In this document: in pieces, positions 1 to 64,000 of the stretch
Layout of the letters: each line of letters begins with the position of its first letter
How positions within the stretch are numbered: the stretch's first letter is position 1
Assembly: GCA_963837035.1 (NCBI GenBank)
Contig: CAWIMH010000024.1
Location: 26,385-90,384, forward strand
Reading direction: 5' to 3'
From: an uncultured Pseudomonadota bacterium
Lineage (GTDB): Bacteria > Desulfobacterota > Binatia > Binatales > Binataceae
DNA: 64,000 nt
Position numbers and translations under genes: made by a program
Notes under the pieces: generated by a model
What the model was told of the DNA's origin: nothing
The model's input: the letters and a program-made list of their open reading frames with translations, nothing else
The model's database searches: none

Positions 1-5
1 TTGCT

Positions 6-758
6 GTGGCGCTGTTGTCCTTTGTACTCGTCGCGAGCGCGGCTGCTCAGCAGAAGCACGACGCCGTCTCCGGGACGCTGGCCGATCTTGCAGCCGCGCG
101 ACAGGAGCTCGCTGCAAAACATTACGTCCGCGCGAAGGAGCTCTATCGCGCCTATCTTCACACGCACCCCGAGAGTGTTGATGCCCAGTTCGGCCTCGCG
201 GACGCCGAGCTTGGGCTGCGTGAGTTCGAGGCGGCTGAGTGGGATTTTCGACGGGTTGTCGCTGCTCAGCCGCAGAACTGGGTCGCGCACAAAAACCTTG
301 TGATCATCGAGGCGGAGTTGGGTCGCTGGGATGAGTTCGAGCGCGAACGGGCGGTTCTACGCGCGGCGCGTGAGCGCGGGGCCCCGGGCATCAGCGCGCG
401 GGAGAGTGATGTCATTGACTCGTTCGAAGTGAATGGCCATCGCTGGATTGTGCGTGAGTACTTCGAGCCCGTCGGCCGCTCACAGACACGCTACAACTTC
501 GAGCGCTTTTCGCCCGAAGGCCACGCTGAGGAATACATTTCGTTGGAGCCGACCGCTGCCGCTGAAGCGGCGCTGAAGCGAGGCGATGTGCACATCGGTG
601 CGGAACCTGAAGCGACGCCGCACTCAGCAGCAGGAGAGTTTTCGCTCAACTGGTACAGCGGGAAGGGCCATGGAACCATCGCGCGGTATCCGAAGGGCGA
701 ACCGAGCTACGAACGACTGCGCGCGGATCTAATGCGTTGGCTTCGCCGGAAGCCGTGA
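6..758 (+). CDS. TPR-like secreted protein (N-terminus may lie outside the window)
   Basis: 250-aa ORF with hydrophobic leader LLSFVLVASAAAQ and a helical-repeat-like region (AKELYRAYLHTHPESVDAQFGLADAELGL). No specific family recognised. Confidence 0.45.
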   Translation: MALLSFVLVASAAAQQKHDAVSGTLADLAAARQELAAKHYVRAKELYRAYLHTHPESVDAQFGLADAELGLREFEAAEWDFRRVVAAQPQNWVAHKNLVIIEAELGRWDEFERERAVLRAARERGAPGISARESDVIDSFEVNGHRWIVREYFEPVGRSQTRYNFERFSPEGHAEEYISLEPTAAAEAALKRGDVHIGAEPEATPHSAAGEFSLNWYSGKGHGTIARYPKGEPSYERLRADLMRWLRRKP

Positions 759-762
759 CCAG

Positions 763-1137
763 ATGATGGCCGTGCTGGCAGACGCGGTGATTCTGCTTCA
801 CTTGTTATGGATTGTGCTGGTGCTGGTGGGAGCAGCGTGGACGCGAGGACGGCCGGTGTGGACATCCGTGCATCTCGCATGCCTGGTGTGGGGAATTGCC
901 GTGGAGGTGGGACCCTGGCCATGCCCGCTGACGGTGCTGGAGGACTACCTCGTGGCGCGCGGTGGTGAGCACGCAGTCGAGGGGAATTTCATTTTGCATG
1001 GAGTGCGCGCGTTGATCTACCCGAATGCGCCATATTGGCTCGTGACGACAGCGGGTGTGACGGCGTGTTCGATAATCCTGATTGTTTACGCGTGGCGCGG
1101 TTGGGTTTGGTGGAGCAGGAGCGGTAGCGGCGAGTGA
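763..1137 (+). CDS. DUF2784-family small membrane protein
   Basis: 124 aa with several hydrophobic helices and the PWPCPLTVLEDYL motif I associate with DUF2784. Confidence 0.55.
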   Translation: MMAVLADAVILLHLLWIVLVLVGAAWTRGRPVWTSVHLACLVWGIAVEVGPWPCPLTVLEDYLVARGGEHAVEGNFILHGVRALIYPNAPYWLVTTAGVTACSIILIVYAWRGWVWWSRSGSGE

Positions 1138-1153
1138 GGCTCCTCCGCAACCG

Positions 1154-3854
1154 CTACCGCATCGCTGTATCAACTTCGCTGAAGTAGCTTGGAGGCTTCA
1201 GCAGCTCGCGGGGCTTGGATCCGTCGGCAGGACCGACGAGGCCGTCGCGCTCCATCAGGTCGATGAGGTGTGCGGCACGGCCGTAGCCGATGCGCAGGCG
1301 CCGCTGCAGCAGCGAGGTCGACGCCTTGCCGAACTCGAAGACGAGTCGAACGGCGTCGTCGAAGATCGGGTCGTTCTCTTCGCCATCGCTTCGCGCCTGC
1401 CCGGCTGTGCCGGCTTCGTCCTTGGGCGCCTTCGAGGAAGCCCTCGACGTACTCGGCCTGGCCCTGGGCCTTCCAGAACTCGGTGACGGCGTTGATTTCC
1501 TTTTCGGTGACAAACGGTGCGTGCACGCGCTGCAGGCGGCAGGTGCCCGGCGGCAGGAAGAGCATGTCGCCGCGGCCGAGCAGGCTTTCGGCGCCGTTGG
1601 AGTCGATGATGGTGCGCGAGTCGACCTTGGTGGCGAGGCGGAAGCTGATGCGGGTGGGCACGTTGGCCTTGATGCAGGCCGGTGATGACGTCGACCGACG
1701 GACGCTGCGTCGCGAGCACGAGATGGATGCCGACGGCGCGTGCCATCTGCGCGAGGCGGGTGATGGACTCCTCGACGTTGGCGCGGTCGAGCATCATCAG
1801 GTCGGCGAGCTCGTCGATGATGATGATGATGTACGGGCAGCGGCTCCTGGCTTTACGTCTTCGAAGAGGTACTCGGCTGCCGTTTCGAAAAGCTTGTTGA
1901 ACTGGTCGATGTTGCGCACGTGATTGGCGGCGAGCAGCTTCAGCCGGCGCTCCATCTCTCTGACGGCGTTGCGCAGGGCGTTCGCCGCAAGCTTGGCTTC
2001 GGTGATGATCGGCGTGAAGAGATGGGGAATGCCTTCGTACATGCCGAGTTCGACGCGCTTCGGATCGACCAGGATCATGCGCACCTGTTCGGGCGTGGAC
2101 TTGAACAGCACGCACATAATCATTGCGTTGATAGCGACGGATTTGCCGGAGCCGGTCGAACCCGCGATGAGCACGTGTGGCATCGCGGCGAGGTCTGCCG
2201 TAACGATGCGGCCGTTGATGTCTTTACCCAGCGCGATGGCGAGCTTGGACTTGGACTGCGCGAAGGATCTCGCACTCGACACATCGCGCAGCCAGATGGT
2301 TTCGCGCTCGTGAGTTGGGTACCTGGATGCCGACGGTGGATTTGCCGGGCATGCGCTCGATGAGGATGGATTCGGCGGCCATGGCGAGGCAAAGGTCGTC
2401 GGCGAGCCCGTGACGCGCGAGTACTTCACGCCCGCATCGGGGCGGAACTCGAAGGTCGTAACGACGGGGCCGGGGTTGATCTGCGCGACGTTGCCGTTGA
2501 CGCCGAACTCCTCGCACTTCTCGACGAGGGGCCGCGCCTCTTCGCGCAGTGCGTGCTCGCGCACCGTGGTCTGCACGGTGTCGCGGAAGAGCAGGGAACT
2601 GGAGGGCAGCTTGTAGCCGCGCACCGACTTCGGCGGCAAAGCGATCGCCTGAATATTCGCATCCGCGCGCTTGCCGAAGGCGATGTTCTGCGCGGCGATG
2701 TCGGCAACAGGCGACGGCATCGGCGGCGGCTCCGGCGCGGCAACCGGGCGCTGACGGCCTGCAGGCACACGCGCCGGCGCGGGTTCAGGCATGTGCGCAT
2801 CCGCGAATGTGTTCTTAGGAAACAGCGGTGCGGGCGCCTTGCGATCCGGGGCATCCAGCCAGCCATCGTCGTTGGTCGTTGTGGGCGAATTATGGCGCAC
2901 CTCAACGAACGGATCTGCATCGACGCGCAACGGCGCGGCAGCAGCGGCAAGCTGCGCCGCATAAGGAGCAGCGGCCGCGGTGGCGGTCGCCAGGCTGCTC
3001 GCCTGCGGCGCGTCGACCAGCGTTCGCGGGATGCTCTGCCACACCGAAGCAGTCTCCGGAGCTGCGGCCTCCGCTGCTTCTACTTCAGGTGCAGGCAGGT
3101 TCGCGCGCCGGCGCCGCCCGAACCACCCGAAGAGTCCCGCCAGCAGCGAGTCTCCGCGTTCCTTCTGTGGCTTCGGTGCGGCGGCCCCCTGGGCTGCGCG
3201 TTCGCGCGCGGCAATGCGCTCACGGCGGCTGAGATAGCCCGTGTCCTCATCGTCTGCCTTGACGCTGACCGTGCGATTGATGGTGCGCGCTGCACGGCGC
3301 TCCTTCCATGCGAGATAGCGATCGCGCATGCGACGGAAGAAGCCGAAGTGCTCGGCGAACCACTCCGGTGCGGTCGCCAGGAGGAAGCTCGTCGTCAGGT
3401 AGAGCGAAAGCGCGACCATCAGCGCGCAGATCATTGCCGCGCCGGGAAAGTTGACGAGCTCAATCATCAGGTCGGCGAGCACGCGGCCCTCGACGCCGGA
3501 GATCGGAATCGCTCCGCGCCACAGCATCTGGCCCGGCAGCAGTGCAATGGCCGCAGGAGCAAACACCAGCCACATCAGCAGCCCGCTGGCTTTTACGGCG
3601 GTAGAGCCCACGGGCCGCGAGCGCAGCCACGCGATGCCGATGCGTCCCATCACGACCGGTGCCAGCAGCACCGCGACGCCGAGAATCTGCAGCAGGATGT
3701 CGGAGAGGTACGCTCCGATAAGCCCGGCCCAGTTGTGTGCCGGGCGGACTCCAGCGCCCCCGCCAACCGTGTTCAGAGAGGGGTCAGCGGAGTTGTAGGT
3801 GACGAGGGAGAGGAGGAGGAGGATGGCGGCGACGAGGACGATCAGCCCCAACAT
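1154..3854 (-). pseudogene. ftsK: DNA translocase FtsK/SpoIIIE, reading frame broken at least 3 times
   Basis: N-terminal TM helices (MLGLIVLVAAILLLLSLVTYNS) and Walker [16 protein letters not shown] lie in ORF 1797-4175. [13 protein letters not shown]...[13 protein letters not shown] is in the frame of 1255-2115 and [32 protein letters not shown] in 1170-1661. The winged-helix tail [27 protein letters not shown] is in 1154-1513. Frame changes fall near 1850, 1680 and 1430. Start is uncertain (ATG at 3854 chosen). Confidence 0.85.
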
Positions 3855-4301
3855 CTCATTGAGGCGGCGGCTTCGTGTCGGGCAAGTACGAGTCTCTGGG
3901 ACTTCATGGATGGACGGGCGCACGCGGTCCGCCGCCGCTGCGCACGTTGCATCTTGCGCAGCGCAGGCCTGCGGGCCGGAGAACCACCAGAGCTCTCTTA
4001 TTGTTCCACGGCGAGCAGTGGGATTACGCACGGCGGTGGGCGGGAACCAGACTGGTGACCGCCACCTTTGACCTCTTGCGCCACCGGCCTGAAATCGGCT
4101 AGCCAACGCCAGGCGCAGAGTTTTGCATCCAGCTATAGGGGGAGGTGCCTTGTACCCGGTCCTGGTCCGGGACATGGTCGCTCACCCTTGGGATGACCGG
4201 GGCGGGAGATTTTCGCGATTTCTCTCCCTTGCTGTCGGCAAAGGAGAATCGCGTCCAGCCGCAGACCCGGTCTCATTATTCGAGGAATGGGGTAGAGAAT
4301 T

Positions 4302-4775
4302 ATGGCAAATTCACTCGACGGGTCGGAGAAGAACCGCCAAATGGAGCGGGTCCTGCTCGACGTAATCAAGGTCCTGCAGGACGGGCAAAAGGGCTTCGCA
4401 GATATAGGGGAGCACCTCAAGGACGAGACGCTGAAGCGCTACTTCCTGGCCGAAAGTCTCAAGCGCGCCAACTTCCGTGCGGAGCTCGAAAACGAGCTTC
4501 ATCGCGCCGGCATGGCGGATGTGAAGGAATCCGGCTCAACCGGTGGCGCGTTACACCGCGCCTGGGGGGACCTGAAGGCCAAGCTCGGTATGGGCTCAGA
4601 CCACGAACTCCTTGCCACGGCCGAACAGGGCGAGGATGTCGCCAGGAAAGCCTATAAGGACGCGCTTGAGCACGACCTCCCATTGCCTATCCGCCAGCTA
4701 CTGACGGAGCAGCAGGCCCACGTCACCAGCTCACACGACTACGTGAAGAGCCACCGCGACGCGAAGGCTGCGTAG
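4302..4775 (+). CDS. PA2169/DUF2383-type ferritin-like four-helix-bundle protein
   Basis: Intact 157-aa ORF. LLDVIKVLQDGQKGFADIGEHLKDETLKRYF...RANFRAELENEL matches the DUF2383 pattern. Confidence 0.7.
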   Translation: MANSLDGSEKNRQMERVLLDVIKVLQDGQKGFADIGEHLKDETLKRYFLAESLKRANFRAELENELHRAGMADVKESGSTGGALHRAWGDLKAKLGMGSDHELLATAEQGEDVARKAYKDALEHDLPLPIRQLLTEQQAHVTSSHDYVKSHRDAKAA

Positions 4776-4802
4776 ATCGCAGCACAGCACAAGGTTGCAA
4801 AG

Positions 4803-4830
4803 GAAAAGCGGCCCATGCGGCCGCTTTCCC
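4803..4830. terminator. GC-rich hairpin between convergent genes (bidirectional terminator candidate)
   Basis: GAAAAGCGGCC-CATGC-GGCCGCTTTCC, flanked by A-run and T-run, between the stop of 4302-4775 and the stop of uppP. Confidence 0.5.
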
Positions 4831-4850
4831 TTTGCGTCTGGAATCGATTG

Positions 4851-5798
4851 TCAGTAGCCGATGTGGTGTAGGTAAAACACCACCCCACTCGCGACCACGC
4901 AATAGATTCCGAAGAGGTACCAGCGGCCGTTCTCCAGCCACGAGCTCAGCCAGCGCAGCGCTGCCAACCCGGCCACGAAGCTGAGGAGCATCCCCAGAAC
5001 ACCCGCGGCCATGCTCGAGTGCAGATCAGCCGGATGGCAGCCCGGTGTGGCATCGTGAGCCGCGCGGAAGACCCTCCACGCTTCGCGTCCAACGGCCGGA
5101 GGAGTCAAAATCACGGCGAGCGCGAAGGAGAACCGCTCGGCGCGGCTGCGTTCTGCTCCGGTCAGCAGGCCCGTCGAGATCGTCGCGCCGGAGCGTGAGA
5201 ATCCGCGGAACGGCAGGCAAAGCCCTTGGACCGCACCCATCCATCCAGCCTGCTTGAAGGTGACGTTCTCACCCGAGCGCGAGGCCGCGCGCTCATAGCT
5301 CAGGTTGGCCAGCGGCGACTTGCCGCGCTCTTTCATCCCCGCCCACAGAATCAGCAGGCCCGCCGCAAGCAACGCCGGTGCAATGAGATCCAGCCGCGAA
5401 AACAGCGCCTCGACATCGCCCTTGCCATAGCTGCAAGGGACCGCTGTCGAACTCGCCGCAGCCTCCAGCAGGTGGGCTCGTTGATGATGCTCGATGACGT
5501 GAATGATCGGATAGCCGATCACCGCGGTCAGCGCCGTCGCCCAGATCGCCCGCACCACGAAGCGCTTGAACGCGTCCGCGCTGACGAAGTAGGTCCGTTT
5601 CCACTGCCGCCAGAAGAAGGCGATCACGGCGAACATCGTTCCGGTGTGCAGCATCACCAGCAGCAGGGTCATCTCGGGTGCAGACGGGTCGAGCCCGAGG
5701 AGCTTCTCGGCCACCACCACATGCGCGGAGCTGGAAACAGGAAGGAGTTCGGCGAGTCCTTGAACGATGGCTAAAATCAGCACTTTAAACACAGGCAT
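4851..5798 (-). CDS. uppP: undecaprenyl-diphosphate phosphatase
   Basis: GLAELLPVSSSAHVVV and FSRSGATISTGLL signatures in a polytopic membrane protein. The ORF extends to 5819, but Met at 5798 (MPVFKVLILAIVQG) fits the family N-terminus. Confidence 0.85.
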   Translation of the reverse strand: MPVFKVLILAIVQGLAELLPVSSSAHVVVAEKLLGLDPSAPEMTLLLVMLHTGTMFAVIAFFWRQWKRTYFVSADAFKRFVVRAIWATALTAVIGYPIIHVIEHHQRAHLLEAAASSTAVPCSYGKGDVEALFSRLDLIAPALLAAGLLILWAGMKERGKSPLANLSYERAASRSGENVTFKQAGWMGAVQGLCLPFRGFSRSGATISTGLLTGAERSRAERFSFALAVILTPPAVGREAWRVFRAAHDATPGCHPADLHSSMAAGVLGMLLSFVAGLAALRWLSSWLENGRWYLFGIYCVVASGVVFYLHHIGY

Positions 5799-5860
5799 GC
5801 CAACGATTCTATCGCCCACCGATTCAGCTTCGTGTGAACTTTGGCGCGCGCCGCAGCCCG

Positions 5861-6876
5861 TCAGTTACGGTCGGTACCGTAGATCGGAATCCCCTGCTTC
5901 ACGCGGTACGCAATGCTCTCCGCCCGCGCCGCGTAGTCCGACTTCGGATACTTCTGCCGCAGCTGGTCGGCGATAGCCTGGCAGTTCTGCGAGGCCTTGT
6001 CGGCGTTCTTCTTATCGTCGTCCACCATGTACATCGTCACCAACACGCCCTGCCGGTACGCCGCCTGATACATCGCCTCAGCCGACTTCGGCCCATCCGG
6101 ATAGCGGTCCGCATACTTCAGGTACAACTGCGTCTCCATCTCTGGGCACTTGGGCAAACCCTGCCAGTCGCCGCACAGCTTGTTGTCGATCAGGTCATAG
6201 GCCGCGCGCGCCGCAAACGGCGAGTCCGGATACATCTTCATCACGCGCTTCAGGTCGCCCTCATAGATCTGCGGCCGCAGATACGCCTGCTGCTCGTGCG
6301 CGCTTGGTAGTGTGCTCTCGTCCAGCTTGTTGAGCTGCCAGCGGATGTCTGCCGCGCGAAACGCCGCCTCGGGCGCCAGCGGTGAATCCGGGAAGTAGTC
6401 GACCACGCGCTTGTACAACAGATGCGCCTCCTGCGCGGCATCCTTCGGCGATGCGGCTGCTCGGCCTGTGCCTCAAGTTCTGCTGCCGCGCCATACAGAA
6501 TCGCATCGCCATTCGGCGTCGTCGGCCCCACAACGCCCTGATCATGCATCCAGCCGGAGAACTGATGAGTCGAGACGTTCGGGTCTTTGAACTCCGGCTC
6601 GTTGTCCGGGTCTTCGTTCTCGTGTTCGTCCGTATTCGCAAACACGTTCACCCACGCACCATTGCGGCCCATGATGGCGACCTCATGCCCCGGAGTCACC
6701 GTCGCAATCGGCGGATTGGCGCTGTCGGCCATCACGTAGAGATTCGCGACGTGCAGCACCGTAGCCCGGGCGGTCGGGTCACCGTTCCCCTGGTCGTTCT
6801 TGTTCTTCTTCTGCGCGAAGAGCAGGATCGGAACCAGCAGCAGCACGGCAGCGGCAGTAAGGCTAGTGCGAGACAT
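5861..6876 (-). CDS. BamD/YbgF-like TPR lipoprotein with N-terminal SH3-like domain; one frameshift near 6420-6450
   Basis: Signal peptide AAAVLLLVPILLFAQ and SH3-like VTPGHEVAIMGRNGAWVNV lie in ORF 6250-6876. The C-terminal YPDSP.../YPKSDYAARAE repeats lie in ORF 5861-6418. Confidence 0.55.
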
Positions 6877-6897
6877 ATCTGGAAGATTAGACGTTAT

Positions 6898-7939
6898 TCA
6901 CGCCTGGGCGTGGACGACGGCCGTCTCCTCAACCAGCTCAGCCTGCAGATCCGGGTCCAGGTTCCCGCCCGAGACAATGGCCACCACTCGCTGTGCCGCT
7001 GGCAGTTCATGCGCGTGAAACAGCGCCGCCGCCAGTGCCACCGCGCCCGAGGGCTCCGCCACAATCGCCGTCGCCTTCAGCACAATCTGCAGTGCCTCCC
7101 GAATCTCGTCTTCTGTCACGGTCACAATGCCGTCGACAAACCGCAGAATATGCGCAAAGTTCCGCTCGCCCAGCGACTGCGTCCGCAACCCGTCGGCGAT
7201 GGTCCGCGTCGTCTTCGCCGCCGGCCATTCAACCAGCGTCTTCGATCCGGAACGACTCTGCAGCATCCGCAGAAAGCTCTGGCTCGCACCCCCAGACCTG
7301 CGGCGCCTCTTGCCCTGCAGCTTCCGCCGTCAGCTTGATGCCCGTTGCCACACCTGACAACAACCCGCCGCCCGAGACCGGCGAAAGCACCAGCTCCACA
7401 TTCGGCAACTGCTCCAGAATCTCGACCCCACACGTCGCCTGTCCGGCGATGATCGCCTCATCGTCATACGGCGGCACCATCACGTAGCCGTGCTCAGCAA
7501 CCAACTCCTCCGCCTTCAGCTTGCGCTCCGTGCTCGCCGGCCCGACGGTCACAATCTCCGCACCGAGCGCCGCCGTCGCCTCGCGCTTCACTCGCGGAGC
7601 GTTCTCCGGCATCACGATGACGGCCTTCGCCCCCAGCGCACGCGCCGCATACGCCACGCCCTGCGCATGATTGCCGGACGAATACGTGATCACGCCACGC
7701 TTCAGCTCCTCCGGCGTCAGCGAGGCGACCTTGTTGTACGCCCCGCGCAGCTTAAAGCTGCCAATCGGCTGCGCTGACTCGTCCTTCAGATAAATCTCCG
7801 GTATCGAATCCGAGAGCTCCGGCCACCCTGCCATGCGCAGCCGCGCACGCGACAGCCTCAGCAGTGGAGTTCGAACAGCGGTGGAAGCGATGCGCTCGCG
7901 CGCGGCCTGAATATCAGCGAGGGAGATCAGCTCAGACAT
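6898..7939 (-). CDS. threonine ammonia-lyase (PLP-dependent, short form); frameshift near 7230-7266
   Basis: PLP-lysine motif ESAQPIGSFKLRGA, SSGNHAQGVAYAA and glycine loop SPVSGGGLLSG. The C-terminal part continues in ORF 6898-7266. Confidence 0.8.
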
Positions 7940-7945
7940 CTCTAT

Positions 7946-9163
7946 CTAATTTACCTCTGCGGCGTGCAGCACCTCGGCGAAGAAGTGCACCAGTCGCAGC
8001 TGATCGACTGCCGTCGGCCCCGCGTCATCGAGGTCCAGGTGCGACAGCACAGGCGAGATCAGCACGGCTTTGAGCGACTTCGCCGGAAGCTCGGCCGCCA
8101 GCCACTCCGTCTCGGCTGAAGGAATGACGTTATCACCCGCTCCGTGCAGCAGATACACAGGCGTCTTCAGCGTTGTCAGCCGGCCGTGCGGACTCACTGC
8201 TGCCATGTCTTGCGCGTGTCTGGCGTCGACCTGTTGCAGCGACGCACGGGTGGCCGGCAACGTCGTATCCATCAGCGCCTTTGCCTCCCCCGCCTGCGTA
8301 GTGTTCAAGACGGCCATCGCCCCATGTTCGTCCGCTACGTCCTCATACAGGTGCGCCCGTAGCACGGCGCGAATCGGCGCAACATCGTTGGGCGGCACAA
8401 ATTCGGCCAGGTGCTCATACTCCAAGACGAGCGCGCCATACTCGTGCGGGGCCAGCCGGTCGGTTGTTCCATCCGGGCGCGGTTCCTCGCCGGTGCGGTA
8501 GAAGTCTGCCACACGGCTCATCTCATCGTGCGCTCCCACGGCAGCTACAAACCGCACCGACGGGCCATATCTTGGGTCCGCTGCCGCCACCAGCGCCAGA
8601 CCCCCCGAAAAGCTCAGTCCAATCATGCCAACACGCTGGCCACCGTACTCGTGACTCAGCCACTCAACGGACTCTCGGATCGCCAGAATCGACGGTACCC
8701 CTACCTGGTAGTCCTTGATGTCCGGCAGCTCCGGAGTCAGCACCGCGATCCCGCACGCCGCCATCGCATTCGCAAACCTCTCCAGCCTGGGCTCGTCGAT
8801 GCCCTGATAATGCATCCCGTGCAACAAAACGATCGCCGGGGCATGCTCTGGCCGCAGCGGCGTGTACAGCCGCGCGCGCACCGGTCCGCTCGGCAGAGTC
8901 AGCTGCATCTCCTGCACATGAATCGGCTCATCGACGAACCGCCCTAGCCCCCACGGCACCGGCTTATTCGCCACCAGAACCAGAACGGCTGCCGACTGTA
9001 GATGCACTCGAACCCACGGCCATCCCGCAAGCGCCACCCACACCATCGCGGCTGACAGCGTCAGCAGTGCGAGCCGGATGCGCCAGCGACTCGCAGACGG
9101 ATGAACGCCTGCCGCGACCTCCGAACCCCGCTCCGCGGCAGAGCTACAACAAGCGTCATCCAT
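7946..9163 (-). CDS. alpha/beta-fold hydrolase with N-terminal membrane anchor
   Basis: Intact 405-aa ORF, nucleophile elbow GLSFSGG, hydrophobic N-terminal segment. Confidence 0.6.
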   Translation of the reverse strand: MDDACCSSAAERGSEVAAGVHPSASRWRIRLALLTLSAAMVWVALAGWPWVRVHLQSAAVLVLVANKPVPWGLGRFVDEPIHVQEMQLTLPSGPVRARLYTPLRPEHAPAIVLLHGMHYQGIDEPRLERFANAMAACGIAVLTPELPDIKDYQVGVPSILAIRESVEWLSHEYGGQRVGMIGLSFSGGLALVAAADPRYGPSVRFVAAVGAHDEMSRVADFYRTGEEPRPDGTTDRLAPHEYGALVLEYEHLAEFVPPNDVAPIRAVLRAHLYEDVADEHGAMAVLNTTQAGEAKALMDTTLPATRASLQQVDARHAQDMAAVSPHGRLTTLKTPVYLLHGAGDNVIPSAETEWLAAELPAKSLKAVLISPVLSHLDLDDAGPTAVDQLRLVHFFAEVLHAAEVN

Positions 9164-9165
9164 AC

Positions 9166-9555
9166 TTAGTGCCGCACCACTATATAAATCACCAGCGCCA
9201 CCAGAATCACATTCAGGGGCAGCAGGATCGCCAGCAGTGCACTGCTCATTCCCACCCGCTGTTCAAGCGCTGCGACCCGCTCCTCCGTCGCCTCAGCCGC
9301 GGCGCGTACTGCGGTCATCTGCTCGCTGAGTTGGGCAAAGCGCTCGCCCTGCTCGTTCAGCTGACGATAGATACCCTCATGCGACGCGGTCACGCGGTTG
9401 ATGTCAGCGCGCATATCATCGCCCATCTTCGCGAGCACTGCTCGTGTCGCGTCGTCGCTCGCAACCTTCGACTGCAGGTATCGGTCCGCGGTCGGCAGCA
9501 TCCGCGCAATATGAGGTGCCAGTTCAATCAGCTGTGCAAGAGCCTTCGGCCACAT
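9166..9555 (-). CDS. hypothetical tail-anchored coiled-coil protein
   Basis: 129-aa ORF, helical and charged, with C-terminal TM segment ALLAILLPLNVILVALVIYIVV. No family recognised. Confidence 0.4.
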   Translation of the reverse strand: MWPKALAQLIELAPHIARMLPTADRYLQSKVASDDATRAVLAKMGDDMRADINRVTASHEGIYRQLNEQGERFAQLSEQMTAVRAAAEATEERVAALEQRVGMSSALLAILLPLNVILVALVIYIVVRH

Positions 9556-9573
9556 GCACGGAATTGTAGTGGG

Positions 9574-10047
9574 TCAGAGCGTTGCCACGGGAGAATGTTG
9601 CAATCGCCTGCGCCGATGCTTCAAAATCGCCGCCACGATGCTGCATAGCAGAATCGCCGTGATGAACACCTGCGACCAAACGCAGTAGATACACCACTTC
9701 TGGATGACAAACGCCTCCAGGTAGCTCAGCATCGCCGCGCAGAAGAAGCCAATCTCCGCCAGTTGCAGCGTCACCCACGTCCAATCTGCCAGCGCCGCCA
9801 CAACGATCAGACCGTAACCAGCGATGCCCAGCGTCGCCACCGGAATGTGAACCTTCTTCGACCCCGGCTGCTCATCAAATGACTCCGCCGGAAAGACCGC
9901 AAACCGCGAGTGGTTCACCGTGCCGCAGTCCCACTTCTCCGTCACCGCGCACGGCGGCGCCGCGTTGGGGTCCTGCATGTGAATGCGAAGGGCGAGCACC
10001 GAGTCTACGAGACCCGCGAGGGCAAGCAAAACAATCAGGTAGCGCAT
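9574..10047 (-). CDS. vitamin K epoxide reductase (VKOR) family protein
   Basis: Four TM helices, loop cysteines PPCAVTEKWDCG and CxxC KWCIYCVW. Start set at MRYLIVLLALAG rather than the upstream ORF limit of 10308. Confidence 0.75.
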   Translation of the reverse strand: MRYLIVLLALAGLVDSVLALRIHMQDPNAAPPCAVTEKWDCGTVNHSRFAVFPAESFDEQPGSKKVHIPVATLGIAGYGLIVVAALADWTWVTLQLAEIGFFCAAMLSYLEAFVIQKWCIYCVWSQVFITAILLCSIVAAILKHRRRRLQHSPVATL

Positions 10048-10126
10048 CTCCTTTGTATTGTAGGCTGACCGTTTCCGCCCCACATCGGCGAAAATAGGCG
10101 AAGCAGGGAAGAGCAGCGAGGACCAC

Positions 10127-12172
10127 ATGATCGAGACGACAGCCGAGACCACAACAATGACGACCGCACCCTCCTCCGCAGACATGCTGCACCTCTGGTC
10201 CGGCCTCAATACTGCAGAAGAGGCACAGGCCTGGGTCGAGTCCCATCTGCAAGCCTCGCGTGATCGCATCACTGAGCTGCTCGCGGCGAACACCACGCGC
10301 TCCACCACCGAAACCCTGGCGCTCTACGATCAGGCGGCGTGGCATCTCCGCATGGCCGGCAGCCAGGCGCACGTCATGTTCATGGTGCATCCGCTCGCGC
10401 CCGTCCGTGACGCCGCGCAGGCGCTCTCGCAGGTCGTCGCTGCAGAAGGCGTCAAGCTGAGCCTGAACCGCGACGTCTACAAGGCGCTCGAGAAGCTAGA
10501 CGCCAGCAATGAGGACGCCGCCACAAAGTACTACCTCGAGCGCACGCTCCTCAGCTACCGCCTAGCCGGTGTCGACCGCGACGATGCAACCCGCGAGAAG
10601 ATCCGCGAGCTCGCCGACAAATCCACCGAGCTCGGCATGCGCTTCGCCCGCACCGTGCAGGACGACGTCCGCAAGATCGAAGTCCCCGATCCCAACGAGC
10701 TCCGCGGCCTCCCGCCAGACTTCCTCGAGCGCTTCGGAGTCCGCGAAGTCAGCGGCCAGCTCACCGCCGATGCACCCGTCACTCTCACCACCGACCCACC
10801 GGTCCTCGCTCCCGTGATGACCTACGCCGCCAGCCCCGCGCTGCGCCGCCGCATGTACCTCGCCTACAACGACCGCGGCTATCCCGTGAATGCGCCCGTT
10901 CTGCTCGACCTGCTCAAAGTTCGCGAGGAGATGGCCGAGGTCCTCGGCTTCCGCAGCTGGGCCGACCTCGCCACCGTCGATCAGATGATGGGCTCCGCCG
11001 CCAACATGCGCAAATTCCTCTCCGACGTCGAGCACGCCGCGCGCGAGACCGCACAGCGCGAGTTCACTGAGCTAGAAGCCTTCGTCCGCAGCCGCGACCC
11101 CAAAGCCCTCCCGCTCACGCTCAGCGACGCGCGCTTCTGGGAGGAGCAGTACCGCCGCTCGTACTACGACTTCGACTCGCAGTCCGTCCGCCCCTTCTTC
11201 CCCTACGAGCAGGTCGAAGCCGGAATCCTCGCCATCGCCGGCAAGCTCTTCGGCGTGCGCTTCGAGCGCACCACCTCCGCATCCGTTTGGCACCCTGACG
11301 TCAAAGCCTTCGACGTCTTCGAAGCCTCGCAGCCCGCTTTAAAACCCATCGGCCGAATCTACCTCGACATGCATCCACGCGAAGGCAAGAGCAAGTGGTT
11401 CTCCGAGTGCTCGCTCGTCGGTGGCGTGCTCGGCAAACAAGTCCCCGAGGCCTCGCTCGTCTGCAACTTCACACAGCCCAACGACAAAGACCCAGGCCTG
11501 CTGCAGTACTCCGACGTCGTCACCTACTTCCACGAGTTCGGCCATCTCATGCACGAGATCCTCGGCGGCCAGCAGCGCTGGGCCGGCCAGAGCGGCATCG
11601 CCACCGAAGGCGACTTCGTCGAGGTCCCGTCGCAGATGCTCGAGGAGTTCTTCGAGCGCGCCGACGTCCTCCGCACCTTCGCGAAGCACTACCAGACCGG
11701 CGAGCCCATCCCCGAGGAGACCGTCGCCCGCATGACGCGTGCCAGCGCGCACGGCCGCGCGCTCTCGACGCTCACGCAGGTCATGTACGCGACCTACTCC
11801 ATGGAAACCCACGACCGCCGAGCCGCCGAGCTCGACCTCGACACGCTTCTCCGCGAAGGCTACGACCGCTTCTCGAAGTACGAGTTCGTCGACGGCAACC
11901 GCATGTACGCTGCCTTCACTCACCTCGTCGGCTACACCTCGAACTACTACACCTATCTCTTCGACAAGGTCATCGCGCTCGAGTTCTTCGCCGAATTCGC
12001 CCACCAGTCCAGCGACCAGCTCCTCACAGGCGCCGTCGCACAGCGCTACCGCAACGTCGTGCTCGAGACAGGCGGATCAAAGCCCGCAAAGGAAATCGTC
12101 CACGACTTCCTCGGCCGCGAGACCAGCATGGAAGCCTTGCGTTTGTGGATCGGCCGAGAGTTCGCGGCTTAA
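10127..12172 (+). CDS. M3-family zinc metallopeptidase (oligopeptidase A / Dcp / thimet-like)
   Basis: Intact 681-aa ORF with the HExxH motif FHEFGHLMHE and the length and architecture of M3 peptidases. Confidence 0.85.
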   Translation: MIETTAETTTMTTAPSSADMLHLWSGLNTAEEAQAWVESHLQASRDRITELLAANTTRSTTETLALYDQAAWHLRMAGSQAHVMFMVHPLAPVRDAAQALSQVVAAEGVKLSLNRDVYKALEKLDASNEDAATKYYLERTLLSYRLAGVDRDDATREKIRELADKSTELGMRFARTVQDDVRKIEVPDPNELRGLPPDFLERFGVREVSGQLTADAPVTLTTDPPVLAPVMTYAASPALRRRMYLAYNDRGYPVNAPVLLDLLKVREEMAEVLGFRSWADLATVDQMMGSAANMRKFLSDVEHAARETAQREFTELEAFVRSRDPKALPLTLSDARFWEEQYRRSYYDFDSQSVRPFFPYEQVEAGILAIAGKLFGVRFERTTSASVWHPDVKAFDVFEASQPALKPIGRIYLDMHPREGKSKWFSECSLVGGVLGKQVPEASLVCNFTQPNDKDPGLLQYSDVVTYFHEFGHLMHEILGGQQRWAGQSGIATEGDFVEVPSQMLEEFFERADVLRTFAKHYQTGEPIPEETVARMTRASAHGRALSTLTQVMYATYSMETHDRRAAELDLDTLLREGYDRFSKYEFVDGNRMYAAFTHLVGYTSNYYTYLFDKVIALEFFAEFAHQSSDQLLTGAVAQRYRNVVLETGGSKPAKEIVHDFLGRETSMEALRLWIGREFAA

Positions 12173-13098
12173 TTTTTTCCCGGCCACAGCCTTCGCGGCA
12201 GCAGATAGGTAAATCCCGCGAAGCTCTGCCATTGCGTCGATGTGCTGGTGAAGCCGTGCGAGAATCCGCCGTCGACCACCAGGTTCGGCCGGACCGTGTA
12301 GCTCAGCGCCATCAGCCCATCCACAGCATTCGCGCGGCCGACGAAGGTTCCCCCAGCCGTCGAATGAACGAACGGCTGCGTGAAGTGATAGATCTCCATA
12401 GCGAGTTGCAGGTTTGAATTGAAGAACGGATGATTCACCGAGAGCGTCTGCGCGAACTGCGCCCGCCGCACCGTCACGTTCTGGTCCGTCGCCGAACTTC
12501 CGTTTTGGGTCTGTTGGTTGAACAGGTAGTTGGTGTCGTAGTGAAACTTTCCGACATCGCCGCTCACCAGCAGCAGAACACCATTCACAAACCCACCCAG
12601 GTCAATATCCGGAGTGTTTCCGGGATGAACTCTGCCGAGATAACCCAGCGCGACGGTCGGCTTTGAGATCGTGCGATGCGACGCAGCCTGTGTATTCTTC
12701 GACGTCTCTGCCGGTGCGGCTGGAGGAAGATACAGCACGCCCTGCGCCCCCAGCAGAATGTCCCCGGATGCATCGGAGGAGCTCTCCGCACCGACATCGC
12801 GGCTCTGCGCGAACGGCTGGGTCTGCAACTGCACCATCAGCCGCGAGGCGAGCGAAATCTTTGTCACCTGGTTTACGCCATACTGCGATGCCGTCTCTGG
12901 CGAGTCCAGCGAACCGAGATAGCCCTGCTCAAACTGCACATATCCCACCGGCGGCAGCGTCGCCGGGTTCGTCACCGTTGGGCGCGCCGGATTTGCGGCA
13001 GGAGTCTGCGCCACGGCGCAGTGCCACACTGCCGCCCAGCAAAGTCCAGCCACACACACACGCACACGCCCGCCAACAAGAGGCATGAAACCTCGCAC
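12169..13098 (-). CDS. putative outer-membrane beta-barrel protein
   Basis: 309 aa with signal peptide (VAGLCWAAVWHCAVAQ), alternating beta-strand-like sequence and a C-terminal aromatic (FAGFTYLL). No family recognised. Confidence 0.45.
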   Translation of the reverse strand: MRGFMPLVGGRVRVCVAGLCWAAVWHCAVAQTPAANPARPTVTNPATLPPVGYVQFEQGYLGSLDSPETASQYGVNQVTKISLASRLMVQLQTQPFAQSRDVGAESSSDASGDILLGAQGVLYLPPAAPAETSKNTQAASHRTISKPTVALGYLGRVHPGNTPDIDLGGFVNGVLLLVSGDVGKFHYDTNYLFNQQTQNGSSATDQNVTVRRAQFAQTLSVNHPFFNSNLQLAMEIYHFTQPFVHSTAGGTFVGRANAVDGLMALSYTVRPNLVVDGGFSHGFTSTSTQWQSFAGFTYLLPRRLWPGKN

Positions 13099-13109
13099 CG
13101 CGCCCGATG

Positions 13110-15041
13110 TTATCCCTTGCGCTTAGCCTTTGCCGGCGCAGCCTTCGCGCTCTTCTTCGCTGGGGCCGCCTTCGTCGCCGGTTTGTGATTCGCGACCTTC
13201 GCTGCGGGCTTCGCAGCCACCTTCGCCTTCCCGTTCGTCTTCGCCGCAGCCGCGCTCTTGCCGTTGCCCGCGGGCTTTCCGCTTGTAGCAGTTTTCGCCG
13301 GCGCTGGCCTGTGATTCGCGGCGGCCTTCGCTGCGGGCTTCATCTGCTTCTCCTCCGGCTTCGCTGTCGAGCGCGCAGGCGTCCGCGGTAACGAAGCCGC
13401 CGCCGGTTCAGCATCAGCATGCGAACCCGGCGCGTGCGGTCCTACATCAATCCGCGTTGCCGGTGCGCCCACATTCGACTCCGCGCTCGCGGCCTCACCG
13501 CTCTGTTTCAGGGAGTGCAGCACCACACGCAGCATCTCTTCCTCCGGCGCAGGCTTGCCCGTCCAGATCTCGAACTGCCGCGCGCCTTGCTGCACAAACA
13601 TCTCCACGCCGGAGATCACCGCGAGTCCCTTCTGTCGCGCCATCCGCAGCAGCGGGGTCTCAATCGGGTTGTACACCAGGTCGAAGACCAGCCTCGCGTT
13701 CAACTCCTCCGGAGCCAGGATCGTGCTTGTTTTGTTGCCGCTCATCCCTGCCGGCGTCGCGTTGATGATCACGTCGAAGGGCTGCTTCGCCAACGCATCG
13801 CGCCTGATCGACTTCGCTCCCGCCTGCCGCGCCAGCTTCTGCGCGGTCTCCGGCGTGCGGTTCAGAATCCACACCTCGGCGCCCTTGTCACGGCAACCAA
13901 AGACCGCCGCGCGCGCCGCTCCGCCCGCACCCAGCACCAGCACCTTAGCATTGCGCAGGCTCAGGCGGCGCTCCAGCGGACCGACGATTCCCGCAACGTC
14001 CGTGTTGAAGCCATAGAACTTGCCATCCGGCAGCCGCGAGATCGTGTTCACCGCGCCAATCTTCGTCGAGAGCGGGTCCGTCCGTTCGAGGAAGCGAATG
14101 ACGCCTTCCTTCAGCGGCATCGTCACACTAAGGCCCTGAATCGGAATCTCCCGCGCCAGCTTGAACAGATCCTCGACGTTCTTCGTCTGCAGCGCCAGAT
14201 ACACCGCGTTCACCGTCTCACGACGGAACGCCGTGTTCATCATCAGCGGCGACAGTGACGACCTGATCGGATCGCCCGCCACGCCGTACACCTTCGTCGC
14301 CACATCCACCTGGTCGATGCGATACGTCTCCAGCAGCGTGCGAGCCGCAATCTGTCCCGGAGCCGTCTCTTCACCAACGCTCGACGCAGCAAACGTGAAC
14401 GCCGACCCCGCGCGCAGTCCCAGCACCCGCGAGATGATCCCTGCCTCGCCCATGCAGATGCCCACGATGCTCGCATTCGAGCGGTCTTCCATCCGCTCCA
14501 GAAAGTGCATCAGCTTCAGGTTGTCGGTCAGCGAGCGCGCCGTCGGCACTACCTTCATGTAGTCCGGCGCAAACGGCTCCATCCGCGCATACACCGCGTC
14601 CAGGTCGCCCGTCTGCTTGAAGTCGTGGAAGCTCAGGATCACCGCGGCGCCCGCATCGCGCAGCTTCTGCATCGTGTTCTTCGGCAGCTTCTCAATCGAC
14701 TCGAGCTCGATATCGACAAGTTGAAATCCAGCCTCGGCAGCCTTCAGCAGAATGTCCAGCGCCGCAGTGTTCGAGCCCTCGAACTTGCCGCCGTTATCCT
14801 TGCAACGGCACGTCGCAACAAACGTACCTGCACCGTTTTCGCTCAGGAACTGCTTCAGCGCCGGCATCGCGGTCGCCGGCTTCGGCAGATAGTCCAGCCT
14901 GAACTCAATGAAAGTGGTGTCTCGAAGTGCGCTGGCCGCCTTCTCCACCATCTCTTCGGCAGACTGGCCGGTAATCGCAATACAAATTTTCCCAATTCGG
15001 GAACGAAGGAGATGAGAGGCGACTTGAGTGCTCGTTTTCAT
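13110..15041 (-). CDS. bifunctional 3-dehydroquinate dehydratase (type I) / shikimate dehydrogenase with a ~150-aa Lys/Ala/Pro-rich C-terminal tail
   Basis: AroD-like FIEFRLDYL and ILSFHDF. AroE-like GVAGDPIRSSLSPLMMNTAF and Rossmann VLVLGAGGAARAA. The tail reads ...KPAAKAAANHRPAPAKT...AAKPAAKVANHKPATKAAPAKKSAKAAPAKAKRKG. Confidence 0.8.
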   Translation of the reverse strand: MKTSTQVASHLLRSRIGKICIAITGQSAEEMVEKAASALRDTTFIEFRLDYLPKPATAMPALKQFLSENGAGTFVATCRCKDNGGKFEGSNTAALDILLKAAEAGFQLVDIELESIEKLPKNTMQKLRDAGAAVILSFHDFKQTGDLDAVYARMEPFAPDYMKVVPTARSLTDNLKLMHFLERMEDRSNASIVGICMGEAGIISRVLGLRAGSAFTFAASSVGEETAPGQIAARTLLETYRIDQVDVATKVYGVAGDPIRSSLSPLMMNTAFRRETVNAVYLALQTKNVEDLFKLAREIPIQGLSVTMPLKEGVIRFLERTDPLSTKIGAVNTISRLPDGKFYGFNTDVAGIVGPLERRLSLRNAKVLVLGAGGAARAAVFGCRDKGAEVWILNRTPETAQKLARQAGAKSIRRDALAKQPFDVIINATPAGMSGNKTSTILAPEELNARLVFDLVYNPIETPLLRMARQKGLAVISGVEMFVQQGARQFEIWTGKPAPEEEMLRVVLHSLKQSGEAASAESNVGAPATRIDVGPHAPGSHADAEPAAASLPRTPARSTAKPEEKQMKPAAKAAANHRPAPAKTATSGKPAGNGKSAAAAKTNGKAKVAAKPAAKVANHKPATKAAPAKKSAKAAPAKAKRKG

Positions 15042-15421
15042 GCTGGCAACCGCGGTATCCTACCGCCGAAACTTCCTCATATGCAATATAGCTTTGAACT
15101 TAGCTTTGGGGTGCAGACAGACGCTTAGTATCGGCAGAATTCGCGCCGCGAGCCATTTCATTCATGCTTCGAGCAAATTATCCGACGGCCTTCGATCGGT
15201 CGGCTCCCGAGTTTGGACGCGTTGATTCCTCAAGAGTTGCCATTTCTTTCACCCCGGGAGGTGGAAATGTTAACCCCCATGCAACCTGGTGGCGGCTCGT
15301 GCGTCTAACTTTGTAACTGAGAGGCTAATTTCAGACTGTCCCACCCGTAGTAGAACCTCCCTCTTTTTGCCCCTCGGGCATCCTCTACATTCCTTCAGTA
15401 TCCCCTCCCCGAAAGCCTCTC

Positions 15422-16578
15422 ATGGGCCCGCCCGAAAGCGGGCCCGATCACTTTAAACGTCCGCGATTACCGAATAAAATTGTTTCTGTGAGCAGCAACA
15501 CTACAGACTGGCGCGAAAGCCCTGAGGCGATCGCCGCGGTCGACGCCCTCTTCGCCAGCATTGGCCTCGAACACGGCCGCCGGGCGACGCGTGCTGGAAC
15601 TTGGGCCGCCGGCGAGCGCGTCCATGTCCGTCGCACGTCGACCGTAAGTCCCCGTCGCTCAACAAAGAAGCCCCGCCGCGCCCCCGGCATCATCCGCCCC
15701 GCCGGCTGGGATGCCTATCCCTGGCTGCGCGCAGGTTTCAGCACCCGTGAGGGTGGCGCCACCACCGCCTTCGGCAACCCCGCCGACCTCAACCTCGGCT
15801 GGAACGTCAACGACCCGGCCGAAACCGTCGCCACCAACCGCAAGCACTTCCTCGAGGCCGTCGCTGGCCCCCAGTCGGAATCAAGGCCCGGGGAACCCGT
15901 CGCCGTCCGCCAGTTCCACAGCCCTCTCATCCGTATCGTCGGTCCTGACGCCGGCCCGCTTGTCACCCCCGGAGGCCGCCCTATCCTGCGCGGCGACGCC
16001 CTCATCACCTCACGCCGGGACGTCCTGCTCGCCATCCTCACCGCCGACTGCGTACCGGTCCTCGTCGCCGACACCCGCCGCCGTGTCGTCGCAGCCTTCC
16101 ACGCCGGCTGGCGCGGCACCCTCGCCCGCATCGTCGAGCGCGGCATCGGCACATGCGTCTGCAGTTCGGCTCGCGCCCCAAAGACCTCATCGCCGCCATC
16201 GGCCCCGGCATCGGCGCCTGCTGCTACTCCGTCGGCGAAGAGGTGCGCTTCGACTTTGAGAGCCAGTTCGCCTACGCTCCCTCGCTCTTCTCCGAGGTCT
16301 ACGATTCCGATCCTGTTAAGGACAAATATCCGCTGCTCTTCCTAACCGCGCGCGCGCCCGGCCACTCCAACATCGGCCCGCAGACCCATCTCGATCTCAT
16401 CGAAGCCAACCGCCGTCAGCTCCTCGACGCCGGTCTCAGCGCTTCGAAGATCTCCATCGTCGGTGAGTGCACCGCCTGTACGCGTCTTCCCAACGGCCAG
16501 CGCCGTTACTTCAGCCATCGCGACGAGCACGGCTACACCGGCCGCATGCTCAGTGTCATCGGCGTCGCAAACGAGTAG
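15422..16578 (+). CDS. pgeF: peptidoglycan editing factor PgeF (YfiH/DUF152), copy A; one frameshift near 16150
   Basis: ALITSRRDVLLAILTADCVPVLVAD and AAFHAGWRGT (His-Cys-His site). The C-terminal CTACTRLPNGQRRYFSHRDEHGYTGRML is in ORF 16153-16578. The true start is probably well downstream of 15422. Confidence 0.7.
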
Positions 16579-18198
16579 CTAGGCCTTCCGCTGCAACTCC
16601 TCGAACAGCGCGTCGCGATGCAGCCATCCGTACGCGTCCAACTTGTTCAGGTTCTCGAGGTAGACCCACGCCGCTGCAACGGCCGTGCACGCGAACACGA
16701 TCGGCACAATCCAATTCACGTTTCCCAAACCCGCCAGGTACGTAACCAGCGCACCCACCAACCCTGAAGCCAGCACAATCCCCATGCTGAGGAACGCACT
16801 CGCTGGCCGTGCCTGCTTCTGCGCCGTCCGTCCCGGATCGATCCGCCGTGGTGACCGGATCGACATGTAGTTGCCCACCGTCAATTCCACGAGCAACGTC
16901 GTCACCATCCACAGCACACCATCCAGAATCACCAGCGGCGACGGAGCCTTCGCCGAATACGACAGCACCGCCAGGATCGCAAACGTCTCTGCAATCGCCA
17001 GCCCTGCGCAAAGCACATTCTTACCCATCAGCACTTCACGCAACCGCACCGGTGTGAAGAGTACGTCTGCGCGCCTGTGCCATCCAGTCCAAACGAGTTG
17101 AAACCCATCGGGAACACGCCGATCAGCCCATAAGCCAGCGCCGCCAGAACGACCGTCGATCCATGCGGACTCCACCGCGTCGACCAGCGGCCCGCGAAGA
17201 TCAGCACCATCAGCAGCGGCATGATCAGCCCGTAGAACAGCCCCGTATTGCGCCGCAGATACAGCAGCTCCTTGGCCGCAACCACACGTGTCACATCCGC
17301 CGGTCGCGCCGACGCCTCGACGAACGCCGCAACCGGCGCCGTATGCGTTACCACCTGTTTCGGCGCCTTCGCCGCGCGCACCACATTCGCCGGATCGCTC
17401 AGGTTCTCTCCGCGATACTCCGTTCCCATTCGCCGCGAGAACACAAACAGAAACACACATCCCCACGCAGCCGAAGCCAGATTCTTCACCGCGAACGCGG
17501 TCACGTTGCCCTGAGCGGCCGCCGCAATCGATCTTCCCGCCAGCTCCGGCGGCAAGGCACTCACATACCGCTCAACCTTGGTCAACGTGCTCTGCACTCC
17601 CTGGTATCCTCCCGCAGGTCCACTCGGCGGTTGTGATAGGCCGGGTTGTAGCGAAGTTCAATCCCTGCGCGGCAATCGAGAACAGAAAGATCAGTGCCGT
17701 GAAAGCCTCACGCGCCCGGCGTGTCGAAAGCCAGCGGTCCACCCACGCGAAGATCATTCGCGTGAACAGCACATTCACCACGGCGAACACCGCCATCGCC
17801 GCGAACGCCCAGCCTGCAAGCGACGGCCTCGCGATGGTCACGCCGGCTGCCGCGGCCAGCGACATCAGCGTCACAATCAGGTTTCCCGGCGCGAGAATTC
17901 CGAAGAATAGCCGCACCACCGTGTAGCTCCACACGCCCATCGGGAAGCGGATGAGCTGCCTCGGATCAAACGTCGTCCCGGGCTGCCCAAGGTTCAGGTT
18001 CGCCAGCTGGCTCAGCAGGAAGATGCCCCACAGCACCCAGCTCACTCGGTCGATGTGTCCCGAGACCGCTGCCCACAACGCGGTCGCGCCCGCCCCGAAA
18101 CACAGGCCTCCGACGATCATCAATGCAAACGGAGCCACGGACAGCGTCGCCGCCAGGTCGCTCTTTCCGCCCTTGCGCCGGAAGCCGTTCAGGTACAT
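16579..18198 (-). pseudogene. ABC-2-type transporter permease, copy A (several frameshifts)
   Basis: Polytopic hydrophobic protein spread over ORFs 17572-18771, 17028-17597 and 16579-17466. Partner copy at 23921-25551. Confidence 0.6.
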
Positions 18199-18264
18199 CT
18201 GCCAGCGCAATCGCGTGATCGCGCAACTGCGGACGCGTCTGCGCGGCCGTCCATGCTGTGTGCG

Positions 18265-19067
18265 TGAACTCAGCCACGCCAGCTCACCTTCGCGCACTGC
18301 AGTCTCACCGCCGTCCTTGCCCACCACGCTCAGAAAGATCTGTTCCAGCGTCAGCCGCGATCCCGCCTCATGCGCCTCGGTAGAGAGCTTCGCCTGCACA
18401 CCCGCGCGCAATTCTTCCAATGACCCATGCGCCACAATTCTCCCGTGGTCGATGATTGCAATGTGCGAGCACAGCCGCTCCACAATCTCCAGCACATGCG
18501 ACGTCAGAAAGATCGTTGCGCCGCGCGCAATCATGCCCTGCAGCATCATTTCAACGTGCCCGCCGCCACCGCATCCACGCCCTCGAAAGGCTCGTCGAGA
18601 AACAGCACCTTCGGCCCATGGATCACCGCCGCTGCCAACGCCAGCTTCTTTCTCCATTCCATGCGAGAAGTCGGCGATCAGCTTCTTCTCGCTCGCCGGC
18701 CAATGCATAAACTCCAGCAACTCGCTGTGCGTTCTGCGACGTGGCCGGTCCAGCCCGTACATGCGCCCCACAAACCCAGGTATTCGTCGGCCGTCAGCCG
18801 ACCCAAAGCGCCATGCCCTCCGGCACCACGCCGATGTGCCGCTTCACCTCTAGCGGATTGCGAAAACAGGTCCTCGCCGAGGATCTGGATCGTCCCTGCG
18901 TGGGCGCCAGCAGGCCCGTCAACATCTTGATGGTCGTAGATTTCCCAGCTCCGTTCGGTCCCAGAAAACCGAAGAACTGGCCCGGCTTCGACAGCGAGGT
19001 CAATGTGATCAACAGCCGTGAAGCCATTGAAGCTTCGGCTGAGGTCGTGCACCGCAATCGCATTCAT
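18265..19067 (-). pseudogene. ABC transporter ATP-binding protein, copy A (multiple frameshifts, stop codon replaced)
   Basis: [37 protein letters not shown] and [27 protein letters not shown] lie in different frames. The position matching copy B's TAG reads TCA. Confidence 0.7.
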
Positions 19068-19093
19068 GTTGAGCCGAGTGTACGTTATCCGGA

Positions 19094-19440
19094 ATTACAT
19101 CGGTGGCGGATGATGCGGATCGACTCTCGCCGTCATCTCCCTTGTTTGTCCGGGCTCTGCTTCGCCCGGATTCACCAGGTCCCGCAACTCCTTGCTCGGC
19201 TTGAAGAAGGGAACCCGTTTCCCTGGAACCGCAACTGCCGCTCCGGTCTTCGGATTTCGTCCGGTGCGCGAATTGCGCTGTCGCGTGCGGAAGCTCCCAA
19301 AGCCGCGGACCTCCCACCTTATCGTTGGCTTTCAATGCGCTGATGATGGACTCGAACAGCGTATCGACAATGACCTCACCATCACGGCGTGTGAGATCGC
19401 CGAGTGCGGTGACCTGGTCGACTAGATCAGCTTTCGTCAT
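19094..19440 (-). pseudogene. IHF/HU-family DNA-binding protein, copy A (frameshift after ...KANDKV)
   Basis: The first 42 aa are identical to the intact copy at 22688-23032. The frame is then lost. Confidence 0.7.
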
Positions 19441-19621
19441 GAGGGTTCTCCCGGGGCCAGAGATCTCGCGCTAGCGGTACATTGCCCTTTTTAAGTCTAA
19501 GCCACATTAAACGTTTTCACCATCAGCAGGGCTCACCTGACTAAAAAAAACTGTCTGGGTAAGCCACTGGTTCTCGAAGGTGAGATGCAGCCCGGCGCTC
19601 CCGCGCCTCATCTCGCAATAG

Positions 19622-19649
19622 AAAAGCCCGTACCGAAACACAGGCTTTT
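19622..19649. terminator. hairpin between convergent IHF-like and beta-propeller genes (copy A)
   Basis: AAAAGCCCGT-ACCGAAAC-ACAGGCTTTT, one stem mismatch relative to the perfect copy at 22485-22512. Confidence 0.5.
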
Positions 19650-19665
19650 GGGTCGTCCTTCGAGA

Positions 19666-20855
19666 CTAGTTCGTCGGTGGCGTGCCCACCAGGTTTCCGT
19701 TGGTAATCTGCGCCGAAACCGGCGTAATGGTCGGCGCCGCCACGCCGATAATCTCCGTCAGACGGTAAAGGGGCCGGGCGTGCAGCCTGTGACGTTGCAG
19801 CCCGCATTGCTCATCCAGACGTTCCCGGTCGCATCCACGCCGAGCCGTAAGGCATTGTGGCAGTCCCGCCGCCTTCCCGGGCCCATGCAGGTATTCGGTC
19901 GCCGGGACGCGGCAGGTAATGTTCAGATATATGCTCGCGCCATTCCGGCTCGGATCGGTTACCGGAACGTGCAGAATACTCCCCTCCCCACTCTCCGCCA
20001 CCCAGAGGTGCTTGCCGCCGGAGATCGCCATCCCCCCGGCCGCATTCCTTCGCGCGCCCGTGAAGTTGTAGCAATTCCCGGTCGAGTAGATGCATAGACC
20101 GTCATTCGCCGCATTGCCGGTGCCCGAATAGGAGCGCACCGCGACATCATCGTCGCCGGTAAAGATCACCTGGCCGCTGTTATCGTTCGCGCCGAAGATT
20201 TCCGTCGCTCCAGGAACAGCGGTCACGTAGTGATCCCTGCATCGCCTTCCGTGCGCAAAGTCCGTGATCGTCACCGCGTCGCCGTTGCTCGTGTCACCCG
20301 CCATCGACGTCACCAGGAACGGGAACGTGATAGGGGGAGCGAGCGCGTAGCTGCTGCGGTCGGCCGAGATATTCGCCAGCGCATCCACCAATGAGCTTGT
20401 AGTCATAATGCCCACATTGATGCGGTTATCGCCTCCCACAGTCAAGCTCTCGCTCACCGTATTCGTCAGCGACAGATGTCTGCGTCGTCGTCGGTGCCGA
20501 GGTCAGGTATCCGGACACCGTTGCCGCCGCACTGTCGTTGTACCAGGCAAACCCGTTCGCGTCGATCGCCACCTGCTGCGGATGCACCAGCCCCGGCATC
20601 GCGTTGAATGGCCCGTTGAAACTCTGGCTTGCCGGATCGAAGCATGGGGCGCCGACCTGCCCTGCCGCATTGCTCGGGAACCACATCCTTCCCCGAAGCG
20701 TCGATATCCAGCGTGCTGATTGTCCCGGTATCCACCGCTAGGCCAACGCTGGCATCCAATGCTCCGATGCTGATTTCCGTCGGGAGCCTCCTTCGATTCG
20801 GGAATCGATTCATCACCCTCTTGATCGCCGCGAAACTGTGAACCACCCTTGGCAT
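19666..20855 (-). CDS. beta-propeller-like (NHL/Vgb-like) protein, copy A; frame interrupted several times
   Basis: Pieces lie in ORFs 20466-20876, 20426-20686 and 19666-20457 (VWFPSNAAGQ, IDANGFAWYND, GKHLWVAE, C-terminal LTEIIGVAAPTITPVSAQITNGNLVGTPPTN). ATG at 20855 is preceded by AAGGGAAG. Confidence 0.55.
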
Positions 20856-21044
20856 GGTCACTTCCCTTTCTGACAACCTGGTTGCCGCTGATCACCATGC
20901 TGAACAGTCGCGCAATCTGCCCAGCTCGGCGACCAAATCGGGTTCATTGTCTCATCGGCCTAGTCCGGCCCCGGCCCGCCACGTAGGACACGGCCGCCGG
21001 GCACAACGGTCGCAAAATCGTGTCTCCGGAGCCATGGCTCGATC

Positions 21045-21094
21045 TAAAAAGGGATCAACCGAACCAAGAACGAGGCACGGAAAACCAGATTGCT
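21045..21094. other. unique 50-nt spacer at the palindrome centre
   Basis: TAAAAAGGGATCAACCGAACCAAGAACGAGGCACGGAAAACCAGATTGCT is not self-complementary. It is bracketed by a perfect 14-bp inverted repeat GCCATGGCTCGATC / GATCGAGCCATGGC. Confidence 0.85.
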
Positions 21095-21285
21095 GATCGA
21101 GCCATGGCTCCAGAGACGCGATCTTGCGACCGTAATGCCCGGTCGGCCGTGTCCTGACGTTCGGCGGGCCGCGGCCGACTAGGCCGATGAGACAATGAGC
21201 CCGATTTGGTTGCCGAGCTGGGCGATCTCGCGACTGTTGGCATGGTGATCGGCGGCAACCAGCGTTGTCAGAAAGGGAAGTGACC

Positions 21286-22466
21286 ATGCCAAGGGTAGTT
21301 CACAGTTTCGCGGCGATCAAGAGGGTGATGAATCGATTCCCGAATCGAAGAAGGCTCCCGATGGAAATCAGCATCGGGGCATTGGATGCCAGCGTTGGCC
21401 AAGCGGTTGACACCGGGACAGTGAGCACGCTGGACATCGATGCGAGCGGAAGGGTGTGGTTCCCAAGCAATGCGGCAGGACAGACCGGCGCAGCGTACTT
21501 CGACCCGACCAGCCAGAGTTTCAACGGGCCGTTCAACTCGACGGGGCTGGTGCATCCGCAGCAGGTTGTAATCGATGCGAATGGCTATGCCTGGTATAAC
21601 GACAGCGCGGCGGCGACAGTGGCGGGATACCTGACCTCGGCACCGACGACGACGCAGACTGTGTCCCTGGCGAATACGGTGAGCAAGAGCTTGACGGTGG
21701 GAGGCGACAACCGCATCAATGTGGGCATTACGACTACGAGCTCATCGGCGGAGCTACTGGCGAATATTTCGGCGGACCGCAGCAGCTACACGGTCGCTCC
21801 CGGAATCACGTTCCCGTATCCCGGTGGGGTCGATGGCAGGTGACACGCTCAACGGCGACGCAGTTCACGATCACGGACTTGCCGAGGACAGCGATGCAGG
21901 GCTACTACGTCTCCGCTGTACCTGCATGACAACGGAAATCGTCGGCGCGAACGATGAGAGCGGCCAGGTGATCTTTACCGGCAACGACTACGTGGCGGTG
22001 CGCTCCTATTCGGGCGCTGGCAATGACAATGACGGCCTGTGCATCTACTCGCTGGCGAAGTGCTACAACTTCGCGGGCGCGCGAAAAATGCCGGCCGAGG
22101 GGGTGGCGATCTCCGGCGGCAAGCACCTCTGGGTGGCGGAGAGTGCGACGGGGGTATTCTGCACGTTCCGGTAAACAATCCGAGCCGGAGGGCGCGAGCA
22201 TATATCTGAACATCACCCTGAACGACGTACCGGCGACCGAATACCTGCATGGGCGCCGGGAACGGCGGGACTGCCACAATGCCTACGGCGTCGGCGTGGA
22301 TGCGACGGGAAACGTCTGGATGACAATGCGGGCTGCACACGTCACAGGCTGCACGCCCGGCACCTTTACGTTGACGGAGATTATCGGCGCGGCGGCGCCG
22401 ACAATTACGCCGGTTTCGGCGCAGATTACCAACGGAAACCTGGTGGGCACGCCACCGACGAACTAG
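21286..22466 (+). CDS. beta-propeller-like (NHL/Vgb-like) protein, copy B; frameshifts near 21840 and 22170
   Basis: VWFPSNAAGQTGAAYFDP, IDANGYAWYND, GKHLWVAE, GNVWMT and C-terminal LTEIIGAAAPTITPVSAQITNGNLVGTPPTN. ATG at 21286 is preceded by AAGGGAAG. Confidence 0.6.
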
Positions 22467-22484
22467 TCTCGAAAGACTGACACC

Positions 22485-22512
22485 AAAAGCCCGTGTTTCG
22501 GTACGGGCTTTT
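22485..22512. terminator. hairpin between convergent beta-propeller and IHF-like genes (copy B)
   Basis: AAAAGCCCGT-GTTTCGGT-ACGGGCTTTT, a perfect 10-bp stem with A/T runs on both sides. Confidence 0.6.
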
Positions 22513-22687
22513 CGATCGCGAGGTGAGGCGCGGGAGCGCCGGGCTGCATCTCACCTTCGAGAACCAGGGGCGGCACAGCGAATTTTTTCATCAGGTGAGC
22601 CATGCTGGTGGGTGAAAACGTCTAAGTGGCTTAGACTAAAGGGCAATGTACCGCTAGCGCGAGATCTCTGGCCCCGGGAGAACCCTC

Positions 22688-23032
22688 ATGACGAAAGCTG
22701 ATCTAGTTGACCAGGTCACCGCACTCGGCGATCTCACTCGCCGTGACGGTGAGGTCATTGTCGATACGCTGTTCGAGTCCATCATCAGCGCATTGAAAGC
22801 CAACGATAAGGTGGAGGTCCGCGGCTTTGGGAGCTTCCGCACGCGACAGCGCAATTCGCGCACCGGACGAAATCCGAAGACCGGAGCGGCAGTTGCGGTT
22901 CCGGCGAAACGGGTTCCCTTCTTCAAGCCGAGCAAGGAGTTGCGGGACCTGGTGAATCCGGGCGAAGCAGAGGCCCGGACGAACAAGGGAGATGACGGCG
23001 AGGTCGATCCGCATCATCCGCCACCGATGTAA
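22688..23032 (+). CDS. integration host factor beta-like (HU/IHF family) DNA-binding protein, copy B, intact
   Basis: 114 aa with [46 protein letters not shown] (IHF-type arm) and an acidic, Pro-rich C-terminal tail. Confidence 0.85.
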
Positions 23033-23059
23033 TTCCGGATAACGTACACTCGGCTCAAC

Positions 23060-23865
23060 ATGAATGCGATTGCGGTGCACGACCTCAGCCGAAGCTTCAA
23101 TGGCTTCACGGCTGTTGATCACATTGACCTCGCTGTCGAGCCGGGCCAGTTCTTCGGTTTTCTGGGACCGAACGGAGCTGGGAAATCTACGACCATCAAG
23201 ATGATGACAGGCCTGCTGGCGCCCACGACGGGACGATTCAGATCCTCGGCGAGGACCTGTTTCGCAATCCGCTGGAGGTGAAGCGGAACATCGGCGTGGT
23301 GCCGGAGGGCATGGCGCTGTTGGGTAAGCTGACGGCGCGCGAGTACCTGGAGTTTGTCGGCCGCATGTACGGGCTCGACCGGCGCACGTCGCAGGAACGC
23401 ACAGCAGAGTTGCTGGAGTTCATGAATCTCGCCAATGAGCCGAAGAAGCTGATCGCGGACTTCTCGCATGGAATGGGAAAGAAGCTGGCGTTGGCAGCAG
23501 CGGTGATCCATGGGCCGAAGGTGCTGTTTCTCGACGAGCCGTTCGAGGGCGTGGATGCGGTGGCGGCGGGCACGTTGAAATCGATGCTGCAGGGCATGAT
23601 TGCGCGCGGCGCAACGATCTTTCTGACGTCGCATGTGCTGGAGATTGTGGAGCGGCTGTGCTCGCACATTGCAATCATCGACCACGGGAGAATTGTGGCG
23701 CATGGGTCATTGGAAGAATTGCGCGCGGGTGTGCAGGCGAAGCTCTCTACCGAGGCGCATGAGGCGGGATCGCGGCTGACGCTGGAACAGATCTTTCTGA
23801 GCGTGGTGGGCAAGGACAGCAGTGAGACTGCAGTGCGCGAAGGTGAGCTGGCGTGGCTGAGTTAG
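23060..23865 (+). CDS. ABC transporter ATP-binding protein, copy B; single -1 frameshift at ~23230
   Basis: Walker [10 protein letters not shown], signature-like [12 protein letters not shown], Walker [13 protein letters not shown] and H-loop IFLTSHV. The frame changes between ...LLAPTTG and [10 protein letters not shown]. Confidence 0.8.
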
Positions 23866-23920
23866 CACAACAGCATGGACGGCCGCGCAGACGCGTGCGC
23901 AGTTTGGCGCGATCACGCGA

Positions 23921-25551
23921 TTGCGCTGGCAGATGTACCTGAACGGCTTCCGGCGCAAGGGCGGAAAGAGCGACCTGGCGGCGACGCTGTCCGTGGCTCC
24001 GTTTGCATTGATGATCGTCGGAGGCCTGTGTTTCGGGGCGGGCGCGACCGCGTTGTGGGCAGCGGTCTCGGGACACATCGACCGAGTGAGCTGGGTGCTG
24101 TGGGGCATCTTCCTGCTGAGCCAGCTGGCGAACCTGAACCTTGGGCAGCCCGGGACGACGTTTGATCCGAGGCAGCTCATCCGCTTCCCGATGGGCGTGT
24201 GGAGCTACACGGTGGTGCGGCTATTCTTCGGAATTCTCGCGCCGGGAAACCTGATTGTGACGCTGATGTCGCTGGCCGCGGCAGCCGGCGTGACCATCGC
24301 GAGGCCGTCGCTTGCAGGCTGGGCGTTCGCAGCGATGGCGGTGTTCGCCGTGGTGAATGTGCTGTTCACGCGAATGATCTTCGCGTGGGTGGACCGCTGG
24401 CTTTCGACACGCCGGGCGCGTGAGGCTTTCACGGCACTGATCTTTCTGTTCTCGATTGCCGCGCAGGGATTGAACTTCGCGTACAACCCGGCCTATCACA
24501 ACCGCCAGTGGACCTGCGGAAGATCAGGGAGTGCAGAGCACGTTGACCAAGGTTGAGCGGTATGTGAGTGCCTTGCCGCCGGAGCTGGCGGGAAGATCGA
24601 TTGCGGCGGCCGCTCAGGGCAACGTGACCGCGTTCGCGGTGAAGAATCTGGCTTCGGCTGCGTGGGGATGTGTGTTTCTGTTTGTGTTCTCGCGGCGAAT
24701 GGGAACGGAGTATCGCGGAGAGAACCTGAGCGATCCGGCGAATGTGGTGCGCGCGGCGAAGGCGCCGAAACAGGTGGTAACGCATACGACGCCAGTTGCG
24801 GCGTTCGTCGAGGCGTCGGCGCGACCGGCGGATGTGACGCGTGTGGTTGAGCCAAGGAGCTGCTGTATCTGCGGCGCAATACGGGGCTGTTCTACGGGCT
24901 GATCATGCCGCTGCTGATGGTGCTGATCTTCGCGGGCCGCTGGTCGACGCGGTGGAGTCCGCATGGGTCGACGGTCGTTCTGGCGGCGCTGGCTTATGGG
25001 CTGATCGGCGTGTTCCCGATGGGTTTCAACTCGTTTGGACTGGATGGCACAGGCGCGCAGACGTACTTCTTCACACCGGTGCGGTTGCGTGAAGTGCTGA
25101 TGGGTAAGAATGTGCTTTGCGCAGGGCTGGCGATTGCAGAGACGTTTGCGATCCTGGCGGTGCTGTCGTATTCGGCGAAGGCTCCGTCGCCGCTGGTGAT
25201 TCTGGATGGTGTGCTGTGGATGGTGACGACGTTGCTCGTGGAATTGACGGTGGGCAACTACATGTCGATCCGGTCACCACGGCTGGATCGATCCGGGACG
25301 GACGGCGCAGAAGCAGGCACGGCCAGCGAGTGCGTTCCTCAGCATGGGGATCGTGCTGGCTTCAGGGTTGGTGGGTGCGCTGGTGACGTACCTGGCGGGG
25401 CTGGGAAGCCTGGATTGGATTGTGCCCTTCGTGTTTGCGTGTACGGCCGTTGCAGCGGCGTGGGTCTACCTCGAGAACCTGAACAAGTTGGACGCGTACG
25501 GATGGCTGCATCGCGACGCGCTGTTCGAGGAGTTGCAGCGGAAGGCCTTAG
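23921..25551 (+). CDS. ABC-2-type transporter permease, copy B; frameshifts near 24500, 24850 and 25280
   Basis: Hydrophobic ORFs 23921-24556, 24531-24902, 24905-25597 and 25344-25574. A 1-nt insertion just before the expected TAG (25549-25551) causes short read-through. Confidence 0.6.
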
Positions 25552-26510
25552 CTACTCGTTTGCGACGCCGATGACACTGAGCATGCGGCCGGTGTAGCCG
25601 TGCTCGTCGCGATGGCTGAAGTAACGGCGCTGGCCGTTGGGAAGACGCGTACAGGCGGTGCACTCACCGACGATGGAGATCTTCGAAGCGCTGAAGACCG
25701 GCGTCGAGGAGCTGACGGCGGTTGGCTTCGATGAGATCGAGATGGGTCTGCGGGCCGATGTTGGAGTGGCCGGGCGCGCGCGCGGTTAGGAAGAGCAGCG
25801 GATATTTGTCCTTAACAGGATCCGGAATCGTAGACCTCGGAGAAGAGCGAGGGAGCGTAGGCGAACTGGCTCTCAAAGTCGAAGCGCACCTCTTCGCCGA
25901 CGGAGTAGCAGCAGGCGCCGATGCCGGGGCCGATGGCGGCGATGAGGTCTTTGGGGCGCGAGCCGAACTGCAGACGCATGGTGCCGATGCCGCGCTCGAC
26001 GATGGCGGGCGAGTGGGGTGCCGCGCTTCAGCGGGCGCGCGTGGGGAAGCGGCTGCTGGACGATCACGTGGGGGCGGGTGTCGCCCGGGCGACGAGGACC
26101 CGGTACGCAGTCGGCGGTGAGGATGCTGTCGAGCAGGACGTCCCGGCGTTGAGGGTGATGAGGGGGCGTCGCCGCGCAGGATAGGGCGGCCTCCGGGGGT
26201 GACAAGCGGGGCCGGCGTCAAGGACCGACGATACGGATGAGAGGGCTGTGGAACTGGCGGACGGCGACGTGGTTCCCTCGGGCCTTGATTCCGACTGTGG
26301 GTGCCAGCTGACGGGCCTCGAGGAAGCTGCTCTGCGGTTGGTGGCGACGGTTTCGGCCGGGCTCCGTTGACGTTCCAGCCGATGTGTTGAGGTCGGCGGG
26401 GTTGCTCGAAGGCGGTGGTGGCGCCTACCCCTCCACGGGTTGCTGATAACCTGCGCGAAGCCTGGAGAGGCATCCCAGCCGGCGGGGGCGGATGATGCCG
26501 GGGGGCGCGG
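25552..26510 (-). pseudogene. pgeF: PgeF (YfiH/DUF152), copy B, heavily frameshifted in its N-terminal two-thirds
   Basis: The C-terminal third (DPVKDKYPLLFLTARAPGHSNIGPQTHLDLIEANRRQLLDAG) matches copy A. The upstream part carries many 1-nt insertions, often in C/G/A runs. Confidence 0.65.
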
Positions 26511-26712
26511 CGGGGCTTCTTTTGTTGAGCGACGGGGACTTACGGTCGACGTGCGACGGACATGGACGTCGCTCGCCGGCGGCTCCTAAATCTCCAGCAC
26601 GCGTTGCCCGGCGGCCGTGTTCGAGGGCCAATGCTGGCGAAGACAGGGGCGTCGACCGCGGCGATCGCCTCAGGGCTTTCGCGCCAGTCTCGCCGCCGAC
26701 CATCCGGGATGG

Positions 26713-27264
26713 ATGGATCGAGACAATCCACTCGACGATTTCATACGCCTGGTTATAGAGGACGGTGTTGCCGCGGAGGTCCGCGCGTCGGGCGCGCGAT
26801 CTACGACGGTCTATCCATTTGTGAATGGGGAGCCGACGCTCAACTTCATGGAAGCGGCGAAGCTCGCAGGTCTTGTCGGCCCCAGCATTATCGGGATAGC
26901 GCTGCATCCGGTTTACGGACCGTGGCTGGCGTTTCGCGCCGCGCTCCTGACCGACGTCGAACTCGAGGCCCCGGGTCCGGCGCTCGCCTTCGATCCATGC
27001 CCGTCGTGCGTTTCGCGAAGCTGCATCAATGCCTGTCCGGCCGGCGCGGTAGCGTTTCCAGCGGGATGGGACATCCCGCGATGCCTGACACACCGGGTCG
27101 AGGTTGAAGCGGATTGCGCAGCGCGATGCCATGCGCGCGTCGGATGCGTGGTTGGCCCTCAGCACCGCTATCCCGACGACGAACTCGCTTATCATCAGCG
27201 GCGCGCCCTGCGTGCGATGCGCCCATACTACGACGCAAACCTCCGCCCGAAGCGGTCAGGCTGA
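26713..27264 (+). CDS. 4Fe-4S cluster-binding protein (QueG / reductive-dehalogenase-like ferredoxin domain?)
   Basis: CPSCVSRSCINACPAGA plus CLTHRVEVEADCAARCHARVGC cysteine clusters. Start placed at MDRDNPLDDF, 24 nt outside the palindrome. Confidence 0.4.
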   Translation: MDRDNPLDDFIRLVIEDGVAAEVRASGARSTTVYPFVNGEPTLNFMEAAKLAGLVGPSIIGIALHPVYGPWLAFRAALLTDVELEAPGPALAFDPCPSCVSRSCINACPAGAVAFPAGWDIPRCLTHRVEVEADCAARCHARVGCVVGPQHRYPDDELAYHQRRALRAMRPYYDANLRPKRSG

Positions 27265-27292
27265 CGCGTCTCCCGTTGCCGCGGCCCGCGCC

Positions 27293-28270
<978 letters not shown>

Positions 28271-28400
28271 TAGGGTTCACCCCTCAGCGTGCACTTGCAC
28301 CGGATTATATTATGCGCAACCGCTACCCGAACAGCACTCCGCGCCGGCCTGGTAGTGTCCTAATTTGAATTTGCCAGAATCAAGCGCGGGCGCATGATGG

Positions 28401-28640
28401 ATGCCTAAGCGCTCAAGAACAGGCAAGCCTGACGTAAATCAGATGGCCGCTAACCTGATTGACGCTATCAGCGGCGACTTGCCAGAAGAACAACCAGACA
28501 AAAACAAGAACCCCGCTGCGGTGGCACTCGGCAAGCTTGGCGGACTAAAGGGCGGGAAAAGTCGCGCGGCGAAGCTTTCCCCGCGTCGCCGCCGAGCAAT
28601 CGCGAGGAAAGCAGCGCTTAGTCGTTGGTCGAAGAGCTAG
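28401..28640 (+). CDS. small basic protein (KGG / RRRxIARKAA motif)
   Basis: 79 aa: ...NPAAVALGKLGGLKGGKSRAAKLSPRRRRAIARKAALSRWSK. This is a common small-protein motif of unknown role. It lies at the edge of the low-GC islet. Confidence 0.4.
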   Translation: MPKRSRTGKPDVNQMAANLIDAISGDLPEEQPDKNKNPAAVALGKLGGLKGGKSRAAKLSPRRRRAIARKAALSRWSKS

Positions 28641-29196
28641 CGAATACTAGCTGACCTCTAACTTGGCTACGGCCGAATGTATTAATGTCAGTTACCATAC
28701 CGGTCCAAGCTCCTAAATTGCCTAGACCGAACATATCCCCAACGCAAGATCCCGCACCGATAGTTTGACACCCTCGATTCTCGGTGGCGGCGTAGGAACA
28801 CGCCACATTTAATTGTGAAGGCATCGATCCCGAAACAACCGTCCCAGATGTGCCACCCGCTATCAGCGATAAACAGTTCGACGTGGGAAAAGCTAAGGAT
28901 GATCCAGAGTTGAAAATTACCGTCGAGGAGGTGTTCGTTTGAACCTCATTGGTAGACTGTACAAATAAGGCTCCGCGAATAATCTCTGAAACCGTGACAT
29001 GTTGGTTAATTGCTCTTTCTCGAAGAGCCTCTAGCTCATCGACCGTCAACCGTAGAGAGAACACGACGCTCCCAGTTCCTTGCACAACTGTTAAATTTGA
29101 TGGTCCGCCGCTCCAATCTATTGAAGCACCTCGCCGCCGTACTAGTTCGTCGGCTAAAGCGTCATCGCTTAGACGTTGTGATTGTCGTTTTCGCAT
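28618..29196 (-). CDS. ribbon-helix-helix (BrnA/CopG-like) antitoxin candidate with ~110-aa Ser/Thr/Gly/Cys-rich C-terminal extension
   Basis: The RHH-like segment VVFSLRLTVDELEALRERAINQHVTVSEIIRGAL fits a beta-strand followed by two helices. Its start codon overlaps the stop of the upstream toxin-like ORF (ATGA). Confidence 0.45.
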   Translation of the reverse strand: MRKRQSQRLSDDALADELVRRRGASIDWSGGPSNLTVVQGTGSVVFSLRLTVDELEALRERAINQHVTVSEIIRGALFVQSTNEVQTNTSSTVIFNSGSSLAFPTSNCLSLIAGGTSGTVVSGSMPSQLNVACSYAATENRGCQTIGAGSCVGDMFGLGNLGAWTGMVTDINTFGRSQVRGQLVFASSSTND

Positions 29197-29555
29197 TATT
29201 CTCTATGGTCTCTAGATTTCAACGGCTTGCCTAGCCATTTGAGATAGAGCGCGACCTCTTGTTGATTGCTCTCATACCCCGTGACAATTCGCCAGACCTC
29301 TGCCTCTTCTGTATCCCTTATTGCTATAGTCCAGAAACGTCCATCCTCCGATCGTCCGATCAGCAGATCAGATGCCGTCCCATCTATTCGGTTTGGGAAA
29401 GGAATCGGTGCATCATCGAGCACTTGATTGGCGAGTCTTGGGCTAAACCCGTGAAGCATGGCACATTTTTCGATCGTTTCATCGCGCCACCGGAAGGATT
29501 TTATTCGCCCTAGGTCTCGTGGACGTGCCCCCTTTCTGCTTCGACGCCTCCCCAT
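29196..29555 (-). CDS. BrnT/DUF497-like toxin candidate
   Basis: FRWRDETIEKCAMLHGFSP...VLDD...LLIGRSEDGRFWTIAIRD...VWRIVTGYESNQQEVALY follows the BrnT pattern (F-W...HG...LIGxxxxGR...RIISAR...E..Y). It lies upstream of and overlaps an RHH gene. Confidence 0.45.
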   Translation of the reverse strand: MGRRRSRKGARPRDLGRIKSFRWRDETIEKCAMLHGFSPRLANQVLDDAPIPFPNRIDGTASDLLIGRSEDGRFWTIAIRDTEEAEVWRIVTGYESNQQEVALYLKWLGKPLKSRDHRE

Positions 29556-29591
29556 TGTATGACGATGGCGTAATGCGGTACAACTGAGATC

Positions 29592-30000
29592 GTGAAAGTC
29601 GAATTCTTAATGCTTGCTGATGCCGCGGAGGCGCTGGGAGGTAAAGTTTTCCTGCTTGGCGGCGGATGGGACACTTATAGAGCGCCCATATATCCGGCTG
29701 TTAATCGCATGGCAATCGTGGTCGGGATTATGTTTGATTCTGGGGAATCGGGCCAAAGCTACAAGGGTCGGCTCACAATTTCTGAAGTGAATGGGCATGA
29801 TCTGAATCCCCCCCGCTGAATTTGAGGCCCGCCCTACATTTGCGGAGGATCTTCCCCAAGACGCTCATGCGAAAACATTGCTTGCGATGAATTTAGTTCT
29901 CCAGATCCCCGGGCCTGGTTCCTACAAAGTCAAAATAAACATCGGAGAAGTAGAACGGGAAACCCAGTTTTATGCAGTTCTAGCTAAGACGGCCGTATGA
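29592..30000 (+). CDS. hypothetical protein, interrupted at a C7 homopolymer (29808-29814)
   Basis: ORF 29592-29819 continues in the +1 frame from 29815 as AEFEARPTFAEDLPQDAHAKTLLAMNLVLQIPGPGSYKVKINIGEVERETQFYAVLAKTAV*. Removing one C joins the two parts. Confidence 0.4.
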
Positions 30001-30071
30001 GGATTAGAGCACCTAAAGCACGTTAAAAGCAAACCGCCCAACGTTGCAGCGTTGAGCGGCTTAGATAGCGC

Positions 30072-30148
30072 GGTGGTTTAGCTCAGCATGGTAGAGCAGT
30101 CGGCTGTTAACCGATTGGTCGGGGGTTCAAAGCCCCCAACCACCGCCA
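30072..30148 (+). tRNA. tRNA-Asn (GTT), CCA encoded
   Basis: Hand-folded cloverleaf: acceptor GGTGGTT/AACCACC, D arm GCTC..GAGC, anticodon arm GTCGG-CTGTTAA-CCGAT, T arm GGGGG-TTCAAAG-CCCCC, discriminator G, CCA. Confidence 0.85.
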
Positions 30149-30365
30149 AACCTTTGCGCCTCTCATTTTGTAGCACAGGTGGAGCTTGGTATTCTAGCCA
30201 TCTGTCCAGCATATCTGCTTGACAATGCCTATGCGCTCAAGTGTCGCTTTTGACCCGGGTCCTTGTCCGGGAACACCTCCCGTCAAGTTTCGGCGGAATC
30301 GATTTTTCGCCGATGGTTATTGTCGCCGTCATCTGGTTCCTTCAGATCTGGCTGCTTCCTACTTT

Positions 30366-30535
30366 GGGCAACTTGCTGACGCTACGGCTATGGTTGATAT
30401 GCACATCGACGGGCGGGCGCACATAAACCGCCGCACGATTCTCCTTGGGCAACTTACTGACGTCTAGCTACGGCTACGGTTGATTTGTCGTCGACGGACG
30501 GGCGCTTCATAAACCGCGGCAACGGCACGATTGCT
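30366..30535. repeat. imperfect tandem direct repeat, two units of ~80-90 nt
   Basis: Unit 1 is GGGCAACTTGCTGACGCTACGGCTATGGTTGAT...CATAAACCGCCGCACGATTCTCC. Unit 2 is GGGCAACTTACTGACGTCTAGCTACGGCTACGGTTGAT...CATAAACCGCGGCAACGGCACGATTGCTC. The repeat ends at the stop codon of the cobA/hemD gene. Confidence 0.55.
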
Positions 30536-32082
30536 CAAGTGCGAGCTGGGAAGTACGCCTGGAAGTACGCAACGATCGCGTCGATCAGCGCGTCCACCGT
30601 GTATTCCGCTGGACAGACGACGACCTCGAAGCCCTCGTGGCGCGCGGTCTCGGCCGTGATCGGACCAATCACCGCCGCTTTTAACCGGGGTGGTATCGCA
30701 CCCACGAGCTCGCGAAAATTCGTCACTGTGCTCGAGCTGGTGAAGGTCACGAGGTCGACCGCGCCATCGGCAACTACTGCCCGAATCCTCGAGATATCGG
30801 CGTGCTCTGGCTTCACGGTCTGATAGGCGGGCGCAACCACCACTTCCGCCGCACCTTCTTTGCGAAGCAGATCTGGCAAGGCCTCGCGCGCGACCGCGGC
30901 TCGCGGAATCAGAATCCGAGCGCCTGCAATACGCGATGCACCGATTGCTTCAAGGATCGCCTCGGCGCGATATTCCGTCGGCATGGCCTCGACCTTCAGC
31001 GCATGGCTCCGTACGCACGCCGCGGTCGCAGGCCCGATCGCGGCGATCGCGGCGTGCGCCAATTCTCTGAGATCGCAGTCGCGTTGTCGCAGCCGATCGA
31101 CGAACGCGCTTACGCCGGTGGCGCTGGTGAAGACGATCCAATCGAAGACGCCGATCCGTGCGATTGCTTCGTCCAGCGCGGCGTAACTCACCGGGGGCAC
31201 GGTTTCGATGGTCGGGAACTCGATTGCCTCGGCGCCCATCAGGCGAAGCCGCTCGGCCAACTCCGCCCCATTGGCGGCTGCACGCGTTATCACTATCTGG
31301 CGTCCGAACAGCGGCAGTTGTTCGAACCATTGCAAATCCGTGCGCAGCCGTACGCATTCGCCCACCACGATTATGGCCGGCGCCGCGATACCCTCGCGCG
31401 CCGCTGCTTCCGAAAGCGTGCCGATGGTCGCGAGCGCGGTCCTTTGCGCCGCGGTCGTGCCCCACTGGATCGCAGCGGCTGGCGTGTCCGCCGCAAGTCC
31501 TGCGCTGATCAATCGCTCGAGGTTGCGACGCAACCGTGCCGTCCCCATCAGCATGACCAGGGTACCGCCCCGCGCCGCACGCGCGCTTTCATCCCAACGT
31601 GCAGCCGCCGCGGGATTTTTGGCGAAGTCGTCATGGCCCGTTAGAAACGTCACGGACGACGCGTGTTCCCGATGCGTTAGTGGAATACCGGCGAACGCTG
31701 GCGCGGCGATCGCGGACGTTACCCCGGGAACCACCTCGAACGGCACTCCCGCTGCCGCCAGTGCCGCGGCCTCTTCGCCGCCTCGCCCGAAGATGAAGGG
31801 GTCGCCGCCTTTGAGACGCACTACGATTTTGCCCGCTCGCGCTCGATCGACCAGGATTTGATTGATCTCGCCCTGTTCGAGTTCGCGGCCGCTACCGCCT
31901 CGTTTGCCTGCGAAGACCATTTCGGCGTGGGCGGGAACCGCAGCGACCACGCCTGGGCTGACCAGGGAATCGTAAACGACCACTTGCGCACGGCGCATCA
32001 CGGCGGCCGCTCGCAGCGTGATCAGATCAGGCGCACCCGGACCCGCTCCGACCAGGTAGACCCTGCCCGGGCAGCTACTCAC
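30535..32082 (-). CDS. bifunctional uroporphyrinogen-III C-methyltransferase / uroporphyrinogen-III synthase
   Basis: Intact 515 aa. The N-terminal tetrapyrrole methylase domain has VYLVGAGPGAPDLITLRA. The C-terminal HemD-like half has QIVITRAAANGAELAERL and VTFTSSSTVTNF. Confidence 0.85.
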   Translation of the reverse strand: MSSCPGRVYLVGAGPGAPDLITLRAAAVMRRAQVVVYDSLVSPGVVAAVPAHAEMVFAGKRGGSGRELEQGEINQILVDRARAGKIVVRLKGGDPFIFGRGGEEAAALAAAGVPFEVVPGVTSAIAAPAFAGIPLTHREHASSVTFLTGHDDFAKNPAAAARWDESARAARGGTLVMLMGTARLRRNLERLISAGLAADTPAAAIQWGTTAAQRTALATIGTLSEAAAREGIAAPAIIVVGECVRLRTDLQWFEQLPLFGRQIVITRAAANGAELAERLRLMGAEAIEFPTIETVPPVSYAALDEAIARIGVFDWIVFTSATGVSAFVDRLRQRDCDLRELAHAAIAAIGPATAACVRSHALKVEAMPTEYRAEAILEAIGASRIAGARILIPRAAVAREALPDLLRKEGAAEVVVAPAYQTVKPEHADISRIRAVVADGAVDLVTFTSSSTVTNFRELVGAIPPRLKAAVIGPITAETARHEGFEVVVCPAEYTVDALIDAIVAYFQAYFPART

Positions 32083-33058
32083 GCCCGATCATCTCAGCCG
32101 CACCCTGATCGAGCATCCGGCGCCCGAGCTTCGCGCCCAATGCAGCCGCAAACCGGGTGGCTCCGTTATTTTCCGTGGCAGCGGCGGCGCCGCTCAGCTG
32201 ATGGGGCGCCGCGATCTCGTCGGCCAGGCTCCGCGCTCCGTCCACGCTGAACAGCAGCGCGCGCAAGCGCAAGTGATCAGACCCGACCGTTCCTTTGACT
32301 CCGACCGGAGAGACGCACGACGCACCGATCGTCGCCAGAAACGATCGTTCCGCCGTCACCTCCGCCATCGTGCGCAGGTCGTTGAGTGCCGCAACTGCGT
32401 TTTCGAGTTCGTCGGACTTGCCGATCCGTTGCCCCGCGAGCGCTTCGATCGCCAGCGCACCCTGTCCGCCGGCCGGCACGAAGTCGCTGTCGTCCAGTTC
32501 GACCAATTTGTACCCATCGCGCCGGTCCAACCGGATTAACCCTGCCATCGCCAGAATAATCCCGTCGAAATCACCGCCGTGAAGCCGCTTAAGCCGTGTA
32601 TCGACATTGCCGCGCAGCGCCGCCACTGCAAGGTCCGGGCGCAGCCGCAGGGCCTCCAGCCGCCGGCGCGGCGAGGAGGTTCCGAGCCGTGCTCCCGGCG
32701 CCAGTGAGCTCCATCCGCTGCCTGCCCGCGTGACCAGCGCGTCGCGCGGATTTTCCCGCTCAGGTACGGCCACGATCCGGTACGACGCCGAGAGCGCCGC
32801 CGGCAAGTCTTTCATCGAGTGGACCGCGATATCGATTCGGTGGCTGCTGAGCGCCTGCTCGAGCTCCCGAATAAAAAGTCCCTTGCCGCCAACCTGGGCC
32901 AGCGATCCCCTCGTCATCCGGTCACCCGTCGTGCTGATCGCGATGATCTCTGCCGTGAGACCTCTCACGGCTCGTTCGAGGCTGTCCTTTATCAGTCCGG
33001 CCTGCACCATGGCGAGTGCGCTCGGTCGCGAACCGATCCGAAGCTTCGACGGCATCAC
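32075..33058 (-). CDS. hemC: hydroxymethylbilane synthase (porphobilinogen deaminase)
   Basis: Intact 327 aa with LRIGSRPSALAMVQA, ISTTGDR and the C-terminal cofactor-Cys region GASCVSPVG. Confidence 0.9.
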   Translation of the reverse strand: MMPSKLRIGSRPSALAMVQAGLIKDSLERAVRGLTAEIIAISTTGDRMTRGSLAQVGGKGLFIRELEQALSSHRIDIAVHSMKDLPAALSASYRIVAVPERENPRDALVTRAGSGWSSLAPGARLGTSSPRRRLEALRLRPDLAVAALRGNVDTRLKRLHGGDFDGIILAMAGLIRLDRRDGYKLVELDDSDFVPAGGQGALAIEALAGQRIGKSDELENAVAALNDLRTMAEVTAERSFLATIGASCVSPVGVKGTVGSDHLRLRALLFSVDGARSLADEIAAPHQLSGAAAATENNGATRFAAALGAKLGRRMLDQGAAEMIGRE

Positions 33059-33077
33059 ACTTTGCCGGCGCGACGCA

Positions 33078-34387
33078 TCAGAAGTCCTCGTCGTCCTCGC
33101 CGTCGTCAGGAAGCGCCAGGGGGTCGGGTTCTACCGCAGTCAACAGGCGTCGAGCGATTTCGGCGGTATAGAGCCCGTCTGCTGGAGGTGCCTCGCGCAA
33201 TCCCGAAAGTATCCGATGCAGCAACTTATTGACGATACCTCGGGTCAGCCCTTCGATCCGTTGGCGCGCTTGCGGATCCAGGGTTGCGAGCCAAGCGCGA
33301 TGGCGCGTCAGTTCGCCATCACGAAGTTCTTCGATGCTCGCCCGGATATCCTTTATCGCCGGCACTAGGTCGAGTCCCTCCAGCCACCTCATGAATGAAT
33401 CGACTTCGAGCTCAACGATGGTCTCGGCTTTCTGCGCTTCCCGCTCACGCTCATCGCGCGATTCCATCACCACCGAGCTCAGGTCGTCGATATCGTATAG
33501 ATAGACGTTTTCGATGGCGTTCAACCGTGCGTCGAAGTTGCGTGGGACGCCAAGGTCGATCAGGAACATCGGCCGGTACCGCCGCTCGCGCACGATCATT
33601 TCGAACTCTTCTGGACCGAGCACCGGCCGGCTCACCGCCAGCGATGCAATCACGATGTCCGCCAGCTTCAGATACGGTTTGTAGTTGTCGAAAGGTACCG
33701 CCGTGCCGCCCAATTGACGGGCGAGACCCACGGCATGGTCAAAGGTGCGGCTGGTGATAAGCAGCGATTGGACTCCCAGGCGCTTGAGGTTGCGCGCTGC
33801 CAGTTCGGCCATCTTGCCGGCGCCCATCAGCATCACCGTCTTGTCGTTCAGCGTGTCGAAGATTTTCCCCGCCAGGCTTACTGCTGCTGAACTTACCGAA
33901 ACCGCGCCATGGCCGATGAGCGTTGCGCTTGCGCACCCGCTTGGCCGACCGAAAAAGCCTTGTGGAACGCGCGATGTAGCACCAGCCCGGCACTTCCTGC
34001 GGCGGCCGCCTGCGCGTAGGCGAGCTTGATCTGGCCGAGAATTTGCGGCTCGCCCGACGACCATCGAGTCGAGGCTCGCGCCGACGCGGAACAGATGGCG
34101 GCGCGGCGGCCCGGGCTCGTAGCGGTAGAGCAGGCTGGGAAAGCGCGCCAGGCTCGACCGCGCGATCGGTGGCAAGGAACTCGGCAGCCTCCTGCTGCGG
34201 CGCGCCGCCGCGTCGGTGGTCAGGCCACATCACTTCGACCCGATTGCAGGTCGAGAAGCAGTGCAGTCTCGTGCATCGCGGCGGAAGCTGCTTGAGCCGC
34301 GTCAGCGCGCGCACGATTTCGTCATCGCCATACGCCAGGCGCTCCCGCACGCGCGACCGCCGCCGTCCGATGATTCACGCCGACCAT
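33078..34387 (-). CDS. hemA: glutamyl-tRNA reductase; N-terminal third frameshifted
   Basis: MVGVNHRTA at 34387, STCNRVEV in ORF 33739-34350, and Rossmann VMLMGAGKMAELAARNL with the dimerisation domain in ORF 33078-34175. Confidence 0.8.
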
Positions 34388-34427
34388 GAACAGCGTCCGA
34401 TCCGTCGTACTGGCCAAACTTCGCGCG

Positions 34428-35254
34428 CTAGCCAAAACTGCCCCCATGTTTGCCCGGATTGAGCAGGCTCACGCCGACGAACGAGCCGACTAACACCGTC
34501 AAAACCACAATCGTCAGAGCCGCGACCCGCCGCCCGCGCCAGCCCACGGTCAGCCGGGATTCCAACAGCCCCGCATACATCAGCCAGATGATCAACGACC
34601 AGGATTCCTGCGGTTCCCACGACCAGAAGTGGCCCCATGTGGCGTCCGCCCAAATCGCGCCGGTGATAATCGCGAGCTAAGCATCAGGAAGCCCCAGCCC
34701 AGCAGGCGATAGTTGATCCGATCGAGCTTTTCCAGGCTGGGAGCGCGCTCGTCAGCCGGCGCCAGCGGCCGTTTGGCCTTCAGCCGTCGCTCGAAAACCA
34801 GATAGACGAAGCTGACAGCCGCGGCGAGCACGAACAGAGCGTAGCCCAAAAACGCCATGGTCACGTGCACCGGAAGCCATGCGCTACGCAGGGTTACCGG
34901 GACCACCATTCGCCCCTGCTTCATCATCATGGTGGCCACGGCGAGCAGGATCCATACGATCGGCGCCACATATGCCCCGATCACTGCCATCCTGAACCGC
35001 AAAATAAGTCCAACTCCGGCTAGTGCCGTGAGCCACGCCAGGAACGCCAATGACTCCGGAAAATTTACTACCGGGACAGTGCCCGCTTCTACGCCGCTGA
35101 AGGCGAAGTTCGCGGTCTGTACCAATACTCCCGCGCCAAGCAGCGCCGTAGCGATCATGCTCCATCGAGCGGCCCGCTTGACGCGATCTAAAAGAAAAGC
35201 CGCGGCAGCGAGCCCGTAGCAAAACAGCGCCGGCAAATACCAGATTGCGTTCAT
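34428..35254 (-). CDS. cytochrome c assembly protein CcsA-like (HemX-type, hemA-associated); frameshift near 34675
   Basis: Polytopic membrane ORF 34592-35254. The Trp-rich motif IWADATWGHFWSWEPQESWSLIIWL and the C-terminus are read in a shifted frame ending at 34428. Confidence 0.7.
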
Positions 35255-35952
35255 TCCGGATCGTAAACGTCGCCCACGGTCGCAGTCGCGAATCGTGCCG
35301 GATCGAAGCCGAGATCGGAAAGCGTGCAGCCGAGATGAAGCGCCATAAGTTGATCGGCCGCCCGGTAATCCCTGATTCTTAGGTATTCGCGCAAATCCGA
35401 ACGGACCAGTTCTTCAAGGATTCGCGCGCGCACCGGGGCTTCAGGTTCGCTACGCCGAAGCCTGCGGCGCGCCGCCGCCAGGATCTGCGCGAGGAATCCA
35501 TACTCGGGACCAAATCGAAGCTCCAGTTCCTCGCGCAGCGATTTGGCCAATGAAGGGCTGGCTCCGCCGGTCGAAACCGCGATCTGCAGATCACCTCGTT
35601 TCACCACCGAGGGGGCGATAAACGAGCAAAGATCTGGGCGATCCTCCACGTTTATCGGAATTCCTAGTTCGCGCGCTTCCGCCGCCGCCTCCCGTCCAAC
35701 GTCCGGATCCGTCGTAGCGACATATACCAGGACAAAGTCTCGCAGAGCGCCATGCGCATATTCAAGCGCGAGATGCCGCAGCGCCCCAAATTCAGCCAAC
35801 GCAGCAATCCCGGTACCGGGGTCCCGCGTAATTACGCTCACTTTTGCGCCAGCCTCGATCAGGGCACGAGCCCTGCGGGCCGCGGTCTCGCCCCCGCCGA
35901 TAACGAGGCATGGGCGCGCACTTACATCAAGAAAAAGCGGGATGAAGCCCAT
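35251..35952 (-). CDS. precorrin-2 dehydrogenase / sirohydrochlorin ferrochelatase (SirC / CysG N-terminal type)
   Basis: MGFIPLFLDVSARPCLVIGGGETAARRARALIEAGAKVSVI Rossmann fold and ...LQIAVSTGGASPSLA. Confidence 0.75.
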   Translation of the reverse strand: MGFIPLFLDVSARPCLVIGGGETAARRARALIEAGAKVSVITRDPGTGIAALAEFGALRHLALEYAHGALRDFVLVYVATTDPDVGREAAAEARELGIPINVEDRPDLCSFIAPSVVKRGDLQIAVSTGGASPSLAKSLREELELRFGPEYGFLAQILAAARRRLRRSEPEAPVRARILEELVRSDLREYLRIRDYRAADQLMALHLGCTLSDLGFDPARFATATVGDVYDPE

Positions 35953-36098
35953 CTGACCAACGATCCTACAACTATGAAAATTTGCAAGCGCCAAGTCCAA
36001 TTATTGCTGTAGCCGTGCGTATGTCTTTTACTTATCAACATGACAATTGCTCGCGCGTACATGCAGATGGGCCACCGAGCCGATAACTGGGTCTGAGG

Positions 36099-36473
36099 AT
36101 GCTGCAGGCCCTGAATCATACGCGCTCGACGATACTCTGTGCGCGGCTCGAAGATGCGGGTGGTGTCGCCGGTCAGAGCCGCGGGCTGCTCGGGCGAGAC
36201 CGATTCGCACCGGGCGACGGGATGCTTTTCGTACGCGCGCGCTTCGATCCGTTTATGTGGATGCACATGTTTTTCATGCGCTTCCCTATCGATATCGTCT
36301 TCCTCGGCCGAGATTCCCGCGTGGTTCGCATAAACCAGAGGCTTAGGCCCTGGCGGGTGTCTTCGGTGGTTTTCGCTGCGCGTTCGGCCCTCGAACTCGC
36401 TGCCGGTGAAGTGACAAGAAGCGGCACGAGGGTGGGGGATCTCATCACTATCGAAGAGGCTCCACTTCATTAG
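36099..36473 (+). CDS. DUF192 domain protein
   Basis: GLLGR...GDGMLF, FPIDIVFLGRD and ALELAAG follow the DUF192 (COG1430) pattern. Confidence 0.65.
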   Translation: MLQALNHTRSTILCARLEDAGGVAGQSRGLLGRDRFAPGDGMLFVRARFDPFMWMHMFFMRFPIDIVFLGRDSRVVRINQRLRPWRVSSVVFAARSALELAAGEVTRSGTRVGDLITIEEAPLH

Positions 36474-36651
36474 CAAGTTTAGCCTGTTTGGAAACGATGC
36501 TGCTAATGCCGCCTGCTGACTAATCAAAGTTTTTCGCGACAATTTCGCCTTAATTGGGAGCCAGGTTGCGTCTGCGCAACGAGGCGTTGCAAGACCAGCC
36601 CCTTTTTGCCGCGATCATGTGGAAAATATCGATTCCGCAAGGACTGACAAT

Positions 36652-36667
36652 TGGCACGAGAGATGCC
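36652..36667 (+). promoter_or_regulatory. sigma-54 (-24/-12) promoter candidate
   Basis: TGGCACGAGAGATGCC against consensus TGGCACG-N4-TTGCW, with correct GG/GC spacing. It lies in the 1.1-kb ORF-poor leader upstream of cpaB. A sigma-54 activator is encoded at 45749-47230. Confidence 0.45.
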
Positions 36668-37637
36668 CTTGGGGGCGTGAACGCAGTTTTTTAAACCACG
36701 ATTTATGAGGCCAAAGACTGGTACACGGAAAGAAAGGTGGTTTAAATCAGCCTAAGGTGGAAAAGGTCAGGTTTGATGAAAATTGCTTGACTCTCAGCCA
36801 GTTTCATCCTTAGAATCCTACCTGACACGGAGAGAGTGTTATTAGAATGAATGACGAGATCGTAAATTCTCAGGACGTTTCTCGCAGTTGTTTGACGCTA
36901 CAAAAGATAGAATTACGCCTAGCACCTAGGCATAAATTGAAAGGTCTCTGAAATTCGGGAGTCAGTCCTCAATCATGTTTTGCGACTGCAGATAAGCTGT
37001 CGGCCGCCGAGAAGTTTGACCGATAACCTATCGACAGGTGCCTGACCGGACTGTGCAGAGAAGATCAAAGTGGGGGGCGATTGGCAGCGAAGATTTTCCA
37101 AACATCAGGACAAAGTTTGTGCTATCGTCGGTTCTGCTGTGAATCGGATGAAACGTGGTGAAAACGGGAGATACGGCTGCGCACTTGACGTTTTGCCTGA
37201 TTTGATTATTTTCTCGACGACGTGCGGCGCTTAACGGGGCTCAAAAGCTGAACATGTTTCCGAACCGACTTAAAGCGGGTCACGAAGCGTCATTTGGAGC
37301 CACGGGAATTGGAAAACGGCGGAGGGGGAAGAAATTCTCGCGGTGACAACGAAATGAGCGCTACGAGTGACGACGCTTCGCTACACGTATCGAACAGCTT
37401 CGCGAGAACTCTCTCGCATCTCCTGTCATACAGATTTCTTGGCTGGACCTCGGCTGAGGTCTTGATGGTCCCTGTCGTGGCGCCGATCACTCTTTTCAGG
37501 GGACGACGCGCGTTTCTGCGCGCTCTCCGCCAGGCCAGGGTTCAAAGCTTAGAAACCGCAATGTCTGGGTGATGCGGTATTGGCAGTTCTCACGTCAACC
37601 TGCCGGAAAACGGGCAGTTGTCGAGGGGGAGGAATAG

Positions 37638-38780
37638 ATGAGACGACCGATCATTTTCGTCTTGCTCGCAGGAGTCGCCGCGCTCGTGGCCGCGCTGGTC
37701 GTGTACTCCGCTCTAAAAAAGCGCGAGGCCGAGGTTCAGCAGGCGATGGTCAAAAGCATTCAGATCGTGGTCGCCAACCACGATTTGGGCATTGGCACGA
37801 AGCTCGATGCCGGTGCGGTCAAGATGGTGCGCTGGTCGCGAGACTCGGTTCCGCCTGGCGCGTTCACCGACGCCGCGTCGGTGATGAACCAGTACACCAA
37901 GACCAGCTTCGTTCAGAACGAACCGGTCGTGGCCGACCGCCTCTTCAGCGGCGATAAGAATGCCGGAGTACTGCCGTTGCTGATTCCTTCGGGAATGCGC
38001 GCGATGTCGGTGCCGGTGGACGAAGTCAGCGATATCGCGGGCTTCGTTTTGCCGCATACACGGGTTGACGTGTTGGTGGCCGTGTCCTCCGGCGGCGGCT
38101 CTGGTGACAAACCCTTTTCCAAGATCGTCTTGCAGAACGTCGAGGTCTTGGCGATTGCGCAGGATATCGAGCAGGTAGGCGACAAAGCCCAGCCGGTCAA
38201 GGTCGTCACTTTGCTGGTTTCGCCTGAGGAGGCGGAACGCCTGGCTCTGGCCAGCCGCGAAGGCACCTTGCGACTCGCCATGCGCAACTACGACGATACC
38301 AAGATCGTTATGACCAACGGTGTCGACGTAGCTCAGATGCTCCGTTCTTACGGTGGGCCACAGCCCTCGATGCCTGTGATGGAAGCGCAGCATATTGCGC
38401 CACGCGCCGCGCAGGGCCCACGGGGCAACCCGATCGAGGTCGAGATTCTACGCAACGGCAAGAGCACCGAAAACATCTCGTTCATTCGCAGCGGTGGTGC
38501 ATCCAAGCACGCCCCTATGGAGGCGGCGCCCAGTGGCACTTCGAGCAAAGCCGACTCTCCCGACAAGATGGCAGCGGCGGATTCTTCCGATAGTTCGCCG
38601 GCCGAGAGCTCGCACGGGATGAAGGCGCGCGCCGGGAAGACCGCTACGGCGGATGTTGGCGTACCGAGCGTTGCCAGCGGGCATAGTTTCGGTGTCGTTG
38701 GCATCCCGGCTCCAATGACGCCCGATGCGGGTCCGGCTATCTTCGGCCAGCCGCATTCAAAGACCATCGACGTTCCCTGA
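37638..38780 (+). CDS. cpaB: Flp pilus assembly protein CpaB/RcpC
   Basis: RBS GGGGGAGG, N-terminal TM IIFVLLAGVAALVAALVVY, SAF-like IQIVVANHDLGIGTKLDAGAVKMVRW and an RcpC domain. The ~100-aa C-terminal tail is Ser/Ala-rich. Confidence 0.85.
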   Translation: MRRPIIFVLLAGVAALVAALVVYSALKKREAEVQQAMVKSIQIVVANHDLGIGTKLDAGAVKMVRWSRDSVPPGAFTDAASVMNQYTKTSFVQNEPVVADRLFSGDKNAGVLPLLIPSGMRAMSVPVDEVSDIAGFVLPHTRVDVLVAVSSGGGSGDKPFSKIVLQNVEVLAIAQDIEQVGDKAQPVKVVTLLVSPEEAERLALASREGTLRLAMRNYDDTKIVMTNGVDVAQMLRSYGGPQPSMPVMEAQHIAPRAAQGPRGNPIEVEILRNGKSTENISFIRSGGASKHAPMEAAPSGTSSKADSPDKMAAADSSDSSPAESSHGMKARAGKTATADVGVPSVASGHSFGVVGIPAPMTPDAGPAIFGQPHSKTIDVP

Positions 38781-38815
38781 CTACGACCGGAAAGAGGGGA
38801 GGAGCACAAAGAAAA

Positions 38816-40939
38816 ATGAATTCCAAACGCCGTAGTGGCTTGATCATCACGTTGATTAGCGCGGTGGGCCTGGTGGTACTGAGTTCCGCTGCCCTGCGTG
38901 CTGCCGACGAGGCCAACCGCGAAGTTGCCGTCAATCTCAACGCCGGTGAGAGCTATGTCATCAAAGGGCTCAGCGCCGGCGGGACGCCCGCAGTCCATGT
39001 GATTACGAATCCCAATGCTCTCATCGTGCACGGCGAGGCACCCGGTGAACTGGTGCTGCTGGGCGCGTCGGCCGGCCAGTGGGCCATCGATGTGAAGACG
39101 GCCGAGGGCGAGAACGTTACCTACAAGGTAAACGTAAAGGCGATTGCCAGTCCCTTCAGCCATCCGCTGGAGGCCGGCAAGGCCCCGGCGCCATTGAGTG
39201 ATCCGGGCCTCGGCAGCAGCGCCGACAAATCGGCACCTTCGAGTACTGCACTCGATTCCGGGAGCGGTCCGGTAACGAACCCGAGCGCTCCGGCGCCTGT
39301 GGCCTCCGCTCCAGTGGCTGGATCGGAAACGGCGTCGGTTCCTCCGTTGTCCGGTTCCGCGGGGCTGACCGCGGGAGCCGTGACCGCAACCGCACCGGCG
39401 GCTTCCGCAGCAGCGGAACCCGCGCCAGCGTCGTCGGTTTCCGCATCATCGTCGTCAGCGTCCGCGTCATCGACGACCCCAGCGTCGGCACCTGCGCCGT
39501 CGAAGGAATCGTCTGCACCGATGACCGTCGCCGACAACAGCATCGAAGCCTCGACCGGCAGTGCCCCTGCGGCACCAGCCCCGGTCGCGGCCTCAGCCCC
39601 GGTCGCACCTCCCGCTGTTGCAACTCCGCCAAGCGCTCCGATCGTGACCGCTGACAGCGGCACCCCGGTAATGTCGAGCCAGGCAGGGTCGACCGCTCAG
39701 CAACTTCCGGCCGAACGATTCAAAACCGATCCTCTGGCCGTGCCGGGATCGGCGGTCGAAACTGCGGCGAGCGGAACCCATTACCTGCCCGATGACGCCG
39801 TCCTGATGAGCGCGGGTTCCTCGCATATTTTCGATTTCCCGCGGCGGATCAGGCGGGTATCGATCGCTGACACCGAGGTCGCCGACCTGCAGGTGATCAA
39901 CCCTTATCAGCTCAACTTGATTGGCCACAAAGCCGGGTTTACCACCCTCGCAGTGTGGGACGCCCAAGGTCGTTACGAAGAGCGTGAAGTCCGCGTTGAT
40001 CCTTTCGGCAAGCAACAAGTGCTGCTCAACGTGATCGTGGCGGAACTCAACCGCGGCCGTCTCGAACAGCAGGGTATCGACTGGACGGCAGCGCTGCCGC
40101 ACCAGGGCTTCTCGCTGGTGGGAATCGGACCTGGCGGCGTAGCGACTCCGTACTCAGCAACGTCAACTCTAACCTCGAGCACCTTGCTTGGCGCGGGCAC
40201 TGCCAACCAGGCGCTAATCCAGAGCACCGCCAACGGTACTCTGCCACCTCAGGGTCAGCTCATCCCGATGCTGTTGTCGCCGAACGTGAACTATGGCATC
40301 TCGGCGGGCAACGGCAACGTGCAGACCCAGGCGCTGTTCCAGTTTCTCGAGAATCACTCGCTGGCCAAGATTCTGGCCGAGCCGCATCTGTTGGCCAATT
40401 CGGGTGAAAAGGCGGAGTTTCTCTCGGGCGGTGAGATACCGATCGTCATTGCCCAGGCGCTCAATACCTCGATCGTTTTTAAGCAATTCGGCACTTCGGT
40501 TATCTTCGTGCCGACGGTGGTCGGGAAGGACACGATTGAGCTAGAAGTGAAACCTGAAGTCTCGGAGCCGGATTTTGCGCATGGAGTGAATATGTTCGGC
40601 TTCACAGTACCGGCGTTCGTTACTCGCCGGGCGCAAACCGCCGTACGGTTGCATAACAACCAGACCCTGATCGTCGCAGGGCTGCTCCTGCATACTAAGA
40701 CCTCCGAGGTGGACAAGACGCCGTATCTGGGCGACATTCCTTACCTGGGCGGGCTCTTCAAGCATACTAGCTATAACGATCAGGAGAGTGATCTGGTGAT
40801 GAGCGTGACGCCGCAGATGGTGCAGCCGCTCCCAGATAACGGAACCGTCGCCCTTCCGACCGATCGCGGTCCCATGACGGCTCGGGAAATTCAGACCGAA
40901 CGGCTCAACCAGACCGACGTAAGCCGGCCGCGGTTCTAG
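38816..40939 (+). CDS. cpaC: Flp pilus secretin CpaC/RcpA with long Ala/Ser/Pro-rich insert
   Basis: Signal peptide, BON-like VSIADTEVADLQVINPYQLNLIGHKAGFTTLAVWD, and secretin core ILAEPHLLANSGEKAEFLSGGEIPI and DKTPYLGDIPYLGGLFKHT. Confidence 0.85.
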   Translation: MNSKRRSGLIITLISAVGLVVLSSAALRAADEANREVAVNLNAGESYVIKGLSAGGTPAVHVITNPNALIVHGEAPGELVLLGASAGQWAIDVKTAEGENVTYKVNVKAIASPFSHPLEAGKAPAPLSDPGLGSSADKSAPSSTALDSGSGPVTNPSAPAPVASAPVAGSETASVPPLSGSAGLTAGAVTATAPAASAAAEPAPASSVSASSSSASASSTTPASAPAPSKESSAPMTVADNSIEASTGSAPAAPAPVAASAPVAPPAVATPPSAPIVTADSGTPVMSSQAGSTAQQLPAERFKTDPLAVPGSAVETAASGTHYLPDDAVLMSAGSSHIFDFPRRIRRVSIADTEVADLQVINPYQLNLIGHKAGFTTLAVWDAQGRYEEREVRVDPFGKQQVLLNVIVAELNRGRLEQQGIDWTAALPHQGFSLVGIGPGGVATPYSATSTLTSSTLLGAGTANQALIQSTANGTLPPQGQLIPMLLSPNVNYGISAGNGNVQTQALFQFLENHSLAKILAEPHLLANSGEKAEFLSGGEIPIVIAQALNTSIVFKQFGTSVIFVPTVVGKDTIELEVKPEVSEPDFAHGVNMFGFTVPAFVTRRAQTAVRLHNNQTLIVAGLLLHTKTSEVDKTPYLGDIPYLGGLFKHTSYNDQESDLVMSVTPQMVQPLPDNGTVALPTDRGPMTAREIQTERLNQTDVSRPRF

Positions 40940-40964
40940 GGGGGACTAAGGTCAGGAGCATTCA

Positions 40965-42194
40965 GTGACTGTGTTGGCGAACAAAGGCGAGGGACTGCGT
41001 GGCGCGTTGCGTGTTCTGCTGGTCGGTGAAGCAGACGATAAGCGCCACGAAGTGAAGAGTGCGCTCGCTTCCGTCGGTGACCCGTCACTGGAGATTATCG
41101 AGACGGTGCCCGGTCCGGGCAAAGCCGCCAACGGCGGGCCACCGCCCGATGTCACCATGGTCCTCTTCAATGGCGGAAACGAAGAGGCTTCTCTGAGCTA
41201 TCTCCAGAGCCAGGCCGAGGACGATTCTCCGTCCCGGCCTGTCTTGTTCGCCCTGGTGCAGGAGCGCTCGCCGGTGTTGATGCGCCGGATTCTGCGATCG
41301 GGCGCCGATGAACTGCTCTTTCTGCCGCTGGATATCGGAGATGCGACGCGCGCCCTGCTCAAGATCAGCGAGACCCGCCGCAAGGCTGAACGCGAAACCG
41401 GCGGAATTGTGGTCTCACTGGTAAGTACGGTCGGCGGCGTTGGGGTGACGAGTCTCACGGCGAATCTCGGCCTGGCGCTGCGCTACACGCTCAACAAGCG
41501 GGTAGCGGTGGTTGACCTTGACCTGCAGACCGGTGGTCTCGCGGTTTTTCTCAACCTCGAACCCGAACGCACCATCATGCAGTTGTGCGAGGAGGATCGG
41601 AAACTCGATTCGATCCAGCTCGAATCCGCGCTGACCAAGCATCCTTCCGGCATCTATCTGTTGGCGGCGCCGAAGCGCATCGAGGACAGTGAGCTGGTCG
41701 CGGACAAGATCATCGGCTCGGTGCTCGATCTGATGCGCCAGTTGTTCGATTTCGTGCTGGTCGACTGCGGCGGCTATATCGATGAAAACGCCGTGGCGGC
41801 CTGGGAGCGTTCCGATTACTTGTTCTATCTACTCGATCAGTCTATAGCGGCCGCCCGCTGTGCATGGCGTTTCGTCGATCTGTTTGGACGGCTGGGCCTT
41901 TCCGGAGTGGAGCCGAGCTTCATCCTGGGCCGTTATCAGGCACATCACCCGATCAGCGAGGAACAAATCACGCACACTCTCGGACGACCGATTTACGCGA
42001 AAATTCCGCGCGATGAAAAGGTGCTCGAGCGCGTCCAGTTGCGCGCACAAGACCTATGGCAAGTGGGGCCTGGCTCTTCGCTGGCGCGAGCCATCGAAGA
42101 CCTGGGGCGGCGGCTGTCGAGCGGGGGAGAAGCCATGGCCGAGCAGAGCGGAATAATGTCGCGGCTGTTATCAGCATTTGGGCAACGCAATTGA
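40965..42194 (+). CDS. cpaE: Flp pilus assembly ATPase-like protein CpaE/TadZ
   Basis: Degenerate receiver-like N-terminus and a ParA/MinD-type domain (IVVSLVSTVGGVGVTSLTANLG). Confidence 0.8.
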   Translation: MTVLANKGEGLRGALRVLLVGEADDKRHEVKSALASVGDPSLEIIETVPGPGKAANGGPPPDVTMVLFNGGNEEASLSYLQSQAEDDSPSRPVLFALVQERSPVLMRRILRSGADELLFLPLDIGDATRALLKISETRRKAERETGGIVVSLVSTVGGVGVTSLTANLGLALRYTLNKRVAVVDLDLQTGGLAVFLNLEPERTIMQLCEEDRKLDSIQLESALTKHPSGIYLLAAPKRIEDSELVADKIIGSVLDLMRQLFDFVLVDCGGYIDENAVAAWERSDYLFYLLDQSIAAARCAWRFVDLFGRLGLSGVEPSFILGRYQAHHPISEEQITHTLGRPIYAKIPRDEKVLERVQLRAQDLWQVGPGSSLARAIEDLGRRLSSGGEAMAEQSGIMSRLLSAFGQRN

Positions 42195-42206
42195 AGGATG
42201 TAAATC

Positions 42207-43565
42207 ATGAAACTCGTCGAACGAATCACTTCGCAGACCGCTACTCCCCAGAGTTCCGCGCGTCCTTCACTGATGACCGGGAATCAGGCTCGCCGCCAAC
42301 GTGACGTGCTCGCTGACGGCTTCCAGCAATTGAAGCTCGCCGTCCACAACCGTCTCTTCGAGACCCTGGACGTCTCGCGCCTCGAGAGTCTCGAGGCCAA
42401 CATGGCCGCGACCAAGGTCACTCAAGCGATCAGCGAAATTCTCGATGAAGAAGGCCGCCTGTTGACGGAAGCCGATCGGGCGCGCCTGGTCGAGGAGATC
42501 AAGAACGAGCTGCTCGGACTGGGACCCCTCGAACCGCTTTTGTGGGACGACGATGTCAACGATATCCTGGTCAACGGTCCAAACCAGGTCTACGTCGAAC
42601 GTCAGGGCAAACTTTACCTGACCGACGTTCGCTTCAACGATGACCAGCATCTGATGCTGATCATCGATCGTATCGTTTCACAGGTCGGCCGCCGGGTTGA
42701 CGAAGCCTCGCCGATGGTTGACGCCCGGCTGCCTGATGGGTCGCGTATCAACGCAATCATTCCGCCGCTTTCCCTCGATGGTCCGGCGCTCTCAATCCGG
42801 CGTTTCGGCAAAAAGCGCTATACCATCGACGACCTTATCGAGAAGGAAACCCTGACGCCCGACATGGTGGAGTTCATGCAAGCCATCATCCGCGCGCGCC
42901 TCAATCTGATTGTCTGCGGCGGTACCGGCTCGGGCAAAACTACGATGCTCAATTGCTTGTCGGCGTACGTCCCCGTCGATGAGCGTATCGTCACGATTGA
43001 AGACTCAGCCGAATTGCTCCTGCAGCAGCCGCACGTCGTGCGCTTGGAGACGCGGCCACCGAACGTCGAAGGCAAAGGCGAAATTACCCAGCGCGAACTG
43101 GTCAAGAACTGTCTGCGTATGCGCCCCGACCGCATCATCCTTGGCGAGGTCCGCGGCGCCGAGGTTCTGGACATGCTCCAGGCGATGTCGACCGGTCACG
43201 ACGGGTCGATCTGTACGCTCCACGCCAACACCCCCCGCGATGCCATGCAGCGCCTTGAGATGATGATGCTGCTGTCGGGGGCGAATATCCCGCAGCGCGC
43301 GATGCGCCAACAAATCGCGTCGGCCCTGAATCTGGTGATCCACGTAAGCCGCATGTCGGACGGTTCCCGCAAAGTGATGAAGATCTCCGAAATTTCAGGT
43401 ATGGAAGGCGACGTGGTGATGATGCAGGACCTGTTTGAGTTCAAGCGCACCGGCATCGGACCCGGGGGCAAGGTTCTCGGCCAGTTCCGCAACACCGGGG
43501 TACGCTCGATGTATACCGATCGCGTGGCGGCGGCCGGTTACCGCCTGGACTCCCAGGCCCGTTAG
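42207..43565 (+). CDS. cpaF: Flp pilus assembly ATPase CpaF/TadA
   Basis: Walker [24 protein letters not shown] and [12 protein letters not shown]. Intact 452 aa. Confidence 0.9.
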
Positions 43566-43584
43566 CCGGGGGTGAGGTAACTCA

Positions 43585-44518
43585 ATGGATTTAATGCTTG
43601 CAAGCGGGGTCTTCGCGATTGTCTTTATCGCTCTGCTGGTGTGGCTGAGCACCCGCAGCGTTGAATCCGACCAGAGGCAGAGCCTGCTGCGACGCATGGC
43701 GCGGCCCGAGGAGGACCTCGACGTCAACATCACGCGCAAACCACCGCCGCGTGATGAAGGGGTCTTTTCTTTCCTCCTCCGCCTCAACCTGCTGCGTAAA
43801 CTCGAAGAAAACATGTGGCAGGCCGGTATCTACATGCGGGTCTCCGAGATGTTGCTCATCAACATCTTGATGATTCTTGCGGGATTTTTCCTCGGTGAAG
43901 CTATCTGGCGCGACGTCATGCTCGGCCTGGTGCCGGCCGCGGGACTCGGCTTGCTGCCCATCTTTTACATCCGCTGGCGTCGTGGCCGCCGCTTGCGCGC
44001 TTTCATCCAGCAGCTTCCCTTTGCGCTGGATCTGATGAAGTCGTCGCTCGAAGCCGGCCATTCGTTGAACCGCGGCCTGCAGGTCGTCGTGCAGGAATTC
44101 GGCGATCCCCTGGGTAGCGAGTTCCGCACTGTGCTTGAACAGACGCGCATCGGCCTACCGTTGCCGCGCGCGCTGGAAGATATGCTGAAGCGCGTCCCCG
44201 AAGAGGATCTGCGGCTGCTGGTCGTTGCGGTCAAGGTCCAAAATGAAGTCGGCTCGAGTCTCGCCGGCATCGTCGGCCGCCTGTCGGAGATCGTTCGTAA
44301 CCGCCAGCGTTTGCGGCTGCAGATCACGGCGTTCACGGCGCAGTCCCGCATGGGCGGAATGATCGTTGGCTGTCTGCCGATCATCGTACTCGCGGCATTT
44401 AGTCTGGTGCAGCCCAGCTACGCGCAGGCACTTTTCTACGATCCGACGGGCCAGAAAATCCTTAAGGCGGCGATAGTCCTGGATCATCATGGCGTTCGTG
44501 ACGATCGACGGCTGTTGA
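43585..44518 (+). CDS. tadB: Flp pilus assembly protein TadB (T2SS-F domain); 3' end uncertain
   Basis: T2SSF-type membrane protein (LPFALDLMKSSLEAGHSLNRGL). As sequenced, the ORF runs on into tadC (43585-44934), so local indels near 44480-44520 are likely. Confidence 0.7.
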
Positions 44519-44550
44519 AGGTTAAATATTATGGGGAGGCGTCCACGCTT

Positions 44551-45490
44551 ATGTCGTCCACGATTCTCATAACTTTGGCTGTATTTTGCTTGATGGGCGC
44601 CGGATGCTTCTCGCTCTACTACGCCCTTTATGGCAGCCATCGCGCGTTGGAGGAGCGGTTTGCCGATCTCGCGGTCAAGATTCGCGCTTCCCAGGGTGTG
44701 TTCGATGAAGACGCCCAGGAGGATGCAACCTTTAGCCGTACGCTCTTCAAGTGGGCGTCATCCCATGTGCCTGCGCCCCGGACCGATACCCCTGCCGGTG
44801 AAAAACTCCAGCAGACCCTGACACAGGCCGGATATTCCGGTTCCGGCCTCCCCGCACACCTTCCAGGTCTTTCGCTTTCTGTTCATGGCCGGACTGGCGT
44901 TCGTCGGCGTGCTCTACGGAGTCTTTGCCGGTAAGGCCCCGGGAGCAGTGATGATCTACGGTCTCGTGGGCGCCGGAGTGGGCTTCATGGGACCCCTGAT
45001 GTACATCCAGCGGAGCGCCCGCAGTCGTCAGTTCGCCATCTCCCGCCAGCTTTCCGACATACTCGACTTGCTAGTGGTTTGCGTCGAAGCCGGTCTCGGT
45101 CTTTACGAAGCCATCAAGATCGTCGGAACCGAGAGTGAGCGCCAGAAACAGGAGATCGGTCGCGAGCTCGCACTGGTCGCCGCCGAAATTTCGGCCGGAG
45201 CATCGCTCGGCCAGTCTCTGCGCAACCTTGCGGAACGCACTGCGGTCGAAGACATCAAACCGCTGGCAGCGACACTGATCCAGAGCGAACAGCTGGGCGC
45301 TCAGATCGCGCCCGCGCTGCACGCGAGTTCCGACGCGCTACGTACGCGCCGCCGTCTCCGCGCCGAGGAGGCCGCGCAGAAGACCACCATCAAGATTCTA
45401 TTTCCGCTGGTTCTGTTCGTGCTACCCGCGATGTTGTTGGTTATCGTTGGTCCCGCGGTCGTCCAGGTTATTCGCACGCTAGGCAAATAG
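44551..45490 (+). CDS. tadC: Flp pilus assembly protein TadC (T2SS-F domain); frameshift near 44850
   Basis: ATG at 44551 follows GGGGAGG. The N-terminus MSSTILITLAVFCLMGAG is in the frame of 43585-44934. The T2SSF domain (LSDILDLLVVCVEAGLGLYEAI) is in ORF 44885-45490. Confidence 0.7.
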
Positions 45491-45519
45491 CGGCGCTTCG
45501 CGATTCAGTTTCCGTCAAA

Positions 45520-45547
45520 ACGGGCCCGTCTCCGGGCCCGTTTTTTA
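45520..45547 (+). terminator. rho-independent terminator after tadC
   Basis: ACGGGCCC-GTCTCC-GGGCCCGT followed by TTTTTTAT. Confidence 0.65.
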
Positions 45548-45748
45548 TTGCCTTGACGCGACGCCGCGACCCTCGGTTAGACGCTCGCCATTCCCCCCCA
45601 TGTCCGCGCAGGTGCGCGCGCCTACGCCTCGCGCGCCATTCTGGCCGCACTCTCGCCGCCCCAAATAGCGTAAGGACGGCGTAAGGACGTAATGATCAGG
45701 ATTTGACGATCGAAATGTGCGGGAATCAGCCCGCCGTCGGATTGCGCA

Positions 45749-47230
45749 TTAGACTTCGGACAATCCCAGGCGCTTCATCAACCGGTACAATGTCGTACGA
45801 TCGACGCCTAACGCGGCTGCCGCAACGGCGCGATTACCTTTTGCCGCGTCCAGGGCGTCTTTGATTTTGCCCACCGCCGCGTGGTCGAGACATTCCTGAA
45901 GCGACTCAGTCGGGTTGCGGGTCGCAGCTTCCAGCGGCTCTACCAGCGGTTCCATCCGCGCCTCGCCGGGAACGGCCATTGGCGCATCCAGCGCGAAAGC
46001 ATCGGGCGTCAGCACCTCTGCACCGCTCATCACCACCGCTCGCTCGATTACGTTCTCGAGTTCGCGGACGTTGCCCTGCCACGAGTAGGCGATCAGGGCT
46101 CTTTCCGCGTCGGGCGACAGCGTAATCGGGCGGCCTGCTTCGGCGGAATAGAACGCCAGAAAGTGGCGTGCGAGCGGCAGAATGTCCTCGGGGCGCTCTC
46201 GCAGCGGAGGGATGCGCACCGGGATAACGTTCAACCGGAAATAGAGATCGGCCCGAAAATGACCCTCGGCCACTTCCTTGCGCAGAACCCGATTGGTCGC
46301 GGCCAGGATCCGCACGTCGACCTTGCGCGGTTTCGATGCGCCGACCCGTAGTACTTCGCCGTCCTCGAGAACGCGCAGGAGCTTGGCCTGGAAGTCCGGA
46401 CCGGCCTCCGCGATTTCGTCGAGAAACAGCGTGCCGTTCGACGCCCGCTCGAAACACCCGGCGCGCGCCGCGATTGCCCCGGTGAAGGAACCCTTCTCAT
46501 GACCGAAGAGTTCGCTTTCCACCACTCCGTCGGCAAAGGCTTTGCAATTGACCGCGATAAACGGCCCTTCCGCCCGGTTGCTCCAGTAATGGAGCATGCG
46601 CGCCACCAGTTCTTTGCCGGTGCCGCTTTCACCCTCGATCAATGCGGTCGATCGCGACGGCGCCACGCGGCGAATCATTGCCACCATTTGCCGGGTCTGC
46701 GCGCTTTCGGCGACGAACCCTGCCGCAGTGCTCGCGACGTCGAGCTGCTGCCGCAGGCGTCGGTTCTCGCGGCGCAGGCTGGTCATCTCGAGCGCGCGCG
46801 CGACGATCGCCGCCAGTTCTTCGTCGTCGATCGGCTTCGTTACGTAGTCAAAGGCGCCCTGTCGCATCGCGGCCACCGCGGTGCTCACGCTGGGGTCGCC
46901 AGTCAGCATCACTACGGGGATTTCCGGCCGCTTCGAATGAACCTTACGCAGGAGATCGATTCCGTCGGCGCCGTTGACCTGGACGGCGCACAGGATCACG
47001 TCGGCGCCTCGTTGCTCCAGCGCAGCAAGAGCGCTCTCGCCCCCGCTCGAAGTTTCACATTCGCATCCGGCTTTCGTCAGAGCACGCGCAGCCAGTTGCG
47101 CTACCGCATCCTCTTCGACGATTAATACACGCGCTTTCGATGTATCCACAGGCTCCGCCGCCACCCACTGACGCAAAGTTGCGCCTTTTGTTGGGCGTAC
47201 TGTGGCATATTCGTGCAGCAATGTCCACAT
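45749..47230 (-). CDS. sigma-54-dependent Fis-family transcriptional activator (NtrC-type) with atypical receiver domain
   Basis: The receiver domain is followed by an AAA+ domain (GESGTGKELVA, GAFTGA-type EKGSFTGA, LFLDEI) and a C-terminal HTH (AALGVDRTTLYRLMKRLG). The receiver reads DVILCAVQVNGADG where NtrC has DVLLSDIRMPGMDG. Confidence 0.85.
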   Translation of the reverse strand: MWTLLHEYATVRPTKGATLRQWVAAEPVDTSKARVLIVEEDAVAQLAARALTKAGCECETSSGGESALAALEQRGADVILCAVQVNGADGIDLLRKVHSKRPEIPVVMLTGDPSVSTAVAAMRQGAFDYVTKPIDDEELAAIVARALEMTSLRRENRRLRQQLDVASTAAGFVAESAQTRQMVAMIRRVAPSRSTALIEGESGTGKELVARMLHYWSNRAEGPFIAVNCKAFADGVVESELFGHEKGSFTGAIAARAGCFERASNGTLFLDEIAEAGPDFQAKLLRVLEDGEVLRVGASKPRKVDVRILAATNRVLRKEVAEGHFRADLYFRLNVIPVRIPPLRERPEDILPLARHFLAFYSAEAGRPITLSPDAERALIAYSWQGNVRELENVIERAVVMSGAEVLTPDAFALDAPMAVPGEARMEPLVEPLEAATRNPTESLQECLDHAAVGKIKDALDAAKGNRAVAAAALGVDRTTLYRLMKRLGLSEV

Positions 47231-47880
47231 ATCGGTCTAGCTTTGAAACGCTGGTTGAAAGTGGGAAAAATTAAGCTGGAACACTGTTGTTCAGCTGTAC
47301 CTTGGTAGCGGTCGATAGACTCCTCCTCAATTATTCGGCAAAAACTGCAGGGGTTGTAGAATTTTTGCGTTGCATGTTGTCACGCACTTGATGCAAACAT
47401 GCAAGTAGTTGTTCTCACTTGCACTCCCATGTTCTCTGTTGCTTAGAGTTGCCGTCGTACGCCAAGATGCACGCTAAAGACGTGCCAGCCGAATTCGACG
47501 CCTAAAATCAACATTCCCCAGAACTCCGCCACTCACCTCGCACTTTCAACTGTGCGATCACCAGCTTTTGTGGGGAGTAGTCGGCGATGCGTACCCCGCA
47601 GCCGTTTGTGCGCACGTGTGACACGCACTGAGGCACGTTGTGTTGCGCGAACGACGCACGAACGCTGCAAGGAGCGTGCGCGTCCGGATTCCGATGCGAT
47701 GACCACAGGGTGATCCGAAATGGTGGCGATGACTGGGCTCTCCTGTCCGCTGATGCACGACCGCATCCCTGGATCCGAGTTTGAGACCGTTAAAGGGCGG
47801 CTCCTGCCAATAAAGGGATCCCGTGCGCAGAGTACGCCGCACTGTTACCTGAGTAGAACTTTCAGTCGAATCGTTTGGAA

Positions 47881-47956
47881 TGGCTCCCCGGGCCGGATTC
47901 GAACCAGCGACCCGACGGTTAACAGCCGTCTGCTCTACCGACTGAGCTACCGGGGA
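47881..47956 (-). tRNA. tRNA-Asn (GTT), CCA encoded
   Basis: The reverse complement is TCCCCGGTAGCTCAGTCGGTAGAGCAGACGGCTGTTAACCGTCGGGTCGCTGGTTCGAATCCGGCCCGGGGAGCCA, which folds as a canonical cloverleaf. Confidence 0.9.
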
Positions 47957-48077
47957 GCGAGCCAAAGGCAACCTTTACTTGGTAACCGCCTTGGGTTCGG
48001 GAATCAAGAAGGAACGCCCTCGAGCCTCGGGTGCGCGTCTCGGTTCGCGATGCAGCCGGCCGTTTTGCTCCGGTTGA

Positions 48078-48350
48078 CTAGGTCTGGGAGTCTTCGCGCG
48101 CGACCCGCCTCGGGACTGGCGACTCCCCCAGCAGGCGCATGCCGTAGCGGACCATGCCCGCCAGTTTCTCGATCCGGTCGAGCAGTTCGTCCTGTTCAGG
48201 CGTCGGCGCATGTTCGAGGCGCTCGGCCGCCGCGGTCAGGCTCCTGCGCATGAGCATGACCGCATGCTCCAAATGCCGCTGATCGGTGAGCCGGCGCCGC
48301 GATCTCTCTCGCGCCGCCTGGATTTCGCGCAACTGGATTATCTCGGCCAC
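48078..48350 (-). CDS. hypothetical small helical protein
   Basis: 90-aa ORF MAEIIQLREIQAARERSRRR... No family recognised. Confidence 0.3.
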   Translation of the reverse strand: MAEIIQLREIQAARERSRRRLTDQRHLEHAVMLMRRSLTAAAERLEHAPTPEQDELLDRIEKLAGMVRYGMRLLGESPVPRRVAREDSQT

Positions 48351-48415
48351 GTAGCCGCTCCTGGCCCATCTCGGCTGATTATGCGCGCTCTGTCACTTAT
48401 GGACCAGCGGTCTGG

Positions 48416-49200
48416 TCAACGGAGTTTTCTTCCGGCGCGCCGCTTGGCGGCCAGCGTCTCATGGCCACCGCCCGCCACCCAGCGAATCTGGCGGGCGATC
48501 CCGTCGAGGATATCCAGTTCGCGCGGCCGCAAGCCGCTACGTCCGAGGACCGCCCGCAAGGCGAACATAATGTGATCAGGGTTGTCCTCGGGCAAAAAGC
48601 CGATTGCGGTCAACGCTTGCGCCATTCGTTCGAGCATCGCGTCCACGGCCGTTGCCGGTGCAATTTGCGGATATGGATCTGCGGTGTCGGGCTGGGCCGG
48701 ACGCCATCATGAGTTCGTACGCGACCACCATCACCGCCTGCGCGAGGTTGAGCGACGCGTAGTCCGGCGCCGTGCGGAATGGTGATCAGGCGCTGGCAGA
48801 GCTTGAGTTCCTGGTTGGTGAGGCCGAAGTCCTCGGGACCAAAGACGACCGCGATGCGATTCGCGGCGCTCGCCGGCGACCAGGTCTCGCGCGCGACCTC
48901 GCGCAAGGATCGCGGCCTCGCCCGATAGGGGCCGCCCGCGCCGTGGTGCCGACCACCAGTCGTGCGATCGTCGAGCGCGGCAGGCGAGGTCCGGGAAAGC
49001 GCGTCGCCGCCGCGAGGACATCGTCTGCATGAACCGCCATCGCGGCGCGCTGCGCGTGGTACGTAGTTTTGCGGCGCGACCATGCGCAGGTCGCGCAAAG
49101 CCCATGTTCTTGAGCGCGCGCGCGGCCGCGCCGACATTGCCCGGACGACTGCGGGCGCAACCAGGACGAAAGCGAAATTCGAGCGTTCCGACGTATCCAT
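48416..49200 (-). CDS. SpoU/TrmH-family tRNA (cytidine/uridine-2'-O)-methyltransferase, TrmJ-like; frameshifted
   Basis: IAVVFGPEDFGLTNQELKLCQRLITIP is in ORF 48610-49200. The TrmJ-type C-terminal helix domain (LERMAQALTAIGFLPEDNPDHIMFALRAVLGRSGL) is in ORF 48416-48646. Confidence 0.6.
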
Positions 49201-49271
49201 CCCGCTATTTTGCCACGAAAGCGCCAGACTAGCGCGAGGCGCATCGCGCTAGTCGAGCAGGCCGCGGCGGC

Positions 49272-49951
49272 ATGCTTAAGCGAATTCTCGCGATGAAGAT
49301 AGTCTCGTTCGGCGACGTGCACATGGCGACGCGCAACCTCGCGCGGATGGACTCCGTGATGCGCGATACCGGATCTCGTAATCTGTCCGGGGATCTCACG
49401 AATTTCGGCGGGACGGCCGACGCGCGCAAGGTAATCGACGAAGTCCGCCACGCTTGCCCGCAGGTCCTCGCGGTGCCCGGCAATCTCGATCAGCCGGAAG
49501 TCTTTCCCTTTCTCGAAGAGCAAGAAATCGCCCTGCACGGCAAGGGTATAGTGCTTGACGGGATCGGGATTTTCGGCTGCGGCGGCTCGAATGTCACGCC
49601 GTTCGGTACGCCGAGCGAATTGACCGAGGACGAGATTTACGACGCTCTGCGGCAGCGGCTATCAGCAGGTCCGCGACCGGCGGCCGCTGCTGATGGTCTG
49701 CCATACGCCGCCCCATGAAACCCGGTGCGACCGGATTGTCGGCGGCAGGGCGGTTGGCAGCACGGCCGCGCGTCGCTTTATCGAGGAAGTTCAACCCGAC
49801 GTTTGCATCTCCGGACATATCCACGAGTCGGTGGGAATTGATACGCTCGGGCCGACCACGATTCTCAATGCGGGACCCTTCAAGGGCGGCGGCTATATCG
49901 TGGTGATCGGCGAGGGTGCGCGGCTCGAGGCGCGAGCTGGAGTTTCTTTGA
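49272..49951 (+). CDS. metallophosphoesterase (calcineurin-like); frameshifted near 49690 and 49930
   Basis: IVSFGDVH, AVPGNLD, CHTPP and CISGHIHES motifs are spread over ORFs 49272-49718 and 49693-50115. Confidence 0.6.
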
Positions 49952-50232
49952 CGTGCCGCGCTGTCCCGCGTAGCGCAGTCGCTCGGCGTATTGGGCGGCA
50001 AAATCAGGGGCGGATGGCCGCTGATTATCCGCCATGTTCCGAGCCTGCTTGCCCGCTTCCTGATTGGGCGGCTCAATTCGCGCTAGGGCGGTGTCCTGCA
50101 GGCTACTTCAAATAGAGGGAGAGCCGGGTTGCGCGAGAAGTCTCAGCAGAGCAGGCCGGCCTACCTGCCGCAGGAGCGGCGGCCTGCCCTGGTCAAGGCG
50201 AGGCTTAGAAAAGGAAGGAGTTTCGTTACCGA

Positions 50233-51131
50233 ATGGGATGGCCTGACGGCGTACGCATACGTTTCGACCATGTCTCGATCGCAGTCATTCGATCGACCGC
50301 GGCGTCGGATGGTTTCAGCGCTATTTCCCCACCATCCGCGCAGCCCCAAACAGGTCAGTGAGCAGGCGCAGCGGCGGTTTTCTCTGGCAGGACTTCTACC
50401 TCGGCGGCACGGCGGTGGAGTTTATCGAGGAATTGCCGGGCCATCGCGACTTCATCACGGCTTTTCTGCGGCGCCACGGCGAAGGCTTCCATCACCTGTC
50501 TTTGAGGTCGACCGCCTCGATCCGATCATCAGCGGCACTCAAGGCCGCGGCGTGCGCATCGTTGACGACTACGATCTGGCCGACGGGAGTCGCACCGCCT
50601 TCATCTCGCCACGCTCCGCTTTCGGCGCGCTGATTCAGTTCTGGCAGCCGGTCGATTACGATCAGCCGGCTCCGCGGCCCGGCCCCGGACGGCCTGTGCC
50701 GCTTCGACCACGTCGCGATCGCGGTGCGCGACATCAGGCCGGCGATGGATTTCTTTCAGCAGTACTTTGGCGCGACAGATCGTCAACGAACCGATCCTGA
50801 GCTCGTCCCAGGGTAATTTCATGCTGGCGCATATCGAGCTTGCCGGTTTCAAGCTGGAGTTCCTGCAGAGTCCCGGACCGGACACGCCGGACGATTTCGT
50901 CGCGCCGGCTTTATCGAGCGCCGACGGCGAAGGGATGCATCATTTCACCCTCGACGTAAAGGATTTCGACGCCAGCCTCGACCAACTGACCCGCGATGGC
51001 ATGCGGATCGTCGGGCAAGGAGATCAACTGGCGTGGCGAGCGTCAGTTTTTCATCTCGCCGCACTCCGCTTTCGGCACACTGATCCAGGTCTGGGACGGT
51101 CTCGGCGGACCCGGCGCCGGGCAGCGAGTAA
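50233..51131 (+). CDS. tandem VOC (glyoxalase/bleomycin-resistance/dioxygenase fold) protein; several frameshifts; ends approximate
   Basis: Two FDHV(S/A)IAV starts, two G(F/M)HH(L/F) motifs and two (S/H)(PR)SAFG(A/T)LIQ(F/V)W ends lie in different frames. Confidence 0.5.
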
Positions 51132-51136
51132 GGGTC

Positions 51137-51897
51137 GTGCTGAAGGTGGTATTCTTCGACGCGGCGGGAACGCTTTTCGAGCCGCGAGAGCCGGTCGGGC
51201 GTGAGCTATGCGCGGATCGCGCGAAAATACGGGGTCGACGCGAGCGCCGGGCGAGGTCAGCGCCGCCTTCCGGCGGGTCTTCGATCATGCACCCGGTCTC
51301 GCCTTCGGTCCCGGCCGCGGACGCGCGGAACTGCGGCGGCTCGAGCGCCAATGGTGGCGCGAGCTGGTCGCCGCAACCTTTGCCGGGACTCGGCAGTTCG
51401 ACGCATTTCGATGGCTATTTCGCCGAACTGTTCGCATTCTTCGCCGATCCAGCGAATTGGAGCGCCGATCCGCAGGCGCGTGCCGGCGCTTGCCGCAACT
51501 GCAGGACCGCGGGCTCGACGCTCGGGATGGTCTCGAACTTCGATTATCGCCTGTACGCGATATTCTGGAGGGGCTCGGACTGACCCGGCATTTCGATTCG
51601 ATCACGATTTCATCCGAGGCGGGATACGCCAAACCGTCGCCCGAAATCTTCCGGATGCCGCGCTTAAGCGACATCGGCGATTACGCCGGCCGAGGCGATG
51701 CATGTCGGCGATTCCGAGCATCTGGACCTGGCGGGCGCGCTGGCCGCCGGAATCGCGGCCGTGCTGCTCGATCCCGCAGGCCGCCGAGCCGCTGACGCGT
51801 CGGAAGGGCGCGCGCGCGCGCAGCTTCGCTCGCCGACGTGGTCGAAGCGGCCCGCAACACCGGTTCCCTTGACCCCGGCGTCGCGGGTTATCGTTAA
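51137..51897 (+). CDS. HAD-superfamily hydrolase; several frameshifts; ends approximate
   Basis: Motif I VVFFDAAGTLFEP, motif II MVSNFD, SSEAGYAKPSPEIF and motif IV HVGDSEHLDLAGALAAGIAAVLLD lie in different frames. Confidence 0.55.
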
Positions 51898-51968
51898 CCT
51901 TACGGCGCTTGTGGAGTCACTCGCGGGGACGGCGTTGGCTCCACTCGACAGGATACGATGAAGCGCAG

Positions 51969-54426
51969 ATGACTAGCATCGAGCGACCTTGGCCGCCGCG
52001 CCTGGACATTCTGCTCGTGGCCGGTGCTTTGTCGCACCGCGCGCATCGCCGCAGCGCGCAAAGCCTGAGCGAACTGAATCGCACGTCTCGAGCGAGCTCG
52101 AGCCGCGAGGTCGGCCGAGGGCGTCAGCAATCCGGCGACCGCGAGCGACGCGATCGACCGGCTCGACAAGGCCGAAGCGGATTTCGCGCAGATTGCCGAG
52201 AACGGGCACGCCGACCGGAGCGACCTGATCGCCACGTACGAGCCGGCTGGAAGCGATGCTCGACCGGATGTACACGACCTAGCAAAGGCAAAAGGACGCA
52301 CTGTATCGAGACAATCGATAACGGCGGCACCTGCGATTACGACCAGCCGGAAGCAACTGGCGCTGCGCGCGCTCTACCCGCTCTCGTGGCTGCGCTTCGA
52401 GGGCGCGGCACTCTACAGCGACCAGCCGGCGACGGCGCGCCGGCTGCTCAACCAGGCGATCGACGGCTTCACCGACAGCTCGCTGGTGATTTGTACGCCC
52501 GAGCTGGTGCGCGAAAACCTGCTCGGGCGGGCCTTCAGCGAGCGCGAACTGGGCAAGTACGACCATACCGAGTACGCCCACGCGATCGCCGACTTCAAGC
52601 GGATCATGCGACGACGGATCGACATCGCGGCAGTATCGCGCGGCGGAGCAGGGACTCGCGACGACCTACGCCGCGATGGGCAAGCTCAACGAGGCGCAGG
52701 GATTGACCTCGCGCCTCGCGAAAACGCGAGCGGGCGCGCAGAAACATGGGCTCGAGATGCTCCATCTGCGCGAGATGTTCGCGGCGGAAGCGGCCGCCCC
52801 TGATCCCGCGCAAGCGTGCCGATTTGCATCGCGAGATCATCGATTTCATCCGCGGCCGCGCGAGGACGACAAGGATAGCTGGGCGATTTCCGTGGTCGCC
52901 GCTGCGGCCATACGTACGCGATCCGATCGCCGAGTTCGGCGAGTCGACCGATCGCGTTCGAGAACTGGCTGCTGGCCAACGTGCTGTATTACAAGCATCG
53001 GCCGCTCGATGCCGGCCAAGTATTACTGGGCGGCGGCACGCAGCGGCAAATACCCCAAGGCCTACAAGTACGCCGCCGACCTTTACTATTCACAGGGACG
53101 GCTCGACATGGTCGAGAAGGTCGCCGACGAAATCGCGCGCCAGCCCGGAAATCCCGACGCGCAATGGGCCTCGTACATGCAATTCAAGATCCCGCGCCTT
53201 CAATGGGAGCGCAGCGGGATGAGGAGCGAGCAGCTCGAAACCGCGTGGGTGGCCGGCGCGCAGGACTATCTCAAGAACTTATCCGCACGGCCAATATGCC
53301 TATGAGCCGCGCTTCCGCCTGGGCGAATGCCTGCAACAGCAAGCGCGACTACCTCGCGGCAGCGAAACAGTACGAGCAGGTCGCGGGCAATCCGAGCTAC
53401 GACTTTACCGCCCGCTTCAACGCCGCCGAATGCTATTACGCGGCGCTTGGTGAGAAAGGCGGATTGCCTGGCACAAACGGTCAGCCGGCGTCCCAGGCCG
53501 GTCGTGCGCCCGCGTCGGAAGCGGATCGCAAGGACTCTGCGCACGCGGCGATCGCCGACGTTGCGGGAGACGATCAGGATCGCCCCGCAGCGTTGAAGGC
53601 GACCGCGTCGCTCTCCTGCGCAAGGCGATCCACGACAGCCATGGGCGCGCGATCTTCATGCTGGCGACACTGCTCGAAAGCGCAGCCGGCAGGTCGACTA
53701 TCGCGACGTCGCCTCGCTACTCGCGGGCTACGAAGCGGCCTATCCAACGATGAACTCCCACTTCAACCAGATCTATCAATGGCGTGTCGATGCGCTCGAC
53801 CGTACGCGGCAATATGCGGAGCTTGAGCGCGAGGTGCAGGGGCTGGCCGCCCACGACGCCGCCGATCCCGCGCAAAACGACTACATCAAGCAGGTGGGCT
53901 TCGATTTCTGGAAGAGCGCCCAGGCCAAGCTCGCGGCAGGCGATCGTCAGGCTACGTCGAGGACGCGCAAGGTGACCGCCGCGACCTATGAGTACTTCGC
54001 GCGCCAGGTAAAGGAGGGAAAGATTCGCGGCCAAGAATCTGACCGGTACGCTGTCGATCCTGGGCGAGGCCTACCTCGCGATGGACCAGACCGACCACGC
54101 CGCAGGCGGTGTTCAACCAGGTGTTGCGCGCAGATGCCGGTTCACCCGACGCCAACGCCGGCCTCGCGCGGATCGCCCAGACGCGCAAGGATTACAAGGA
54201 CGCGCTCGACCTCTGGGGCCGGGTCGAATCGGTCGCGGCCGAGTCGGACCCGCTATTTTACGAATCCAAATACAACATGGCGCAGATATTTGCGGACGAG
54301 GGCAATGTCAGAAGCGCATGCGGCAAGTTGACCGAGACGCGCAGCGAGCATCCGAATCTCGGCTCGCCCGCGATGAAGGCGCAATGGGGTGAACTGCAGC
54401 ATAAGCTCTGCCCGACTGAGGGATAA
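51969..54426 (+). CDS. large TPR-repeat protein, many frameshifts; start uncertain
   Basis: TPR-like pieces are scattered over ORFs 52486-52803, 52676-53305, 52981-53826, 53750-54331 and 54109-54426. Examples are YYWAAARSGKYPKAYKYAADLYYSQGRLD and FNQVLRADAGSPDANAGLARIAQTRKDYKDALDLW. Confidence 0.4.
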
Positions 54427-54428
54427 CG

Positions 54429-54838
54429 ATGCTTAAGGAAAATTCATCATGTGGGCGTGGTCGTTCCCAATCTCGAGCAGGCGATGGCGCTCTGGCGCGA
54501 CCTTCTGGGATTGCCGCTCACCAAGAGCCGCGACCATCCAGGATCAGGGCGTGCAGCGCGGCGTTGCTCTGGGCGGGCGAGAGCGAAATCGAACTGCTCG
54601 AACCGCTCAATCCGGACAATGGCGTAGGGAAGTTTCTCGCCCGCCGCGGCGGCGGCTTGCACCACCTGTGTTTCGAGACCGAGCGACGTCGCGCAGGGAA
54701 TTGGAGGACGCGCGCACCAAGGGGATTCAACTCATAGATCAGAAGCCGCGTCCCGGCCTGGCGGGCATGATCTGTTTTCTGCATCCGAAGGCGACGCGCG
54801 GAGTCCTGGTGGAATACGCCCAGCCATTCGCGGAATAA
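54429..54838 (+). CDS. mce: methylmalonyl-CoA epimerase (VOC family); at least 3 frameshifts
   Basis: IHHVGVVVPNLEQAMALWRDLLGL, SEIELLEPLNPDNGVGKFLARRGGGLHHLCFET and IQLIDQKPRPGLAGMICFLHPKATRGVLVEYAQ are read across three frames. Confidence 0.65.
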
Positions 54839-54882
54839 TATCCTGCGGAGACGCGGTTACGCTTGAGGGGGTAATCGAAAAA

Positions 54883-55113
54883 ATGCCGATCTACGAATAT
54901 CGATGCGAGGATTGCACGAGTTCCTTCGAGACGCTGGTGCGTCCGGGCCACGATGAGAAAGCGCAATGCCCGTCGTGTCACGGCGATCATCTCACGCGCC
55001 AGATGTCGGTTTTTGCCGCGCGCGGTGGCGATGGCGCTGTCGCGACGCCATTAGCCGGCAGCATGCCGCGCGGAGGCGGCGGATGCTGTGGCGGGTCGTG
55101 CGGATGCGGCTAG
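54883..55113 (+). CDS. FmdB-family zinc-ribbon protein
   Basis: MPIYEYRCEDC...CPSCHG (CxxC...CxxC) with a Gly/Cys-rich tail. Confidence 0.8.
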   Translation: MPIYEYRCEDCTSSFETLVRPGHDEKAQCPSCHGDHLTRQMSVFAARGGDGAVATPLAGSMPRGGGGCCGGSCGCG

Positions 55114-55176
55114 AGAGCGCTTAGGCCGTCAATCTCACGTCGTACCGTCTCTGGAAGTCTCCAGTAATCCGTAAGT

Positions 55177-56342
55177 TCACTTGTCCGGATGGCTCGCGAA
55201 GTCCGCTTTGGCGGAGGCCAACGCCTGCGGCTCCGCCAACAGATCATAGGCGGTCAGCGCCATCGCCTTGGCCACGCGGATCATCGCCGCATATCCTCGT
55301 TCCGAGTCGGTGTAACGGACGAAGGCGTCTTCGTGGCAATTGCCCTTGCCAGTGTCGGAAATCTGAAACAGCGGATGAATCGACGGCAGGGCGTGGCTGA
55401 TATCGCCCATGTCGGTGCTTCCGGTCGGCATCCCGGGCGGCGCCTCGGGCGCTGGTGCACCAGCGTGGCCGAATGGCGCGCATAGAGTTGCGCCATCGCA
55501 CGGTTGTTGATCATGTTCTTGTAGCCGCCGATCGTTAGGTGTTCCATTCGCACCCCGGTCGCGTCGGCCGCCGCCCGCGCGCACCGCAGGATCCTCTGCG
55601 CGATCTCGGCGGCGTACGCGCTGGTCGTGGCGCGGGCCAGAAATTCGCACTGGGTTAACTCCGGGACGATATTCACGGCCTGGCCGCCGTTGGTGATTAC
55701 ACCGTGCACCCGTGAGCTGTCGCGAAAGTGCAATCGCGCCGCGTCCACACTTTGGAACGTCTGGATGATCGCGGAGAGCGCGCTTGCTCCGTCCCATGGC
55801 GCAACTGCAGCATGTGCGGCGCGACCGTGAAACGTGATGCGTATATGCTCCGTCGCCAGTGCGGGAATGCTGCAGTATTCCGCATCGTAGGGATGCGCCA
55901 TGAGCGCCGCATCCACACCCTCGAACGCACCCTGGGTGAGCAGGGTAATCTTGCCGCCACCGCCTTCCTCGGCCGGCGTCCCGAGCAGCACGATTCGCCC
56001 GGGCAGCGTCTGGCGGATCGCGACGAGGCCGGCGGCGGCCGCGACGGCGGCGCCACTGATCAGATTGTGCCCGCACGAATGACCGTTGGGCAGCGCGTCG
56101 TATTCCGCGAGTATCGCGATGGTCGGTCCGCTGCGGCCAAATTCGGCGCGAAACGCGGTGGGCAGGCCGCAGGTGCCGGTCTGGACCTCGAGTCCAAAGC
56201 CGCGAATCGCCTGCGCCAGCAAATCGCAGGCAAAATGCTCCTCGAACTTGAGTTCAGGATGCTCGTGGATCGCATGGCTCAGGTGAACGATTTCATCCTT
56301 GCGTGCATCGATCGCCCGGCAAATCTGCTCGTGAGTTCCCAT
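55177..56342 (-). CDS. M20-family amidohydrolase/peptidase; C-terminal frameshift near 55500
   Basis: AIHEHPELKFEE and GHSCGHNL lie in ORF 55281-56342. The C-terminus TDMGDISHALPSIHP...AMIRVAKAMALTAYDLL lies in ORF 55177-56076. Confidence 0.75.
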
Positions 56343-56481
56343 GGACGTGTATACTGCGCCGAACCTCAGTCAAATCAAGCATACGCGCGCGACGATTGTG
56401 CGGGCCTACCTATCAGTGGAGGTGAACGCCGCCCCGATCCGAAGTCTGGTCCAATCTGACCGGACGGGCGCTTTCGCAGCC

Positions 56482-57447
56482 TCAATCCTTGGCGGCCACC
56501 GGTTCGCGAGGCGCGGCCGCGGCAGGAGGTGGGATCTGCCGGCGGGCGAGTTCGGACGCATAGTTGCAGCCGATCCGGTCGGCATTGTTCTCGACCCATT
56601 CGCTGAAACGCGTGGTTCCCGCCGGCGTCGCGCGCGACACGAGCATATTCGCCATAAGGCCGAGCATTTCGTCGCGTGTCAGTAACCGGTCGCCGATGAA
56701 TCTGCCAATCAGCTTGGCCATGGGCAGTGCCAATACCGGCGCAAGGTGAATCACGCGGGCCGTGCTCCCGACCGTGCGCTTCAACAGGTCGATGAGCTCA
56801 TTGAAGGTGTAGACCTCCGGTCCGACCGCCTCAATCGTCTTGTTGTTCGGCTCGCGTGCCGCATCCACCGCGAGCTGGGCGAGGTCCTCAACGAAGATCG
56901 GCTGCAGTCGGTAGGTTCCGTCACCAGGGATGGCGAAAACCGGGAATTTGCGCAGCAGCCACGCAATGTTATTCAGCAGAATGTCATCATGCCCGAAGAT
57001 CACGGCCGGCCGGATAATCGCATAGGGCAACCCTGATCCCAGCAGGGTCTGCTCCACGACCCCTTTGTTACTGAAATAGGGCAGGGCGGAACTCGGCGAA
57101 GCGTTGGTGATGCTGATATGGACGAATTTACGCACGCCCGCCCGTCTCGCCGCGTCGATTAGCCGCCGGATATTCGAAACGGCCCGTTCGAAGGTCATCC
57201 CGCGGTACGGAAAGCGAATCCAATAAGTGTTGAAAATGGTGGTCGCGCCATCAAGGCTGCGCGCCAGCGCGGCGGGATCATCGAACGCGAACGGCGCGAC
57301 TTCAACTGCGTCGCCAAACGGGCTCGCTGCGGCCCCTCGCCCGGTTAAGGTCCGGACCTTTACACCGCCCCCGGTCAGCAGCAACTGCGCGATATAGCGG
57401 CCGGTATAGCTGAAGGCCCCGGTGACGACGTTCAATTCGTTAGGCAT
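56482..57447 (-). CDS. NAD(P)-binding SDR/NmrA-like (NDUFA9-like) oxidoreductase
   Basis: Intact 321 aa with N-terminal Rossmann VVTGAFSYTGRYIA. Confidence 0.7.
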   Translation of the reverse strand: MPNELNVVTGAFSYTGRYIAQLLLTGGGVKVRTLTGRGAAASPFGDAVEVAPFAFDDPAALARSLDGATTIFNTYWIRFPYRGMTFERAVSNIRRLIDAARRAGVRKFVHISITNASPSSALPYFSNKGVVEQTLLGSGLPYAIIRPAVIFGHDDILLNNIAWLLRKFPVFAIPGDGTYRLQPIFVEDLAQLAVDAAREPNNKTIEAVGPEVYTFNELIDLLKRTVGSTARVIHLAPVLALPMAKLIGRFIGDRLLTRDEMLGLMANMLVSRATPAGTTRFSEWVENNADRIGCNYASELARRQIPPPAAAAPREPVAAKD

Positions 57448-57781
57448 GGCGTTCCGTCAGGTGCCGCCTCATGGTTCAGGTCGACATTGCCGCTGCAACG
57501 GCTATCGTCGGAGAAAACTCGGGACAGCAGCCGCAAGGATCGAAGGTTTTCGAGCCGCTACCGTTATTCGGCGAGTGGAGAGTCTTCCAGAACGATTTAT
57601 CGATTTCTAGGGGCGCTGCTCAATTCAAGACCGATCGAAGCCAGCGGTCACGGCTTCGATAGAGTCGAATAGTGGCGAGAGCGATTTACGGGGCGAGCGA
57701 ACGCCCCGCTCCAGCTCTCGAGACTCGGTTAATTTTCGGCAGACTCAGGATTGCACGCGAAGCTCCGCGCTGGTCCGAGTC

Positions 57782-58516
57782 CTAGTTTTTGAGGTTATGA
57801 TCGAAGAGCTTGAGCGTGCGGTCCCACGCGTCCTTGGCATCCTTGGGGCTGTAGACGTCGGGCCGGGTATCGTTAAAAAAGCCGTGCGAGCATCCGGCGT
57901 AGACTTTGACTTCACCCGGTTTGTTGAATTTTCGCAGGGCCGAGGCGAGCCGATCGACGTCTTTGCGCTGAATCCAGCCGTCGTTCTCGCCGTAAGCGTA
58001 GAACATCGGGCAGCCAAGATTCTGCAGGCGATCGTCGGACGGAATCTCGCCATAGAACGGCGCCGCCGCCTTGATCTCGCGGGTGACGCAGGGGAGCAGC
58101 GTCGCATAGCTGCCGCCCATACAGAACCCGGTCACGCCGATGCGCGTCGCCTTGGCACCGCTTTGAGTCTTTATCCAGTTAATCGCGCTCAGCAGATCGT
58201 CAATGCCGTCGGCCTGCTTGAGGCCGTCCATCAAAGCGGCCGCGCTGTCCGGATCCTTTGCGACTTTGCCGCCCTGCCGCGAATAGAGATCCGGCGCCAC
58301 CGCGAAGTAGCCTTCCGCGGCAAACCGTCGGGTCACATCCTTGATGTGGTCATCGAGCCCCCACCATTCCTGAATGACAATCACGACGGGGCGAGGAGCC
58401 CCGCCGCCCCTAGGTTCGCAGACGTAGGCCCGCACCGCACCCGCCTTACCCGGAAAGCTTACTTCCTTGCCATTGGTTTCCTGGCTGGCCATAGCTTGCC
58501 ACTTCCTTTTACCCAA
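57782..58516 (-). CDS. dienelactone hydrolase family protein
   Basis: Intact 244 aa with IQEWWGL, nucleophile region GFCMGGSY and C-terminal HGF. Confidence 0.8.
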   Translation of the reverse strand: MGKRKWQAMASQETNGKEVSFPGKAGAVRAYVCEPRGGGAPRPVVIVIQEWWGLDDHIKDVTRRFAAEGYFAVAPDLYSRQGGKVAKDPDSAAALMDGLKQADGIDDLLSAINWIKTQSGAKATRIGVTGFCMGGSYATLLPCVTREIKAAAPFYGEIPSDDRLQNLGCPMFYAYGENDGWIQRKDVDRLASALRKFNKPGEVKVYAGCSHGFFNDTRPDVYSPKDAKDAWDRTLKLFDHNLKN

Positions 58517-58580
58517 GACCGGTTACAGAAGACCGGCGAGTCTCGTCCGGCAATCCCGACAATACGTGCTGGCCGGATGG

Positions 58581-59480
58581 TTATTCCGCCGCGGTCAGGG
58601 GAATAAACCCGACTGTGCCGTTGCGCAATTGAACCTGGAGCCAATCGCCGGCGATACCCGTAACGTGGACGAATTTCCCGCGATGAACTTGTCCGAGGAC
58701 GCCCGAACTGCCGTCGGCCGAGGCATAGAGCGGCGAATCGTGCGTCAACTTAAACTTTTTGTTAGTCGCCTTGACCTTCGGCCCGCCTGGAGGAGGTGCC
58801 GCACCGCCCGTAGAGGGCGTGGTCCCCGGAATTTCGTGCTCGGCCATGGCAGGCGCCGGCATCAGGGTAGGATCGAGTTCCCTGACCAGCGCGTACTCGG
58901 CCTGAGCGTCTGCCTGCCGCCCCCTCATCGTATTGAGCAGGTTGGCCAGCGCCAAATGAGCATGAGCGTTTTTCGGCTCGAGTCCGGTCGCCGTGCGGAA
59001 CTCCTCACTGGCCTCGTCAGTCGCGTCCTCCTTCTGGAGAATGCCGCCCAGGCCAAGGCGGTAGTCGATGCGGGTGGGATCGAGGACTACAGCGGCGCGA
59101 TATTGACCCTCTGCGGCACCTGCTTGTGATTGCGAAGCATACAGTTGGCCGAGGGCGAAATGCGCGGGAGCGTTTTTCGTGTCGACGTCGAGCACCTTCA
59201 TGAACTCGGCCTCGGCCGGCGCGGCCTTCTGCTCAAACAGGTAGAGATCGCCCAGGGCCACATGCGGACGCGGGTCCTGGGGGGCCAGCTTAATCGCCTG
59301 TTGGTAGGCGGTTTCGGCGTCCGCCAGCCGCGACGCCTGTCTCGCCTGGTCGCCCGCCTGGAGATAACTCTCGACCGACTTGTGCGAGCATCCTGCGACC
59401 AGCGCGACCATCGCAACCGTTGCGACAACGCGCGGCAGTAAAGCGCACGCCACCCGGTGATGGTCTATCTTTTTCTGCAT
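58581..59480 (-). CDS. TPR-repeat lipoprotein with C-terminal SH3-like domain
   Basis: Lipobox LVAGCS, four or five TPR units (AETAYQQAIKLAPQDPRPHVALGDLY...) and C-terminal LGQVHRGKFVHVTGIAGDWLQVQLRNG. Confidence 0.6.
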   Translation of the reverse strand: MQKKIDHHRVACALLPRVVATVAMVALVAGCSHKSVESYLQAGDQARQASRLADAETAYQQAIKLAPQDPRPHVALGDLYLFEQKAAPAEAEFMKVLDVDTKNAPAHFALGQLYASQSQAGAAEGQYRAAVVLDPTRIDYRLGLGGILQKEDATDEASEEFRTATGLEPKNAHAHLALANLLNTMRGRQADAQAEYALVRELDPTLMPAPAMAEHEIPGTTPSTGGAAPPPGGPKVKATNKKFKLTHDSPLYASADGSSGVLGQVHRGKFVHVTGIAGDWLQVQLRNGTVGFIPLTAAE

Positions 59481-59709
59481 AGCCTTGCCTCCCTTTCGAT
59501 GAAGACGAACGACGAGAACGTCTGGTTATTGAGGCCTTGAGGCAGAGCAGCAGCTCAGGCCGGAGGCTCTTATGTTTGGCCCCGCAGTCGAAGGTGTCAA
59601 GTATGGGCGCCGCAGCGTCTGACTCGGCATGGAGCAATCGAGGGTACCGACCAGGACTGCAAAAAAACCGAGTTTGGCGGGCAGCGCCATGTAGGTTATA
59701 AGAGCAGCC

Positions 59710-60360
59710 GTGCAGTCGATCTTGATAGCGGCGAAGCAACTTGCCTTTGCCAAGACACGGCTGGCGCCCGCGCTGCCGTCGGCCGTCGAGCGGAGCGCCT
59801 TGGCGGCGGCCATGTTTCGCGACGTCCTGGGAGCGGCGTTGAGCGCGCGTGCCACCGATTGCGTTGCGGTGGTTACGTCCGAGCCGGCTTTGCTCGACCT
59901 GGCGCGCAGCGCCGGGGCGATCGCGATTGATGAGGGGTTTCCGCGCGGACTCAATGTCGCGGTGCGGTTGGCGATCGGGGAATTGGTGCGCCGTGGCGCG
60001 ACTACCGTCTGCACGATGCTCTCGGACACCCCCGGGGTGACCGCACAGGATATCGATTCGACCTTTGCCGCCATGCCCTCGGGCGACGCCGGCGTCGCGC
60101 TGGTCCCCTCGCGCGACTTCTCGGGCACCAATATGATTGCGCGTAGGCCGCCGGAGGTAATCGCCACGCATTTTGGACGTTTCAGCCTCGTTCGTCATCT
60201 TGAGGACTGCCGCACCCGCGGAATCGCGTGCGAGGTTTTGCGCCTGCAACGTCCCGCACTCGATCTCGACGTCCCCGCGGATCTCTTCGAGTTCGCGCGG
60301 TGGCCCGGCACGACCCACACTCAGAGCCACCTCGCGCGTCTGGGACTGCTTCACGGCTGA
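59710..60360 (+). CDS. cofC: 2-phospho-L-lactate (or PEP) guanylyltransferase CofC/FbiD-like
   Basis: IAAKQLAFAKTRLAP, GLNVAV and MLSDTPGV fit the MobA-like NTP-transferase fold with the CofC pattern. Confidence 0.65.
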   Translation: MQSILIAAKQLAFAKTRLAPALPSAVERSALAAAMFRDVLGAALSARATDCVAVVTSEPALLDLARSAGAIAIDEGFPRGLNVAVRLAIGELVRRGATTVCTMLSDTPGVTAQDIDSTFAAMPSGDAGVALVPSRDFSGTNMIARRPPEVIATHFGRFSLVRHLEDCRTRGIACEVLRLQRPALDLDVPADLFEFARWPGTTHTQSHLARLGLLHG

Positions 60361-60369
60361 ACCAATCGA

Positions 60370-61146
60370 ATGTTGATAGTGCGGATGATTGAGGCGATCG
60401 GCGCGTATGTCACCGATGGGATCACAGCCCTCGGTAATTTTGTGCTGTTCCTGGCGACCGCCCTGGTTTTTGTGATTGCGCCGCCCTACAAGCCGCGGCT
60501 GCTGATCCGCGAGGTGCGCTCGATCGGTGCCGATTCAATCTTCCTGGTCGGGCTGGTCGGCCTCTTCACCGGAATGGTGCTGGGTTTACAAGGCTACAAT
60601 ACGTTGCGCCGTTTCGGTTCGGAGGGCGCCTTGGGAACCGTCGTAGCGTTGGTGCTGGTACGCGAACTCGGGCCAGTCCTCGCCGCACTGATGGTCACCG
60701 CGCGGGCGGGTTCCGCGATGGCGGCCGAAATCGGCTCGATGCAGGCCACCGAGCAGATTGACGCCCTCAGCGTTATGGCGATCAATCCGGTTCAATATCT
60801 GGTATCACCGCGTGTCCTGGCCGGCGTGATTGGGTTTCCGCTGCTGACCGGTATCTTCGATGTAATCGGAATCTGGGGCGGTTGGGCGGTTGGGGTTGGC
60901 CTGATGGGTGCACCGAGCGGACCATTCTTCAATGGGATCGCGCACAATATGTCTTCCCACGATGTCGTTATCGGGCTGTACAAAGCCCTCGTTTTTGGTC
61001 TGGTCGTGATGTGGGTGTGCTGCTACAAGGGTTATCATGCGGCAAGAATGGCAACCGGAGTCAGTCGCGCGACAACGGATGCTGTAGTACTTTCTAGCGT
61101 GCTTATTCTCGCGTCGGACTATTTTTTGACGTCAATTCTCCTGTGA
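60370..61146 (+). CDS. mlaE: phospholipid ABC transporter permease MlaE
   Basis: 258-aa polytopic protein with the MlaE/Ttg2B pattern (LVRELGPVLAALMVTARAGSAMAAEIGSM). First gene of a mlaEFDC cluster. Confidence 0.85.
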   Translation: MLIVRMIEAIGAYVTDGITALGNFVLFLATALVFVIAPPYKPRLLIREVRSIGADSIFLVGLVGLFTGMVLGLQGYNTLRRFGSEGALGTVVALVLVRELGPVLAALMVTARAGSAMAAEIGSMQATEQIDALSVMAINPVQYLVSPRVLAGVIGFPLLTGIFDVIGIWGGWAVGVGLMGAPSGPFFNGIAHNMSSHDVVIGLYKALVFGLVVMWVCCYKGYHAARMATGVSRATTDAVVLSSVLILASDYFLTSILL

Positions 61147-61150
61147 TCTT

Positions 61151-61966
61151 TTGGAACCAATGGCTGATAGCGAAAATACGGTTGCGGCTGCGATTGCGGT
61201 TCGTGGGCTAAGGCGACGCTTCGGCCGGCAGCAGGTACTCAACGGCGTCGATTTGGATTGTCTCGCCGGCAAGATCACCACGATCGTGGGGCCCAGCGGA
61301 TGCGGTAAGACCGTGTTGCTCAAGCATCTGAACTTCCTCTTGCGGCCCGACGCTGGCCAGATTCTGGTCGACGGGCTCGACGTGACTCGCATGGGAACCC
61401 GCGCGCTCGACAGTGTGCGAGAGAAATTTGGTATGCTGTTTCAGGGTGGCGCGCTGTTCGACTCGATGACCGTGTTTGAGAATGTGGCCTTTCCCCTGGT
61501 AGAGAAGACTCATCTCGAGCGTCCGGAGATCGCCAGTCGTGTTCAGGAGATGCTTGCCCAAGTCGGTCTGCAGGGCATGGACGGTAAGTATCCCTCGGAG
61601 CTAAGTGGCGGCATGCAGAAGCGGGTGGCACTGGCGCGCGCGCTTATCCGACGCCCGAAAATCCTGATGCTCGATGAGCCGACTACCGGATTGGATCCGA
61701 CTCGCACCACCGCAATTCACGAACTGCTAAGACGTACCCAGCAACAATTCGGCCTGACTGCGGTGATGGTTAGTCATGACGTCCCGCATGTTTTCGACTA
61801 CTCCGATCGCGTGGCGTTTATGCATCTGGGGAAGATCGAACTGGCCGGCGCAGTGACCGAGGTAATCAATGCCAACGACGAGAATTTCCAGAGATTTTTG
61901 GCCGGCCGCGCCGCCGGAGAGGATGAACGACCATCATCCCAAGTCCTGGCCCAACCCGGAAGATGA
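61151..61966 (+). CDS. mlaF: phospholipid ABC transporter ATP-binding protein MlaF
   Basis: Walker A GPSGCGKT, signature LSGGMQKRVALARA and Walker B ILMLDEPTTGLD. Confidence 0.85.
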   Translation: MEPMADSENTVAAAIAVRGLRRRFGRQQVLNGVDLDCLAGKITTIVGPSGCGKTVLLKHLNFLLRPDAGQILVDGLDVTRMGTRALDSVREKFGMLFQGGALFDSMTVFENVAFPLVEKTHLERPEIASRVQEMLAQVGLQGMDGKYPSELSGGMQKRVALARALIRRPKILMLDEPTTGLDPTRTTAIHELLRRTQQQFGLTAVMVSHDVPHVFDYSDRVAFMHLGKIELAGAVTEVINANDENFQRFLAGRAAGEDERPSSQVLAQPGR

Positions 61967-61972
61967 TACGTA

Positions 61973-62491
61973 ATGTACGCAAGTCGCCTAACACAGTTTA
62001 TCGTCGGCCTCTTCGCGTTACTGGGCATCGCCGCCATGGTCTACCTGTCGGTGCGGCTCGGACGGGTCGATCTATTCCCAGCGCCTGGCTACACGATCTA
62101 TGCGAACTTCGACAACATTTCGGGGCTGAAGACCGGCGACCTGGTGGAGATTGCCGGCGTGGAGGTAGGAAAGGTCGCGGGTATTGCTCTGCGGGAAAAC
62201 CGCGCACACGTCGCGCTACGCCTGAACCCGGGGGTCAAAATCGACGACGACGCGATTGCGGCCGTCAAGACCAGCGGGATCATCGGCGACAAGTATATCT
62301 CGGTGGCCCTCGGTGGTGGCGAAAAGACGCTCAAGAACGACGATACCTTGCGCCAGACCCAATCGGCGTTCGTCCTCGAAGACGCGATCGGCCAATTGAT
62401 CAACAATTCAGGGTCGGGCTCGAGTTCCGGTTCCGGATCGAGCGCGAGTCAAGGATCGGGAGCGAACGGCGAGAGCAAGGACAAGAAGTAG
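61973..62491 (+). CDS. mlaD: MCE-domain protein MlaD
   Basis: N-terminal TM helix and MCE domain (NFDNISGLKTGDLVEIAGVEVGKV), with a Ser/Gly-rich tail. Confidence 0.8.
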   Translation: MYASRLTQFIVGLFALLGIAAMVYLSVRLGRVDLFPAPGYTIYANFDNISGLKTGDLVEIAGVEVGKVAGIALRENRAHVALRLNPGVKIDDDAIAAVKTSGIIGDKYISVALGGGEKTLKNDDTLRQTQSAFVLEDAIGQLINNSGSGSSSGSGSSASQGSGANGESKDKK

Positions 62492-62497
62492 GCCTCT

Positions 62498-63202
62498 ATG
62501 ATTTCATCGCTTTCGTGTAGGCGAACCAGAGATTCGTCGATGGTTGAAATTCGGCCCTCCACAGGCCGGATGGCCCGCGGGACCCTGATCGGTGTGATCG
62601 CCGGTCTGGCCCTCCTGCAGGCTGCGTTCGGGACACTCCCCACGCCGGCGCTAGCCGACAACGGTCCCATGTGGGTGACGCGGACGATGGTCGAGCAGGC
62701 GCTGCAAATCCTGCGGGACAAGCAGACGCCAATCGTCGAGCGGCGTCGGCAATTGCGTGCGGCGCTCGAGCCGCGAATGGATTTCAACGAGATGTCGCGC
62801 TCGGCGCTCGGCTATCACTGGCGCTCTCTAAGCCCTCAGCAACGCACCGATTTCTCGTCGCTCTTTACCGCTTTTATCGAGGACGCTTATCTCAGCAAAA
62901 TCCAGGACTATTCGGGCCAACGGGTCGATTACCTGAAAGCGAATCCGATTGGGGCGGGCTACAGTCGAGTGGATACCGCCATCGTCCAGCAGGGCAAGCA
63001 ACCGCTAAAGGTGGCATATCTGCTCGAGAATAAGGGTGGGGAGTGGCTGGTTTATGACGTTACAGTTGACAATATTAGCATTGTTGCTAACTATCGTAAC
63101 CAATTTAATCGTGTTATAAATGACCAGGGCTTCGATAAGCTCATGACGGATCTTAGGGCCAAACAAAGGGAACTTGCCACATTGGTGGGCGATGCGCGCT
63201 AG
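62498..63202 (+). CDS. mlaC: phospholipid-binding periplasmic protein MlaC (Ttg2D family)
   Basis: MDFNEMSRSALGYHWRSLSPQQR, FIEDAYLSKI and WLVYDVTVDNISIVANYRNQF. The true start may be MARGTLIG near 62570. Confidence 0.75.
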   Translation: MISSLSCRRTRDSSMVEIRPSTGRMARGTLIGVIAGLALLQAAFGTLPTPALADNGPMWVTRTMVEQALQILRDKQTPIVERRRQLRAALEPRMDFNEMSRSALGYHWRSLSPQQRTDFSSLFTAFIEDAYLSKIQDYSGQRVDYLKANPIGAGYSRVDTAIVQQGKQPLKVAYLLENKGGEWLVYDVTVDNISIVANYRNQFNRVINDQGFDKLMTDLRAKQRELATLVGDAR

Positions 63203-63411
63203 CGGTAACGTAGTCTGCCATTTGCATTTGAGCTAGCGTTGATGTGGAGCTTCGATCGCCAAAGGTGGGCGCTGAGTTTACGTCGCCAATGGTCGTAACG
63301 GAGAATCGTAACGTAGGAATGACGCGATCGGCAGTCGTAAAGCGAATGACAGGTTGGAGTTCGGATCTTATTCGGCCCAGCTCCATTTGCTTCGCGAGGG
63401 GAGGAACGGCT

Positions 63412-64000
63412 TTGCTCAAAACAATATCTGCGGCGATGGTCCTGGCGTTGGCAATGTGGGTCCCGCCCGTCATTGCTGAAGATCAGGCGCCGCCTCATCC
63501 ACCGGGCGAGTATGCGCAGCCTTACAGCGACTCGCTCGCCCCGTTCAACGAAAAAATGTTCTGGTTCAACCTGAAACTCGATCACTACGTCCTGCATCCC
63601 GTAGCGCAGGGCTACGCTACGGTTGCGCCCACACCCGTACGCGAAAGTGTCGGCAGGTTTTTCGACAACGTCGAATTCATTCCGCGCTTCGCCAACAATC
63701 TGTTTCAACTGCGGTTCACGCAGGCGGCGGGGGAAGTGGGACGTTTCGGGATCAATTCGACCTTGGGCGTCGGCGGGCTGTTCGATGTCGCGGACAATTG
63801 GTTCGGACTAAAGGAGAACCGCAACGATTTTGGTCTGACTCTGGGCCATTATGGCGTACCGCCGGGAGCCTACATCGTATGGCCATTCCTCGGCCCCTCG
63901 ACGGTGCGCGACACGGTCGGGACCGCGGCTGACGGCGCGATGTGGCCGTTGCCGTATTTTGTACCGTGGTACATCTCGCTACCTGCGGACGGCGGCAAGC
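63412..64000 (+). CDS. mlaA: lipoprotein MlaA/VacJ (3' end outside the window)
   Basis: TTG at 63412 follows GGGAGGA. The frame is open to the window end and reads FWFNLKLDHYVLHPVAQGY, GINSTLGVGGLFDVA and DFGLTLGHYGVPPGAYIVWPFLGPST. Confidence 0.75.
   Translation, partial: MLKTISAAMVLALAMWVPPVIAEDQAPPHPPGEYAQPYSDSLAPFNEKMFWFNLKLDHYVLHPVAQGYATVAPTPVRESVGRFFDNVEFIPRFANNLFQLRFTQAAGEVGRFGINSTLGVGGLFDVADNWFGLKENRNDFGLTLGHYGVPPGAYIVWPFLGPSTVRDTVGTAADGAMWPLPYFVPWYISLPADGGK

Follow-up and report, generated by a model that had tools for sequence, protein, structure and literature searches.

The long palindrome in the window (the whole stretch of 64 kb that was analysed) is best explained as an artefact of assembly, within a metagenomic long-read contig that is itself chimeric; the probability of this explanation is put at about 0.9. 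The gene module that forms the arms is single-copy in relatives, the two outer flanks belong to different phyla, the join truncates a gene, and the arms differ from each other in an error-like way. The sequence-only reading had offered a choice between a genuine inverted duplication that has partly diverged and an assembly join; the evidence favours the join and speaks against the duplication. From the finished contig we infer that a fold-back read and competition for reads during polishing produced the structure.

Arm geometry and the Acidobacteriaceae side

The palindrome is present in the sequence as given. Local alignment of arm against arm confirms the inverted repeat first reported from the sequence alone and places it at 15505-21044 versus 26690-21095. 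The left arm (15505-21044) pairs with the reverse complement of the right arm (21095-26690) at 93.9% identity, with 5299 matches, 194 mismatches and 150 gap columns in 124 indel events. The arms are separated by a 50-nt spacer (21045-21094), which is the fold point; as expected of a fold-back, one locus lies on opposite strands about a fold point of less than 200 bp. The inverted repeat is the sole repeat of at least 60 nt within the 64-kb window and is therefore far beyond chance. An Rfam and tRNA search around the centre and the junction found nothing relevant; its only match at the centre is sub-threshold and caused by the hairpin itself.

The left flank (1-15504) is of Acidobacteriaceae (Granulicella-like) origin. 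It includes an aroD-aroE fusion gene (13110-15041, reverse strand), recognised by its Pfam domains; Acidobacteriaceae make up nearly all of the 80 best relatives of its protein. The left arm, with genes for PgeF, a permease, an ABC ATPase, an HU/IHF protein and a propeller-like protein, is in its natural context here, and contains many indel errors. Positions 3247-20746 are colinear with four Acidobacteriaceae loci (L002, L001, L072 and L004). One of these, the MAG locus L002, matches 3247-16565 as one colinear blastn HSP of 13.4 kb; since this single HSP crosses 15505, that position is no boundary in relatives.

Synteny was checked for one versus two copies of the module. All four of the comparable loci (L002, L001, L072 and L004) contain it once. 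This result weighs against a real inverted duplication in the Acidobacteriaceae genome, an explanation in which the Binataceae join is a separate misassembly at the repeat boundary and the indels reflect poor polishing; such a duplication is very improbable.

Several closely related populations of the locus are present in public metagenomes. An exact-protein look-up with the HU/IHF protein returns only four short JGI contigs, which share 90-93% identity with the window. Corresponding look-ups with aroDE, cobA-hemD and the window's own propeller fragment P0001 return no match. Two metagenome-wide exact-pattern scans with sequence beside the centre, one using a 52-mer and the other a 39-mer in which 3 positions are degenerate, gave 0 matches, and neither these scans nor the exact-protein look-ups found a continuation past 21044 in an independent same-species assembly. 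The inner 270 nt of the left arm (20778-21044; mirror 21095-21370) match no fetched relative in blastn or tblastx searches against all loci; similarity to L002 is also lost there in a three-way alignment. In the left inner propeller gene, the conserved upstream part that all relatives have is missing from about 20775.

Two candidates related to the propeller gene were rejected. Contig L171, reached via a propeller homologue, contains paralogous propeller arrays only and no module. The diverged inner part of the right arm is not a paralogous propeller gene; for both arms the best match is one and the same L002 segment, at 87-91% identity versus 74-77% for the paralogues.

The junction with Binataceae DNA

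The right arm lies between the spacer and Binataceae DNA. The chimeric junction lies at 26688-26692, where Acidobacteriaceae DNA meets Binataceae DNA: nucleotide homology to L002 and L072 stops at 26677-26687, and protein homology to the Binataceae locus L084 begins at 26692. The first gene beyond the junction is a Cys-rich (4Fe-4S-like) Binataceae gene (26692-27264, forward strand) which is truncated at its 5' end and covers residues 66-253 of a 253-aa orthologue. It is 69% identical to L084 positions 15328-16089 by tblastn, and in the alignment the orthologue has an internal Trp opposite the ATG at 26713. A 4Fe-4S gene had been described as starting 24 nt from the arm; there is no start at that position, and the sequence is the 3' portion, 188 codons long, of a gene with a 253-residue orthologue. 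The genes upstream of the orthologue in L084 are absent from the window.

The Binataceae-derived part extends from 26691 to 64000. Positions 26809-42549 are syntenic with MAG loci labelled Binataceae or 'delta proteobacterium' (L081, L082, L084 and L086), and Binataceae/Binatus account for nearly all of the top 80 relatives of the gene at 55281-56342. The hemB gene (porphobilinogen synthase; 27293-28270, reverse strand) lies in this part and is split by two frameshifts. That the flanks of the palindrome are unrelated is thus borne out, to the point of different phyla. In a genuine duplication both outer flanks would come from one organism; here the right flank is Binataceae from the base that follows the arm. 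GC content is alike on both sides of 26690. The tetranucleotide log-likelihood ratio is mostly positive at 4-26 kb and negative at 26-36 and 48-58 kb, but it is noisy, and the classifier is weakly informative, with a Binataceae model that includes the homologous loci. The two taxa are found together in the MAG sets of individual soil samples; sample MFD04463, for example, yields L002 along with the Binataceae-type loci L120 and L134.

The contig is accordingly best read as an inter-genome chimera, judging from the different lineages and the abrupt, gene-cutting breakpoint with no mobile-element signature. No transposase or integrase was found by Pfam in the scanned ORFs in and beside the arms, and the window contains no direct repeats of at least 60 nt; the Pfam and repeat searches agree with the earlier statement that the boundaries have no transposase, integrase or target-site duplication. 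Duplication mediated by an IS or transposon was considered and rejected, as PgeF, ABC ATPase and HU/IHF are the only domains identified in the scanned arm ORFs.

The whole arrangement could in principle be real, as the result of a transfer of 37 kb or more of Binataceae DNA into an Acidobacterium, beside a palindromic duplication. The contiguity of the given sequence, and nothing further, speaks for this. The housekeeping genes of the Binataceae block (hemB and cobA-hemD) keep Binataceae gene order, the first Binataceae gene is cut mid-ORF, and the junction has no integrase, transposase or direct repeat; such an acquisition is next to impossible.

The junction also bears on the real inverted duplication with a separate misjoin. 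Misjoins typically fall at repeat boundaries; assemblers break and mis-join at repeat ends. The position of the join, at a repeat boundary, is in this respect a typical one and fits that explanation. However, no Acidobacterial sequence is found on the outer side of the right arm, and the end of the repeat would have to coincide exactly with an inter-phylum misjoin.

Module genes and differences between the arms

Pfam supports PgeF, the ABC ATPase and HU/IHF among the genes named from the sequence alone, but assigns no family to the permease and gives the propeller gene only a sub-threshold match (Vgb_lyase). The 'ABC-2 permease' (565-575 aa) has no Pfam match even as an intact orthologue. A hairpin past the propeller gene is present in both arms (19624-19650 and 22486-22513), as claimed; it has only 4 T, and a terminator scan does not call it.

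Frameshifts break every module gene in both arms, with the exception of the right HU/IHF gene. The left PgeF gene (15662-16566, forward strand) has one frameshift near 16150; it falls in two frames when searched by tblastn with the PgeF of L001, and has a partial match to Cu-oxidase_4 (PF02578; profile positions 1-132 of 238). The right PgeF gene (25564-26535, reverse strand) is heavily corrupted, in at least three frames. The left permease gene (16582-18279, reverse strand) is found in four frame pieces by tblastn of the L002 permease (orthologue 565 aa), with frameshifts near 17060, 17605 and 17650, while the right copy (23867-25547, forward strand) is shifted near 24506-24541 and 25284-25327. 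When the arms are merged, the permease returns to a single frame over residues 7-565. The left ABC ATPase gene (18268-19090, reverse strand) is badly corrupted, with overlapping frames of 50-66% identity; the right copy (23039-23862, forward strand) has one frameshift near 23230 and an ABC_tran match. The left arm has two propeller-like ORF fragments (19666-20898, reverse strand).

The right HU/IHF-like gene (22688-23032, forward strand) is the only intact module gene of either arm. Its protein matches Bac_DNA_binding (PF00216) over profile positions 1-90 of 90, is 99% identical to the L002 protein, and is encoded identically on the four independent JGI short-read contigs. The left copy (19098-19440, reverse strand) is frameshifted past codon 42. 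The first 42 amino acids had been noted as identical in both copies; this is explained by an extra C at 19313 in the left copy, which shifts the frame and causes the difference beyond that codon.

A genuine duplication is expected to retain reading frames or to decay mainly by substitution; neither pattern is seen. A real duplication would instead make both copies of every gene but one pseudogenes. By blastn, the arms differ by 101 gap openings and 221 mismatches, versus 6 gaps and 65 mismatches for a benchmark of four independent short-read contigs of the same locus; the gap-to-mismatch ratio of the arms is about five times that of this natural benchmark. The indels are mostly of 1 nt and lie outside homopolymers. 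Stretches of 100% identity are interrupted by single-base indels alone, and about 2 kb of the arms have zero substitutions and 1-nt indels only. If the duplication were real, the long identical stretches could reflect gene conversion.

The two arms complement each other. One or the other matches L002 at 236 of the 266 substitution differences and in every one of the 138 indel columns, and in the three-way alignment the arm that is correct by L002 alternates in regional blocks. At 18643-19531, the right arm sides with L002 at the arm differences. In the outer 700 nt of the right arm (26000-26690), L002 supports the left arm at 62 of 63 indel columns and at 29 of 33 decidable substitutions; the indels there are nearly all extra bases, amounting to about 9% when compared with the left arm. 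Both copies of a true two-copy repeat are normally polished well, and this excess of bases counts against a real duplication. Neither platform usually gives an error profile of almost pure insertions such as that of the outer right arm.

Outside the inner 1.2 kb, the arm differences are technical: they are indel-rich, frame-breaking and complementary. The 'partial divergence' of the arms is a mosaic and, as judged from the alignments, does not look like evolutionary decay. Frameshifts with at least two references in support are also scattered outside the arms, in both organisms' parts, and mark the contig as a noisy long-read draft.

The inner 1.2 kb is different. Here the arms differ by about 14% substitutions and the amino-acid changes are conservative; these differences look like two real alleles rather than read errors. 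They would fit the diverged copies of a real duplication. One molecule read twice cannot explain this region without the assumption that reads of a second strain polished one arm. A further explanation is that contig ends of two related Acidobacteriaceae strains were joined head to head through a chimeric read or an error in the graph, and that a second chimeric read links them to Binataceae. The allele-like inner arms, which are both orthologous to one L002 segment (90.7% and 87.3% identity), and the several closely related populations of the locus in public metagenomes are in keeping with such a join. It remains unlikely: both arms stop at the same central coordinate, within a 50-nt spacer, as two strands of one molecule should but independent molecules would only by coincidence, and about 2 kb with 1-nt indels but no substitutions misfits strains that are 14% apart nearby.

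Fold-back reads and related structures

In the proposed fold-back origin, the real Acidobacteriaceae genome would carry the module once, beside aroDE. The assembler would be turned round at 21044 by a fold-back chimeric long read, one that joins the two strands of a single fragment head to tail; an equivalent mis-join in the assembly graph could have the same effect. The same locus would then be written on the opposite strand (21095-26690), which makes the right arm an artefactual reverse-strand copy of 15505-21044. Where this second pass ends, the path would jump to an unrelated Binataceae genome (26691 onward). During polishing, the two copies of one locus would compete for reads, so that one arm is corrected while the other keeps raw-read errors; this competition would account for the apparent partial divergence of the arms. 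Over the inner 1.2 kb, reads of a related strain may instead have been absorbed by one of them. To reach Binataceae DNA from the fold-back, one must assume either that a single read was triple-chimeric or that chimeras formed on two separate occasions. No sequence common to both genomes was found at the join, which points to a chimeric read.

The centre was compared with sequencing adapters (sequences per PMC12886913 and PMC5218489). The similarity of the centre 60-mer to the ONT LSK114 adapter is within the top 0.4-1.2% of 60-mers in the window, and its similarity to the 45-nt SMRTbell adapter within the top 0.4-5%. The resemblance is weak (shuffle-based p about 0.01-0.04) and does not separate ONT from PacBio; the spacer is possibly a garbled remnant of a sequencing adapter, but this is suggestive only. 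A weak resemblance is also what a real duplication would allow. There is no adapter similarity at the second junction (26690).

Among ONT reads of genomic DNA, about 0.55-0.6% are fold-back reads; these have a fold point within 200 bp and can tangle assembly graphs (PMC12870357). An adapter is found at the fold point in fewer than half of them (PMC12870357), and the artefact escapes adapter-based quality control (Heinz, Meyerson and Li 2026, PMC12870357). The palindrome shares with these reads, and with the Pacasus palindromes that arise after whole-genome amplification (bioRxiv 10.1101/173872), symmetric halves on opposite strands. It also shares a short fold region (here the 50-nt spacer) with little or no recognisable adapter between the halves. 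It differs in two respects. Firstly, it is known from a finished contig and its arms are 94% identical, presumably through uneven polishing. Secondly, its second arm continues into the DNA of another organism, for which a further chimeric event is needed. As in other inter-genome chimeric contigs, the relatives and gene order of the two sides belong to different phyla, the breakpoint is sharp and intragenic, and there are no mobile-element features; unlike the usual cases, which are caused by shared conserved or mobile sequence, this join has no sequence in common.

The palindrome has no biological significance and matters as a quality control issue. If a contig that mixes two phyla, as this one of about 171 kb does, is binned as one genome, the result is a contaminated MAG with a false duplication, a false signal of horizontal gene transfer, and false pseudogenes in databases. 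The contig is a useful worked example for automated scans of long-read metagenome contigs: when such a scan meets a long palindrome with a short spacer, the first things to check are whether relatives have the locus in synteny as a single copy, which taxa its flanks belong to, and whether indels dominate the differences between its arms.

Natural long inverted repeats, such as chloroplast inverted repeats, ribosomal RNA operon inversions and amplification palindromes, resemble this structure in having inverted arms of about 5.5 kb. They have long unique spacers or copy correction, intact genes, and both flanks in one genome; here the spacer is 50 nt, both copies are frameshifted, and one flank is from another phylum. 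In bacteria, long palindromes with short spacers are strongly counter-selected via SbcCD processing, and this too disfavours a real duplication. It is scarcely credible that the Acidobacteriaceae organism carries an 11-kb near-perfect palindrome as a recent fold-back duplication, with the Binataceae join and the indels as assembly noise. If it did, an 11-kb palindrome with a 50-nt spacer would be a rare case of such a structure tolerated in a bacterial chromosome.

The inverted repeat and its flanks

The palindrome is most probably (about 90%) an artefact of assembly and not a real biological structure. The repeat is present in the contig as the sequence-only reading claimed, with coordinates and boundary words that proved correct on checking. 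Repeat finding gives 43 inverted blocks in colinear order (approximately 15.9-20.9 kb against 21.3-26.3 kb). When the left arm is aligned locally with the reverse-complemented right arm, 15505-21044 pairs with 26690-21095 at 93.9% identity (5299 matching and 194 mismatching positions; 124 indel events covering 150 gap columns). The arms are separated by a 50-nt spacer (21045-21094). No further direct or inverted repeats of at least 60 nt are found in the 64-kb window.

The genes of the repeated module were identified by Pfam matches and by orthologues in related loci. Both arms carry PgeF (Cu-oxidase_4), a membrane permease of 565-575 aa which has no Pfam family even in its intact orthologue, an ABC ATPase, an HU/IHF-type DNA-binding protein, and propeller-like genes with a sub-threshold Vgb_lyase match only. 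According to tblastn with orthologous proteins, frameshifts break all of these genes in both arms except the right HU/IHF copy (22688-23032); this copy is unbroken, with 99% identity to the protein of L002, an Acidobacteriaceae MAG locus. In the left copy, one extra C at 19313 shifts the frame after codon 42; this explains the earlier statement that the first 42 aa are identical in both copies. The module is present once, not twice, in L002 and in three other Acidobacteriaceae loci (L001, from a Granulicella mallensis isolate, L072 and L004).

Judged by their sequence affinities, the two sides of the window are from different organisms. Nearly all of the best 80 relatives of the aroD-aroE fusion beside the left boundary (13110-15041, minus strand) are Acidobacteriaceae (Granulicella and allies), and 3247-16565 forms a single 13.4-kb colinear HSP with L002, crossing 15505 uninterrupted. 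On the right side, the cobA-hemD fusion (30535-32082) matches solely Binataceae or "delta proteobacterium" MAGs, 26809-42549 is syntenic with four loci from such MAGs, and the best 80 relatives of the gene at 55281-56342 are nearly all Binataceae/Binatus. The tetranucleotide log-likelihood ratio is noisy, and its sign mostly flips near 26 kb. It is very unlikely that the Binataceae housekeeping DNA, at least 37 kb, was really acquired. Both taxa come from the same soil samples (MFD04463, for example, yielded L120 and L134, which are of Binataceae type, besides L002), and many of the related genomes are MAGs from Nanopore sequencing of soil whose contig names follow the Flye style.

The right arm is bounded by the spacer on its inner side and by foreign DNA on its outer side. 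Nucleotide similarity to Acidobacteriaceae loci stops at 26677-26687; protein similarity to the Binataceae locus L084 starts at 26692, aligned with residue 66 of a Cys-rich protein of 253 aa (L084 15328-16089), and runs through to the C-terminus at 69% identity. The gene previously said to start 24 nt from the palindrome is therefore the 3' three-quarters of an ORF cut in the middle; it has no true start, and the ATG at 26713 pairs with an internal tryptophan of the L084 orthologue. The L084 genes upstream of the Cys-rich gene are absent from the window. The reported lack of a transposase or integrase is borne out for the ORFs scanned within and beside the arms, and neither a direct repeat nor a tRNA was found at the junction. 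A real palindrome, with a separate misjoin sitting precisely on its outer boundary, is very unlikely: it needs both copies of almost every gene to be broken, a repeat absent from all relatives, tolerance of a 5.5-kb short-spacer palindrome and a coincidental inter-phylum join at the repeat end.

Differences between the arms

By blastn, the arms differ by 221 mismatches and 101 gap openings. Four short-read metagenome contigs, independent of one another and from a related population, provide a natural benchmark at the same locus: their six pairwise comparisons give 65 mismatches and 6 gap openings. Between the arms, indels thus have approximately five times their natural share. Single-base events make up 106 of the 124 arm-versus-arm indels, the majority outside homopolymers, and identical (100%) stretches of hundreds of bases are broken by 1-nt indels alone (e.g. 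16152, 16309, 16436, 16581, 16845 and 17060).

A three-way alignment with L002 has one arm in agreement with L002 at 236 of the 266 substitution differences and in every one of the 138 indel columns; which arm agrees alternates in regional blocks. The right arm is wrong at 26000-26690: across the mirrored interval of the left arm (15505-16190), the right arm has 64 extra bases and the left arm 1. Here L002 sides with the left arm in 62 of 63 indel columns and in 29 of 33 decidable substitutions. At 18643-19531 it is the left arm that is wrong, and at 19885-20478 the right arm is the differing one. Errors in the outer right arm are nearly all insertions, a profile atypical of either sequencing platform. 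When the L002-agreeing state is chosen at each difference, the merged sequence, which is reference-guided and hence no independent proof, encodes the permease in one frame (residues 7-565, 88.6% identity); the left arm has it in four frame pieces and the right arm in two. The merge does show the defects of the two arms to be complementary, as would be expected of two noisy copies of one sequence. L002, the closest relative and itself a Nanopore MAG, is an imperfect reference because its long lipoprotein/propeller gene is frameshifted and its aroDE ORF is shortened (L002 2606-4616 and 10001-11362).

The sequence-only reading had left the choice between a real, partly diverged inverted duplication and an assembly join. 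The join is supported, and the duplication argued against, by the single copy in relatives, the foreign flank, the gene cut at the join and the complementary, indel-dominated, frame-breaking differences.

Centre of the repeat and origin of the structure

Within the inner 1.2 kb, the arms are approximately 14% apart in substitutions, with conservative amino-acid replacements; 19885-20478 against 21660-22260 has this divergence with few indels. Sites at which the arms agree differ from L002 by approximately 2% across 19232-20478, compared to approximately 12% elsewhere. Both arms are orthologous here to one and the same L002 segment, not to paralogues, and the differences look like two alleles, not errors; we assume that one arm took up related-strain reads. 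A head-to-head join of the contig ends of two strains, itself a variant of the artefact, accounts for this allele-like part. It is nevertheless unlikely, as it leaves the shared centre coordinate unaccounted for and does not explain 2 kb without any substitution.

The innermost 270 nt (20778-21044, mirrored at 21095-21370) have no match in any of the relatives compared, and the propeller-like gene at the inner end of the arm lacks the conserved upstream 'LYNLIT...PNDWTIGV' region present in all homologues. Together these indicate an extra breakpoint at approximately 20775; the segment may be a real rearrangement in the organism or another chimeric piece.

The centre was compared with the ONT LSK114 adapter strands and the 45-nt SMRTbell adapter (sequences checked in PMC12886913 and PMC5218489). 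Ranked by adapter similarity among all 60-nt stretches of the sequence, the central 60 nt fall within the best 0.4-1.2% for ONT, with three scoring schemes, and within the best 0.4-5% for SMRTbell. Shuffle tests give p values of approximately 0.01-0.04. These comparisons suggest an adapter remnant, not decisively, and do not point to one platform. Fold-back reads are reported to make up approximately 0.55-0.6% of the genomic reads from ONT and can leave assembly graphs tangled; fewer than half keep any searchable sequence at the fold (Heinz, Meyerson and Li, PMC12870357).

We infer that the contig as a whole is a noisy draft, assembled from long metagenome reads of a community which holds both organisms. 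Led by a chimeric fold-back read, or by a graph error of equivalent effect, the assembler would have passed through one Acidobacterial locus first forwards and then in reverse, and a further chimeric link would have continued the path into a Binataceae genome. During polishing, the two arms would compete for the same reads; reads overlapping the unique left flank would fit the left arm better, leaving the outer right arm starved and raw-like, while elsewhere the initially better arm would take the reads and produce the observed mosaic. The palindrome is valuable as a flag of a chimeric contig and is otherwise of little interest.

Other features of the contig

Frameshifts outside the palindrome, each seen against at least two reference loci, occur at approximately 7245, in hemB (27700-27866, in three frames) and at approximately 34141 and 34676; both the Acidobacterial and the Binataceae parts are affected.

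A low-GC (0.54) island of 2.3 kb (28271-30561) separates hemB from cobA-hemD, two genes that are neighbours in the Binataceae loci L081 and L086. It contains a ribbon-helix-helix protein (28618-29196, minus strand), a DUF6941 ORF (29592-29819) and a tRNA-Asn (30072-30148), and may be a small element integrated at a tRNA. The Binataceae part also has a second low-GC (0.54) stretch (36001-38000) with reduced similarity to the reference loci, and a second tRNA-Asn (GTT; 47881-47956) on the strand opposite to the first. In L084, hemB (14071-15324) encodes 417 aa, including an insert of approximately 95 aa (residues 137-233) which has 64% identity to translated window positions 42276-42563; the insert may reflect a domain insertion or a MAG error.

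Follow-up and report, generated by a model that had tools for sequence, protein, structure and literature searches.

Self-alignment of the window (the whole 64,000-nt stretch of contig C24 that was analyzed) yielded a single large imperfect palindrome at 15505-26690, which extends over 11.2 kb and folds around a spacer of 50 nt. Its arms carry genes for a beta-propeller-like lipoprotein, an HU/IHF-like protein, the ATPase and permease of an ABC transporter, and PgeF. The features of the palindrome and of the sequence at its outer right end are listed below in window coordinates.

15505-21044: left arm, genuine Acidobacteriaceae sequence that runs on from the left flank
21095-26690: right arm, the left arm repeated in inverse orientation, regarded as a false duplication by fold-back
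21045-21094: non-palindromic spacer of 50 nt at the fold point, flanked by the perfect inverted repeat GGAGCCATGGCTCGATC
15662-16575 (+) and 25555-26525 (-): left and right copies of the pgeF (Cu-oxidase_4) gene, with Pfam and NCBIfam matches
16579-18198 (-) and 23933-25551 (+): left and right copies of the ABC-2-type permease gene, coordinates mapped from the genes of contig L016
18266-19067 (-) and 23060-23864 (+): left and right copies of the ABC transporter ATPase gene, DrrA-like, orthologue of 268 aa in relatives
19095-19440 (-) and 22688-23032 (+): left and right copies of the HU/IHF-like DNA-binding protein gene, orthologue matching NCBIfam/Pfam Bac_DNA_binding
19666-20746 (-) and 21395-22466 (+): left and right copies of the 3' half of the lipoprotein beta-propeller-like gene, both cut at the fold point
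17651-18224, partner 23907-24480: longest near-identical block of the arms, 574 nt, single mismatch at 17800
16687-16777, partner 25352-25442: substitution-only patch, 11-12 substitutions and 0 indels
18630-18922: divergent and noisy left-arm patch in the N-terminal third of the ATPase
25930-26690: outer end of the right arm at raw-read quality, 760 nt with ~72-99 inserted bases
26691-27261 (+): junction and 5'-truncated gene of a QueG-like Fe-S protein, in the Binataceae part

In the relatives the module comprises propeller paralogues, the HU/IHF-like gene, the ATPase, the permease, pgeF on the opposite strand and a dehydroquinase-shikimate dehydrogenase fusion. The five-gene module is single-copy in three relatives, whose contigs were found through the ATPase. 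In the 5.8-Mb assembly there are two copies only, both in the C24 palindrome. An IS21- or Mu-like mobile element with its ATPase was considered for the arms and rejected, as they consist of housekeeping genes in conserved synteny. The permease, whose orthologue in the relative is an uncharacterized protein of 539 aa, is split over four frames in the left copy; the right copy is also frameshifted, giving a long low-identity match and a frame change near aa 453. A G4 to G3 deletion after Walker A is common to both copies of the ATPase (18897 and 23229), and the left copy contains about nine more 1-nt indels. The HU gene is frameshifted in the left arm and intact in the right arm, and the right copy of pgeF is shattered by insertions. 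Of the ~663 residues of the propeller lipoprotein, only those from ~258-300 onward are present in the window. The relatives harbor three to four tandem full-length paralogues of this lipoprotein (~663 aa) with a weak Vgb-lyase-like beta-propeller signature. Compared with the left-arm copy, the right-arm propeller lies somewhat nearer to the 'a'-type paralogues (0.80 vs 0.77 and 0.75 vs 0.72), and it is intermediate between the paralogue types.

The two arms represent the same locus on opposite strands and are separated by the 50-nt gap; their breakpoints thus lie within the ~200 bp that characterizes fold-backs. Fold-backs retain adapter or low-complexity sequence between their segments in a minority of cases; when the spacer was compared with the ONT ligation adapter, the best local match was weak (15/19, shuffle P ~0.03-0.06) and is given no weight here. 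The fold point beheads the 663-aa lipoprotein gene in both copies, and no homologue of the propeller N-terminal domain was found anywhere in the assembly (G000). Likewise, the 13 kb that lies upstream of the locus in relatives is absent from the assembly, and no homologue was detected there of the acidobacterial-type TonB-dependent outer-membrane protein, the GH2 protein and the proline dehydrogenase that neighbor the locus in relatives. An exact search of JGI metagenome contigs for a 22-mer common to both arms near the center gave no match, which is uninformative.

The contig switches organism exactly at 26690/26691, where the right arm has its outer end. The right arm ends in the region upstream of pgeF and there meets the Fe-S protein gene, whose orthologues have 255 aa (the metagenome protein P0121, 97% identity, and proteins of G002, G003 and G016). 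Homology to these begins at codon ~66, exactly at 26692, and the missing 5' part of the gene was not found anywhere in the assembly. The sequence immediately beyond 26691 is clean, and the 760 nt before the junction are of raw quality. On the left side, the window from 20746 to 8393 aligned to the ENA contig L016 in one collinear block of 12.5 kb with 85.7% identity, and likewise to L017; the left flank and the arms are collinear with Acidobacteriaceae-type contigs at 85-88% DNA identity. The gene order of the left arm recurs in L021 and L023, and the named matches of the ATPase include Granulicella cerasi, Bryocella elongata and Terracidiphilus. Collinearity over 12.5 kb at 85-88% marks the left arm as ordinary genomic DNA from an Acidobacteriaceae organism. 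Over 13 kb the right flank runs collinear, at 73-84% identity, with the same-genus relatives of the MAG, and its named relatives, which belong to Candidatus Binataceae, were deposited under 'uncultured delta proteobacterium MFD...'. Between these same-genus relatives and the left flank and arms no synteny was found; the sole match was one universally conserved gene at 66%, below that to other classes. The same-genus GTDB relatives (G001-G003) belong to the Binataceae side and are of no use for the arms. Tetranucleotide composition (PC2) is -10 to -14 at 1-40 kb of C24 and about -2 from 50 kb on, compared with 0.1 +/- 2.7 in the rest of the genome; GC changes little across the switch. Gene-level taxonomy, synteny and nucleotide composition thus change abruptly along the contig, as is characteristic of an inter-phylum chimera. 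An exact search for the 26690/26691 junction in JGI metagenome contigs gave no match, which is likewise uninformative; these searches thus yielded no independent assembly of the acidobacterial species with either junction or with the native sequence beyond the propeller gene. Judged by its sequence, C24 is an inter-phylum chimera, of which the first ~53 kb (window 1-26690) are Acidobacteriaceae and the remainder is Binataceae.

The first-pass annotation, working from a hand alignment, had described the arms as a mosaic in which identical stretches alternate with densely diverged ones. Formal alignment and counting in 50-nt windows confirmed this and showed that the differences are clustered. 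Over the whole palindrome the arms are 93.7% identical by BLAST (418 mismatches and 300 gap columns, in which every difference is tallied twice), and perfect or near-perfect collinear blocks are shifted relative to each other by 1-base indels. In a global arm alignment three zones can be distinguished. The outer 700 nt hold ~72 surplus bases in the right arm and nearly no substitutions, the middle zone (~16200-19400) is mainly identical with few dense patches of differences, and in the central zone (19500-21000) the arms are just 80-90% identical, chiefly owing to substitutions. Within 16579-19067, 44 substitutions and 27 indel columns were counted in 2504 aligned columns (97.2% identity). These differences are strongly clustered (variance/mean ratio 3.75 in 50-nt windows), with 27 of the 50 windows free of differences, and the longest perfect run is 424 nt, compared with a mean of 167 and a maximum of 411 in shuffles (n=5000). 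Tracts of identity and divergence are thus clustered beyond chance, as expected from gene conversion. The hand pairings of arm coordinates were 11-12 nt out of register. An identical block reported as 560 nt does exist in near-identical form, but it spans 574 nt and contains the mismatch at 17800. A patch of ~12 substitutions free of indels was recovered at the corrected coordinates 16687-16777/25352-25442; it comprises seven synonymous and four non-synonymous codons, and both arms are clean alleles there, each partly matching relatives. The N-terminal third of the ATPase, estimated to differ at about one position in ten, contains 25 substitutions and 9 indel columns in 300 columns (18630-18922), that is about one in nine.

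For the analysis of codons both arms were aligned with two relatives, codons were read in the relatives' frames, and the ratio of synonymous to non-synonymous differing codons was compared with the ~25% synonymous codons expected by chance. Synonymous changes were in excess in HU (5:1, P=0.0045), the ATPase (12:8, P=0.001), the permease (11:6, P=0.0009) and the propeller (39:55, P=0.0004), whereas pgeF (4:18, P=0.86) fits pure noise. The synonymous-biased substitutions described before are therefore real in four of the genes, pgeF being unbiased, and the bias bears out the earlier view that part of the divergence is not random read error. It follows from this bias that two naturally occurring alleles contributed to the arms.

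A second kind of difference is noise. At 25930-26690 the right arm contains insertions of 1-8 nt that are missing from the left arm and from the relatives, and the left arm agrees with both relatives in 99 indel columns. At 18630-18922 it is the left arm that deviates, the right arm matching the relatives at 9/9 indel columns and at 21/25 substitutions. In each noisy patch a single arm is deviant in substitutions and indels alike, and frameshift noise co-localizes with the divergent patches (Spearman 0.34, P=0.015). The noise of the arms is complementary: in a merged sequence, where every difference was set to the state that the relatives support, HU, pgeF and the C-terminal half of the propeller each read in one frame again, and a single frameshift common to both arms is left in the ATPase (the G4 to G3 deletion) and another in the permease. 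Gene conversion would involve purely evolutionary change with intact frames, whereas the divergent tracts hold many 1-nt indels, always on the deviant arm. No real gene copy could have acquired nine frameshifts within 300 nt alongside a 12:8 synonymous bias, and the indels in 18630-18922 are errors in the consensus of a haplotype with poor support. As a control, IS copies in the same assembly (~2.5 kb, many copies) were inspected and found to be 99.9-100% identical with 0-1 gaps, so that a general failure to polish repeats was rejected. In a further control, comparison of the 7-kb left flank with the relatives showed only a few non-triplet indels; these are possible frameshifts and are mostly intergenic.

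The right arm is very probably a false inverted duplication that stems from a fold-back or chimeric long read, and the mosaic a product of uneven polishing, not of gene conversion. Almost certainly the left arm alone is genomic, and the two arms do not represent paralogous copies within a single genome. The error profile and the record names of the relatives (MFD..., contig_N) suggest a Nanopore/Flye origin. In a fold-back artefact the breakpoint would lack the backing of most reads over the site, of which the raw-quality patches and the complementary noise would be indirect signs. From the contig we infer the mechanism at the level of reads, including depth and spanning reads, as follows. At the end of the acidobacterial piece the draft path would have met a fold-back or chimeric long read; the path would have run through propeller, HU, ATPase, permease and pgeF, turned inside the propeller gene and returned on the opposite strand. 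On reaching the fragment end, which corresponds to 15505, the returning path would have been joined to an unrelated Binataceae fragment in the middle of a gene. The false second copy would then offer reads of the single real locus two mapping places. Reads split between the arms would produce one shared consensus and thereby the zero-difference blocks, while reads anchored in the unique left flank would all go to the left arm, so that the outer right arm would never have been polished. Elsewhere the better draft arm would take all reads and the other would keep raw errors together with SNPs of the seeding strain, resulting in indel-rich clustered patches. Reads of co-occurring strains or of unassembled tandem propeller paralogues would sort to the more similar arm, which may have generated the clean patch at 16687-16777 and the highly diverged center; the intermediate position of the right-arm propeller between paralogue types is consistent with such sorting. 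As a pure template-complement fold-back represents one haplotype, the synonymous-biased differences need an extra assumption, either sorting of strain or paralogue reads or a draft seeded by a minor strain.

In primate sex-chromosome palindromes and plastid inverted repeats, gene conversion acts from arm to arm, and both arms are present at full depth and without frameshift noise. The C24 palindrome resembles such genuine palindromes and inverted repeats in its long identity tracts broken by clustered, partly evolutionary-looking differences, but differs from them in that the divergent patches hold raw-read errors and one arm ends at a chimeric junction. As in fold-back artefact reads (Heinz, Meyerson & Li 2026, PMC12870357; Xie et al. 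2026, PMC13141652), one locus appears on both strands, the halves are separated by a very short stretch that does not map (here 50 nt), both arms terminate at one base, one half is of lower quality, and the spacer lacks a convincing adapter, the usual case according to these authors. Fold-backs make up ~0.55-0.6% of ONT gDNA reads, often without a recognizable adapter between the halves (PMC12870357), and inverted chimeras amount to 0.18-7.33% in ligation preparations (PMC13141652). Unlike in those reads, the structure is fixed here in an assembled and partly polished contig, whose arms would have been unevenly edited by other reads and have ceased to be simple copies, and beyond the palindrome comes another chimeric join, to a different organism. 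Long-read assemblers, metaFlye among them, have been described as yielding multi-phylum chimeras, false duplications and paths that rest on a single read (Trigodet, Sachdeva, Banfield & Eren 2025, bioRxiv 10.1101/2025.04.22.649783). C24 shares with these chimeric contigs the abrupt switch in gene-level taxonomy and composition and a duplication that exists in the assembly only, on a path apparently supported by one or very few reads. In that study the false duplications are long direct repeats and the cases are defined by read clipping, whereas the duplication in C24 is inverted and is recognized from the contig sequence.

The first-pass annotation had attributed the mosaic to gene conversion between two real paralogous copies, which would imply a real inverted duplication of the five genes in one genome, homogenized except for unconverted patches and a diverged center. 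The significant clustering of the differences, the synonymous bias in four genes and the patch at 16687-16777 that is clean in both arms would all fit, as would divergence that increases toward the center, which would stabilize a long palindrome. Nonetheless, the evidence speaks against it and we regard it as quite improbable. On its outer side the right arm stops at an inter-phylum junction adjoining raw-quality sequence, which argues, indirectly, against both copies lying in one genome. Both boundary genes are truncated with their missing halves absent from the assembly, frameshift noise occurs where the divergent patches are, and the noise of the two arms is complementary. The three relatives have one copy of the module, and real repeats of the same assembly are clean. 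Moreover, truly divergent paralogous patches should be the best polished, because reads map there unambiguously. In a variant of this reading, a single Acidobacteriaceae strain would contain in its chromosome a genuine 11-kb inverted duplication that arose through snap-back replication; gene conversion would maintain the identity of its outer arms and the 10-20% divergence of its center would prevent hairpin or cruciform processing, with the Binataceae join and the noise being separate assembly faults; we give this joint claim equally little credence.

Real allelic differences between the arms are also what would be expected if an assembler or graph error had concatenated, in inverted orientation, two strain haplotypes or neighboring tandem propeller paralogue regions of one acidobacterial locus. 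The slightly greater proximity of the right-arm propeller to the 'a'-type paralogues would agree with this, and long-read metagenome assemblers are documented to concatenate haplotypes and to introduce false duplications (10.1101/2025.04.22.649783). Yet the documented concatenations and false repeats are direct, not mirror images, large stretches of the arms are base-for-base identical, and an exact mirror arrangement around the 50-nt spacer, in which both arms terminate at one and the same base, is the hallmark of a fold-back, so that such an error, as a variant of the artefact, is unlikely, if still worth considering. Recent horizontal acquisition of >50 kb of Acidobacteriaceae DNA by a Binataceae chromosome, accompanied by a palindromic rearrangement where the DNA was inserted, would explain that the join exists in the deposited contig, but appears extremely improbable: this DNA shows the usual synteny of housekeeping genes (aroDE fusion, pgeF, HU, peptidase M3, VKOR) and is 85-88% identical to acidobacterial contigs, the junction has no mobile-element features and lies in raw-quality sequence, and the recipient Fe-S gene is simply cut.

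The palindrome with its mosaic is almost certainly not a real genomic feature, and the value of the finding lies in quality control, not in biology. About 53 kb of Acidobacteriaceae DNA are filed in a Binataceae MAG on a contig that joins two phyla, five genes are falsely duplicated and two falsely truncated, and annotation of C24 would yield many spurious pseudogenes. The case also illustrates how an artefactual duplicate in a metagenome assembly can look like gene conversion, since reads of minor strains or of unassembled paralogues are drawn to the surplus copy, which thereby gains genuine synonymous-biased variants beside identical tracts. Synonymous bias by itself is thus no proof that two copies coexist in one genome.

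Contig CAWIMH010000024.1 (C24) consists of about 53 kb of Acidobacteriaceae DNA joined to Binataceae DNA, and the switch falls at the right end of the palindrome in three respects: synteny, named homologues and tetranucleotide composition. The two parts are:

Window 1-26690 (C24 1-53074), Acidobacteriaceae
Window 26691-64000 and the remainder of C24, Binataceae

Within the palindrome, the ATPase gene of both arms carries a G4 to G3 deletion directly past the Walker A motif (window 18897 and 23229), and a 1-nt deletion at the stop codon is likewise common to both arms (18267/23863). These common deletions are probably systematic consensus errors. In the Binataceae part, relatives matched the hemB-like gene (window 27296-28276) in three different frames, indicating about two frameshifts and thus residual consensus indel errors beyond the palindrome as well.

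In the Acidobacteriaceae relatives, a lipoprotein of about 663 aa was found as three to four tandem paralogues with DNA identities of 70-94%, immediately followed downstream by the HU and ABC-2 transporter genes. The paralogues lie on three contigs of these relatives:

L021 3220-9406
L017 1127-9177
L016 4000-9406

The lipoprotein combines a conserved N-domain with a C-domain bearing a weak beta-propeller signature, and received no name from any family model.

Apart from C24, whose acidobacterial part has an unusual tetranucleotide PC2, such values (-8 to -9) were also observed for contigs C9 and C29 of the bin, and a weaker shift of the same kind (-4 to -5.5) for C30, C31 and C12. C9 and C29, and with a weaker signal the other three, may be additional contaminant contigs. 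A second noisy inverted repeat (L022) was located about 350 nt from the end of contig C11:

C11 82157-83541 and 84654-86071, arms of 1.4 kb, spacer of 1.1 kb, identity 92.8%, 49 gap columns

In the terminal 7.4 kb of C11, neither an ORF longer than 215 aa nor a Pfam match was detected; this could be another contig end with poor support.

On the Binataceae side, window 28300-30460, which separates the hemB region from the conserved gene that follows it, is missing from the same-genus relatives G003 and G002 and is therefore an insertion specific to the MAG genome. Across many contigs, this genome also harbors dozens of repeat copies with lengths of about 2.5, 1.85 and 1.55 kb, for example:

C15 382810-385329
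C18 226567-229093

Copies are 99.9-100% identical, several of the repeats occupy contig ends, and they are presumably active IS elements.
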